Positions 1 through 64,000 of a stretch of DNA of 64,000 nt are shown here, piece by piece. Where the stretch lies: the NCBI GenBank assembly GCA_964057225.1, contig OZ059897.1:10788001-10852000 (forward strand), written 5' to 3'. The position numbers and the translations under genes were made by a program. The first letter of the stretch is position 1. The number at the start of each line of letters is the position of its first letter. The notes below the pieces were generated by a model. It searched no databases and was not told where the DNA came from. It worked only from the letters and a program-made list of their open reading frames with translations. The DNA comes from Auanema rhodensis (Eukaryota > Animalia > Nematoda).

Positions 1-26
1 AACTTTGTTAAGTTGTTGTAATATCG

Positions 27-98
27 GCCCAAGTAGTATAGTGGTTAGTACTCCACGTTGTGGCCGTGGCGACACAGGTTCGATTCCTGTCTTGGGCA
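27..98 (+). tRNA. tRNA-His(GTG), representative intact unit; encoded G-1 at 26
   Basis: Cloverleaf: acceptor GCCCAAG/CTTGGGC, D stem GTAT/GTAC, anticodon stem CCACG/CGTGG with loop TT-GTG-GC (anticodon 60-62), T stem ACAGG/CCTGT with TTCGATT loop, discriminator A, no encoded CCA. Confidence 0.97.
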
Positions 99-104
99 TT
101 TTTT
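99..104 (+). terminator. RNA polymerase III terminator (T6), present after every tRNA copy
   Basis: TTTTTT immediately after the discriminator base, followed by GTTTT. Confidence 0.9.
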
Positions 105-356
105 GTTTTGAAATTTAAATGCTATAAAATTATTGCTTGCTTGTCATGTTAGATTTGTTTAATTCAAATACTTATTTAAGTTCTAACAATTTTTGATTTA
201 ATCACGTTCAATTAACTGTATTGTTTTCAAAAATAAAGACATCTTTCAATTTCTGGTCATTGAATTAGAATTTTCATGTTGTCACACAGGAAATGAAGAA
301 TCTTAGTTCATTTCAGTAACAATGAACACAATAATTTTGTTTAGTTTGTAATACCG

Positions 357-428
357 GCCCAAGTAGTATAGTGGTTAGTACTCCACGTTGTGGCCGTGGC
401 GACACAGGTTCGATTCCTGTCTTGGGCA
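357..428 (+). tRNA. tRNA-His(GTG), representative of the type-B upstream flank (CAATAATTTTGTTTAGTTTGTAATACCG)
   Basis: Same tRNA body as 27-98; upstream flank differs by several substitutions and a 2-bp deletion. Confidence 0.96.
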
Positions 429-3339
429 TTTTTTGTTTTGAAATTTAAATGCTATAAAATTATTGCTTGCTTGTCATGTTAGATTTGTTTAATTCAAATA
501 CTTATTTAAGTTCTAACAATTTTTGATTTAATCACGTTCAATTAACTGTATTGTTTTCAAAAATAAAGACATCTTTCAATTTCTGGTCATTGAATTAGAA
601 TTTTCATGTTGTCACACAGGAAATGAAGAATCTTAGTTCATTTCAGTAACAATGAACACACTAACTTTGTTAAGTTGTTGTAATATCGGCCCAAGTAGTA
701 TAGTGGTTAGTACTCCACGTTGTGGCCGTGGCGACACAGGTTCGATTCCTGTCTTGGGCATTTTTTGTTTTGAAATTTAAATGCTATAAAATTATTGCTT
801 GCTTGTCATGTTAGATTTGTTTAATTCAAATACTTATTTAAGTTCTAACAATTTTTGATTTAATCACGTTCAATTAACTGTATTGTTTTCAAAAATAAAG
901 ACATCTTTCAATTTCTGGTCATTGAATTAGAATTTTCATGTTGTCACACAGAAATTGAAGAATCTTAGTTCATTTCAGTAACAATGAACACACTAACTTT
1001 GTTAAGTTGTTGTAATATCGGCCCAAGTAGTATAGTGGTTAGTACTCCACGTTGTGGCCGTGGCGACACAGGTTCGATTCCTGTCTTGGGCATTTTTTGT
1101 TTTGAAATTTAAATGCTATAAAATTATTGCTTGCTTGTCATGTTAGATTTGTTTAATTCAAATACTTATTTAAGTTCTAACAATTTTTGATTTAATCACG
1201 TTCAATTAACTGTATTGTTTTCAAAAATAAAGACATCTTTCAATTTCTGGTCATTGAATTAGAATTTTCATGTTGTCACACAGGAAATGAAGAATCTTAG
1301 TTCATTTCAGTAACAATGAACACAATAATTTTGTTTAGTTTGTAATACCGGCCCAAGTAGTATAGTGGTTAGTACTCCACGTTGTGGCCGTGGCGACACA
1401 GGTTCGATTCCTGTCTTGGGCATTTTTTGTTTTGAAATTTAAATGCTATAAAATTATTGCTTGCTTGTCATGTTAGATTTGTTTAATTCAAATACTTATT
1501 TAAGTTCTAACAATTTTTGATTTAATCACGTTCAATTAACTGTATTGTTTTCAAAAATAAAGACATCTTTCAATTTCTGGTCATTGAATTAGAATTTTCA
1601 TGTTGTCACACAGGAAATGAAGAATCTTAGTTCATTTCAGTAACAATGAACACACTAACTTTGTTAAGTTGTTGTAATATCGGCCCAAGTAGTATAGTGG
1701 TTAGTACTCCACGTTGTGGCCGTGGCGACACAGGTTCGATTTCTGTCTTGGGCATTTTTTGTTTTGAAATTTAAATGCTATAAACATATTGCTTGCTTGT
1801 CTTGTTAGATTTGTTTAATTCAAATACTTATTTAAGTTCTAACAATTTTCGATTTAATCACGTTCAATCAACTATATTGTTTTCAAAAATGAAGACATCT
1901 TTCAATTTTTGGTCATTGATTAGAATTTTCATGTTGTCACACAGAAATTGAAGAATCTTAGTTCATTTCAGTAACAATGAACACACTAACTTTGTTAAGT
2001 TGTTGTAATATCGGCCCAAGTAGTATAGTGGTTAGTACTCCACGTTGTGGCCGTGGCGACACAGGTTCGATTCCTGTCTTGGGCATTTTTTGTTTTGAAA
2101 TTTAAATGCTATAAAATTATTGCTTGCTTGTCATGTTAGATTTGTTTAATTCAAATACTTATTTAAGTTCTAACAATTTTTGATTTAATCACGTTCAATT
2201 AACTGTATTGTTTTCAAAAATAAAGACATCTTTCAATTTCTGGTCATTGAATTAGAATTTTCATGTTGTCACACAGGAAATGAAGAATCTTAGTTCATTT
2301 CAGTAACAATGAACACAATAATTTTGTTTAGTTTGTAATACCGGCCCAAGTAGTATAGTGGTTAGTACTCCACGTTGTGGCCGTGGCGACACAGGTTCGA
2401 TTCCTGTCTTGGGCATTTTTTGTTTTGAAATTTAAATGCTATAAAATTATTGCTTGCTTGTCATGTTAGATTTGTTTAATTTAAATACTCATTTAAGTTC
2501 CAACAATTTTCGATTAAATCACGTTCATTTAACTGTATTGTTTTCAAAAATAAAGACAAAATTCAATTTCTGTTCATTGAATTAGAATTTTCATGTTGTC
2601 ACACAGAAATTGAAGAATCTTAGTTCATTTCAGTAACAATGAACACACTATCTTTGTTAAGTTGTTGTAATATCGGCCCAAGTAGTATAGTGGTTAGTAC
2701 TCCACGTTGTGGCCGTGGCGACATAGGTTCGATTCCTGTCTTGGGCATTTTTTGTTTTGAAATTTAAATGCTATGAAATTATTGCTTGCTTGTCATGTTA
2801 GATTTGTTTAATTTAAATACTCGTTTAAGTTCCAACAATTTTTGATTAAATCACGTTCAATTAACTGTATTGTTTTCAAAAATAAAGACATCTTTCAATT
2901 TCTGGTCATTGAATTAGAATTTTCATGTTGTCACACAGAAATTGAAGAATCTTAGTTCATTTCAGTAACAATGAACACACTAACTTTGTTAAGTTGTTGT
3001 AATATCGGCCCAAGTAGTATAGTGATTAGTACTCCACGTTGTGGCCGTGGCGACACAGGTTCGATTCCTGTCTTGGGCATTTTTTGTTTTGAAATTTAAA
3101 TGCTATAAAATTATTGCTCGCTTGTCATGTTAGATTTGTTTAATTCAAATACTTATTTAAGTTCTAACAATTATCGATTTAATCACGTTCAATCAACTGT
3201 ATTGTTTTCAAAAATAAAGACATCTTTCAATTTCTGGTCATTGAATTAGAATTTTCATGTTGTCACACAGAAATTGAAGAATCTTAGTTCATTTCAGTAA
3301 CAATGAACACACTAACTTTGTTAAGTTGTTGTGATATCG

Positions 3340-3411
3340 GCCCAAGTAATATAGTGGTTAGTACTCCACGTTGTGGCCGTGGCGACACAGATTCGATTCC
3401 TGTCTTGGGCA
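3340..3411 (+). pseudogene. tRNA-His variant G10A + G53A (probably defective), representative of ~15 such units
   Basis: GTAATAT instead of GTAGTAT (D-stem/A-box) and CAGATTCG instead of CAGGTTCG (breaks G53-C61, B-box). Confidence 0.65.
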
Positions 3412-6400
3412 TTTTTTGTTTTGAAATTAAAATGCTACAAAATTATTGCTTGCTTGTCATGTTAGATTTGTTTAATTCAAATACTTATTTAAGTTCTAAC
3501 AATTTTTGATTTAATCACGTTCAATTAACTGTATTGTTTTCAAAAATAAAGACATCTTTCAATTTCTGGTCATTGAATTAGAATTTTCATGTTGTCACAC
3601 AGGAAATGAAGAATCTTAGTTCATTTCAGTAACAATGAACACAATAATTTTGTTTAGTTTGTAATACCGGCCCAAGTAGTATAGTGGTTAGTACTCCACG
3701 TTGTGGCCGTGGCGACACAGGTTCGATTCCTGTCTTGGGCATTTTTTGTTTTGAAATTTAAATGCTATAAAATTATTGCTTGCTTGTCATGTTAGATTTG
3801 TTTAATTCAAATACTTATTTAAGTTCTAACAATTTTTGATTTAATCACGTTCAATTAACTGTATTGTTTTCAAAAATAAAGACATCTTTCAATTTCTGGT
3901 CATTGAATTAGAATTTTCATGTTGTCACACAGGAAATGAAGAATCTTAGTTCATTTCAGTAACAATGAACACACTAACTTTGTTAAGTTGTTGTAATATC
4001 GGCCCAAGTAGTATAGTGGTTAGTACTCCACGTTGTGGCCGTGGCGACACAGGTTCGATTCCTGTCTTGGGCATTTTTTGTTTTGAAATTTAAATGCTAT
4101 AAACATATTGCTTGCTTGTCTTGTTAGATTTGTTTAATTCAAATACTTATTTAAGTTCTAACAATTTTCGATTTAATCACGTTCAATCAACTATATTGTT
4201 TTCAAAAATGAAGACATCTTTCAATTTATGGTCATTGATTAGAATTTTCATGTTGTCACACAGAAATTGAAGAATCTTAGTTCATTTCAGTAACAATGAA
4301 CACACTAACTTTGTTAAGTTGTTGTAATATCGGCCCAAGTAGTATAGTGGTTAGTACTCCACGTTGTGGCCGTGGCGACACAGGTTCGATTCCTGTCTTG
4401 GGCATTTTTTGTTTTGAAATTTAAATGCTATAAAATTATTGCTTGCTTGTCATGTTAGATTTGTTTAATTCAAATACTTATTTAAGTTCTAACAATTTTT
4501 GATTTAATCACGTTCAATTAACTGTATTGTTTTCAAAAATAAAGACATCTTTCAATTTCTGGTCATTGAATTAGAATTTTCATGTTGTCACACAGGAAAT
4601 GAAGAATCTTAGTTCATTTCAGTAACAATGAACACAATAATTTTGTTTAGTTTGTAATACCGGCCCAAGTAGTATAGTGGTTAGTACTCCACGTTGTGGC
4701 CGTGGCGACACAGGTTCGATTCCTGTCTTGGGCATTTTTTGTTTTGAAATTTAAATGCTATAAAATTATTGCTTGCTTGTCATGTTAGATTTGTTTAATT
4801 TAAATACTCATTTAAGTTCCAACAATTTTCGATTAAATCACGTTCATTTAACTGTATTGTTTTCGAAAATAAAGACAAAATTCAATTTCTGTTCATTGAA
4901 TTAGAATTTTCATGTTGTCACACAGAAATTGAAGAATCTTAGTTCATTTCAGTAACAATGAACACACTATCTTTGTTAAGTTGTTGTAATATCGGCCCAA
5001 GTAGTATAGTGGTTAGTACTCCACGTTGTGGCCGTGGCGACATAGGTTCGATTCCTGTCTTGGGCATTTTTTGTTTTGAAATTTAAATGCTATGAAATTA
5101 TTGCTTGCTTGTCATGTTAGATTTGTTTAATTTAAATACTCGTTTAAGTTCCAACAATTTTTGATTAAATCACGTTCAATTAACTGTATTGTTTTCAAAA
5201 ATAAAGACATCTTTCAATTTCTGGTCATTGAATTAGAATTTTCATGTTGTCACACAGAAATTGAAGAATCTTAGTTCATTTCAGTAACAATGAACACACT
5301 AACTTTGTTAAGTTGTTGTAATATCGGCCCAAGTAGTATAGTGATTAGTACTCCACGTTGTGGCCGTGGCGACACAGGTTCGATTCCTGTCTTGGGCATT
5401 TTTTGTTTTGAAATTTAAATGCTATAAAATTATTGCTCGCTTGTCATGTTAGATTTGTTTAATTCAAATACTTATTTAAGTTCTAACAATTTTTGATTTA
5501 ATCACGTTCAATTAACTGTATTGTTTTCAAAAATAAAGACAAAATTCAATTTCTGTTCATTGAATTAGAATTTTCATGTTGTCACCCAGAAATTGAAGAT
5601 TCTTAGTTCAATTCAGTAACAATGAACACACTAACTTTGTTAAGTTGTTGTGATATCGGCCCAAGTAATATAGTGGTTAGCACTCCACGTTGTGGCCGTG
5701 GCGACACAGATTCGATTCCTGTCTTGGGCATTTTTTGTTTTGAAATTTAAATGCTACAAAATTATTGCTTGCTTGTCATGTTAGATTTGTTTAATTCAAA
5801 TACTTATTTAAGTTCTAACAATTATCGATTTAATCACGTTCAATCAACTGTATTGTTTTCAAAAATAAAGACATCTTTCAATTTCTGGTCATTGAATTAG
5901 AATTTTCATGTTGTCACACAGAAATTGAAGAATCTTAGTTCATTTCAGTAACAATGAACACACTAACTTTGTTAAGTTGTTGTGATATCGGCCCAAGTAA
6001 TATAGTGGTTAGTACTCCACGTTGTGGCCGTGGCGACACAGATTCGATTCCTGTCTTGGGCATTTTTTGTTTTGAAATTAAAATGCTACAAAATTATTGC
6101 TTGCTTGTCATGTTAGATTTGTTTAATTCAAATACTTATTTAAGTTCTAACAATTATCGATTTAATCACGTTCAATCAACTGTATTGTTTTCAAAAATAA
6201 AGACATCTTTCAATTTCTGGTCATTGAATTAGAATTTTCATGTTGTCACACAGAAATTGAAGAATCTTAGTTCAATTCAGTAACAATGAACACACTAACT
6301 TTGTTAAGTTGTTGTAATATCGGCCCAAGTAGTATAGTGGTTAGTACTCCACGTTGTGGCCGTGGCGACACAGGTTCGATTCCTGTCTTGGGCATTTTTT

Positions 6401-9400
6401 GTTTTGAAATTTAAATGCTATAAACATATTGCTTGCTTGTCATGTTAGATTTCTTTAATTTGAATACTTATTCAAGTTATAACAATTTTTGATTTAATCA
6501 CGTTCAATTAACTGTATTGTTTTCAAAAATAAAGACATCTTTCAATTTCTGGTCATTGAATTAGAATTTTCATGTTGTCACACAGAAATTGAAGAATCTT
6601 AGTTCATTTCAGTAACAATGAACACACTAACTTTGTTAAGTTGTTGTAATATCGGCTCAAGTAGTATAGTGGTTAGTACTCCACGTTGTGGCCGTGGCGA
6701 CACAGGTTCGATTCCTGTCTTGGGCATTTTTTGTTTTGAAATTTAAATGCTATAAAATTATTGCTTGCTTGTCATGTTAGATTTGTTTAATTCAAATACT
6801 TATTTAAGTTCTAACAATTTTTGATTTAATCACGTTCAATTAACTGTATTGTTTTCAAAAATAAAGACATCTTTCAATTTCTGGTCATTGAATTAGAATT
6901 TTCATGTTGTCACACAGGAAATGAAGAATCTTAGTTCATTTCAGTAACAATGAACACAATAATTTTGTTTAGTTTGTAATACCGGCCCAAGTAGTATAGT
7001 GGTTAGTACTCCACGTTGTGGCCGTGGCGACACAGGTTCGATTCCTGTCTTGGGCATTTTTTGTTTTGAAATTTAAATGCTATAAAATTATTGCTTGCTT
7101 GTCATGTTAGATTTGTTTAATTTAAATACTCATTTAAGTTCCAACAATTTTCGATTAAATCACGTTCATTTAACTGTATTGTTTTCGAAAATAAAGACAA
7201 AATTCAATTTCTGTTCATTGAATTAGAATTTTCATGTTGTCACACAGAAATTGAAGAATCTTAGTTCATTTCAGTAACAATGAACACACTATCTTTGTTA
7301 AGTTGTTGTAATATCGGCCCAAGTAGTATAGTGGTTAGTACTCCACGTTGTGGCCGTGGCGACATAGGTTCGATTCCTGTCTTGGGCATTTTTTGTTTTG
7401 AAATTTAAATGCTATGAAATTATTGCTTGCTTGTCATGTTAGATTTGTTTAATTTAAATACTCGTTTAAGTTCCAACAATTTTTGATTAAATCACGTTCA
7501 ATTAACTGTATTGTTTTCAAAAATAAAGACATCTTTCAATTTCTGGTCATTGAATTAGAATTTTCATGTTGTCACACAGAAATTGAAGAATCTTAGTTCA
7601 TTTCAGTAACAATGAACACACTAACTTTGTTAAGTTGTTGTAATATCGGCCCAAGTAGTATAGTGATTAGTACTCCACGTTGTGGCCGTGGCGACACAGG
7701 TTCGATTCCTGTCTTGGGCATTTTTTGTTTTGAAATTTAAATGCTATAAAATTATTGCTCGCTTGTCATGTTAGATTTGTTTAATTCAAATACTTATTTA
7801 AGTTCTAACAATTTTTGATTTAATCACGTTCAATTAACTGTATTGTTTTCAAAAATAAAGACAAAATTCAATTTCTGTTCATTGAATTAGAATTTTCATG
7901 TTGTCACCCAGAAATTGAAGATTCTTAGTTCAATTCAGTAACAATGAACACACTAACTTTGTTAAGTTGTTGTGAAATCGGCCCAAGTAATATAGTGGTT
8001 AGCACTCCACGTTGTGGCCGTGGCGACACAGATTCGATTCCTGTCTTGGGCATTTTTTGTTTTGAAATTTAAATGCTACAAAATTATTGCTTGCTTGTCA
8101 TGTTAGATTTGTTTAATTCAAATACTTATTTAAGTTCTAACAATTATCGATTTAATCACGTTCAATCAACTGTATTGTTTTCAAAAATAAAGACATCTTT
8201 CAATTTCTGGTCATTGAATTAGAATTTTCATGTTGTCACACAGAAATTGAAGAATCTTAGTTCATTTCAGTAACAATGAACACACTAACTTTGTTAAGTT
8301 GTTGTGATATCGGCCCAAGTAATATAGTGGTTAGTACTCCACGTTGTGGCCGTGGCGACACAGATTCGATTCCTGTCTTGGGCATTTTTTGTTTTGAAAT
8401 TAAAATGCTACAAAATTATTGCTTGCTTGTCATGTTAGATTTGTTTAATTCAAATACTTATTTAAGTTCTAACAATTATCGATTTAATCACGTTCAATCA
8501 ACTGTATTGTTTTCAAAAATAAAGACATCTTTCAATTTCTGGTCATTGAATTAGAATTTTCATGTTGTCACACAGAAATTGAAGAATCTTAGTTCAATTC
8601 AGTAACAATGAACACACTAACTTTGTTAAGTTGTTGTAATATCGGCCCAAGTAGTATAGTGGTTAGGACTCCACGTTGTGGCCGTGGCGACACAGGTTCG
8701 ATTCCTGTCTTGGGCATTTTTTGTTTTGAAATTTAAATGCTATAAACATATTGCTTGCTTGTCATGTTAGATTTCTTTAATTTGAATACTTATTCAAGTT
8801 ATAACAATTTTTGATTTAATCACGTTCAATTAACTGTATTGTTTTCAAAAATAAAGACATCTTTCAATTTCTGGTCATTGAATTAGAATTTTCATGTTGT
8901 CACACAGAAATTGAAGAATCTTAGTTCATTTCAGTAACAATGAACACACTAACTTTGTTAAGTTGTTGTAATATCGGCTCAAGTAGTATAGTGGTTAGTA
9001 CTCCACGTTGTGGCCGTGGCGACACAGGTTCGATTCCTGTCTTGGGCATTTTTTGTTTTGAAATTAAAATGCTATAAAATTATTGCTTGCTTGTCTTGTT
9101 AGATTTGTTTAATTCAAATACTTATTTAAGTTCTAACAATTTTCGATTTAATCACGTTCAATCAACTGTATTGTTTTCAAAAATAAAGACATCTTTCAAT
9201 TTCTGGTCATTGAATTAGAATTTTCATGTTGTCACACAGAAATTGAAGAATCTTAGTTCATTTCAGTAACAATGAACACACTAACTTTGTTAAGTTGTTG
9301 TAATATCGGCCCAAGTAGTATAGTGATTAGTACTCCACGTTGTGGCCGTGGCGACACAGGTTCGATTCCTGTCTTGGGCATTTTTTGTTTTGAAATTTAA

Positions 9401-12400
9401 ATGCTATAAAATTATTGCTCGCTTGTCATGTTAGATTTGTTTAATTCAAATACTTATTTAAGTTCTAACAATTTTTGATTTAATCACGTTCAATTAACTG
9501 TATTGTTTTCAAAAATAAAGACAAAATTCAATTTCTGTTCATTGAATTAGAATTTTCATGTTGTCACACAGAAATTGAAGAATCTTAGTTCATTTCAGTA
9601 ACAATGAACACACTAACTTTGTTAAGTTGTTGTAATATCGGCCCAAGTAGTATAGTGGTTAGTACTCCACGTTGTGGCCGTGGCGACACAGGTTCGATTC
9701 CTGTCTTGGGCATTTTTTGTTTTGAAATTTAAATGCTATAAACATATTGCTTGCTTGTCATGTTAGATTTCTTTAATTTGAATACTTATTCAAGTTATAA
9801 CAATTTTTGATTTAATCACGTTCAATTAACTGTATTGTTTTCAAAAATAAAGACATCTTTCAATTTCTGGTCATTGAATTAGAATTTTCATGTTGTCACA
9901 CAGAAATTGAAGAATCTTAGTTCATTTCAGTAACAATGAACACACTAACTTTGTTAAGTTGTTGTAATATCGGCTCAAGTAGTATAGTGGTTAGTACTCC
10001 ACGTTGTGGCCGTGGCGACACAGGTTCGATTCCTGTCTTGGGCATTTTTTGTTTTGAAATTAAAATGCTATAAAATTATTGCTTGCTTGTCTTGTTAGAT
10101 TTCTTTAATTTGAATACTTATTCAAGTTATAACAATTTTCGATTTAATCACGTTCAATCAACTGTATTGTTTTCAAAAATAAAGACATCTTTCAATTTCT
10201 GGTCATTGAATTAGAATTTTCATGTTGTCACACAGAAATTGAAGAATCTTAGTTCATTTCAGTAACAATGAACACACTAACTTTGTTAAGTTGTTGTAAT
10301 ATCGGCCCAAGTAGTATAGTGGTTAGTACTCCACGTTGTGGCCGTGGCGACACAGGTTCGATTCCTGTCTTGGGCATTTTTTGTTTTGAAATTAAAATGC
10401 TATAAAATTATTGCTTGCTTGTCTTGTTAGATTTCTTTAATTTGAATACTTATTCAAGTTATAACAATTTTCGATTTAATCACGTTCAATCAACTGTATT
10501 GTTTTCAAAAATAAAGACATCTTTCAATTTCTGGTCATTGAATTAGAATTTTCATGTTGTCACACAGAAATTGAAGAATCTTAGTTCATTTCAGTAACAA
10601 TGAACACACTAACTTTGTTAAATTGTTGTAATATCGGCCCAAGTAGTATAGTGGTTAGTACTCCACGTTGTGGCCGTGGCGACACAGGTTCGATTCCTGT
10701 CTTGGGCATTTTTTGTTTTGAAATTAAAATGCTATAAAATTATTGCTCGCTTGTCATGTTAGATTTGTTTAATTCAAATACTTATTTAAGTTCTAACAAT
10801 TTTTGATTTAATCACGTTCAATTAACTGTATTGTTTTCAAAAATAAAGACAAAATTCAATTTCTGTTCATTGAATTAGAATTTTCATGTTGTCACCCAGA
10901 AATTGAAGATTCTTAGTTCAATTCAGTAACAATGAACACACTAACTTTCTTAAATTGTTGTAATATCGGCCCAAGTAATATAGTGGTTAGCACTCCACGT
11001 TGTGGCCGTGGCGACACAGGTTCAATTCCTGTCTTGGGCATTTTTTGTTTTGAAATTTAAATGCTATAAAATTATTGCTCGCTTGTCATGTTAGATTTGT
11101 TTAATTCAAATACTTATTTAAGTTCTAACAATTATCGATTTAATCACGTTCAATCAACTGTATTGTTTTCAAAAATAAAGACATCTTTCAATTTCTGGTC
11201 ATTGAATTAGAATTTTCATGTTGTCACACAGAAATTGAAGAATCTTAGTTCATTTCAGTAACAATGAACACACTAACTTTGTTAAGTTGTTGTAATATCG
11301 GCTCAAGTAGTATAGTGGTTAGTACTCCACGTTGTGGCCGTGGCGACACAGGTTCGATTCCTGTCTTGGGCATTTTTTGTTTTGAAATTTAAATGCTATA
11401 AACATATTGCTTGCTTGTCATGTTAGATTTCTTTAATTTGAATACTTATTCAAGTTATAACAATTTTTGATTTAATCACGTTCAATTAACTGTATTGTTT
11501 TCAAAAATAAAGACATCTTTCAATTTCTGGTCATTGAATTAGAATTTTCATGTTGTCACACAGAAATTGAAGAATCTTAGTTCATTTCAGTAACAATGAA
11601 CACACTAACTTTGTTAAGTTGTTGTAATATCGGCTCAAGTAGTATAGTGGTTAGTACTCCACGTTGTGGCCGTGGCGACACAGGTTCGATTCCTGTCTTG
11701 GGCATTTTTTGTTTTGAAATTAAAATGCTATAAATATATTGCTTGCTTGTCTTGTTAGATTTGTTTAATTCAAATACTTATTTAAGTTCTAACAATTTTC
11801 GATTTAATCACGTTCAATCAACTGTATTGTTTTTAAAAATAAAGACATCTTTCAATTTCTGGTCATTGAATTAGAATTTTCATGTTGTCACACAGAAATT
11901 GAAGAATCTTAGTTCATTTCAGTAACAATGAACACACTAACTTTGTTAAGTTGTTGTAATATCGGGCAAGGTAGTATAGTGGTTAGTACTCCACGTTGTG
12001 GCCGTGGCGACACAGGTTCGATTCCTGTCTTGGGCATTTTTTGTTTTGAAATTAAAATGCTATAAAATTATTGCTTGCTTGTCTTGTTAGATTTCTTTAA
12101 TTTGAATACTTATTCAAGTTCTAACAATTTTTGATTTAATCACGTTCAATCAACTGTATTGTTTTCAAAAATGAAGACATCTTTCAATTTTTGGTCATTG
12201 ATTAGAATTTTCATGTTGTCACACAGAAATTGAAGAATCTTAGTTCATTTCAGTAACAATGAACACACTAACTTTGTTAAGTTGTTGTAATATCGGCCCA
12301 AGTAGTATAGTGGTTAGTACTCCACGTTGTGGCCGTGGCGACACAGGTTCGATTCCTGTCTTGGGCATTTTTTGTTTTGAAATTTAAATGCTATAAAATT

Positions 12401-15400
12401 ATTGCTTGCTTGTCATGTTAGATTTGTTTAATTCAAATACTTATTTAAGTTCTAACAATTTTTGATTTAATCACGTTCAATTAACTGTATTGTTTTCAAA
12501 AATAAAGACATCTTTCAATTTCTGGTCATTGAATTAGAATTTTCATGTTGTCACACAGGAAATGAAGAATCTTAGTTCATTTCAGTAACAATGAACACAC
12601 TAACTTTGTTAAGTTGTTGTAATATCGGCCCAAGTAGTATAGTGGTTAGTACTCCACGTTGTGGCCGTGGCGACACAGGTTCGATTCCTGTCTTGGGCAT
12701 TTTTTGTTTTGAAATTTAAATGCTATAAACATATTGCTTGCTTGTCTTGTTAGATTTGTTTAATTCAAATACTTATTTAAGTTCTAACAATTTTCGATTT
12801 AATCACGTTCAATCAACTATATTGTTTTCAAAAATGAAGACATCTTTCAATTTTTGGTCATTGATTAGAATTTTCATGTTGTCACACAGAAATTGAAGAA
12901 TCTTAGTTCATTTCAGTAACAATGAACACACTAACTTTGTTAAGTTGTTGTAATATCGGCCCAAGTAGTATAGTGGTTAGTACTCCACGTTGTGGCCGTG
13001 GCGACACAGGTTCGATTCCTGTCTTGGGCATTTTTTGTTTTGAAATTTAAATGCTATAAAATTATTGCTTGCTTGTCATGTTAGATTTGTTTAATTCAAA
13101 TACTTATTTAAGTTCTAACAATTTTTGATTTAATCACGTTCAATTAACTGTATTGTTTTCAAAAATAAAGACATCTTTCAATTTCTGGTCATTGAATTAG
13201 AATTTTCATGTTGTCACACAGGAAATGAAGAATCTTAGTTCATTTCAGTAACAATGAACACAATAATTTTGTTTAGTTTGTAATACCGGCCCAAGTAGTA
13301 TAGTGGTTAGTACTCCACGTTGTGGCCGTGGCGACACAGGTTCGATTCCTGTCTTGGGCATTTTTTGTTTTGAAATTTAAATGCTATAAAATTATTGCTT
13401 GCTTGTCATGTTAGATTTGTTTAATTTAAATACTCATTTAAGTTCCAACAATTTTCGATTAAATCACGTTCATTTAACTGTATTGTTTTCAAAAATAAAG
13501 ACAAAATTCAATTTCTGTTCATTGAATTAGAATTTTCATGTTGTCACACAGAAATTGAAGAATCTTAGTTCATTTCAGTAACAATGAATACACTATCTTT
13601 GTTAAGTTGTTGTAATATCGGCCCAAGTAGTATAGTGATTAGTACTCCACGTTGTGGCCGTGGCGACACAGGTTCGATTCCTGTCTTGGGCATTTTTTGT
13701 TTTGAAATTTAAATGCTATAAAATTATTGCTCGCTTGTCATGTTAGATTTGTTTAATTCAAATACTTATTTAAGTTCTAACAATTTTTGATTTAATCACG
13801 TTCAATTAACTGTATTGTTTTCAAAAATAAAGACAAAATTCAATTTCTGTTCATTGAATTAGAATTTTCATGTTGTCACACAGAAATTGAAGAATCTTAG
13901 TTCATTTCAGTAACAATGAACACACTAACTTTGTTAAGTTGTTGTAATATCGGCCCAAGTAGTATAGTGGTTAGTACTCCACGTTGTGGCCGTGGCGACA
14001 CAGGTTCGATTCCTGTCTTGGGCATTTTTTGTTTTGAAATTTAAATGCTATAAACATATTGCTTGCTTGTCATGTTAGATTTCTTTAATTTGAATACTTA
14101 TTCAAGTTATAACAATTTTTGATTTAATCACGTTCAATTAACTGTATTGTTTTCAAAAATAAAGACATCTTTCAATTTCTGGTCATTGAATTAGAATTTT
14201 CATGTTGTCACACAGAAATTGAAGAATCTTAGTTCATTTCAGTAACAATGAACACACTAACTTTGTTAAGTTGTTGTAATATCGGCTCAAGTAGTATAGT
14301 GGTTAGTACTCCACGTTGTGGCCGTGGCGACACAGGTTCGATTCCTGTCTTGGGCATTTTTTGTTTTGAAATTAAAATGCTATAAAATTAATGCTTGCTT
14401 GTCTTGTTAGATTTCTTTAATTTGAATACTTATTCAAGTTATAACAATTTTCGATTTAATCACGTTCAATCAACTGTATTGTTTTCAAAAATAAAGACAT
14501 CTTTCAATTTCTGGTCATTGAATTAGAATTTTCATGTTGTCACACAGAAATTGAAGAATCTTAGTTCATTTCAGTAACAATGAACACACTAACTTTGTTA
14601 AGTTGTTGTAATATCGGCCCAAGTAGTATAGTGGTTAGTACTCCACGTTGTGGCCGTGGCGACACAGGTTCGATTCCTGTCTTGGGCATTTTTTGTTTTG
14701 AAATTAAAATGCTATAAAATTATTGCTTGCTTGTCTTGTTAGATTTCTTTAATTTGAATACTTATTCAAGTTATAACAATTTTCGATTTAATCACGTTCA
14801 ATCAACTGTATTGTTTTCAAAAATAAAGACATCTTTCAATTTCTGGTCATTGAATTAGAATTTTCATGTTGTCACACAGAAATTGAAGAATCTTAGTTCA
14901 TTTCAGTAACAATGAACACACTAACTTTGTTAAATTGTTGTAATATCGGCCCAAGTAGTATATTGGTTAGTACTCCACGTTGTGGCCGTGGCGACACAGG
15001 TTCGATTCCTGTCTTGGGCATTTTTTGTTTTGAAATTAAAATGCTATAAAATTATTGCTTGCTTGTCTTGTTAGATTTGTTAAATTCAAATACTTATTTA
15101 AGTTCTAACAATTTTCGATTTAATCACGTTCAATCAACTGTATTGTTTTCAAAAATAAAGACAAAATTCAATTTCTGTTCGTTGAATTAGAATTTTCATG
15201 TTGTCACACAGAAATTGAAGAATCTTAGTTCAATTCAGTAACAACGAACACACTAACTTTGTTAAGTTGTTGTAATATCGGCCCAAGTAATATAGTGGTT
15301 AGTACTCCACGTTGTGGCCGTGGCGACACAGATTCGATTCCTGTCTTGGGCATTTTTTGTTTTGAAATTAAAATGCTACAAAATTATTGCTTGCTTGTCA

Positions 15401-16606
15401 TGTTAGATTTGTTTAATTCAAATACTTATTTAAGTTCTAACAATTATCGATTTAATCACGTTCAATCAACTGTATTGTTTTCAAAAATAAAGACATCTTT
15501 CAATTTCTGGTCATTGAATTAGAATTTTCATGTTGTCACACAGAAATTGAAGAATCTTAGTTCAATTCAGTAACAATGAACACACTAACTTTGTTAAGTT
15601 GTTGTAATATCGGCCCAAGTAGTATAGTGGTTAGTACTCCACGTTGTGGCCGTGGCGACACAGGTTCGATTCCTGTCTTGGGCATTTTTTGTTTTGAAAT
15701 TTAAATGCTATAAACATATTGCTTGCTTGTCATGTTAGATTTCTTTAATTTGAATACTTATTCAAGTTATAACAATTTTTGATTTAATCACGTTCAATTA
15801 ACTGTATTGTTTTCAAAAATAAAGACATCTTTCAATTTCTGGTCATTGAATTAGAATTTTCATGTTGTCACACAGAAATTGAAGAATCTTAGTTCATTTC
15901 AGTAACAATGAACACACTAACTTTGTTAAGTTGTTGTAATATCGGCCCAAGTACTATAGTGGTTAGTACTCCACGTTGTGGCCGTGGCGACACAGGTTCG
16001 ATTCCTGTCTTGGGCATTTTTTGTTTTGAAATTTAAATGCTATAAAATTATTGCTTGCTTGTCATGTTAGATTTGTTTAATTCAAATACTTATTTAAGTT
16101 CTAACAATTTTTGATTTAATCACGTTCAATTAACTGTATTGTTTTCAAAAATAAAGACATCTTTCAATTTCTGGTCATTGATTAGAATTTTCATGTTGTC
16201 ACACAGAAATTGAAGAATCTTAGTTCATTTCAGTAACAATGAACACACTAACTTTGTTAAGTTGTTGTAATATCGGCCCAAGTAGTATAGTGGTTAGTAC
16301 TCCACGTTGTGGCCGTGGCGACACAGGTTCGATTCCTGTCTTGGGCATTTTTTGTTTTGAAATTTAAATGCTATAAAATTATTGCTTGCTTGTCATGTTA
16401 GATTTGTTTATTTCAAATACTTATTTAAGTTCTAACAATTTTTGATTTAATCACGTTCAATTAACTGTATTGTTTTCAAAAATAAAGACATCTTTCAATT
16501 TCTGGTCATTGATTAGAATTTTCATGTTGTCACACAGAAATTGAAGAATCTTAGTTCATTTCAGTAACAATGAACACACTAACTTTGTTAAGTTGTTGTA
16601 ATATCG

Positions 16607-16678
16607 GCCCAAGTAGTATAGTGGTTAGTACTCCACGTTGTGGCCGTGGCGACACAGGTTCGATTCCTGTCTTGGGCA
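16607..16678 (+). tRNA. tRNA-His(GTG), last gene before retroelement copy 1
   Basis: Consensus tRNA body. Confidence 0.95.
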
Positions 16679-16921
16679 TTTTTTGTTTTGAAATTTAAAT
16701 GCTATAAAATTATTGCTTGCTTGTCATGTTAGATTTGTTTAATTCAAATAATTATTTAAGTTCTAACAATTTTTGATTTAATCACGTTCAATTAACTGTA
16801 TTGTTTTCAAAAATAAAGACATCTTTCAATTTCTGGTCATTGAATTAGAATTTTCATGTTGTCACACAGGAAATGAAGAATCTTAGTTGATTTCAGTAAC
16901 AATGAACACAATAATTTTGTT

Positions 16922-16926
16922 TAGTT
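16922..16926. other. Target-site duplication TAGTT (left, copy 1; right partner 26209-26213)
   Basis: Empty type-B units read TTTGTT-TAGTT-TGTAATACCG; here TAGTT occurs on both sides of the TG...CA element. Confidence 0.93.
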
Positions 16927-17222
16927 TGTCGCTTCGGCGAAGGTATTCGGTTGTGGGTATTCCGCTGAGAATTAATAGAACAGATAGTCAGTGGTAGAAT
17001 GCTTTATTAAAGAATTAACAATTCAACAAATAATAGATCGTCTATAGTCCGTTGAGCTTTGGTTGAGGTATATCGTATTTTCCGATCCCAAGGATGAAGA
17101 TATGGGAAGGCGGGCCGAAAAGTACAATCTGAAATAGACAAAGTAAAGGAAAACGATAAAAACAAAACTGAAATGGAACAAAACATAGAAAAAAGGATAA
17201 AAAATAATCGCTAACCGCGACA
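16927..17222 (-). repeat. 3' LTR of copy 1 (296 bp)
   Basis: TGTCGC...GCGACA inverted termini; direct repeat of 25913-26208 with 6 mismatches. Confidence 0.96.
17003..17008 (-). promoter_or_regulatory. Candidate poly(A) signal AATAAA in the LTR
   Basis: + strand TTTATT, ~75 nt from the LTR 3' end; same in all four LTRs. Confidence 0.6.
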
Positions 17223-17233
17223 CTGCCGCCGCA
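17223..17233 (-). other. Putative plus-strand priming tract (PPT position), GC-rich
   Basis: - strand TGCGGCGGCAG directly abuts TGT of the 3' LTR; positional call only, not a pure purine run. Confidence 0.45.
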
Positions 17234-17234
17234 G

Positions 17235-17720
17235 CTAAGCCATTGGCCTTTTGCGACGTTGTCCGTCGCATAATGACCCATGATGCTTATCAGAGTTGCA
17301 TTTGTAGCAGTTAGTGCTACAGGGATGCTCGTGTAGAGCCGATAAGCATCGTAAGCATAATTTCAATTGATGAGCGCGGATTCCACGCTCCATAACAGAT
17401 GAATAGATGGGACAATTGCCTGTGCGGTAACCATCAGTAGTCACCTGATCGCAAAATAGGCAAGTTTTCGTTGGTTGCGTTTGTAATCGAATCAAATTCT
17501 GATTTTCATTCAGAATTTTCATAGCTTCAGAAATGATTCTGAAGTGATTGTCCAAATACTCACTCATGTATTGGAACTTTCGATTTAAACGATTTTCAAC
17601 GAGAACAAGAGTTCGAATAGAGGTAGGAAGGTTAGAATAGGAAGGATCTTTCAATTCTTCCTCAAAAGATGGTTCATTATGAACTGTAATAGAATGTTCA
17701 ATGTTAAAATCTTCTATCAA
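17235..17720 (-). CDS. 3' accessory ORF: helical region plus Gag-like triple Zn knuckle
   Basis: 161 aa; CLFC...C, CLRCLSALHEHPC, CYKCNSDKHHGSLC; frame differs from env; track start is TTG, so true start is uncertain. Confidence 0.75.
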   Translation of the reverse strand: MIEDFNIEHSITVHNEPSFEEELKDPSYSNLPTSIRTLVLVENRLNRKFQYMSEYLDNHFRIISEAMKILNENQNLIRLQTQPTKTCLFCDQVTTDGYRTGNCPIYSSVMERGIRAHQLKLCLRCLSALHEHPCSTNCYKCNSDKHHGSLCDGQRRKRPMA

Positions 17721-18117
17721 AACAAAGATTTCTAAGAATAAAGAAAAACTTGGTTGTTGTATCTTTTATGATTTTTATAGTACGGAAAGCTGTGATCAAG
17801 AAAAAATAAATGGCTGGAGTACAACCTAGGTATCCCAAAAAACATATGAGGATCAGAAAAACAACGCAGATTAAAAACATCATCCAGTGTTCTTTAAAAA
17901 GTTTCAAAAAAGGAATTATGTCAGGTATTATAACTGAATTCTGATTTGAATGAATTTCATTAGGTTCACTAGTAGATGAATTAAAATATAATTGTCCCGT
18001 TACAATTATATCAATTTTTTCATGATTACATTTAGTATGACAAACTTCATTTATAATTGAATTATCTCTTTTAATATTGATATTTGTAATTTCATTGAAG
18101 GGTGAACATTTAATCAT
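17704..18117 (-). CDS. env: Env Gc C-terminal fragment with transmembrane anchor
   Basis: In frame with upstream env via ...SSKET*IPIECSKDVFMIKC; hydrophobic WMMFLICVVFLILICFLGYLG. Confidence 0.8.
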   Translation of the reverse strand: MIKCSPFNEITNINIKRDNSIINEVCHTKCNHEKIDIIVTGQLYFNSSTSEPNEIHSNQNSVIIPDIIPFLKLFKEHWMMFLICVVFLILICFLGYLGCTPAIYFFLITAFRTIKIIKDTTTKFFFILRNLCFDRRF

Positions 18118-18147
18118 GAATACATCTTTTGAACACTCGATCGGTAT

Positions 18148-19770
18148 TTATGTTTCTTTAGATGACATACAAGAAAACAATGCAGATGCACCCTGCCCAC
18201 AAAAATAACATCCGGAGAGACTGATCAATAAGGGACGACAAGGTATATCATAGGAAAATGTATTACTGTCATATAAAAGTTCAGAATCAATTGAAACTGT
18301 AGTTTCATCAGACTGAGTTCGAAAAGTTAAGGATGTATCGGGTTTATAGATTGTTTCCGTGTTTGCCACATACGGAGGTAAAATATGAGAAAAATGTGTG
18401 AAATTATGTTGTGGACATATACAGCCAACAACATCGTTATTGATTTTGTTACAAGTACAATCGATAACCGTTGTACATCTTGAAAAATTGTCGGAAGTGT
18501 CTGCCTTCGAAATACATTGTACCATAAATGGAAAATGTGGTTCAACAGCAAAGATTTGATTGTTTGAAGCAACAAAATAATAATTATGAAGTGGAGTAGG
18601 AGGTTTGTCTTGTGTATTGATCGTCATATTGAAAAAAGAGTAATTCATCTTCAAATATGGTGGAATTGTGATATTATAAATATTTTTATCTTTAACAATA
18701 TGTGTTGTAATTTCAAAAGTTGAAGATGTTGTCCAATCTTCACATTTAAATACTTCAAATATGTCGTCCGAAGTAGGTACATGTTCTAATTTGTAGAAAA
18801 GACAAGGGTTTTCCCAAAATGTCAAACAACGCCATATATGTGCTGAAGATCGGACACATTTGGATTGTGTTGGATAATTATATGGTTCGAATTCAGAAAT
18901 ACGAGAGCGATGATTCATAGTTTCACAAGTTTGATCACAAGATCCCATATGAGCACATCGAAAATCAACGGTTAGTTTAGGCAAAGTAGCCTTTGTAAAA
19001 AATTTTGTGGTTTTCTTACATTCAAAACTTGTATATAATTTTCGAATTTGAATATAACCAATAGAATGATTTTTAAATTTTATATCCAGGCATAAATCTT
19101 TAACTCCAGGAGAAAAAACTATTTGATCACTATATTGGTGATAACATTGAGTACGATTCAGACAATGTGTAGAAACTGAATGAATAACGTGATGATCGGT
19201 ACAAGCAGTAGCATTATTGATAAAAAATATTGTAAGTATACTGATAATTGATAATCGAGAACCTCTTTTCCAAAATAGAGGATATAATTTAGGTTCTATA
19301 TGTGGAATATTCTCAGATGAAATTGGAGGAGGTTCAATAACTCCTAATTCGATATCATTCTGTTCCGGAGTATGAGGTCTATATGTGAAAAAAGAAGATA
19401 TGTAACGAATAGTATTAGACCAGGAATTATATCGATATTGATGGAATCCTATGCGTATACAACAACAAAGGATGCCAAATAAACAACAAAGTGGTAAGAA
19501 CAATGACCACATGGCAAGATGAGGAGCACAATGTGAGTTTCCAAGCAAATGTATGGATAAAAACTTTGCCTCATCACATACTACAGAATTTGCAGATGCT
19601 ACGGGTAAAAATATCGATATTATTGTAAAAATTAAAATTGCAGACGTCATTGCTGATTTGAAATTCTTTCGCGAAGCGTATGTGATGTGATTCCGTAAAG
19701 GTAAGGTGCGAACACGGTTTGCGTTTGTTTCAGTAGATGGTTTTACGTCGTTTTGGTCAATGGTAGGCAA
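18148..19770 (-). CDS. env: Envelope: signal peptide, Gn-like stub + TM, second signal, phlebovirus Gc-like class II fusion ectodomain
   Basis: Hydrophobic segments; ATA|CTDHH Gc start; RCAHMGSC, NPCLF, LSGCYFCGQGA cysteine pattern resembles phlebovirus G2/Gc. Confidence 0.85.
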   Translation of the reverse strand: MPTIDQNDVKPSTETNANRVRTLPLRNHITYASRKNFKSAMTSAILIFTIISIFLPVASANSVVCDEAKFLSIHLLGNSHCAPHLAMWSLFLPLCCLFGILCCCIRIGFHQYRYNSWSNTIRYISSFFTYRPHTPEQNDIELGVIEPPPISSENIPHIEPKLYPLFWKRGSRLSIISILTIFFINNATACTDHHVIHSVSTHCLNRTQCYHQYSDQIVFSPGVKDLCLDIKFKNHSIGYIQIRKLYTSFECKKTTKFFTKATLPKLTVDFRCAHMGSCDQTCETMNHRSRISEFEPYNYPTQSKCVRSSAHIWRCLTFWENPCLFYKLEHVPTSDDIFEVFKCEDWTTSSTFEITTHIVKDKNIYNITIPPYLKMNYSFFNMTINTQDKPPTPLHNYYFVASNNQIFAVEPHFPFMVQCISKADTSDNFSRCTTVIDCTCNKINNDVVGCICPQHNFTHFSHILPPYVANTETIYKPDTSLTFRTQSDETTVSIDSELLYDSNTFSYDIPCRPLLISLSGCYFCGQGASALFSCMSSKET

Positions 19771-19857
19771 AATTATGGTTTGTTTTGCTTTACTTGTGTT
19801 TTTCTTTTGTAATTTTTTACGATTATCGTCAGGCGTATGATCTGGACCCCATAATTG

Positions 19858-21126
19858 TTATTCAGCTTCTTCCTCAAGGATCGGATTATGTATCGAAGAA
19901 ATTTTGGACGTAGGTATGTAAATTTTTTGAGGATTATTAATATCTATTGATTCAGGACATGTAACCACATTGTTCGTTTCATGGATTGAAGGTACAGGTG
20001 AGTTTGATCTTATAATATATTCCTGTATTGGTTGAGCATCAAGGTTCATCATATCCGAAGCAGATCCTACCTTCAAAGACAATGAAGTGTCTTCGGAAGG
20101 AGTAGATTGAGGAATTGATGTCATATCAGGTAAAACACTTCGTAATTCAAGTGGATATAGATGATTTAAGGAACGAGATATGATGTTCCCAGCTGGAGTG
20201 AGAACTTTAGCTGTACGAATGAATCCATCAGAACTACTTATAAGTTCTGTGATTCGACCAAGTTTCCATTGACCACGAGGTGAGTTATCATTATGTATAA
20301 CTACAATTTCACCAATATTAGGTTTATTGGCATTTGCTGAAGGTTGTTTTCGGGAATGTTTGTATATATCACGAATATATATCAAATATTCTGTTTGAAA
20401 TTTATCCCAAAACATCGTAGCTGCATCAGAAGTAAGTTGTAAAGTTTCTAATGCTTGTTCAACGTTTTGTATTACAGGAATATCAATGGAATTATTATAA
20501 ACTTGAGAACCACAATTATCCGGTAGGGAAAGAACAAGACCAGGCGAAATGAAATCGACAGGACGAATAGGTACGTGATTTATATTATTTAGATCTGGAT
20601 GTGTTAAAGGCCTTGTGTTAATGACTGCTTCAATTTTGACAATTAAAGTTAATAATTTATCAAATGTTAATTTATTTCGTTGTATTGCCTTTTTCATTGC
20701 ATTTTTAGTAATTCCCACCATTCTTTCCCAAGAACCTCCTTTCCATGGAGACTTAGGTGTGTTAAAGAGCCAATTTATGTTATTTTTGGCTAGATGGACT
20801 ACAATATCAGCTGGGGTGAAATTAAATTCAGCTGATTTTTGTATTGTCTCAATTAATTGAGCTCCGAGAATAAAATTACCCCCACAATCACTTCGCATTG
20901 TGGTTGGTAAACCTCGTCGGGCTATGAAACGAGTGAAAGCGTTCATAAATGAAGTCGCTGTTTGATCATAGACCATTTCAAAATGAATGGCACGTATGGT
21001 TAAGCAAGTAAAAAGACATACATAGACCTTATGTCCACTTTTAAGCATAATAGGTCCAAATAAGTCGCAACCAGTGTTAAGAAATGGTTTAGTTAATATC
21101 ACTCTATCTTTAGGCAATGAAGGCAT
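19858..21126 (-). CDS. pol: Integrase core (DDE) and C-terminal domain plus linker
   Basis: GCDLFGP (D), RSDCGGNF (D), GGSWERMV (E), INTRPL, WKLGRI...HLYPLE. Confidence 0.93.
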   Translation of the reverse strand: MPSLPKDRVILTKPFLNTGCDLFGPIMLKSGHKVYVCLFTCLTIRAIHFEMVYDQTATSFMNAFTRFIARRGLPTTMRSDCGGNFILGAQLIETIQKSAEFNFTPADIVVHLAKNNINWLFNTPKSPWKGGSWERMVGITKNAMKKAIQRNKLTFDKLLTLIVKIEAVINTRPLTHPDLNNINHVPIRPVDFISPGLVLSLPDNCGSQVYNNSIDIPVIQNVEQALETLQLTSDAATMFWDKFQTEYLIYIRDIYKHSRKQPSANANKPNIGEIVVIHNDNSPRGQWKLGRITELISSSDGFIRTAKVLTPAGNIISRSLNHLYPLELRSVLPDMTSIPQSTPSEDTSLSLKVGSASDMMNLDAQPIQEYIIRSNSPVPSIHETNNVVTCPESIDINNPQKIYIPTSKISSIHNPILEEEAE

Positions 21127-21165
21127 ATCAGGAGTGCCATATGGTAAAGATTGATATTTATTGCA

Positions 21166-24100
21166 TTAATGACATCTCTTTAAAGTTTGTTTTATAATTG
21201 CTGCAGCGCGAGCAATAAAATAAGTTTGACGAAGATGTGTGATCAAAAATTCTTTTCCTTGATGAAAAGATGCGCGATGAGCGTCCATAATTATGTGTTG
21301 AGTGAATAATGAGTTGCGAGGAAGATAAATTGGGTTTTTTGTATCATAGGATAGTAAAGAATTTTGTAATCGGCTTCTTACTCGAATTATCTCGTTATCA
21401 TAATGATAGAAATGATAACCAGGATATTGTCGTCGTAAATCATCAATAATGAGATGATCTTGAGCTTGTCGAATTAAAATAGTACGTATTATCTTCAAAT
21501 CAGTTGTTAAAACGGGATATGATGTTGATATTTGTGAAATATTCCGTAATTTATGTCCATTTTGATTTTTAAATGTTTTTAAATGCCAAATTTTTATAAT
21601 TTTAGCCAAACGGGCTAACAAACGTAAAGTTGCAAAATGACCGTTATGATAAGCTAGGTTATGTTCCAAGGGTACAGATATAGCTTGAGCTATAAGTAAT
21701 GATACAGGTGAAACATGCATCACTTGCAAGGAACCATATGGTGTTAAAGCTTGAACGGTTCTGTTAAGAATCCGCTGTGGTCCAAGAAGCCACATAGATT
21801 CCTGAAGTTGATATTTATTGGCTCCTCGTGAACCAATGTCAGCCGGATTATAATCCGTAGTAACATGGTAAAATTGAACATTAATCGAATGTTCTTCTAA
21901 TACACGGGTCATATGTTGTACATTTTGAACTTGTTTTGCTATGAAGTCAGGTAATTGCTTATTTGTTAAAATCCATGATAACGCAATGCTGCTATCACTT
22001 ACAATATTTAGTTTTTTACATGGTAATTCCATTAATATTGTGTGAGAAAGTCTCATAGCTAATCGAATAGCTAAGAGTTCCATGCGTGAAATTGTAATTG
22101 GTGTTTTAGGAGATAAGCGGCTTTTACCTGCTAGAATAGAACTCATTTTGTTGTTTGTCTGTATGTAAGCACACACAGCTAACGCTGTTGAACTAGCGTC
22201 AGCAAAGACCCATAATGTACCTTCTTCAATAGATGGTGATAGTACACGAGGTACAGTAATCTTAGCATAATTAATCTCGTTAATTATTGATGTCCAAGAG
22301 GCTGATAATTCAGAAGGTATAGTATCATCCCATTCTGTTTTAAGTGCAAAAATATCTCTAAGAATAACCTTCAAGGGTAAAATTAATGGATTTGTTATAC
22401 CAAAAGGATCATAAACTGAATGTAATTGTTGTAATGCGTTTCGTTTGGTTACTGTTGAGAGTTCCGGTATATTGAATCGAATTGAAAGGGAATCACTTAG
22501 AGCATTATAAGGTACTCCAAGAATTTTTAGTGGACAATCAGAGAGAATATCATCTTTATGAAGGTGCTGAAGAGCTTCTGACTTATTCGATGCGAATTCA
22601 CAAACATGCATCGAAATATTTTGAAATAATTGTTGTGTAAGTGAACATTTCTGTTGAGCTTCATCTATACTATCAGCAAATAATAGAATATTATCTACAT
22701 ATAATGTATTTAATAATTCATCTGATAAGTCAGTATTCAAAGAGCTTAAATACCAATTTACACTCATGTTTAGAACGCTAGGTGAGGCAGTCAATCCAAA
22801 TGGTATGCGTTTGAATCGAAAAACCTTAGTATTACTTGAGTTACAACTTCCTTGAGGATTCTTTACCCAAAAGAAACGGCAAAGATCCCGATGTTGCTTC
22901 TGTAAGCCTACTTGTGAAAAGGCTGATTGAATATCACAAGTAATAATGATTGGTTTTATTCTGGAAGCAATGAGAATGTTGAAAATATTGTTCACAAAAC
23001 TTTTTCCAGTATATAGTATGTCGTTAAGGGATAATTTACCCTTAGTTTTAGCTGAAGCATCGAAAACAACTCGTAAAGGTTTATTCGGCTTGTTTGTATT
23101 CCATACCCCATGATGTGGAATATAATGACATATAATATCAGAATTATGATTATTGTTGGAAGTTTCAAAAGGAACTTCTTCAATGATACCGTTATCGATA
23201 TAATCATCAATAATTTTACTGTACATTTCCAATTTCGAAGGATTTGCTTGTAAAGTTTTGAACAATGCCAAAAATCGATAAAAGGCTAAACCTTTATTAT
23301 CTGGTAATTGATGATAATTTGATTTCAATGGTAAAGGAGCTTCAATACGATGATTGGTTAGTGTCAACTGTTTTGAATAATCTTCGTAATAATCAATAGT
23401 TGTGTCAATTCCAGCTTCAGAAATATTAATTCCTAAGCTATCAATTTCAAATATGTATCGAAGCATATCATTATGTTGTAATGGTTTATCATTAATTGTT
23501 ATTAACGTAACAGAATGATTTTGATATGGTATTTCCCCATACAAGGTATAACCGAAACTGGTATTCTGCATTCTTAATGTAGAAGGTAACTCAAGTTCAG
23601 AATTCATATGAACGAATAACTTATAGCGATCTAATCCAATTAGAATATCTGGTTCAAATGCCTGACCATCAATCATTGGATTAGCTAAAGTTATATTGTT
23701 TCTTTTAATGAATGAACGATCATTATTGTCTAAAAGTGGAGCTCTTAATGATGTAGCTATGAATGGTTTCGTAAGCATGTTGGTTATGATGATACTGCCA
23801 TTAAAAGTATAAAAAATAGTTTTCACTTCTTTACATTCATGTGTTTCGCTGAGGCCACCTATTCCAAAGAATGTGCGATGTTGAACTTTGTTAATAGGCA
23901 ATTGAAGATCCTTAGCTCTACGTAGATCCTTAGCACTACGTATGAAAGACCGCATTGAGCCACTGTCAATCACTACCTTTACTGTGATATATTTATTTTG
24001 TGTGTAACTGAATATATGTGTCATAGCTGTTTTCAATACAATTTGACTCATCTCGATATCATGGGTATCCTCGGTATGTGTAAGCAATTGTAATTGTGTA

Positions 24101-24264
24101 TTCTTAGGTTCAGTAACTATTAATGTTACTGGTAGATGATTGAAAAATGCTGGTTGTACTGTAGGTACTGTTTGTATTACAGTTGGTGTAGAAATGATGT
24201 CATTTTTATTTTGTGAGACTGTAAGGTCTGGAGTTTGTTGTCCTGCACTTTCTGTTATGATCAT
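21166..24264 (-). CDS. pol: Aspartic protease, reverse transcriptase, RNase H, start of integrase Zn finger (frame is open from 24576)
   Basis: VIDSGS, PDILIGLD, YIPHHGV, LRVVFDAS, DIQSAF, IPFGLTASP, YVDN, FADAS, NPAD, AHRASFH. Confidence 0.95.
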   Translation of the reverse strand: MIITESAGQQTPDLTVSQNKNDIISTPTVIQTVPTVQPAFFNHLPVTLIVTEPKNTQLQLLTHTEDTHDIEMSQIVLKTAMTHIFSYTQNKYITVKVVIDSGSMRSFIRSAKDLRRAKDLQLPINKVQHRTFFGIGGLSETHECKEVKTIFYTFNGSIIITNMLTKPFIATSLRAPLLDNNDRSFIKRNNITLANPMIDGQAFEPDILIGLDRYKLFVHMNSELELPSTLRMQNTSFGYTLYGEIPYQNHSVTLITINDKPLQHNDMLRYIFEIDSLGINISEAGIDTTIDYYEDYSKQLTLTNHRIEAPLPLKSNYHQLPDNKGLAFYRFLALFKTLQANPSKLEMYSKIIDDYIDNGIIEEVPFETSNNNHNSDIICHYIPHHGVWNTNKPNKPLRVVFDASAKTKGKLSLNDILYTGKSFVNNIFNILIASRIKPIIITCDIQSAFSQVGLQKQHRDLCRFFWVKNPQGSCNSSNTKVFRFKRIPFGLTASPSVLNMSVNWYLSSLNTDLSDELLNTLYVDNILLFADSIDEAQQKCSLTQQLFQNISMHVCEFASNKSEALQHLHKDDILSDCPLKILGVPYNALSDSLSIRFNIPELSTVTKRNALQQLHSVYDPFGITNPLILPLKVILRDIFALKTEWDDTIPSELSASWTSIINEINYAKITVPRVLSPSIEEGTLWVFADASSTALAVCAYIQTNNKMSSILAGKSRLSPKTPITISRMELLAIRLAMRLSHTILMELPCKKLNIVSDSSIALSWILTNKQLPDFIAKQVQNVQHMTRVLEEHSINVQFYHVTTDYNPADIGSRGANKYQLQESMWLLGPQRILNRTVQALTPYGSLQVMHVSPVSLLIAQAISVPLEHNLAYHNGHFATLRLLARLAKIIKIWHLKTFKNQNGHKLRNISQISTSYPVLTTDLKIIRTILIRQAQDHLIIDDLRRQYPGYHFYHYDNEIIRVRSRLQNSLLSYDTKNPIYLPRNSLFTQHIIMDAHRASFHQGKEFLITHLRQTYFIARAAAIIKQTLKRCH

Positions 24265-24576
24265 GCTTGTGGACGATATAGGTTTTACAGGACTCTTTGT
24301 TTCACGATCTAAATTTAGACATAAGCAACTGTTGTGTTCATTTTTGCATTTCGGGCATTTCGGTCGAGAACAATCACGACTGCGATGTGAAGTAGAGAAA
24401 CAAAGCCAGCATACTTCTTTGTTCTTTAAGATTTCACGTTTTTTCTGTGGTGTGTCATAAGTACGGCAATAATAAGATGGATGTCCTTCTTTACCACAAA
24501 AAACACAAGTCCAAATCTTTTTAGTGGATTTGTCGAAAGTTTTATCAACATGTTTTCCACGATTTGGTGAATTATG

Positions 24577-25629
24577 TCAGTCATGTTCTGAATTTCGTTT
24601 TCTAGTGTCCATTAAACTGAATTCATAAATTCGTGAAGAGAGATGTTGATAAATGTCATCCATTGATTGATCTAGAGGATCTGGTTGACGATATAGTTCA
24701 CTCATTATATAATGAGGAAATTTTTCAGCGCAAATAGCAAAGAAAAATGCAGGACCAATATGACTTCCAGCGGCTGTAATTTGACGATCATAGCTTTGGA
24801 TCAAATCAAATAATTGCTTACAGCTTTTTGCATCAGAAGCAGGAGATAAATTTTTCTTTTTCCTCAATAATTGAAGTTTATCTGTAGCATATCTCATATA
24901 TGCATCTTCAAGTGCTTTTCTCAGTAAGAGATAGTTGTTTTCATTAGGTTCAATACCCCTTATAACGACCAAAGCTTTATCGGATAAGCCTTCGAGTAAA
25001 ATGTTCACTTTATCAAGTATGGAATATTGTGAATTTTGATGTATCATGTTATTAAATCTTGACCAATAGAGTTTGAAATTTTCGGGTGTACCATCGAAAG
25101 TCGGTATTTGTGTTACCGGACGTTGAATGTGATTGCTTGTTTGTAACAATTGTAATAAATTTGAATAAATTTGTGTTGTTTCGGCACCAGTGCTTTCGAT
25201 TACTTTTTCTTTCTTTTTCTCGGGAAGTAGTGATTCCACGAATGCAATTGCTGTTTTAATATGACTGATACGGTCAAGGAATAATAACCTTTGTTCGTCA
25301 GCTATATTGTAAGCTTGACGATTGTTTGGATTTTCTTCAAGTTCTTCGTATAATGCTTTCATTTCGTTTCGAAGTTCCTTATCAGAATCTTTGAAAACGG
25401 TTTGGTATTTTTCTATGTTTCTGTTCACTGTGTCGAGAGCAGTAGAGAGCTCGTTCAATACCAATTCATGATTGCGTAAAGTTGATTGCAGTAAAATAAT
25501 TCTATCGTATGTTATTTCTGAATCAGATACCCCGGCGGGTTCGTTGTCGAGAAGATTTGCGTAACGTTTGAGCAAAACGGATAAGAAGTCGTATGAACGA
25601 CGAATTTTGTCAACAAATGAGGAGGCCAT
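24577..25629 (-). CDS. gag: Gag (coiled-coil plus capsid-like region); nucleocapsid knuckles follow the in-frame TGA
   Basis: IPTFDGTPENFKLYWSRF...DKVNILLEGL...NYLLLRKALEDAY is typical BEL Gag; position downstream of PBS. Confidence 0.9.
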   Translation of the reverse strand: MASSFVDKIRRSYDFLSVLLKRYANLLDNEPAGVSDSEITYDRIILLQSTLRNHELVLNELSTALDTVNRNIEKYQTVFKDSDKELRNEMKALYEELEENPNNRQAYNIADEQRLLFLDRISHIKTAIAFVESLLPEKKKEKVIESTGAETTQIYSNLLQLLQTSNHIQRPVTQIPTFDGTPENFKLYWSRFNNMIHQNSQYSILDKVNILLEGLSDKALVVIRGIEPNENNYLLLRKALEDAYMRYATDKLQLLRKKKNLSPASDAKSCKQLFDLIQSYDRQITAAGSHIGPAFFFAICAEKFPHYIMSELYRQPDPLDQSMDDIYQHLSSRIYEFSLMDTRKRNSEHD

Positions 25630-25898
25630 TTCTAACGCTGTGTGAGGCGTAATAGGTAAGCTTCTATAGCTGATAATGATAAATAAAATTCAGAAAATGA
25701 AAGTGAACAAGAAATGAAAGTTGTACAAAGTACAACAAATGAGTATGAGATATACGACTTGTCGTATCTTGGAGCGTTATTATGCTCCGAAATTATATCG
25801 ATTACTGCAGGCAAATTCACGCCTGAGCTGATGGACTTAAGAGTCGCCACCAAATCAAATGATAAAGTACCTGTTGAAGCAGTGACCTGAGTCGTGAT

Positions 25899-25911
25899 GG
25901 TCGATGCACCA
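25899..25911 (-). promoter_or_regulatory. Primer-binding site for tRNA-Gly(GCC)
   Basis: - strand TGGTGCATCGACC, 1 nt from the 5' LTR; complements the 3' end (...GGUCGAUGCA-CCA) of invertebrate tRNA-Gly(GCC) as I recall it. Confidence 0.88.
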
Positions 25912-25912
25912 A

Positions 25913-26208
25913 TGTCGCTTCGGCGAAGGTATTCGGTTGTCGGTATTCCGCTGAGAATTAATAGAACAGATAGCCAGCGGTAGAATGCTTTATTAAAGAA
26001 TTAACAATTCAACAAAATATAGATCGTCTATAGTCCGTTGAGGTTTGGTTGAGGTATATCGTATTTTCCGATCCCAAGGATGAAGATATGGGAAGGCGGG
26101 CCGAAAAGTACAATCTGAAATAGACAAAGTAAAGGAAAACGATAAAAACAAAACTGAAATGGAACAAAACATAGAAAAAAGGATAAAAAATAATCGCTAA
26201 CCGCGACA
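25913..26208 (-). repeat. 5' LTR of copy 1 (296 bp)
   Basis: TGTCGC...GCGACA; adjacent to PBS; followed by TSD TAGTT. Confidence 0.96.
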
Positions 26209-26223
26209 TAGTTTGTAATACCG

Positions 26224-26289
26224 GCCCAAGTAGTATAGTGGTTAGTACTCCACGTTGTGGCCGTACAGGTTCGATTCCTGTCTTGGGCA
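26224..26289 (+). pseudogene. tRNA-His pseudogene with 6-bp deletion (GGCGAC) next to the 5' LTR
   Basis: GCCGT-ACAGG instead of GCCGT-GGCGAC-ACAGG; removes part of the 3' anticodon stem and the variable loop. Confidence 0.9.
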
Positions 26290-26549
26290 TTTTTTGTTTT
26301 GAAATTTAAATGCTATAAAATTATTGCTTGCTTGTCATGTTAGATTTGTTTAATTTAAATACTTATTTAAGTTCCAACAATTTTCGATTTAATCACGTTC
26401 AATTAACTGTATTGTTTTCAAAAATAAAGACATCTTTCAATTTCTGGTCATTGAATTAGAATTTTCATGTTGTCACACAGGAAATGAAGAATCTTAGTTC
26501 ATTTCAGTAACAATGAACACACTAACTTTGTTAAGTTGTTGTAATATCG

Positions 26550-26621
26550 GCCCAAGTAGTATAGTGGTTAGTACTCCACGTTGTGGCCGTGGCGACACAG
26601 GTTCGATTCCTGTCTTGGGCA
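26550..26621 (+). tRNA. tRNA-His(GTG), first intact gene of block 2
   Basis: Consensus tRNA body. Confidence 0.95.
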
Positions 26622-29600
26622 TTTTTTGTTTTGAAATTTAAATGCTATAAACATATTGCTTGCTTGTCTTGTTAGATTTGTTTAATTCAAATACTTATTT
26701 AAGTTCTAACAATTTTCGATTTAATCACGTTCAATTAACTGTATTGTTTTCAAAAATAAAGACATCTTTCAATTTCTGGTCATTGAATTAGAATTTTCAT
26801 GTTGTCACACAGGAAATGAAGAATCTTAGTTCATTTCAGTAACAATGAACACACTAACTTTGTTAAGTTGTTGTAATATCGGCCCAAGTAGTATAGTGGT
26901 TAGTACTCCACGTTGTGGCCGTGGCGACACAGGTTCGATTCCTGTCTTGGGCATTTTTTGTTTTGAAATTTAAATGCTATAAACATATTGCTTGCTTGTC
27001 TTGTTAGATTTGTTTAATTCAAATACTTATTTAAGTTCTAACAATTTTCGATTTAATCACGTTCAATTAACTGTATTGTTTTCAAAAATAAAGACATCTT
27101 TCAATTTTTGGTCATTGATTAGAATTTTCATGTTGTCACACAGAAATTGAAGAATCTTAGTTCATTTCAGTAACAATGAACACACTAACTTTGTTAAGTT
27201 GTTGTAATATCGGCCCAAGTAGTATAGTGGTTAGTACTCCACGTTGTGGCCGTGGCGACACAGGTTCGATTCCTGTCTTGGGCATTTTTTGTTTTGAAAT
27301 TTAAATGCTATAAAATTATTGCTTGCTTGTCATGTTAGATTTGTTTAATTCAAATACTTATTTAAGTTCTAACAATTTTTGATTTAATCACGTTCAATTA
27401 ACTGTATTGTTTTCAAAAATAAAGACATCTTTCAATTTCTGGTCATTGAATTAGAATTTTCATGTTGTCACACAGGAAATGAAGAATCTTAGTTCATTTC
27501 AGTAACAATGAACACACTAACTTTGTTAAGTTGTTGTAATATCGGCCCAAGTAGTATAGTGGTTAGTACTCCACGTTGTGGCCGTGGCGACACAGGTTCG
27601 ATTCCTGTCTTGGGCATTTTTTGTTTTGAAATTTAAATGCTATAAACATATTGCTTGCTTGTCTTGTTAGATTTGTTTAATTCAAATACTTATTTAAGTT
27701 CTAACAATTTTCGATTTAATCACGTTCAATCAACTATATTGTTTTCAAAAATGAAGACATCTTTCAATTTTTGGTCATTGATTAGAATTTTCATGTTGTC
27801 ACACAGAAATTGAAGAATCTTAGTTCATTTCAGTAACAATGAACACACTAACTTTGTTAAGTTGTTGTAATATCGGCCCAAGTAGTATAGTGGTTAGTAC
27901 TCCACGTTGTGGCCGTGGCGACACAGGTTCGATTCCTGTCTTGGGCATTTTTTGTTTTGAAATTTAAATGCTATAAAATTATTGCTTGCTTGTCATGTTA
28001 GATTTGTTTAATTCAAATACTTATTTAAGTTCTAACAATTTTTGATTTAATCACGTTCAATTAACTGTATTGTTTTCAAAAATAAAGACATCTTTCAATT
28101 TCTGGTCATTGAATTAGAATTTTCATGTTGTCACACAGGAAATGAAGAATCTTAGTTCATTTCAGTAACAATGAACACAATAATTTTGTTTAGTTTGTAA
28201 TACCGGCCCAAGTAGTATAGTGGTTAGTACTCCACGTTGTGGCCGTGGCGACACAGGTTCGATTCCTGTCTTGGGCATTTTTTGTTTTAAAATTTAAATG
28301 CTATAAAATTATTGCTTGCTTGTCATGTTAGATTTGTTTAATTTAAATACTCATTTAAGTTCCAACAATTTTTGATTAAATCACGTTCATTTAACTGTAT
28401 TGTTTTCAAAAATAAAGACAAAATTCAATTTCTGTTCATTGAATTAGAATTTTCATGTTGTCACACAGAAATTGAAGAATCTTAGTTCATTTCAGTAACA
28501 ATGAACACACTAACTTTGTTAAGTTGTTGTAATATCGGCCCAAGTAGTATAGTGGTTAGTACTCCACGTTGTGGCCGTGGCGACACAGGTTCGATTCCTG
28601 TCTTGGGCATTTTTTGTTTTGAAATTTAAATGCTATAAACATATTGCTTGCTTGTCATGTTAGATTTCTTTAATTTGAATACTTATTCAAGTTATAACAA
28701 TTTTTGATTTAATCACGTTCAATTAACTGTATTGTTTTCAAAAATAAAGACATCTTTCAATTTCTGGTCATTGAATTAGAATTTTCATGTTGTCACACAG
28801 AAATTGAAGAATCTTAGTTCATTTCAGTAACAATGAACACACTAACTTTGTTAAGTTGTTGTAATATCGGCTCAAGTAGTATAGTGGTTAGTACTCCACG
28901 TTGTGGCCGTGGCGACACAGGTTCGATTCCTGTCTTGGGCATTTTTTGTTTTGAAATTAAAATGCTATAAAATTATTGCTTGCTTGTCTTGTTAGATTTC
29001 TTTAATTTGAATACTTATTCAAGTTATAACAATTTTCGATTTAATCACGTTCAATCAACTGTATTGTTTTCAAAAATAAAGACATCTTTCAATTTCTGGT
29101 CATTGAATTAGAATTTTCATGTTGTCACACAGAAATTGAAGAATCTTAGTTCATTTCAGTAACAATGAACACACTAACTTTGTTAAGTTGTTGTAATATC
29201 GGCCCAAGTAGTATAGTGGTTAGTACTCCACGTTGTGGCCGTGGCGACACAGGTTCGATTCCTGTCTTGGGCATTTTTTGTTTTGAAATTAAAATGCTAT
29301 AAAATTATTGCTTGCTTGTCTTGTTAGATTTCTTTAATTTGAATACTTATTCAAGTTATAACAATTTTCGATTTAATCACGTTCAATCAACTGTATTGTT
29401 TTCAAAAATAAAGACATCTTTCAATTTCTGGTCATTGAATTAGAATTTTCATGTTGTCACACAGAAATTGAAGAATCTTAGTTCATTTCAGTAACAATGA
29501 ACACACTAACTTTGTTAAATTGTTGTAATATCGGCCCAAGTAGTATATTGGTTAGTACTCCACGTTGTGGCCGTGGCGACACAGGTTCGATTCCTGTCTT

Positions 29601-32600
29601 GGGCATTTTTTGTTTTGAAATTAAAATGCTATAAAATTATTGCTTGCTTGTCTTGTTAGATTTGTTAAATTCAAATACTTATTTAAGTTCTAACAATTTT
29701 CGATTTAATCACGTTCAATCAACTGTATTGTTTTCAAAAATAAAGACAAAATTCAATTTCTGTTCGTTGAATTAGAATTTTCATGTTGTCACACAGAAAT
29801 TGAAGAATCTTAGTTCAATTCAGTAACAACGAACACACTAACTTTGTTAAGTTGTTGTAATATCGGCCCAAGTAATATAGTGGTTAGTACTCCACGTTGT
29901 GGCCGTGGCGACACAGATTCGATTCCTGTCTTGGGCATTTTTTGTTTGTTTTGAAATTTAAATGCTATAAACATATTGCTTGCTTGTCTTGTTAGATTTG
30001 TTTAATTCAAATACTTATTTAAGTTCTAACAATTTTCGATTTAATCACGTTCAATCAACTATATTGTTTTCAAAAATGAAGACATCTTTCAATTTTTGGT
30101 CATTGATTAGAATTTTCATGTTGTCACACAGAAATTGAAGAATCTTAGTTCATTTCAGTAACAATGAACACACTAACTTTGTTAAGTTGTTGTAATATCG
30201 GCCCAAGTAGTATAGTGGTTAGTACTCCACGTTGTGGCCGTGGCGACACAGGTTCGATTCCTGTCTTGGGCATTTTTTGTTTTGAAATTTAAATGCTATA
30301 AAATTATTGCTTGCTTGTCATGTTAGATTTGTTTAATTCAAATACTTATTTAAGTTCTAACAATTTTTGATTTAATCACGTTCAATTAACTGTATTGTTT
30401 TCAAAAATAAAGACATCTTTCAATTTCTGGTCATTGAATTAGAATTTTCATGTTGTCACACAGGAAATGAAGAATCTTAGTTCATTTCAGTAACAATGAA
30501 CACAATAATTTTGTTTAGTTTGTAATACCGGCCCAAGTAGTATAGTGGTTAGTACTCCACGTTGTGGCCGTGGCGACACAGGTTCGATTCCTGTCTTGGG
30601 CATTTTTTGTTTTAAAATTTAAATGCTATAAAATTATTGCTTGCTTGTCATGTTAGATTTGTTTAATTTAAATACTCATTTAAGTTCCAACAATTTTTGA
30701 TTAAATCACGTTCATTTAACTGTATTGTTTTCAAAAATAAAGACAAAATTCAATTTCTGTTCATTGAATTAGAATTTTCATGTTGTCACACAGAAATTGA
30801 AGAATCTTAGTTCATTTCAGTAACAATGAACACACTAACTTTGTTAAGTTGTTGTAATATCGGCCCAAGTAGTATAGTGGTTAGTACTCCACGTTGTGGC
30901 CGTGGCGACACAGGTTCGATTCCTGTCTTGGGCATTTTTTGTTTTGAAATTTAAATGCTATAAACATATTGCTTGCTTGTCATGTTAGATTTCTTTAATT
31001 TGAATACTTATTCAAGTTATAACAATTTTTGATTTAATCACGTTCAATTAACTGTATTGTTTTCAAAAATAAAGACATCTTTCAATTTCTGGTCATTGAA
31101 TTAGAATTTTCATGTTGTCACACAGAAATTGAAGAATCTTAGTTCATTTCAGTAACAATGAACACACTAACTTTGTTAAGTTGTTGTAATATCGGCTCAA
31201 GTAGTATAGTGGTTAGTACTCCACGTTGTGGCCGTGGCGACACAGGTTCGATTCCTGTCTTGGGCATTTTTTGTTTTGAAATTAAAATGCTATAAAATTA
31301 TTGCTTGCTTGTCTTGTTAGATTTCTTTAATTTGAATACTTATTCAAGTTATAACAATTTTCGATTTAATCACGTTCAATCAACTGTATTGTTTTCAAAA
31401 ATAAAGACATCTTTCAATTTCTGGTCATTGAATTAGAATTTTCATGTTGTCACACAGAAATTGAAGAATCTTAGTTCATTTCAGTAACAATGAACACACT
31501 AACTTTGTTAAGTTGTTGTAATATCGGCCCAAGTAGTATAGTGGTTAGTACTCCACGTTGTGGCCGTGGCGACACAGGTTCGATTCCTGTCTTGGGCATT
31601 TTTTGTTTTGAAATTAAAATGCTATAAAATTATTGCTTGCTTGTCTTGTTAGATTTCTTTAATTTGAATACTTATTCAAGTTATAACAATTTTCGATTTA
31701 ATCACGTTCAATCAACTGTATTGTTTTCAAAAATAAAGACATCTTTCAATTTCTGGTCATTGAATTAGAATTTTCATGTTGTCACACAGAAATTGAAGAA
31801 TCTTAGTTCATTTCAGTAACAATGAACACACTAACTTTGTTAAATTGTTGTAATATCGGCCCAAGTAGTATATTGGTTAGTACTCCACGTTGTGGCCGTG
31901 GCGACACAGGTTCGATTCCTGTCTTGGGCATTTTTTGTTTTGAAATTAAAATGCTATAAAATTATTGCTTGCTTGTCTTGTTAGATTTGTTAAATTCAAA
32001 TACTTATTTAAGTTCTAACAATTTTCGATTTAATCACGTTCAATCAACTGTATTGTTTTCAAAAATAAAGACAAAATTCAATTTCTGTTCGTTGAATTAG
32101 AATTTTCATGTTGTCACACAGAAATTGAAGAATCTTAGTTCAATTCAGTAACAACGAACACACTAACTTTGTTAAGTTGTTGTAATATCGGCCCAAGTAA
32201 TATAGTGGTTAGTACTCCACGTTGTGGCCGTGGCGACACAGATTCGATTCCTGTCTTGGGCATTTTTTGTTTTGAAATTAAAATGCTACAAAATTATTGC
32301 TTGCTTGTCATGTTAGATTTGTTTAATTCAAATACTTATTTAAGTTCTAACAATTATCGATTTAATCACGTTCAATCAACTGTATTGTTTTCAAAAATAA
32401 AGACATCTTTCAATTTCTGGTCATTGAATTAGAATTTTCATGTTGTCACACAGAAATTGAAGAATCTTAGTTCAATTCAGTAACAATGAACACACTAACT
32501 TTGTTAAGTTGTTGTAATATCGGCCCAAGTAGTATAGTGGTTAGTACTCCACGTTGTGGCCGTGGCGACACAGGTTCGATTCCTGTCTTGGGCATTTTTT

Positions 32601-35600
32601 GTTTTGAAATTTAAATGCTATAAACATATTGCTTGCTTGTCATGTTAGATTTCTTTAATTTGAATACTTATTCAAGTTATAACAATTTTTGATTTAATCA
32701 CGTTCAATTAACTGTATTGGTTTCAAAAATAAAGACATCTTTCAATTTCTGGTCATTGAATTAGAATTTTCATGTTGTCACACAGAAATTGAAGAATCTT
32801 AGTTCATTTCAGTAACAATGAACACACTAACTTTGTTAAGTTGTTGTAATATCGGCCCAAGTACTATAGTGGTTAGTACTCCACGTTGTGGCCGTGGCGA
32901 CACAGGTTCGATTCCTGTCTTGGGCATTTTTTGTTTTGAAATTTAAATGCTATAAAATTATTGCTTGCTTGTCATGTTAGATTTGTTTAATTCAAATACT
33001 TATTTAAGTTCTAACAATTTTTGATTTAATCACGTTCAATTAACTGTATTGTTTTCAAAAATAAAGACATCTTTCAATTTCTGGTCATTGAATTAGAATT
33101 TTCATGTTGTCACACAGGAAATGAAGAATCTTAGTTCATTTCAGTAACAATGAACACAATAATTTTGTTTAGTTTGTAATACCGGCCCAAGTAGTATAGT
33201 GGTTAGTACTCCACGTTGTGGCCGTGGCGACACAGGTTCGATTCCTGTCTTGGGCATTTTTTGTTTTGAAATTAAAATGCTATAAAATTATTGCTTGCTT
33301 GTCTTGTTAGATTTGTTAAATTCAAATACTTATTTAAGTTCTAACAATTTTCGATTTAATCACGTTCAATCAACTGTATTGTTTTCAAAAATAAAGACAA
33401 AATTCAATTTCTGTTCGTTGAATTAGAATTTTCATGTTGTCACACAGAAATTGAAGAATCTTAGTTCAATTCAGTAACAACGAACACACTAACTTTGTTA
33501 AGTTGTTGTAATATCGGCCCAAGTAATATAGTGGTTAGTACTCCACGTTGTGGCCGTGGCGACACAGATTCGATTCCTGTCTTGGGCATTTTTTGTTTTG
33601 AAATTAAAATGCTACAAAATTATTGCTTGCTTGTCATGTTAGATTTGTTTAATTCAAATACTTATTTAAGTTCTAACAATTATCGATTTAATCACGTTCA
33701 ATCAACTGTATTGTTTTCAAAAATAAAGACATCTTTCAATTTCTGGTCATTGAATTAGAATTTTCATGTTGTCACACAGAAATTGAAGAATCTTAGTTCA
33801 ATTCAGTAACAATGAACACACTAACTTTGTTAAGTTGTTGTAATATCGGCCCAAGTAGTATAGTGGTTAGTACTCCACGTTGTGGCCGTGGCGACACAGG
33901 TTCGATTCCTGTCTTGGGCATTTTTTGTTTTGAAATTTAAATGCTATAAACATATTGCTTGCTTGTCATGTTAGATTTCTTTAATTTGAATACTTATTCA
34001 AGTTATAACAATTTTTGATTTAATCACGTTCAATTAACTGTATTGTTTTCAAAAATAAAGACATCTTTCAATTTCTGGTCATTGAATTAGAATTTTCATG
34101 TTGTCACACAGAAATTGAAGAATCTTAGTTCATTTCAGTAACAATGAACACACTAACTTTGTTAAGTTGTTGTAATATCGGCCCAAGTACTATAGTGGTT
34201 AGTACTCCACGTTGTGGCCGTGGCGACACAGGTTCGATTCCTGTCTTGGGCATTTTTTGTTTTGAAATTTAAATGCTATAAAATTATTGCTTGCTTGTCA
34301 TGTTAGATTTGTTTAATTCAAATACTTATTTAAGTTCTAACAATTTTTGATTTAATCACGTTCAATTAACTGTATTGTTTTCAAAAATAAAGACATCTTT
34401 CAATTTCTGGTCATTGAATTAGAATTTTCATGTTGTCACACAGGAAATGAAGAATCTTAGTTCATTTCAGTAACAATGAACACAATAATTTTGTTTAGTT
34501 TGTAATACCGGCCCAAGTAGTATAGTGGTTAGTACTCCACGTTGTGGCCGTGGCGACACAGGTTCGATTCCTGTCTTGGGCATTTTTTGTTTTAAAATTT
34601 AAATGCTATAAAATTATTGCTTGCTTGTCATGTTAGATTTGTTTAATTTAAATACTCATTTAAGTTCCAACAATTTTCGATTAAATCACGTTCATTTAAC
34701 TGTATTGTTTTCAAAAATAAAGACAAAATTCAATTTCTGTTCATTGAATTAGAATTTTCATGTTGTCACACAGAAATTGAAGAATCTTAGTTCATTTCAG
34801 TAACAATGAACACACTATCTTTGTTAAGTTGTTGTAATATCGGCCCAAGTAGTATAGTGATTAGTACTCCACGTTGTGGCCGTGGCGACACAGGTTCGAT
34901 TCCTGTCTTGGGCATTTTTTGTTTTGAAATTTAAATGCTATAAAATTATTGCTCGCTTGTCATGTTAGATTTGTTTAATTCAAATACTTATTTAAGTTCT
35001 AACAATTTTTGATTTAATCACGTTCAATTAACTGTATTGTTTTCAAAAATAAAGACAAAATTCAATTTCTGTTCATTGAATTAGAATTTTCATGTTGTCA
35101 CACAGAAATTGAAGAATCTTAGTTCATTTCAGTAACAATGAACACACTAACTTTGTTAAGTTGTTGTAATATCGGCCCAAGTAGTATAGTGGTTAGTACT
35201 CCACGTTGTGGCCGTGGCGACACAGGTTCGATTCCTGTCTTGGGCATTTTTTGTTTTGAAATTTAAATGCTATAAACATATTGCTTGCTTGTCATGTTAG
35301 ATTTCTTTAATTTGAATACTTATTCAAGTTATAACAATTTTTGATTTAATCACGTTCAATTAACTGTATTGTTTTCAAAAATAAAGACATCTTTCAATTT
35401 CTGGTCATTGAATTAGAATTTTCATGTTGTCACACAGAAATTGAAGAATCTTAGTTCATTTCAGTAACAATGAACACACTAACTTTGTTAAGTTGTTGTA
35501 ATATCGGCTCAAGTAGTATAGTGGTTAGTACTCCACGTTGTGGCCGTGGCGACACAGGTTCGATTCCTGTCTTGGGCATTTTTTGTTTTGAAATTAAAAT

Positions 35601-37816
35601 GCTATAAAATTATTGCTTGCTTGTCTTGTTAGATTTCTTTAATTTGAATACTTATTCAAGTTATAACAATTTTCGATTTAATCACGTTCAATCAACTGTA
35701 TTGTTTTCAAAAATAAAGACATCTTTCAATTTCTGGTCATTGAATTAGAATTTTCATGTTGTCACACAGAAATTGAAGAATCTTAGTTCATTTCAGTAAC
35801 AATGAACACACTAACTTTGTTAAGTTGTTGTAATATCGGCCCAAGTAGTATAGTGGTTAGTACTCCACGTTGTGGCCGTGGCGACACAGGTTCGATTCCT
35901 GTCTTGGGCATTTTTTGTTTTGAAATTAAAATGCTATAAAATTATTGCTTGCTTGTCTTGTTAGATTTCTTTAATTTGAATACTTATTCAAGTTATAACA
36001 ATTTTCGATTTAATCACGTTCAATCAACTGTATTGTTTTCAAAAATAAAGACATCTTTCAATTTCTGGTCATTGAATTAGAATTTTCATGTTGTCACACA
36101 GAAATTGAAGAATCTTAGTTCATTTCAGTAACAATGAACACACTAACTTTGTTAAATTGTTGTAATATCGGCCCAAGTAGTATATTGGTTAGTACTCCAC
36201 GTTGTGGCCGTGGCGACACAGGTTCGATTCCTGTCTTGGGCATTTTTTGTTTTGAAATTAAAATGCTATAAAATTATTGCTTGCTTGTCTTGTTAGATTT
36301 GTTAAATTCAAATACTTATTTAAGTTCTAACAATTTTCGATTTAATCACGTTCAATCAACTGTATTGTTTTCAAAAATAAAGACAAAATTCAATTTCTGT
36401 TCGTTGAATTAGAATTTTCATGTTGTCACACAGAAATTGAAGAATCTTAGTTCAATTCAGTAACAACGAACACACTAACTTTGTTAAGTTGTTGTAATAT
36501 CGGCCCAAGTAATATAGTGGTTAGTACTCCACGTTGTGGCCGTGGCGACACAGATTCGATTCCTGTCTTGGGCATTTTTTGTTTTGAAATTAAAATGCTA
36601 CAAAATTATTGCTTGCTTGTCATGTTAGATTTGTTTAATTCAAATACTTATTTAAGTTCTAACAATTATCGATTTAATCACGTTCAATCAACTGTATTGT
36701 TTTCAAAAATAAAGACATCTTTCAATTTCTGGTCATTGAATTAGAATTTTCATGTTGTCACACAGAAATTGAAGAATCTTAGTTCAATTCAGTAACAATG
36801 AACACACTAACTTTGTTAAGTTGTTGTAATATCGGCCCAAGTAGTATAGTGGTTAGTACTCCACGTTGTGGCCGTGGCGACACAGGTTCGATTCCTGTCT
36901 TGGGCATTTTTTGTTTTGAAATTTAAATGCTATAAACATATTGCTTGCTTGTCATGTTAGATTTCTTTAATTTGAATACTTATTCAAGTTATAACAATTT
37001 TTGATTTAATCACGTTCAATTAACTGTATTGTTTTCAAAAATAAAGACATCTTTCAATTTCTGGTCATTGAATTAGAATTTTCATGTTGTCACACAGAAA
37101 TTGAAGAATCTTAGTTCATTTCAGTAACAATGAACACACTAACTTTGTTAAGTTGTTGTAATATCGGCCCAAGTACTATAGTGGTTAGTACTCCACGTTG
37201 TGGCCGTGGCGACACAGGTTCGATTCCTGTCTTGGGCATTTTTTGTTTTGAAATTTAAATGCTATAAAATTATTGCTTGCTTGTCATGTTAGATTTGTTT
37301 AATTCAAATACTTATTTAAGTTCTAACAATTTTTGATTTAATCACGTTCAATTAACTGTATTGTTTTCAAAAATAAAGACATCTTTCAATTTCTGGTCAT
37401 TGAATTAGAATTTTCATGTTGTCACACAGGAAATGAAGAATCTTAGTTCATTTCAGTAACAATGAACACAATAATTTTGTTTAGTTTGTAATACCGGCCC
37501 AAGTAGTATAGTGGTTAGTACTCCACGTTGTGGCCGTGGCGACACAGGTTCGATTCCTGTCTTGGGCATTTTTTGTTTTGAAATTTAAATGCTATAAAAT
37601 TATTGCTTGCTTGTCATGTTAGATTTGTTTAATTCAAATAATTATTTAAGTTCTAACAATTTTTGATTTAATCACGTTCAATTAACTGTATTGTTTTCAA
37701 AAATAAAGACATCTTTCAATTTCTGGTCATTGAATTAGAATTTTCATGTTGTCACACAGGAAATGAAGAATCTTAGTTGATTTCAGTAACAATGAACACA
37801 ATAATTTTGTTTAGTT

Positions 37817-38112
37817 TGTCGCTTCGGCGAAGGTATTCGGTTGTGGGTATTCCGCTGAGAATTAATAGAACAGATAGTCAGTGGTAGAATGCTTTATTAA
37901 AGAATTAACAATTCAACAAATAATAGATCGTCTATAGTCCGTTGAGCTTTGGTTGAGGTATATCGTATTTTCCGATCCCAAGGATGAAGATATGGGAAGG
38001 CGGGCCGAAAAGTACAATCTGAAATAGACAAAGTAAAGGAAAACGATAAAAACAAAACTGAAATGGAACAAAACATAGAAAAAAGGATAAAAAATAATCG
38101 CTAACCGCGACA
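37817..38112 (-). repeat. 3' LTR of copy 2
   Basis: Identical to 16927-17222 by eye. Confidence 0.96.
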
Positions 38113-38124
38113 CTGCCGCCGCAG

Positions 38125-38610
38125 CTAAGCCATTGGCCTTTTGCGACGTTGTCCGTCGCATAATGACCCATGATGCTTATCAGAGTTGCATTTGTAGCAG
38201 TTAGTGCTACAGGGATGCTCGTGTAGAGCCGATAAGCATCGTAAGCATAATTTCAATTGATGAGCGCGGATTCCACGCTCCATAACAGATGAATAGATGG
38301 GACAATTGCCTGTGCGGTAACCATCAGTAGTCACCTGATCGCAAAATAGGCAAGTTTTCGTTGGTTGCGTTTGTAATCGAATCAAATTCTGATTTTCATT
38401 CAGAATTTTCATAGCTTCAGAAATGATTCTGAAGTGATTGTCCAAATACTCACTCATGTATTGGAACTTTCGATTCAAACGATTTTCAACGAGAACAAGA
38501 GTTCGAATAGAGGTAGGAAGGTTAGAATAGGAAGGATCTTTCAATTCTTCCTCAAAAGATGGTTCATTATGAACTGTAATAGAATGTTCAATGTTAAAAT
38601 CTTCTATCAA
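38125..38610 (-). CDS. 3' accessory Zn-knuckle ORF, copy 2
   Basis: Protein identical to 17235-17720. Confidence 0.75.
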   Translation of the reverse strand: MIEDFNIEHSITVHNEPSFEEELKDPSYSNLPTSIRTLVLVENRLNRKFQYMSEYLDNHFRIISEAMKILNENQNLIRLQTQPTKTCLFCDQVTTDGYRTGNCPIYSSVMERGIRAHQLKLCLRCLSALHEHPCSTNCYKCNSDKHHGSLCDGQRRKRPMA

Positions 38611-39007
38611 AACAAAGATTTCTAAGAATAAAGAAAAACTTGGTTGTTGTATCTTTTATGATTTTTATAGTACGGAAAGCTGTGATCAAGAAAAAATAAA
38701 TGGCTGGAGTACAACCTAGGTATCCCAAAAAACATATGAGGATCAGAAAAACAACGCAGATTAAAAACATCATCCAGTGTTCTTTAAAAAGTTTCAAAAA
38801 AGGAATTATGTCAGGTATTATAACTGAATTCTGATTTGAATGAATTTCATTAGGTTCACTAGTAGATGAATTAAAATATAATTGTCCCGTTACAATTATA
38901 TCAATTTTTTCATGATTACATTTAGTATGACAAACTTCATTTATAATTGAATTATCTCTTTTAATATTGATATTTGTAATTTCATTGAAGGGTGAACATT
39001 TAATCAT
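38594..39007 (-). CDS. env: Env Gc C-terminal fragment with TM, copy 2
   Basis: As 17704-18117; separated from upstream env by TAA at 39038-39040. Confidence 0.8.
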   Translation of the reverse strand: MIKCSPFNEITNINIKRDNSIINEVCHTKCNHEKIDIIVTGQLYFNSSTSEPNEIHSNQNSVIIPDIIPFLKLFKEHWMMFLICVVFLILICFLGYLGCTPAIYFFLITAFRTIKIIKDTTTKFFFILRNLCFDRRF

Positions 39008-39037
39008 GAATACATCTTTTGAACACTCGATCGGTAT

Positions 39038-42016
39038 TTATGTTTCTTTAGATGACATACAAGAAAACAATGCAGATGCACCCTGCCCACAAAAATAACA
39101 TCCGGAGAGACTGATCAATAAGGGACGACAAGGTATATCATAGGAAAATGTATTACTGTCATATAAAAGTTCAGAATCAATTGAAACTGTAGTTTCATCA
39201 GACTGAGTTCGAAAAGTTAAGGATGTATCGGGTTTATAGATTGTTTCCGTGTTTGCCACATACGGAGGTAAAATATGAGAAAAATGTGTGAAATTATGTT
39301 GTGGACATATACAGCCAACAACATCGTTATTGATTTTGTTACAAGTACAATCGATAACCGTTGTACATCTTGAAAAATTGTCGGAAGTGTCTGCCTTCGA
39401 AATACATTGTACCATAAATGGAAAATGTGGTTCAACAGCAAAGATTTGATTGTTTGAAGCAACAAAATAATAATTATGAAGTGGAGTAGGAGGTTTGTCT
39501 TGTGTATTGATCGTCATATTGAAAAAAGAGTAATTCATCTTCAAATATGGTGGAATTGTGATATTATAAATATTTTTATCTTTAACAATATGTGTTGTAA
39601 TTTCAAAAGTTGAAGATGTTGTCCAATCTTCACATTTAAATACTTCAAATATGTCGTCCGAAGTAGGTACATGTTCTAATTTGTAGAAAAGACAAGGGTT
39701 TTCCCAAAATGTCAAACAACGCCATATATGTGCTGAAGATCGGACACATTTGGATTGTGTTGGATAATTATATGGTTCGAATTCAGAAATACGAGAGCGA
39801 TGATTCATAGTTTCACAAGTTTGATCACAAGATCCCATATGAGCACATCGAAAATCAACGGTTAGTTTAGGCAAAGTAGCCTTTGTAAAAAATTTTGTGG
39901 TTTTCTTACATTCAAAACTTGTATATAATTTTCGAATTTGAATATAACCAATAGAATGATTTTTAAATTTTATATCCAGGCATAAATCTTTAACTCCAGG
40001 AGAAAAAACTATTTGATCACTATATTGGTGATAACATTGAGTACGATTCAGACAATGTGTAGAAACTGAATGAATAACGTGATGATCGGTACAAGCAGTA
40101 GCATTATTGATAAAAAATATTGTAAGTATACTGATAATTGATAATCGAGAACCTCTTTTCCAAAATAGAGGATATAATTTAGGTTCTATATGTGGAATAT
40201 TTTCAGATGAAATTGGAGGAGGTTCAATAACTCCTAATTCGATATCATTCTGTTCCGGAGTATGAGGTCTATATGTGAAAAAAGAAGATATGTAACGAAT
40301 AGTATTAGACCAGGAATTATATCGATATTGATGGAATCCTATGCGTATACAACAACAAAGGATGCCAAATAAACAACAAAGTGGTAAGAACAATGACCAC
40401 ATGGCAAGATGAGGAGCACAATGTGGGTTTCCAAGCAAATGTATGGATAAAAACTTTGCCTCATCACATACTACAGAATTTACAGATGCTACGGGTAAAA
40501 ATATCGATATTATTGTAAAAATTAAAATTGCAGACGTCATTGCTGATTTGAAATTCTTTCGCGAAGCGTATGTGATGTGATTCCGTAAAGGTAAGGTGCG
40601 AACACGGTTTGCGTTTGTTTCAGTAGATGGTTTTACGTCGTTTTGGTCAATGGTAGGCAAAATTATGGTTTGTTTTGCTTTACTTGTGTTTTTCTTTTGT
40701 AATTTTTTACGATTATCGTCAGGCGTATGACCTGGACCCCATAATTGTAATTCAGCTTCTTCCTCAAGGATCGGATTATGTATCGAAGAAATTTTGGACG
40801 TAGGTATGTAAATTTTTTGAGGATTATTAATATCTATTGGTTCAGGACATGTAACCACATTGTTCGTTTCATGGATTGAAGGTACAGGTGAGTTTGATTT
40901 TATAATATATTCCTGTATTGGTTGAGCATCAAGGTTCATCATATCCGAAGCAGATCCTACCTTCAAAGACAATGAAGTGTCTTCGGAAGGAGTAGATTGA
41001 GGAATTGATGTCATATCAGGTAAAACACTTCGTAATTCAAGTGGATATAGATGATTTAAGGAACGAGATATGATGTTCCCAGCTGGAGTGAGAACTTTAG
41101 CTGTACGAATGAATCCATCAGAACTACTTATAAGTTCTGTGATTCGACCAAGTTTCCATTGACCACGAGGTGAGTTATCATTATGTATAACTACAATTTC
41201 ACCAATATTAGGTTTATTGGCATTTGCTGAAGGTTGTTTTCGGGAATGTTTGTATATATCACGAATATATATCAAATATTCTGTTTGAAATTTATCCCAA
41301 AACATCGTAGCTGCATCAGAAGTAAGTTGTAAAGTTTCTAATGCTTGTTCAACGTTTTGTATTACAGGAATATCAATGGAATTATTATAAACTTGAGAAC
41401 CACAATTATCCGGTAGGGAAAGAACAAGACCAGGCGAAATGAAATCGACAGGACGAATAGGTACGTGATTTATATTATTTAGATCTGGATGTGTTAAAGG
41501 CCTTGTGTTAATGACTGCTTCAATTTTGACAATTAAAGTTAATAATTTATCAAATGTTAATTTATTTCGTTGTATTGCCTTTTTCATTGCATTTTTAGTA
41601 ATTCCCACCATTCTTTCCCAAGAACCTCCTTTCCATGGAGACTTAGGTGTGTTAAAGAGCCAATTTATGTTATTTTTGGCTAGATGGACTACAATATCAG
41701 CTGGGGTGAAATTAAATTCAGCTGATTTTTGTATTGTCTCAATTAATTGAGCTCCGAGAATAAAATTACCCCCACAATCACTTCGCATTGTGGTTGGTAA
41801 ACCTCGTCGGGCTATGAAACGAGTGAAAGCGTTCATAAATGAAGTCGCTGTTTGATCATAGACCATTTCAAAATGAATGGCACGTATGGTTAAGCAAGTA
41901 AAAAGACATACATAGACCTTATGTCCACTTTTAAGCATAATAGGTCCAAATAAGTCGCAACCAGTGTTAAGAAATGGTTTAGTTAATATCACTCTATCTT
42001 TAGGCAATGAAGGCAT
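39038..42016 (-). CDS. Integrase-envelope in-frame fusion fragment, copy 2
   Basis: 992 aa; DDE integrase runs directly into signal peptide/Gn stub/Gc (TTA Leu at 40748-40750 where copy 1 has TAA). Confidence 0.92.
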   Translation of the reverse strand: MPSLPKDRVILTKPFLNTGCDLFGPIMLKSGHKVYVCLFTCLTIRAIHFEMVYDQTATSFMNAFTRFIARRGLPTTMRSDCGGNFILGAQLIETIQKSAEFNFTPADIVVHLAKNNINWLFNTPKSPWKGGSWERMVGITKNAMKKAIQRNKLTFDKLLTLIVKIEAVINTRPLTHPDLNNINHVPIRPVDFISPGLVLSLPDNCGSQVYNNSIDIPVIQNVEQALETLQLTSDAATMFWDKFQTEYLIYIRDIYKHSRKQPSANANKPNIGEIVVIHNDNSPRGQWKLGRITELISSSDGFIRTAKVLTPAGNIISRSLNHLYPLELRSVLPDMTSIPQSTPSEDTSLSLKVGSASDMMNLDAQPIQEYIIKSNSPVPSIHETNNVVTCPEPIDINNPQKIYIPTSKISSIHNPILEEEAELQLWGPGHTPDDNRKKLQKKNTSKAKQTIILPTIDQNDVKPSTETNANRVRTLPLRNHITYASRKNFKSAMTSAILIFTIISIFLPVASVNSVVCDEAKFLSIHLLGNPHCAPHLAMWSLFLPLCCLFGILCCCIRIGFHQYRYNSWSNTIRYISSFFTYRPHTPEQNDIELGVIEPPPISSENIPHIEPKLYPLFWKRGSRLSIISILTIFFINNATACTDHHVIHSVSTHCLNRTQCYHQYSDQIVFSPGVKDLCLDIKFKNHSIGYIQIRKLYTSFECKKTTKFFTKATLPKLTVDFRCAHMGSCDQTCETMNHRSRISEFEPYNYPTQSKCVRSSAHIWRCLTFWENPCLFYKLEHVPTSDDIFEVFKCEDWTTSSTFEITTHIVKDKNIYNITIPPYLKMNYSFFNMTINTQDKPPTPLHNYYFVASNNQIFAVEPHFPFMVQCISKADTSDNFSRCTTVIDCTCNKINNDVVGCICPQHNFTHFSHILPPYVANTETIYKPDTSLTFRTQSDETTVSIDSELLYDSNTFSYDIPCRPLLISLSGCYFCGQGASALFSCMSSKET

Positions 42017-42055
42017 ATCAGGAGTGCCATATGGTAAAGATTGATATTTATTGCA

Positions 42056-45000
42056 TTAATGACATCTCTTTAAAGTTTGTTTTATAATTGCTGCAGCGCG
42101 AGCAATAAAATAAGTTTGACGAAGATGTGTGATCAAAAATTCTTTTCCTTGATGAAAAGATGCGCGATGAGCGTCCATAATTATGTGTTGAGTGAATAAT
42201 GAGTTGCGAGGAAGATAAATTGGGTTTTTTGTATCATAGGATAGTAAAGAATTTTGTAATCGGCTTCTTACTCGAATTATCTCGTTATCATAATGATAGA
42301 AATGATAACCAGGATATTGTCGTCGTAAATCATCAATAATGAGATGATCTTGAGCTTGTCGAATTAAAATAGTACGTATTATCTTCAAATCAGTTGTTAA
42401 AACGGGATATGATGTTGATATTTGTGAAATATTCCGTAATTTATGTCCATTTTGATTTTTAAATGTTTTTAAATGCCAAATTTTTATAATTTTAGCCAAA
42501 CGGGCTAACAAACGTAAAGTTGCAAAATGACCGTTATGATAAGCTAGGTTATGTTCCAAGGGTACAGATATAGCTTGAGCTATAAGTAATGATACAGGTG
42601 AAACATGCATCACTTGCAAGGAACCATATGGTGTTAAAGCTTGAACGGTTCTGTTAAGAATCCGCTGTGGTCCAAGAAGCCACATAGATTCCTGAAGTTG
42701 ATATTTATTGGCTCCTCGTGAACCAATGTCAGCCGGATTATAATCCGTAGTAACATGGTAAAATTGAACATTAATCGAATGTTCTTCTAATACACGGGTC
42801 ATATGTTGTACATTTTGAACTTGTTTTGCTATGAAGTCAGGTAATTGCTTATTTGTTAAAATCCATGATAACGCAATGCTGCTATCACTTACAATATTTA
42901 GTTTTTTACATGGTAATTCCATTAATATTGTGTGAGAAAGTCTCATAGCTAATCGAATAGCTAAGAGTTCCATGCGTGAAATTGTAATTGGTGTTTTAGG
43001 AGATAAGCGGCTTTTACCTGCTAGAATAGAACTCATTTTGTTGTTTGTCTGTATGTAAGCACACACAGCTAACGCTGTTGAACTAGCGTCAGCAAAGACC
43101 CATAATGTACCTTCTTCAATAGATGGTGATAGTACACGAGGTACAGTAATCTTAGCATAATTAATCTCGTTAATTATTGATGTCCAAGAGGCTGATAATT
43201 CAGAAGGTATAGTATCATCCCATTCTGTTTTAAGTGCAAAAATATCTCTAAGAATAACCTTCAAGGGTAAAATTAATGGATTTGTTATACCAAAAGGATC
43301 ATAAACTGAATGTAATTGTTGTAATGCGTTTCGTTTGGTTACTGTTGAGAGTTCCGGTATATTGAATCGAATTGAAAGGGAATCACTTAGAGCATTATAA
43401 GGTACTCCAAGAATTTTTAGTGGACAATCAGAGAGAATATCATCTTTATGAAGGTGCTGAAGAGCTTCTGACTTATTCGATGCGAATTCACAAACATGCA
43501 TCGAAATATTTTGAAATAATTGTTGTGTAAGTGAACATTTCTGTTGAGCTTCATCTATACTATCAGCAAATAATAGAATATTATCTACATATAATGTATT
43601 TAATAATTCATCTGATAAGTCAGTATTCAAAGAGCTTAAATACCAATTTACACTCATGTTTAGAACGCTAGGTGAGGCAGTCAATCCAAATGGTATGCGT
43701 TTGAATCGAAAAACCTTAGTATTACTTGAGTTACAACTTCCTTGAGGATCCTTTACCCAAAAGAAACGGCAAAGATCCCGATGTTGCTTCTGTAAGCCTA
43801 CTTGTGAAAAGGCTGATTGAATATCACAAGTAATAATGATTGGTTTTATTCTGGAAGCAATGAGAATGTTGAAAATATTGTTCACAAAACTTTTTCCAGT
43901 ATATAGTATGTCGTTAAGGGATAATTTACCCTTAGTTTTAGCTGAAGCATCGAAAACAACTCGTAAAGGTTTATTCGGCTTGTTTGTATTCCATACCCCA
44001 TGATGTGGAATATAATGACATATAATATCAGAATTATGATTATTGTTGGAAGTTTCAAAAGGAACTTCTTCAATGATACCGTTATCGATATAATCATCAA
44101 TAATTTTACTGTACATTTCCAATTTCGAAGGATTTGCTTGTAAAGTTTTGAACAATGCCAAAAATCGATAAAAGGCTAAACCTTTATTATCTGGTAATTG
44201 ATGATAATTTGATTTCAATGGTAAAGGAGCTTCAATACGATGATTGGTTAGTGTCAACTGTTTTGAATAATCTTCGTAATAATCAATAGTTGTGTCAATT
44301 CCAGCTTCAGAAATATTAATTCCTAAGCTATCAATTTCAAATATGTATCGAAGCATATCATTATGTTGTAATGGTTTATCATTAATTGTTATTAACGTAA
44401 CAGAATGATTTTGATATGGTATTTCCCCATACAAGGTATAACCGAAACTGGTATTCTGCATTCTTAATGTAGAAGGTAACTCAAGTTCAGAATTCATATG
44501 AACGAATAACTTATAGCGATCTAATCCAATTAGAATATCTGGTTCAAATGCCTGACCATCAATCATTGGATTAGCTAAAGTTATATTGTTTCTTTTAATG
44601 AATGAACGATCATTATTGTCTAAAAGTGGAGCTCTTAATGATGTAGCTATGAATGGTTTCGTAAGCATGTTGGTTATGATGATACTGCCATTAAAAGTAT
44701 AAAAAATAGTTTTCACTTCTTTACATTCATGTGTTTCGCTGAGGCCACCTATTCCAAAGAATGTGCGATGTTGAACTTTGTTAATAGGCAATTGAAGATC
44801 CTTAGCTCTACGTAGATCCTTAGCACTACGTATGAAAGACCGCATTGAGCCACTGTCAATCACTACCTTTACTGTGATATATTTATTTTGTGTGTAACTG
44901 AATATATGTGTCATAGCTGTTTTCAATACAATTTGACTCATCTCGATATCATGGGTATCCTCGGTATGTGTAAGCAATTGTAATTGTGTATTCTTAGGTT

Positions 45001-45154
45001 CAGTAACTATTAATGTTACTGGTAGATGATTGAAAAATGCTGGTTGTACTGTAGGTACTGTTTGTGTTACAGTTGGTGTAGAAATGATGTCATTTTTATT
45101 TTGTGAGACTGTAAGGTCTGGAGTTTGTTGTCCTGCACTTTCTGTTATGATCAT
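42056..45154 (-). CDS. pol: Protease-RT-RNase H, copy 2
   Basis: Same motifs as 21166-24264. Confidence 0.95.
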   Translation of the reverse strand: MIITESAGQQTPDLTVSQNKNDIISTPTVTQTVPTVQPAFFNHLPVTLIVTEPKNTQLQLLTHTEDTHDIEMSQIVLKTAMTHIFSYTQNKYITVKVVIDSGSMRSFIRSAKDLRRAKDLQLPINKVQHRTFFGIGGLSETHECKEVKTIFYTFNGSIIITNMLTKPFIATSLRAPLLDNNDRSFIKRNNITLANPMIDGQAFEPDILIGLDRYKLFVHMNSELELPSTLRMQNTSFGYTLYGEIPYQNHSVTLITINDKPLQHNDMLRYIFEIDSLGINISEAGIDTTIDYYEDYSKQLTLTNHRIEAPLPLKSNYHQLPDNKGLAFYRFLALFKTLQANPSKLEMYSKIIDDYIDNGIIEEVPFETSNNNHNSDIICHYIPHHGVWNTNKPNKPLRVVFDASAKTKGKLSLNDILYTGKSFVNNIFNILIASRIKPIIITCDIQSAFSQVGLQKQHRDLCRFFWVKDPQGSCNSSNTKVFRFKRIPFGLTASPSVLNMSVNWYLSSLNTDLSDELLNTLYVDNILLFADSIDEAQQKCSLTQQLFQNISMHVCEFASNKSEALQHLHKDDILSDCPLKILGVPYNALSDSLSIRFNIPELSTVTKRNALQQLHSVYDPFGITNPLILPLKVILRDIFALKTEWDDTIPSELSASWTSIINEINYAKITVPRVLSPSIEEGTLWVFADASSTALAVCAYIQTNNKMSSILAGKSRLSPKTPITISRMELLAIRLAMRLSHTILMELPCKKLNIVSDSSIALSWILTNKQLPDFIAKQVQNVQHMTRVLEEHSINVQFYHVTTDYNPADIGSRGANKYQLQESMWLLGPQRILNRTVQALTPYGSLQVMHVSPVSLLIAQAISVPLEHNLAYHNGHFATLRLLARLAKIIKIWHLKTFKNQNGHKLRNISQISTSYPVLTTDLKIIRTILIRQAQDHLIIDDLRRQYPGYHFYHYDNEIIRVRSRLQNSLLSYDTKNPIYLPRNSLFTQHIIMDAHRASFHQGKEFLITHLRQTYFIARAAAIIKQTLKRCH

Positions 45155-45466
45155 GCTTGTGGACGATATAGGTTTTACAGGACTCTTTGTTTCACGATCT
45201 AAATTTAGACATAAGCAACTGTTGTGTTCATTTTTGCATTTCGGGCATTTCGGTCGAGAACAATCACGACTGCGATGTGAAGTAGAGAAACAAAGCCAGC
45301 ATACTTCTTTGTTCTTTAAGATTTCACGTTTTTTCTGTGGTGTGTCATAAGTACGGCAATAATAAGATGGATGTCCTTCTTTACCACAAAAAACACAAGT
45401 CCAAATCTTTTTAGTGGATTTGTCGAAAGTTTTATCAACATGTTTTCCACGATTTGGTGAATTATG

Positions 45467-46519
45467 TCAGTCATGTTCTGAATTTCGTTTTCTAGTGTCC
45501 ATTAAACTGAATTCATAAATTCGTGAAGAGAGATGTTGATAAATGTCATCCATTGATTGATCTAGAGGATCTGGTTGACGATATAGTTCACTCATTATAT
45601 AATGAGGAAATTTTTCAGCGCAAATAGCAAAGAAAAATGCAGGACCAATATGACTTCCAGCGGCTGTAATTTGACGATCATAGCTTTGGATCAAATCAAA
45701 TAATTGCTTACAGCTTTTTGCATCAGAAGCAGGAGATAAATTTTTCTTTTTCCTCAATAATTGAAGTTTATCTGTAGCATATCTCATATATGCATCTTCA
45801 AGTGCTTTTCTCAGTAAGAGATAGTTGTTTTCATTAGGTTCAATACCCCTTATAACGACCAAAGCTTTATCGGATAAGCCTTCGAGTAAAATGTTCACTT
45901 TATCAAGTATGGAATATTGTGAATTTTGATGTATCATGTTATTAAATCTTGACCAATAGAGTTTGAAATTTTCGGGTGTACCATCGAAAGTCGGTATTTG
46001 TGTTACCGGACGTTGAATGTGATTGCTTGTTTGTAACAATTGTAATAAATTTGAATAAATTTGTGTTGTTTCGGCACCAGTGCTTTCGATTACTTTTTCT
46101 TTCTTTTTCTCGGGAAGTAGTGATTCCACGAATGCAATTGCTGTTTTAATATGACTGATACGGTCAAGGAATAATAACCTTTGTTCGTCAGCTATATTGT
46201 AAGCTTGACGATTGTTTGGATTTTCTTCAAGTTCTTCGTATAATGCTTTCATTTCGTTTCGAAGTTCCTTATCAGAATCTTTGAAAACGGTTTGGTATTT
46301 TTCTATGTTTCTGTTCACTGTGTCGAGAGCAGTAGAGAGCTCGTTCAATACCAATTCATGATTGCGTAAAGTTGATTGCAGTAAAATAATTCTATCGTAT
46401 GTTATTTCTGAATCAGATACCCCGGCGGGTTCGTTGTCGAGAAGATTTGCGTAACGTTTGAGCAAAACGGATAAGAAGTCGTATGAACGACGAATTTTGT
46501 CAACAAATGAGGAGGCCAT
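45467..46519 (-). CDS. gag: Gag, copy 2
   Basis: Protein identical to 24577-25629. Confidence 0.9.
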   Translation of the reverse strand: MASSFVDKIRRSYDFLSVLLKRYANLLDNEPAGVSDSEITYDRIILLQSTLRNHELVLNELSTALDTVNRNIEKYQTVFKDSDKELRNEMKALYEELEENPNNRQAYNIADEQRLLFLDRISHIKTAIAFVESLLPEKKKEKVIESTGAETTQIYSNLLQLLQTSNHIQRPVTQIPTFDGTPENFKLYWSRFNNMIHQNSQYSILDKVNILLEGLSDKALVVIRGIEPNENNYLLLRKALEDAYMRYATDKLQLLRKKKNLSPASDAKSCKQLFDLIQSYDRQITAAGSHIGPAFFFAICAEKFPHYIMSELYRQPDPLDQSMDDIYQHLSSRIYEFSLMDTRKRNSEHD

Positions 46520-46788
46520 TTCTAACGCTGTGTGAGGCGTAATAGGTAAGCTTCTATAGCTGATAATGATAAATAAAATTCAGAAAATGAAAGTGAACAA
46601 GAAATGAAAGTTGTACAAAGTACAACAAATGAGTATGAGATATACGACTTGTCGTATCTTGGAGCGTTATTATGCTCCGAAATTATATCGATTACTGCAG
46701 GCAAATTCACGCCTGAGCTGATGGACTTAAGAGTCGCCACCAAATCAAATGATAAAGTACCTGTTGAAGCAGTGACCTGAGTCGTGAT

Positions 46789-46801
46789 GGTCGATGCACC
46801 A
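46789..46801 (-). promoter_or_regulatory. PBS for tRNA-Gly(GCC), copy 2
   Basis: + strand GGTCGATGCACCA. Confidence 0.88.
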
Positions 46802-46802
46802 A

Positions 46803-47098
46803 TGTCGCTTCGGCGAAGGTATTCGGTTGTCGGTATTCCGCTGAGAATTAATAGAACAGATAGCCAGCGGTAGAATGCTTTATTAAAGAATTAACAATTC
46901 AACAAAATATAGATCGTCTATAGTCCGTTGAGGTTTGGTTGAGGTATATCGTATTTTCCGATCCCAAGGATGAAGATATGGGAAGGCGGGCCGAAAAGTA
47001 CAATCTGAAATAGACAAAGTAAAGGAAAACGATAAAAACAAAACTGAAATGGAACAAAACATAGAAAAAAGGATAAAAAATAATCGCTAACCGCGACA
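46803..47098 (-). repeat. 5' LTR of copy 2
   Basis: Identical to 25913-26208 by eye. Confidence 0.96.
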
Positions 47099-47113
47099 TA
47101 GTTTGTAATACCG

Positions 47114-47179
47114 GCCCAAGTAGTATAGTGGTTAGTACTCCACGTTGTGGCCGTACAGGTTCGATTCCTGTCTTGGGCA
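47114..47179 (+). pseudogene. tRNA-His pseudogene with the same 6-bp deletion, next to copy 2
   Basis: GCCGTACAGG junction, as at 26224. Confidence 0.9.
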
Positions 47180-50100
47180 TTTTTTGTTTTGAAATTTAAA
47201 TGCTATAAAATTATTGCTTGCTTGTCATGTTAGATTTGTTTAATTTAAATACTTATTTAAGTTCCAACAATTTTCGATTTAATCACGTTCAATTAACTGT
47301 ATTGTTTTCAAAAATAAAGACATCTTTCAATTTCTGGTCATTGAATTAGAATTTTCATGTTGTCACACAGGAAATGAAGAATCTTAGTTCATTTCAGTAA
47401 CAATGAACACACTAACTTTGTTAAGTTGTTGTAATATCGGCCCAAGTAGTATAGTGGTTAGTACTCCACGTTGTGGCCGTGGCGACACAGGTTCGATTCC
47501 TGTCTTGGGCATTTTTTGTTTTGAAATTTAAATGCTATAAACATATTGCTTGCTTGTCTTGTTAGATTTGTTTAATTCAAATACTTATTTAAGTTCTAAC
47601 AATTTTCGATTTAATCACGTTCAATTAACTGTATTGTTTTCAAAAATAAAGACATCTTTCAATTTTTGGTCATTGATTAGAATTTTCATGTTGTCACACA
47701 GAAATTGAAGAATCTTAGTTCATTTCAGTAACAATGAACACACTAACTTTGTTAAGTTGTTGTAATATCGGCCCAAGTAGTATAGTGGTTAGTACTCCAC
47801 GTTGTGGCCGTGGCGACACAGGTTCGATTCCTGTCTTGGGCATTTTTTGTTTTGAAATTTAAATGCTATAAAATTATTGCTTGCTTGTCATGTTAGATTT
47901 GTTTAATTCAAATACTTATTTAAGTTCTAACAATTTTTGATTTAATCACGTTCAATTAACTGTATTGTTTTCAAAAATAAAGACATCTTTCAATTTCTGG
48001 TCATTGAATTAGAATTTTCATGTTGTCACACAGAAATTGAAGAATCTTAGTTCAATTCAGTAACAACGAACACACTAACTTTGTTAAGTTGTTGTAATAT
48101 CGGCCCAAATAATATAGTGGTTAGTACTCCACGTTGTGGCCGTGGCGACACAGATTCGATTCCTGTTTTGGGCATTTTTTATTTTGAAATTTAAATGCTA
48201 TAAAATTATTGCTTGCTTGTCATGTTAGATTTTTTTAATTTGAATACTTATTCAAGTTATAACAATTTTTGATTTAATCACGTTCAATCAACTGTATTGT
48301 TTTCAAAAATAAAGACATCTTTCAATTTCTGGTCATTGAATTAGAATTTTCATGTTGTCACACAGAAATTGAAGAATCTTAGTTCAATTCAGTAACAACG
48401 AACACACTAACTTTGTTAAGTTGTTGTAATATCGGCCCAAGTAATATTGTGGTTAGTACTCCACGTTGTGGCCGTGGCGACACAGATTCGATTCCTGTCT
48501 TGGGCATTTTTTGTTTTGAAATTAAAATGCTACAAAATTATTGCTTGCTTGTCATGTTAGATTTGTTTAATTCAAATACTTATTTAAGTTCTAACAATTA
48601 TCGATTTAATCACGTTCAATCAACTGTATTGTTTTCAAAAATAAAGACATCTTTCAATTTCTGGTCATTGAATTAGAATTTTCATGTTGTCACACAGAAA
48701 TTGAAGAATCTTAGTTCAATTCAGTAACAATGAACACACTAACTTTGTTAAGTTGTTGTTATATCGGCCCAAGTAATATAGTGGTTAGTACTCCACGTTG
48801 TGGCCGTGGCGACACAGATTCGATTCCTGTCTTGGGCATTTTTTGTTTTGAAATTAAAATGCTACAAAATTATTGCTTGCTTGTCATGTTAGATTTCTTT
48901 AATTTGAATACTTATTCAAGTTATAACAAATTTTCGATTCAATCACGTTTAACCAACTGTATTGTTTTCGAAAATAAAGACAAAATTCAATTTCTGTTCA
49001 TTGAATTAGAATTTTCATGTTGTCACACAGAAATTGAAGAATCTTAGTTCAATTCAGTAACAATGAACACACTAACTTTGTTAAGTTGTTGTAATATCGG
49101 CCCAAGTAATATAGTGGTTAGTACTCCACGTTGTGGCCGTGGCGACACAGGTTCGATTCCTGTCTTGGGCATTTTTTGTTTTGAAATTTAAATGCTATGA
49201 AATTATTGCTTGCTTGTCATGTTAGATTTGTTTAATTTAAATACTTATTTAAGTTCCAACAATTTTTGATTAAATCACGTTCAATTAACTGTATTGTTCT
49301 CAAAAATAAAGACAAAATTCAATTTCTGTTCATTGAATTAGAATTTTCATGTTGTCACACAGGAAATGAAGAATCTTAGTTCATTTCAGTAATAATGAAC
49401 ACAATAACTTTGTTTAGTTGTTGTAATACCGGCCCAAGTAGTATAGTGGTTAGTACTCCACGTTGTGGCCGTGGCGACACAGATTCGATTCCTGTCTTGG
49501 GCATTTTTTGTTTTGAAATTAAAATGCTATAAAATTATTGCTTGCTTGTCATGTTAGATTTGTTTAATTTAAATACTCATTTAAGTTCCAACAATTTTCG
49601 ATTAAATCACGTTCATTTAACTGTATTGTTTTCAAAAATAAAGACAAAATTCAATTTCTGTTCATTGAATTAGAATTTTCATGTTGTCACACAGAAATTG
49701 AAGAATCTTAGTTCATTTTAGTAACAATGAACACACTAACTTTGTTAAGTTGTTGTAATATCGGCCCAAGTAGTATAGTGGTTAGTACTCCACGTTGTGG
49801 CCGTGGCGACACAGGTTCGATTCCTGTCTTGGGCATTTTTTGTTTTGAAATTTAAATGCTATAAACATATTGCTTGCTTGTCATGTTAGATTTGTTTAAT
49901 CCAAATACTTATTTAAGTTCTATCAATTTTTGATTAAATCACGTTCAATTAACTGTATTGTTTTCAAAAATAAAGACAAAATTCAATTTCTGTTCATTGA
50001 ATTAGAATTTTCATGTTGTCACACAGGAAATGAAGAATCTTAGTTCATTTCAGTAACAATGAACACAATAACTTTGTTTAGTTGTTGTAATACCGGCCCA

Positions 50101-53100
50101 AGTAGTATAGTGGTTAGTACTCCACGTTGTGGCCGTGGCGACACAGATTCGATTCCTGTCTTGGGCATTTTTTGTTTTGAAATTAAAATGCTATAAAATT
50201 ATTGCTTGCTTGTCATGTTAGATTTGTTTAATTTAAATACTCATTTAAGTTCCAACAATTTTCGATTAAATCACGTTCATTTAACTGTATTGTTTTCAAA
50301 AATAAAGACAAAATTCAATTTCTGTTCATTGAATTAGAATTTTCATGTTGTCACACAGAAATTGAAGAATCTTAGTTCATTTTAGTAACAATGAACACAC
50401 TAACTTTGTTAAGTTGTTGTAATATCGGCCCAAGTAGTATAGTGGTTAGTACTCCACGTTGTGGCCGTGGCGACACAGGTTCGATTCCTGTCTTGGGCAT
50501 TTTTTGTTTTGAAATTTAAATGCTATAAACATATTGCTTGCTTGTCATGTTAGATTTGTTTAATCCAAATACTTATTTAAGTTCTATCAATTTTTGATTA
50601 AATCACGTTCAATTAACTGTATTGTATTCAAAAATAAAGACAAAATTCAATTTCTGTTCATTGAATTAGAATTATCATGTTGTCACACATGAAATGAAGA
50701 ATCTTAGTTCATTTCAGTAACAATGAACACAATAACTTTGTTTAGTTGTTGTAATACCGGCCCAAGTAGTATAGTGGTTAGTACTCCACGTTGTGGCCGT
50801 GGCGACACAGATTCGATTCCTGTCTTGGGCATTTTTTGTTTTGAAATTTAAATGCTATAAACATATTGCTTGCTTGTCATGTTAGATTTCTTCAATTTGA
50901 ATACTTATTCAAGTTATAACAATTTTTGATTTAATCACGTTCAATTAACTGTATTGTTTTCAAAAATAAAGACATCTTTCAATTTCTGGTCATTGAATTA
51001 GAATTTTCATGTTGTCACACAGAAATTGAAGAATCTTAGTTCATTTCAGTAACAATGAACACACTAACTTTGTTAAGTTGTTGTAATATCGGCCCAAGTA
51101 GTATGGTGGTTAGTACTCCACGTTGTGGCCGTGGCGACACAGATTCGATTCCTGTCTTGGGCATTTTTTGTTCTGAAATTAAAGTGCTATAAACATATTG
51201 CTTGCTTGTCATGTTAGATTTGTTTAATTCAAATACTTATTTAAGTTCTAACAATTTTTGATTTAATCACGTTCAATCAACTGTATTGTTTTCAAAAATA
51301 AAGACATCTTTCAATTTCTGGTCATTGAATTAGAATTTTCATGTTGTCACACAGAAATTGAAGAATCTTAGTTCATTTCAGTAACAATGAACACACTAAC
51401 TTTGTTAAGTTGTTGTAATATCGGCCCAAGTAGTATAGTGGTTAGTACTCCACGTTGTGGCCGTGGCGACACAGGTTCGATTCCTGTCTTGGGCATTTTT
51501 TGTTTTGAAATTAAAATGCTATAAACATATTGCTTGCTTGTCATGTTAGATTTGTTTAATTCAAATACTTATTTAAGTTCTAACAATTTTTGATTTAATC
51601 ACGTTCAATTAACAGTATTGTTTTCAAAAATGAAGACATCTTTCAATTTTTGGTCATTGATTAGAATTTTCATGTTGTCACACAGAAATTGAAGAATCTT
51701 AGTTCATTTCAGTAACAATGAACACACTAACTTTGTTAAGTTGTTGTAATATCGGCCCAAGTAGTATAGTGGTTAGTACTCCACGTTGTGGCCGTGGCGA
51801 CACAGGTTCGATTCCTGTCTTGGGCATTTTTTGTTTTGAAATTTAAATGCTATAAAATTATTGCTTGCTTGTCATGTTAGATTTGTTTAATTCAAATACT
51901 TATTTAAATTCTAACAATTTTTGATTTAATCACGTTCAATTAACTGTATTGTTTTCAAAAATAAAGACATCTTTCAATTTCTGGTCATTGAATTAGAATT
52001 TTCATGTTGTCACACAGAAATTGAAGAATCTTAGTTCATTTTAGTAACAATAAACACACTAACTTTGTTAAGTTGTTGTAATATCGGCCCAAGTAGTATG
52101 GTGGTTAGTACTCCACGTTGTGGCCGTGGCGACACAGATTCGATTCCTGTCTTGGGCATTTTTTGTTCTGAAATTAAAGTGCTATAAACATATTGCTTGC
52201 TTGTCATGTTAGATTTGTTTAATTCAAATACTTATTTAAGTTCTAACAATTTTTGATTTAATCACGTTCAATCAACTGTATTGTTTTCAAAAATAAAGAC
52301 ATCTTTCAATTTCTGGTCATTGAATTAGAATTTTCATGTTGTCACACAGAAATTGAAGAATCTTAGTTCATTTCAGTAACAATGAACACACTAACTTTGT
52401 TAAGTTGTTGTAATATCGGCCCAAGTAGTATAGTGGTTAGTACTCCACGTTGTGGCCGTGGCGACACAGGTTCGATTCCTGTCTTGGGCATTTTTTGTTT
52501 TGAAATTAAAATGCTATAAACATATTGCTTGCTTGTCATGTTAGATTTGTTTAATTCAAATACTTATTTAAGTTCTAACAATTTTTGATTTAATCACGTT
52601 CAATTAACAGTATTGTTTTCAAAAATGAAGACATCTTTCAATTTTTGGTCATTGATTAGAATTTTCATGTTGTCACACAGAAATTGAAGAATCTTAGTTC
52701 ATTTCAGTAACAATGAACACACTAACTTTGTTAAGTTGTTGTAATATCGGCCCAAGTAGTATAGTGGTTAGTACTCCACGTTGTGGCCGTGGCGACACAG
52801 GTTCGATTCCTGTCTTGGGCATTTTTTGTTTTGAAATTTAAATGCTATAAAATTATTGCTTGCTTGTCATGTTAGATTTGTTTAATTCAAATACTTATTT
52901 AAATTCTAACAATTTTTGATTTAATCACGTTCAATTAACTGTATTGTTTTCAAAAATAAAGACATCTTTCAATTTCTGGTCATTGAATTAGAATTTTCAT
53001 GTTGTCACACAGGAAATGAGGAATCTTAGTTCATTTCAGTAACAGTGAACACAATAATTTTGTTTAGTTTGTAATACCGGCCCAAGTAGTATAGTGGTTA

Positions 53101-56100
53101 GTACTCCACGTTGTGGCCGTGGCGACACAGGTTCGATTCCTGTCTTGGGCATTTTTTGTTCTGAAATTAAAGTGCTATAAACATATTGCTTGCTTGTCAT
53201 GTTAGATTTGTTTAATTCAAATACTTATTTAAGTTCTAACAATTTTTGATTTAATCACGTTCAATCAACTGTATTGTTTTCAAAAATAAAGACATCTTTC
53301 AATTTCTGGTCATTGAATTAGAATTTTCATGTTGTCACACAGAAATTGAAGAATCTTAGTTCATTTCAGTAACAATGAACACACTAACTTTGTTAAGTTG
53401 TTGTAATATCGGCCCAAGTAGTATAGTGGTTAGTACTCCACGTTGTGGCCGTGGCGACACAGGTTCGATTCCTGTCTTGGGCATTTTTTGTTTTGAAATT
53501 AAAATGCTATAAACATATTGCTTGCTTGTCATGTTAGATTTGTTTAATTCAAATACTTATTTAAGTTCTAACAATTTTTGATTTAATCACGTTCAATTAA
53601 CAGTATTGTTTTCAAAAATGAAGACATCTTTCAATTTTTGGTCATTGATTAGAATTTTCATGTTGTCACACAGAAATTGAAGAATCTTAGTTCATTTCAG
53701 TAACAATGAACACACTAACTTTGTTAAGTTGTTGTAATATCGGCCCAAGTAGTATAGTGGTTAGTACTCCACGTTGTGGCCGTGGCGACACAGGTTCGAT
53801 TCCTGTCTTGGGCATTTTTTGTTTTGAAATTTAAATGCTATAAAATTATTGCTTGCTTGTCATGTTAGATTTGTTTAATTCAAATACTTATTTAAATTCT
53901 AACAATTTTTGATTTAATCACGTTCAATTAACTGTATTGTTTTCAAAAATAAAGACATCTTTCAATTTCTGGTCATTGAATTAGAATTTTCATGTTGTCA
54001 CACAGGAAATGAGGAATCTTAGTTCATTTCAGTAACAGTGAACACAATAATTTTGTTTAGTTTGTAATACCGGCCCAAGTAGTATAGTGGTTAGTACTCC
54101 ACGTTGTGGCCGTGGCGACACAGGTTCGATTCCTGTCTTGGGCATTTTTTGTTTTGAAATTTAAATGCTATGAAATTATTGCTTGCTTGTCATGTTAGAT
54201 TTGTTTAATTTAAATACTTGTTTAAGTTCCAACAATTTTTGATTAAATCACGTTCAATTAACTGTATTGTTTTCAAAAATAAAGACATCTTTCAATTTCT
54301 GGTCATTGAATTAGAATTTTCATGTTGTCACACAGAAATTGAAGAATCTTAGTTCATTTCAGTAACAATGAACACACTAACTTTGTTAAGTTGTTGTAAT
54401 ATCGGCCCAAGTAGTATAGTGATTAGTACTCCACGTTGTGGCCGTAGCGACACAGGTTCGATTCCTGTCTTGGGCATTTTTTGTTTTGAAATTTAAATGC
54501 TATGAAATTATTGCTTGCTTGTCATGTTAGATTTGTTTAATTTAAATACTTGTTTAAGTTCCAACAATTTTTGATTAAATCACGTTCAATTAACTGTATT
54601 GTTTTCAAAAATAAAGACATCTTTCAATTTCTGGTCATTGAATTAGAATTTTCATGTTGTCACACAGAAATTGAAGAATCTTAGTTCATTTCAGTAACAA
54701 TGAACACACTAACTTTGTTAAGTTGTTGTAATATCGGCCCAAGTAGTATAGTGCTTAGTACTCCACGTTGTGGCCGTGGCGACACAGGTTCGATTCCTGT
54801 CTTGGGCATTTTTTGTTTTGAAATTAAAATGCTATAAACATATTGCTTGCTTGTCATGTTAGATTTGTTTAATTCAAATACTTATTTAAGTTCTAACAAT
54901 TTTTGATTTAATCACGTTCAATTAACAGTATTGTTTTCAAAAATGAAGACATCTTTCAATTTTTGGTCATTGATTAGAATTTTCATGTTGTCACACAGAA
55001 ATTGAAGAATCTTAGTTCATTTCAGTAACAATGAACACACTAACTTTGTTAAGTTGTTGTAATATCGGCCCAAGTAGTATAGTGGTTAGTACTCCACGTT
55101 GTGGCCGTGGCGACACAGGTTCGATTCCTGTCTTGGGCATTTTTTGTTTTGAAATTTAAATGCTATAAACATATTGCTTGCTTGTCATGTTAGATTTCTT
55201 CAATTTGAATACTTATTCAAGTTATAACAATTTTTGATTTAATCACGTTCAATTAACTGTATTGTTTTCAAAAATAAAGACATCTTTCAATTTCTGGTCA
55301 TTGAATTAGAATTTTCATGTTGTCACACAGAAATTGAAGAATCTTAGTTCATTTCAGTAACAATGAACACACTAACTTTGTTAAGTTGTTGTAATATCGG
55401 CCCAAGTAGTATAGTGGTTAGTACTCCACGTTGTGGCCGTGGCGACACAGGTTCGATTCCTGTCTTGGGCATTTTTTGTTTTGAAATTAAAATGCTATAA
55501 ACATATTGCTTGCTTGTCATGTTAGATTTGTTTAATTCAAATACTTATTTAAGTTCTAACAATTTTTGATTTAATCACGTTCAATTAACCGTATTGTTTT
55601 CAAAAATGAAGACATCTTTCAATTTTTGGTCATTGATTAGAATTTTCATGTTGTCACACAGAAATTGAAGAATCTTAGTTCATTTCAGTAACAATGAACA
55701 CACTAACTTTGTTAAGTTGTTGTAATATCGGCCCAAGTAGTATAGTGGTTAGTACTCCACGTTGTGGCCGTGGCGACACAGGTTCGATTCCTGTCTTGGG
55801 CATTTTTTGTTTTGAAATTTAAATGCTATAAAATTATTGCTTGCTTGTCATGTTAGATTTGTTTAATTCAAATACTTATTTAAATTCTAACAATTTTTGA
55901 TTTAATCACGTTCAATTAACTGTATTGTTTTCAAAAATAAAGACATCTTTCAATTTCTGGTCATTGAATTAGAATTTTCATGTTGTCACACAGGAAATGA
56001 GGAATCTTAGTTCATTTCAGTAACAGTGAACACAATAATTTTGTTTAGTTTGTAATACCGGCCCAAGTAGTATAGTGGTTAGTACTCCACGTTGTGGCCG

Positions 56101-59100
56101 TGGCGACACAGGTTCGATTCCTGTCTTGGGCATTTTTTGTTTTGAAATTTAAATGCTATGAAATTATTGCTTGCTTGTCATGTTAGATTTGTTTAATTTA
56201 AATACTTGTTTAAGTTCCAACAATTTTTGATTAAATCACGTTCAATTAACTGTATTGTTTTCAAAAATAAAGACATCTTTCAATTTCTGGTCATTGAATT
56301 AGAATTTTCATGTTGTCACACAGAAATTGAAGAATCTTAGTTCATTTCAGTAACAATGAACACACTAACTTTGTTAAGTTGTTGTAATATCGGCCCAAGT
56401 AGTATAGTGATTAGTACTCCACGTTGTGGCCGTAGCGACACAGGTTCGATTCCTGTCTTGGGCATTTTTTGTTTTGAAATTTAAATGCTATGAAATTATT
56501 GCTTGCTTGTCATGTTAGATTTGTTTAATTTAAATACTTGTTTAAGTTCCAACAATTTTTGATTAAATCACGTTCAATTAACTGTATTGTTTTCAAAAAT
56601 AAAGACATCTTTCAATTTCTGGTCATTGAATTAGAATTTTCATGTTGTCACACAGAAATTGAAGAATCTTAGTTCATTTCAGTAACAATGAACACACTAA
56701 CTTTGTTAAGTTGTTGTAATATCGGCCCAAGTAGTATAGTGCTTAGTACTCCACGTTGTGGCCGTGGCGACACAGGTTCGATTCCTGTCTTGGGCATTTT
56801 TTGTTTTGAAATTAAAATGCTATAAACATATTGCTTGCTTGTCATGTTAGATTTGTTTAATTCAAATACTTATTTAAGTTCTAACAATTTTTGATTTAAT
56901 CACGTTCAATTAACAGTATTGTTTTCAAAAATGAAGACATCTTTCAATTTTTGGTCATTGATTAGAATTTTCATGTTGTCACACAGAAATTGAAGAATCT
57001 TAGTTCATTTCAGTAACAATGAACACACTAACTTTGTTAAGTTGTTGTAATATCGGCCCAAGTAGTATAGTGGTTAGTACTCCACGTTGTGGCCGTGGCG
57101 ACACAGGTTCGATTCCTGTCTTGGGCATTTTTTGTTTTGAAATTTAAATGCTATAAAATTATTGCTTGCTTGTCATGTTAGATTTGTTTAATTCAAATAC
57201 TTATTTAAATTCTAACAATTTTTGATTTAATCACGTTCAATTAACTGTATTGTTTTCAAAAATAAAGACATCTTTCAATTTCTGGTCATTGAATTAGAAT
57301 TTTCATGTTGTCACACAGGAAATGAGGAATCTTAGTTCATTTCAGTAACAGTGAACACAATAATTTTGTTTAGTTTGTAATACCGGCCCAAGTAGTATAG
57401 TGGTTAGTACTCCACGTTGTGGCCGTGGCGACACAGGTTCGATTCCTGTCTTGGGCATTTTTTGTTTTGAAATTTAAATGCTATGAAATTATTGCTTGCT
57501 TGTCATGTTAGATTTGTTTAATTTAAATACTTGTTTAAGTTCCAACAATTTTTGATTAAATCACGTTCAATTAACTGTATTGTTTTCAAAAATAAAGACA
57601 TCTTTCAATTTCTGGTCATTGAATTAGAATTTTCATGTTGTCACACAGAAATTGAAGAATCTTAGTTCATTTCAGTAACAATGAACACACTAACTTTGTT
57701 AAGTTGTTGTAATATCGGCCCAAGTAGTATAGTGATTAGTACTCCACGTTGTGGCCGTGGCGACACAGGTTCGATTCCTGTCTTGGGCATTTTTTGTTTT
57801 GAAGTTAAAATGCTATAAACATATTGCTTGCTTGTCATGTTAGATTTGTTTAATTCAAATACTTATTTAAGTTCTAACAATTTTTGATTTAATCACGTTC
57901 AATTAACAGTATTGTTTTCAAAAATGAAGACATCTTTCAATTTTTGGTCATTGATTAGAATTTTCATGTTGTCACACAGAAATTGAAGAATCTTAGTTCA
58001 TTTCAGTAACAATGAACACACTAACTTTGTTAAGTTGTTGTAATATCGGCCCAAGTAGTATAGTGGTTAGTACTCCACGTTGTGGCCGTGGCGACACAGG
58101 TTCGATTCCTGTCTTGGGCATTTTTTGTTTTGAAATTTAAATGCTATAAAATTATTGCTTGCTTGTCATGTTAGATTTGTTTAATTCAAATACTTATTTA
58201 AATTCTAACAATTTTTGATTTAATCACGTTCAATTAACTGTATTGTTTTCAAAAATAAAGACATCTTTCAATTTCTGGTCATTGAATTAGAATTTTCATG
58301 TTGTCACACAGGAAATGAGGAATCTTAGTTCATTTCAGTAACAGTGAACACAATAATTTTGTTTAGTTTGTAATACCGGCCCAAGTAGTATAGTGGTTAG
58401 TACTCCACGTTGTGGCCGTGGCGACACAGGTTCGATTCCTGTCTTGGGCATTTTTTGTTTTGAAATTTAAATGCTATGAAATTATTGCTTGCTTGTCATG
58501 TTAGATTTGTTTAATTTAAATACTTGTTTAAGTTCCAACAATTTTTGATTAAATCACGTTCAATTAACTGTATTGTTTTCAAAAATAAAGACATCTTTCA
58601 ATTTCTGGTCATTGAATTAGAATTTTCATGTTGTCACACAGAAATTGAAGAATCTTAGTTCATTTCAGTAACAATGAACACACTAACTTTGTTAAGTTGT
58701 TGTAATATCGGCCCAAGTAGTATAGTGATTAGTACTCCACGTTGTGGCCGTGGCGACACAGGTTCGATTCCTGTCTTGGGCATTTTTTGTTTTGAAATTT
58801 AAATGCTATAAAATTATTGCTTGCTTGTCATGTTAGATTTGTTTAATTCAAATACTTATTTAAATTCTAACAATTTTTGATTTAATCACGTTCAATTAAC
58901 TGTATTGTTTTCAAAAATAAAGACATCTTTCAATTTCTGGTCATTGAATTAGAATTTTCATGTTGTCACACAGGAAATGAGGAATCTTAGTTCATTTCAG
59001 TAACAGTGAACACAATAATTTTGTTTAGTTTGTAATACCGGCCCAAGTAGTATAGTGGTTAGTACTCCACGTTGTGGCCGTGGCGACACAGGTTCGATTC

Positions 59101-62100
59101 CTGTCTTGGGCATTTTTTGTTTTGAAATTTAAATGCTATGAAATTATTGCTTGCTTGTCATGTTAGATTTGTTTAATTTAAATACTTGTTTAAGTTCCAA
59201 CAATTTTTGATTAAATCACGTTCAATTAACTGTATTGTTTTCAAAAATAAAGACATCTTTCAATTTCTGGTCATTGAATTAGAATTTTCATGTTGTCACA
59301 CAGAAATTGAAGAATCTTAGTTCATTTCAGTAACAATGAACACACTAACTTTGTTAAGTTGTTGTAATATCGGCCCAAGTAGTATAGTGATTAGTACTCC
59401 ACGTTGTGGCCGTGGCGACACAGGTTCGATTCCTGTCTTGGGCATTTTTTGTTTTGAAATTTAAATGCTATAAAATTATTGCTCGCTTGTCATGTTAGAT
59501 TTGTTTAATTCAAATACTTATTTAAGTTCTAACAATTTTTGATTTAATCACGTTCAATTAACTGTATTGTTTTCAAAAATAAAGACATCTTTCAATTTCT
59601 GGTCATTGAATTAGAATTTTCATGTTGTCACACAGGAAATGAGGAATCTTAGTTCATTTCAGTAACAGTGAACACAATAATTTTGTTTAGTTTGTAATAC
59701 CGGCCCAAGTAGTATAGTGGTTAGTACTCCACGTTGTGGCCGTGGCGACACAGGTTCGATTCCTGTCTTGGGCATTTTTTGTTTTGAAATTTAAATGCTA
59801 TAAAATTATTGCTTGCTTGTCATGTTAGATTTGTTTAATTCAAATACTTATTTAAATTCTAACAATTTTTGATTTAATCACGTTCAATTAACTGTATTGT
59901 TTTCAAAAATAAAGACATCTTTCAATTTCTGGTCATTGAATTAGAATTTTCATGTTGTCACACAGGAAATGAGGAATCTTAGTTCATTTCAGTAACAGTG
60001 AACACAATAATTTTGTTTAGTTTGTAATACCGGCCCAAGTAGTATAGTGGTTAGTACTCCACGTTGTGGCCGTGGCGACACAGGTTCGATTCCTGTCTTG
60101 GGCATTTTTTGTTTTGAAATTTAAATGCTATGAAATTATTGCTTGCTTGTCATGTTAGATTTGTTTAATTTAAATACTTGTTTAAGTTCCAACAATTTTT
60201 GATTAAATCACGTTCAATTAACTGTATTGTTTTCAAAAATAAAGACATCTTTCAATTTCTGGTCATTGAATTAGAATTTTCATGTTGTCACACAGAAATT
60301 GAAGAATCTTAGTTCATTTCAGTAACAATGAACACACTAACTTTGTTAAGTTGTTGTAATATCGGCCCAAGTAGTATAGTGATTAGTACTCCACGTTGTG
60401 GCCGTGGCGACACAGGTTCGATTCCTGTCTTGGGCATTTTTTGTTTTGAAATTTAAATGCTATAAAATTATTGCTCGCTTGTCATGTTAGATTTGTTTAA
60501 TTCAAATACTTATTTAAGTTCTAACAATTTTTGATTTAATCACGTTCAATTAACTGTATTGTTTTCAAAAATAAAGACAAAATTCAATTTCTGTTCATTG
60601 AATTAGAATTTTCATGTTGTCACCCAGAAATTGAAGATTCTTAGTTCAATTCAGTAACAATGAACACACTAACTTTGTTAAGTTGTTGTGATATCGGCCC
60701 AAGTAATATAGTGGTTAGTACTCCACGTTGTGGCCGTGGCGACACAGATTCGATTCCTGTCTTGGGCATTTTTTGTTTTGAAATTAAAATGCTACAAAAT
60801 TATTGCTTGCTTGTCATGTTAGATTTGTTTAATTCAAATACTTATTTAAGTTCTAACAATTATCGATTTAATCACGTTCAATCAACTGTATTGTTTTCAA
60901 AAATAAAGACATCTTTCAATTTCTGGTCATTGAATTAGAATTTTCATGTTGTCACACAGAAATTGAAGAATCTTAGTTCATTTCAGTAACAATGAACACA
61001 CTAACTTTGTTAAATTGTTGTAATATCGGCCCAAGTAGTATAGTGGTTAGTACTCCACGTTGTGGCCGTGGCGACACAGGTTCGATTCCTGTCTTGGGCA
61101 TTTTTTGTTTTGAAATTTAAATGCTATAAACATATTGCTTGCTTGTCATGTTAGATTTCTTCAATTTGAATACTTATTCAAGTTATAACAATTTTTGATT
61201 TAATCACGTTCAATTAACTGTATTGTTTTCAAAAATAAAGACATCTTTCAATTTCTGGTCATTGAATTAGAATTTTCATGTTGTCACACAGAAATTGAAG
61301 AATCTTAGTTCATTTCAGTAACAATGAACACACTAACTTTGTTAAGTTGTTGTAATATCGGCCCAAGTAGTATAGTGGTTAGTACTCCACGTTGTGGCCG
61401 TGGCGACACAGGTTCGATTCCTGTCTTGGGCATTTTTTGTTTTGAAATTTAAATGCTATAAAATTATTGCTTGCTTGTCATGTTAGATTTGTTTAATTCA
61501 AATACTTATTTAAATTCTAACAATTTTTGATTTAATCACGTTCAATTAACTGTATTGTTTTCAAAAATAAAGACATCTTTCAATTTCTGGTCATTGAATT
61601 AGAATTTTCATGTTGTCACACAGGAAATGAGGAATCTTAGTTCATTTCAGTAACAGTGAACACAATAATTTTGTTTAGTTTGTAATACCGGCCCAAGTAG
61701 TATAGTGGTTAGTACTCCACGTTGTGGCCGTGGCGACACAGGTTCGATTCCTGTCTTGGGCATTTTTTGTTTTGAAATTTAAATGCTATGAAATTATTGC
61801 TTGCTTGTCATGTTAGATTTGTTTAATTTAAATACTTGTTTAAGTTCCAACAATTTTTGATTAAATCACGTTCAATTAACTGTATTGTTTTCAAAAATAA
61901 AGACATATTTCAATTTCTGGTCATTGAATTAGAATTTTCATGTTGTCACACAGAAATTGAAGAATCTTAGTTCATTTCAGTAACAATGAACACACTAACT
62001 TTGTTAAGTTGTTGTAATATCGGCCCAAGTAGTATAGTGATTAGTACTCCACGTTGTGGCCGTGGCGACACAGGTTCGATTCCTGTCTTGGGCATTTTTT

Positions 62101-63679
62101 GTTTTGAAATTTAAATGCTATAAAATTATTGCTCGCTTGTCATGTTAGATTTGTTTAATTCAAATACTTATTTAAGTTCTAACAATTTTTGATTTAATCA
62201 CGTTCAATTAACTGTATTGTTTTCAAAAATAAAGACAAAATTCAATTTCTGTTCATTGAATTAGAATTTTCATGTTGTCACCCAGAAATTGAAGATTCTT
62301 AGTTCAATTCAGTAACAATGAACACACTAACTTTGTTAAGTTGTTGTGATATCGGCCCAAGTAATATAGTGGTTAGTACTCCACGTTGTGGCCGTGGCGA
62401 CACAGATTCGATTCCTGTCTTGGGCATTTTTTGTTTTGAAATTAAAATGCTACAAAATTATTGCTTGCTTGTCATGTTAGATTTGTTTAATTCAAATACT
62501 TATTTAAGTTCTAACAATTATCGATTTAATCACGTTCAATCAACTGTATTGTTTTCAAAAATAAAGACATCTTTCAATTTCTGGTCATTGAATTAGAATT
62601 TTCATGTTGTCACACAGAAATTGAAGAATCTTAGTTCATTTCAGTAACAATGAACACACTAACTTTGTTAAGTTGTTGTAATTTCGGCCCAAGTAGTATA
62701 GTGGTTAGTACTCCACGTTGTGGCCGTGGCGACACAGGTTCGATTCCTGTCTTGGGCATTTTTTGTTTTGAAATTTAAATGCTATAAACATATTGCTTGC
62801 TTGTCATGTTAGATTTCTTCAATTTGAATACTTATTCAAGTTATAACAATTTTTGATTTGATCACGTTCAATTAACTGTATTGTTTTCAAAAATAAAGAC
62901 ATCTTTCAATTTCTGGTCATTGAATTAGAATTTTCATGTTGTCACACAGAAATTGAAGAATCTTAGTTCATTTCAGTAACAATGAACACACTAACTTTGT
63001 TAAGTTGTTGTAATATCGGCCCAAGTAGTATAGTGGTTAGTACTCCACGTTGTGGCCGTGGCGACACAGGTTCGATTCCTGTCTTGGGCATTTTTTGTTT
63101 TGAAATTAAAATGCTATAAACATATTGCTTGCTTGTCATGTTAGATTTGTTTAATTCAAATACTTATTTAAGTTCTAACAATTTTTGATTTAATCACGTT
63201 CAATTAACAGTATTGTTTTCAAAAATGAAGACATCTTTCAATTTTTGGTCATTGATTAGAATTTTCATGTTGTCACACAGAAATTGAAGAATCTTAGTTC
63301 ATTTCAGTAACAATGAACACACTAACTTTGTTAAGTTGTTGTAATATCGGCCCAAGTAGTATAGTGATTAGTACTCCACGTTGTGGCCGTGGCGACACAG
63401 GTTCGATTCCTGTCTTGGGCATTTTTTGTTTTGAAATTTAAATGCTATAAAATTATTGCTCGCTTGTCATGTTAGATTTGTTTAATTCAAATACTTATTT
63501 AAGTTCTAACAATTTTTGATTTAATCACGTTCAATTAACTGTATTGTTTTCAAAAATAAAGACATCTTTCAATTTCTGGTCATTGAATTAGAATTTTCAT
63601 GTTGTCACACAGGAAATGAGGAATCTTAGTTCATTTCAGTAACAGTGAACACAATAATTTTGTTTAGTTTGTAATACCG

Positions 63680-63751
63680 GCCCAAGTAGTATAGTGGTTA
63701 GTACTCCACGTTGTGGCCGTGGCGACACAGGTTCGATTCCTGTCTTGGGCA
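63680..63751 (+). tRNA. tRNA-His(GTG), last complete gene in window
   Basis: Consensus tRNA body. Confidence 0.94.
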
Positions 63752-64000
63752 TTTTTTGTTTTGAAATTTAAATGCTATAAAATTATTGCTTGCTTGTCAT
63801 GTTAGATTTGTTTAATTCAAATACTTATTTAAATTCTAACAATTTTTGATTTAATCACGTTCAATTAACTGTATTGTTTTCAAAAATAAAGACATCTTTC
63901 AATTTCTGGTCATTGAATTAGAATTTTCATGTTGTCACACAGGAAATGAGGAATCTTAGTTCATTTCAGTAACAGTGAACACAATAATTTTGTTTAGTTT

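What the first reader, a model, noticed from the sequence alone, without database searches (positions are those of the whole stretch)
16988..17008. LTR carries a 16-nt match to the D-arm of its own primer tRNA-Gly, fused to the poly(A) signal: candidate bipartite primer-binding system in a BEL/Pao element
Seen: the 3' LTR + strand reads TCAGTGGTAGAATGCT (16988-17003; also 37878-37893), so the element RNA reads AAUAA-AGCAUUCUACCACUGA. From memory, invertebrate tRNA-Gly(GCC) begins GCAUCGGUGGU-UCAGUGGUAGAAUGCU-CGCC, a 16/16 match, and this is the tRNA whose 3' end fits the 13-nt PBS at 25899-25911. The 5' LTR version (CCAGCGGTAGAATGCT, 25974-25989; 46864-46879) differs by two A-to-G changes in the RNA, both still able to pair as G-U. 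Known: Ty3 has a bipartite PBS, and Ty1 and HIV-1 use extra primer contacts; I know of no such description for BEL/Pao. Inference: lying just after AAUAAA, the box is probably in R and hence at both RNA ends, so one tRNA could bridge the PBS and the 3' end to aid initiation, strand transfer or packaging. Alternatives are a target site for 5' tRF-Gly(GCC) that controls polyadenylation, or a captured Pol III A-box oriented like the array genes.
Basis: partly seen in the sequence, partly recalled or inferred. Interest (0 to 1): 0.85.

Follow-up and report, generated by a model that had tools for sequence, protein, structure and literature searches.

The report
Second tRNA-Gly pairing site in LTR
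A BEL/Pao retrotransposon carries, beside its short primer-binding site, a 16-base stretch in its LTR that exactly complements the D-arm of the same host tRNA-Gly. Two distant tRNA-Gly-primed relatives carry a comparable stretch, so it is probably an extra primer contact of the kind known from yeast Ty1 and Ty3.

Summary
TCAGTGGTAGAATGCT lies at 16988-17003 and 37878-37893, with 2-mismatch versions at 25974-25989 and 46864-46879. It equals nt 12-27 of the host's own tRNA-Gly(GCC) genes, 16/16, with sharp edges. It sits in the 296-bp LTR of a 9.3-kb BEL/Pao element with an env-like gene, abuts the LTR's only AATAAA and ends 61 nt before the LTR end.

One correction: the PBS pairs only 10 contiguous bases with that tRNA (12/13).

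The decisive evidence is comparative. The only two other Gly-primed relatives I could fetch (33-39% Pol identity, LTRs otherwise unalignable) also carry antisense matches to the tRNA's 5' third. The hookworm element has 14 nt in its LTR. A Logan contig has 12 nt in its leader. Six elements with other or unclear primer sites have at most 8 nt.

Best reading (0.6): an extended primer tRNA-template contact that compensates for a short PBS. This would be a new variant of a known kind, and I found no description for Belpaoviridae in the library searched.

Placement in R and 5'-3' bridging are untested, because no RNA data exist. Conservation within the genome is uninformative.

The scan's first readers flagged the same box in other copies in this genome. 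In passing, the family inserts 11-75 bp upstream of tRNA genes.

The parts
16927..17222 (-). 3' LTR of element copy 1 (296 bp, TGTCGC...GCGACA)
   Evidence: Direct repeat with 25913-26208, 98% identical. Six differences between the two LTRs are listed.
16988..17003 (-). Anti-D-arm box. In RNA sense it reads AGCAUUCUACCACUGA, LTR nt 220-235, and complements tRNA-Gly(GCC) nt 12-27 exactly.
   Evidence: 0 of 2000 shuffles reach 16 nt.
17003..17008 (-). AATAAA, the only canonical poly(A) signal in the LTR. Its last A is the first base of the box.
   Evidence: It is kept in all aligned copies but one, which reads AATGAA.
16983..16987 (-). CUAUC just 3' of the box. It could extend the pairing to tRNA nt 6-10 (two G-U pairs, one bulged U11), giving 21 pairs.
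   Evidence: duplexfold gives -33.7 kcal/mol. One subfamily reads UUAUU here, which could still pair with G through G-U. This is weak evidence.
25899..25911 (-). Primer-binding site TGGTGCATCGACC, one base after the 5' LTR. It forms 10 contiguous pairs with the tRNA-Gly 3' end plus CCA, 12/13 overall.
   Evidence: No better-fitting tRNA gene was found.
25913..26208 (-). 5' LTR of element copy 1
25974..25989 (-). Box in the 5' LTR with two A-to-G changes (RNA sense AGCAUUCUACCGCUGG). Both changed positions could still form G-U pairs.
   Evidence: -32.7 kcal/mol.
16922..16926 (.). Target-site duplication TAGTT, left copy. The right copy is at 26209-26213.
24577..25629 (-). gag ORF (DUF1759)
21166..24264 (-). 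pol ORF (RVT_1 and Peptidase_A17, the Pao retrotransposon peptidase)
19858..21126 (-). Integrase C-terminal ORF (DUF5641)
18148..19770 (-). env-like ORF (Phlebovirus_G2 fusion domain, E 7.6e-45)
37817..47098 (-). Element copy 2, a segmental duplicate 20,890 bp downstream. Box at 37878-37893, box variant at 46864-46879, PBS at 46789-46801.
   Evidence: 10 differences in 9,282 bp.

Best explanation
The box is a second, element-encoded pairing site for the primer tRNA-Gly(GCC).

Proposed mechanism (inferred). The genomic RNA pairs with the tRNA's 3' end through a short PBS of 10-12 nt. It also pairs with the tRNA's D-arm and 5' third through the box (16 nt here, possibly 21 pairs with the flanking CUAUC). 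The second duplex would open the tRNA's D-loop/T-loop core. It would also add stability and specificity to primer selection and to the initiation complex, so compensating for the short PBS. This is what the extra contacts of Ty1, Ty3, HIV-1 and RSV do.

What is shown and what is inferred. Shown: the exact complementarity to the host's own tRNA, the position of the box in the LTR next to the poly(A) signal, and the recurrence of such complementarity only in Gly-primed relatives. Inferred: that the duplex forms in particles and aids initiation.

A further, less certain step. If poly(A) cleavage falls 10-30 nt after AAUAAA, the box is the last stretch of R. It would then be present at both RNA ends, and the tRNA attached to strong-stop DNA could re-pair with the 3' copy and guide first-strand transfer, as in Ty3.
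For: (1) The match to the host tRNA-Gly(GCC) genes is 16/16 with sharp edges. 0 of 2000 shuffles of LTR plus leader reach 16 nt.
(2) It is the same tRNA as the PBS, and the PBS is short: 10 contiguous nt here and 12 nt in L068 and L075.
(3) L068, the Ancylostoma duodenale element (39% Pol identity), has LTRs at 9530-9754 and 22370-22594 and a PBS at 9758-9769. It carries TACCACTGAACCAC, antisense to tRNA nt 7-20, at 9667-9680. That is 74 nt before the LTR end, with GATAAA 7 nt upstream and a U-rich run after it. 0 of 2000 shuffles reach this length.
(4) L075, a Logan contig with a fused gag-pol-env ORF (35% identity), has its PBS at 585-596. It carries CACTGAACCACC, antisense to nt 6-17, at 897-908 in the leader. 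6 of 2000 shuffles reach this length.
(5) Six elements with other or unclear primer sites (L069, L070, L072, L073, L074, L083) have at most 5-8 nt, which is chance level. That makes 3 of 3 against 0 of 6.
(6) The three elements share no other LTR or leader similarity. In pairwise comparisons of the hookworm element with each of the other two, the top hits are the PBS and then the box core. Gag-Pol identity between L068 and L075 is 33%.
(7) The register differs between elements (nt 12-27, 7-20, 6-17). What is kept is complementarity to the tRNA, not one fixed motif.
(8) There is precedent for D-arm contacts in Ty1 and Ty3, and for extra contacts in HIV-1, FIV and RSV (PMC5371799).
Against: No RNA data exist. 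U3/R/U5 borders, the transcription start and the poly(A) site are unknown.

Within this genome the box is no better conserved than the LTR average. It shows 6 parsimony changes in 16 columns against 0.49 per column overall, and 43% of 16-nt windows are as low or lower.

The comparative sample is small (3 against 6), and the three Gly-primed elements are each other's closest relatives. The trait may therefore have arisen once.

The hookworm's own tRNA-Gly was not read. I assumed it equals the host's. The 5' half is identical in the one other animal whose tRNA-Gly genes I read, the L083 locus.

The box position differs in L075, where it lies in the leader and not the LTR.

D-loop dihydrouridines and the tRNA's tertiary fold would oppose pairing unless a chaperone acts (established knowledge, not tested).

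The cognate tRNAs of the non-Gly elements could not be obtained. I therefore could not test whether those elements carry boxes against their own primers.
Confidence: 0.6

Rival explanations
1. The pairing partner is not the intact primer but a 5' tRNA-Gly(GCC) fragment or half (nt 1 to about 33). This fragment would bind the box either as host control of the element or as something the element exploits, for example to modulate use of the adjacent poly(A) site or translation.
For: All three boxes (nt 12-27, 7-20, 6-17) fall inside the 5' half. 5' tRF-Gly-GCC is a known regulator of LTR-linked transcripts in mouse (PMC6938667, listed; abstract only read). The box abuts AATAAA here and lies 40 nt before the gag AUG in L075.
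Against: A site that only serves host repression should be lost by the element, not kept in three lineages whose LTRs are otherwise unalignable. The boxes occur only together with a Gly PBS, which points to the primer itself. The matches do not include tRNA nt 2-5, so the full nt 2-8 seed that an Argonaute-loaded 5' fragment would need is not covered in any of the three elements. No small-RNA data are available.
Confidence: 0.15
2. The box is a functionless relic: a piece of tRNA-Gly sequence picked up once by aberrant reverse transcription or recombination in an ancestor and not yet eroded.
For: tRNA-Gly-CCA retro-copies exist in this genome, so tRNA-Gly does get reverse transcribed. Within-genome conservation of the box is not above the LTR background.
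Against: Read-through of the primer would place antisense D-arm sequence just downstream of the PBS, not 62-82 nt upstream inside the LTR (reasoning from the reverse-transcription scheme). Perfect runs of 12-16 nt survive although every other non-coding base has diverged beyond alignment at 33-39% Pol identity. The registers also differ between elements.
Confidence: 0.1
3. The box acts at the DNA level, on the strand opposite the element, as a Pol III A-box-like site. It would be linked to this family's habit of inserting next to tRNA genes.
For: The family inserts 11-75 bp upstream of tRNA genes of at least six kinds. The matches in L068 and L075 (nt 7-20 and 6-17) cover most of the A-box region of a tRNA, nt 8-19.
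Against: Independent insertions lie in both orientations relative to the tRNA gene. I saw no convincing B-box in the LTR, and ARAGORN calls no tRNA-like gene there. The hookworm element has the box but no tRNA gene within 10 kb on either side. In this element the match covers only nt 12-19 of the A-box.
Confidence: 0.05
4. The sequence is kept as poly(A)-site context, that is the cleavage region between AAUAAA and the U-rich downstream element. On this reading its complementarity to tRNA-Gly is incidental.
For: The order hexamer, box, U-rich stretch is seen here and in L068.
Against: The chance of a 16/16 match to the very tRNA used as primer is about 1e-5 for a 296-nt LTR (my estimate; 0 of 2000 shuffles). 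L075 carries its box in the leader, away from any LTR poly(A) site.
Confidence: 0.05

Closest known systems
Ty3 (Metaviridae) bipartite primer-binding site
   Same: A short PBS at the 5' end (8 nt in Ty3, from my own knowledge; 10-12 nt here) is combined with a second template segment that pairs with other arms of the same primer tRNA, including the D arm. The second segment lies in LTR-derived sequence (PMC5371799).
   Different: Ty3 uses tRNAiMet. Its second segment is in U3 at the 3' end only, about 4.8 kb away, and contacts the T arm as well. Here the primer is tRNA-Gly and the contact covers the D-arm up to the first bases of the anticodon stem. The box abuts the poly(A) signal, so it is probably in R or at the R/U5 border, and it is 62 nt upstream of the PBS in the 5' copy. 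Bridging of the two RNA ends is unproven.
Ty1 (Pseudoviridae) extended tRNAiMet contacts (boxes 0, 1 and 2.1)
   Same: A 10-nt PBS (from my own knowledge) is combined with nearby template boxes that pair with the T and D regions of the primer and are required for initiation in vivo (Friant et al. 1996 and 1998, as cited in PMC5371799). L075, with its box downstream of the PBS, has this layout.
   Different: From my own knowledge, the Ty1 boxes lie just downstream of the PBS and are short. Here there is one long box (16 nt) that lies upstream of the PBS, inside the LTR.
Retroviral extra primer contacts (HIV-1, FIV and RSV)
   Same: [quoted passage not shown] From my own knowledge, these include the HIV-1 A-rich loop and primer activation signal and the RSV U5 contact with the T arm, which lie upstream of the PBS.
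   Different: Those viruses have an 18-nt PBS, and the extra contacts are short (4-8 nt) and target the anticodon or T arm. Here the PBS is short and the extra contact is longer than the PBS itself.
Belpaoviridae (BEL/Pao, Semotivirus) as described by ICTV
   Same: LTRs of 0.2-1.2 kb, gag-pol with or without env, and priming by host tRNA-Gly or tRNA-Arg (PMC8742986).
   Different: The profile describes a single 18-nt PBS and states that replication is poorly understood. It mentions no second tRNA contact. In this element the PBS pairs over only 10 contiguous nt.

Membership tests
BEL/Pao LTR retrotransposon (Belpaoviridae) | Pol with the Pao-type aspartic peptidase, reverse transcriptase and integrase, and a gag of the DUF1759 type | tested here: met
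   Pfam hits: Peptidase_A17 8e-36, RVT_1 1e-12, DUF1759 2e-9, DUF5641 4e-15
BEL/Pao LTR retrotransposon (Belpaoviridae) | Flanking LTRs with TG...CA ends, a short target-site duplication, and a PBS for tRNA-Gly or tRNA-Arg next to the 5' LTR | tested here: met
   296-bp LTRs 98% identical, TGT...ACA ends, TSD TAGTT, PBS TGGTGCATCGACC. ICTV features are from PMC8742986.
Extended or bipartite primer-binding system (Ty1/Ty3 kind) | A PBS shorter than the usual 18 nt | tested here: met
   10 contiguous pairs, 12/13 overall, in all 5' LTR copies. 12 nt in L068 and L075.
Extended or bipartite primer-binding system (Ty1/Ty3 kind) | A second template segment complementary to another arm of the same primer tRNA, beyond chance | tested here: met
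   16/16 to nt 12-27 of the host tRNA-Gly. 0 of 2000 shuffles reach this length.
Extended or bipartite primer-binding system (Ty1/Ty3 kind) | The second segment goes together with primer identity in related elements | tested here: met
   3 of 3 Gly-primed elements have 12-16 nt antisense matches. 0 of 6 elements with other or unclear primer sites exceed 8 nt. The sample is small, and the reverse test with the cognate tRNAs of the non-Gly elements was not possible.
Extended or bipartite primer-binding system (Ty1/Ty3 kind) | The second segment lies within the packaged genomic RNA. For the Ty3 type it lies at the 3' end, so that one tRNA bridges both ends. | tested here: inconclusive
   Its position directly after the only AATAAA argues that it is transcribed. 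No RNA run covers the LTR. In L075 the box is in the leader only.
Extended or bipartite primer-binding system (Ty1/Ty3 kind) | The duplex forms, and it is needed for tRNA annealing or for initiation of cDNA synthesis | not testable with these tools
   Needs annealing and primer-extension assays or structure probing.

The most novel reading that the evidence does not exclude
In a whole clade of env-bearing, tRNA-Gly-primed Belpaoviridae the primer tRNA is held at two sites. In this family the second site forms the last bases of R, directly before the poly(A) tail. After RNase H removes the 5' copy, the D-arm of the tRNA that carries strong-stop DNA would re-pair with the 3' copy and hand the nascent DNA to the acceptor end. 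That would be a tRNA-guided first-strand transfer, which evolved independently of the one in Ty3.
Probability: 0.2. Interest if true: 0.75.

Novelty: new variant of a known kind. Interest (0 to 1): 0.58.

Why it matters
Replication of Belpaoviridae is described as poorly understood, with a single 18-nt PBS assumed (PMC8742986). A second primer contact that recurs across three very diverged elements would extend the principle of a short PBS plus extra tRNA contacts, so far established in yeast Ty1 and Ty3 and in retroviruses, to the third big group of LTR elements, in animals.

It also gives a concrete pair of sequences to test in vitro. For annotation it offers a practical rule: a short or imperfect PBS need not mean a dead element. 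The comparative pattern (box present only with a Gly PBS, with a shifting register) can be tested directly on existing repeat libraries.

Tried and rejected
RNA evidence. No run on record holds the element. Laying the three small runs of the same species label gave only three short contigs in the env, ORF5 and integrase region and none on the LTR. R, the transcription start and the poly(A) site therefore stay unknown.

Conservation within the genome. 34 distinct LTR copies (85-100% identical) were aligned and changes were counted on a tree. The box is not better kept than the rest of the LTR. I rejected this as evidence either way, because most changes arose after insertion.

Energy scan. The best duplexfold energy of the tRNA 5' half against LTR plus leader does not separate Gly-primed from other elements or from shuffles, except in this element. 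I rejected it as a statistic and used exact matches instead.

Close relatives. gag has no homologue in the protein collection. The best Pol relatives are 35-41% identical. P0122 is not on record. L071 shows no LTR pair. L076 and L077 are incomplete or circularly collapsed contigs without a recognisable Gly PBS.

Collection scans. A metagenome scan with the shared junction ACATTTTTGGTGCATCGGC gave 5 hits that look like chance matches, none of them BEL/Pao. The viral-contig scan with a Pol alignment found nothing. The alignment tool printed a majority line for that alignment, which I did not use.

Other Gly-primed families in this genome. The 11 exact matches to a perfect 16-nt Gly PBS include tRNA-Gly-CCA retro-copies: one was confirmed, and L001 is a similar retro-copy (a 1-mismatch match). 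The rest were not inspected. Patterns for a U5 complement of the tRNA 5' end next to the PBS, a lead from earlier notes, found nothing.

Cognate tRNAs of the non-Gly elements. Patterns built from their PBS found no tRNA gene in the host. Covariation with other primers is untested.

Full report
WHAT IS THERE

The window holds a tandem array of 135 tRNA-His(GTG) genes with a 332-bp period. The array is interrupted twice by the same 9,282-bp insert. Copy 1 spans 16927-26208 on the minus strand. It has 296-bp LTRs (16927-17222 and 25913-26208, 98% identical, TGT...ACA ends) and a 5-bp target duplication, TAGTT. Copy 2 lies exactly 20,890 bp further on and differs at 10 of 9,282 positions. It is a segmental duplicate of array plus element, not a second insertion.

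Pfam identifies the element as BEL/Pao. gag carries DUF1759, pol carries RVT_1 and Peptidase_A17 (the Pao retrotransposon peptidase), and the integrase C-terminus carries DUF5641. There is also an env-like ORF with a Phlebovirus_G2 fusion domain (E 7.6e-45).

TCAGTGGTAGAATGCT is at 16988-17003 and 37878-37893. The 5' LTRs carry CCAGCGGTAGAATGCT at 25974-25989 and 46864-46879. That is 4 matches against 0.05 expected from shuffles.

A search of the window's own genome found 653 copies of the 16-mer. Most lie in tRNA-Gly(GCC) genes that read gcatcggtggtTCAGTGGTAGAATGCTcgcctgccacgcgggcgacccgggttcgattcccggccgatgca. The match is 16/16 to nt 12-27, counted linearly. This covers the second half of the D-stem 5' strand, the D-loop, the D-stem 3' strand and the first bases of the anticodon stem. 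The match stops sharply on both sides.

In RNA sense the box is AGCAUUCUACCACUGA, LTR nt 220-235. Its first A is the last A of the LTR's only AATAAA. It ends 61 nt before the LTR end.

The PBS is TGGTGCATCGACC in every 5' LTR copy in the genome. Against the tRNA 3' end plus CCA this gives 10 contiguous pairs, an A:C mismatch and 2 more pairs. No tRNA gene with a ...TCGATGCA end exists in the genome. The PBS is therefore short.

The two A-to-G changes in the window's 5' LTR would keep G-U pairs (-32.7 against -33.7 kcal/mol). However, they are private to the copies in this array. Nearly all other copies carry the canonical box, and one array copy has only the first of the two changes. They are mutations acquired after insertion and carry no information on selection.

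WITHIN-GENOME EVIDENCE IS WEAK

I collected 34 distinct LTR copies (85-100% identical). The box is exact in 29 of them. A parsimony count on a tree gives 6 changes in its 16 columns, against 0.49 per column for the whole LTR, and 43% of 16-nt windows do as well or better. The family is young and most differences arose after insertion, so this neither supports nor refutes function.

Two small points are worth noting. One element carries the same G-to-A change in the box in both of its LTRs (L044 and L045), so a 14-nt version was probably already present when that copy inserted. The five bases after the box (CUAUC, or UUAUU in one subfamily) could extend the pairing to tRNA nt 6-10 through G-U pairs.

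THE CROSS-SPECIES TEST IS WHAT COUNTS

gag has no detectable homologue, and the closest Pol relatives are only 35-41% identical. I fetched the genomic surroundings of twelve relatives. Two of them turned out to be primed by tRNA-Gly.

L068 is from Ancylostoma duodenale (39% Pol identity). Its LTRs are at 9530-9754 and 22370-22594, and its PBS, TGGTGCATCGGC, is at 9758-9769. In both LTRs it carries TACCACTGAACCAC, the antisense of tRNA nt 7-20, at 9667-9680. That is 74 nt before the LTR end. By my reading of the sequence the match extends to 19 of 20 positions (nt 7-26). GATAAA lies 7 nt upstream and a U-rich run follows.

L075 is a 10.3-kb Logan contig with a fused gag-pol-env ORF that includes Phlebovirus_G2 (35% identity). 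Its PBS is at 585-596. It carries CACTGAACCACC, the antisense of nt 6-17, at 897-908. This is in the leader, about 300 nt after the PBS and 40 nt before the ORF.

For 5' LTR plus leader, the longest antisense matches to tRNA-Gly nt 1-60 are as follows.
- This element: 16 nt, reached by 0 of 2000 shuffles.
- L068: 14 nt, reached by 0 of 2000 shuffles.
- L075: 12 nt, reached by 6 of 2000 shuffles.
- Six elements with other or unclear primer sites (L069, L070, L072, L073, L074, L083): 5-8 nt, which is chance level.
- Sense-strand matches in all elements: 6-9 nt.

The outcome of 3 of 3 against 0 of 6 has a Fisher probability of about 0.012 (my calculation).

The three Gly-primed elements share no other non-coding similarity. 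In pairwise searches of LTR plus leader between the hookworm element and each of the other two, the best hit is the PBS and the next is the box core. L068 and L075 are 33% identical in Gag-Pol. Because the registers differ (nt 12-27, 7-20, 6-17), what has been kept is complementarity to the tRNA's 5' third, not one motif. That is the signature of an RNA-RNA contact. It argues against a protein-binding site, a poly(A) context element or a neutral relic.

One caveat applies. I did not read the hookworm's own tRNA-Gly. The 5' half is identical in this host and in the animal of locus L083, so I assume it is conserved.

MECHANISM

I commit, at 0.6, to an extended primer-template contact. The primer tRNA-Gly pairs with a short PBS through its 3' end and with the box through its D-arm. 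The second duplex opens the tRNA core and stabilises or selects the primer. The known parallels are Ty1 (boxes pairing with the T and D regions), Ty3 (5'-3' bipartite PBS, with the D arm contacting U3) and the extra contacts of HIV-1, FIV and RSV (PMC5371799).

The complementarities and their distribution are shown. Formation of the duplex and its role are inferred.

It remains possible for this family and for the hookworm element, because in both the box follows a poly(A)-type hexamer and precedes a U-rich stretch. It is untested, since no RNA run covers the LTR. It also cannot be the function common to all three, because L075 has its box only in the leader.

RIVALS

- A 5' tRNA-Gly fragment as the partner (0.15). 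It fits the position of all three boxes within the 5' half. However, a repressor site should not be kept by the element, and the boxes go with a Gly PBS.
- A neutral relic of tRNA capture (0.1). The divergence of everything around the boxes, and their position upstream of the PBS, argue against it.
- A Pol III A-box at the DNA level (0.05). The family does target tRNA genes, but it inserts in both orientations, and the hookworm element has the box with no tRNA gene nearby.
- Incidental poly(A)-site context (0.05).

NOVELTY

The ICTV profile of Belpaoviridae describes an 18-nt PBS for tRNA-Gly or tRNA-Arg and calls replication poorly understood (PMC8742986). The survey of BEL/Pao in metazoans does not mention tRNA or PBS at all (PMC3118150). 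My literature searches found no description of a second tRNA contact in this group. Those searches cover only the open-access library. I therefore rate this a new variant of a known kind.

First readers of this scan flagged the same box in other copies in this genome. Those notes are not independent evidence.

LIMITS

Noticed in passing
window 26209-26290; loci L040, L047, L050-L052, L055, L058, L061, L063: The family inserts just upstream of tRNA genes. The LTR edge lies 15 nt from the start of a tRNA-His gene (insertion 11-15 bp upstream), 64 nt from tRNA-Ser(GCT), 24 and 64-73 nt from tRNA-Asp(GTC) (several sites), 54 nt from tRNA-Gln(CTG) and 74 nt from tRNA-Ala(TGC). Both orientations occur. 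Other copies are nested in copies of the same family or have no tRNA gene within 1.5 kb. tRNA-gene targeting by a BEL/Pao element in an animal looks unusual and deserves its own follow-up.
   Followed up: partly
window 18148-19770 (-); L075 948-9269; L077 185-8605: The env-like ORF has a Phlebovirus_G2 (Gc) fusion domain (E 7.6e-45). Two relatives from Logan assemblies encode gag, pol and this env domain in one 2,773-2,806-aa ORF. L076 carries a Monjiviricetes-type fusion protein instead.
   Followed up: partly
window 1-64000: The window holds 135 tRNA-His(GTG) genes in a 332-bp tandem array. A 20,890-bp unit of array plus element is duplicated, and further copies of the element lie in the same array beyond the window end (C5:10873554, 10879706, 10896470, 10904670).
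   Followed up: partly
window 26224-26289: The tRNA-His gene next to the 5' LTR has lost 6 bases (ggcgac) at the junction of the anticodon stem and variable loop, and ARAGORN does not call it.
   Followed up: no
L001 (G000:C3:4028397-4028470); G000:C6:14146044-14146117: There are tRNA-Gly(GCC) retro-copies with an encoded CCA and A-rich tails, some in tandem. These account for at least some of the 11 exact matches to a perfect 16-nt Gly PBS in the genome, and the host also has very large tRNA-Gly gene arrays on C6 and C4.
   Followed up: partly
window 17235-17720 (-): A 161-aa ORF between env and the 3' LTR has no Pfam match.
   Followed up: no
window 18600-18795: One 163-nt contig of run X2 skips 194 nt inside env, with GT..AG ends read on the plus strand, that is antisense to the element. 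It may be a deleted copy or an antisense splice. Depth is 2.9, from a single contig.
   Followed up: no
L083 9635-22265 and 1353-2553: In another animal genome (GCA_030710605.1) a non-Gly-primed BEL/Pao relative forms a head-to-tail array that shares LTRs (period 4,113 bp). It lies about 7 kb from three tRNA-Gly(GCC) genes.
   Followed up: no
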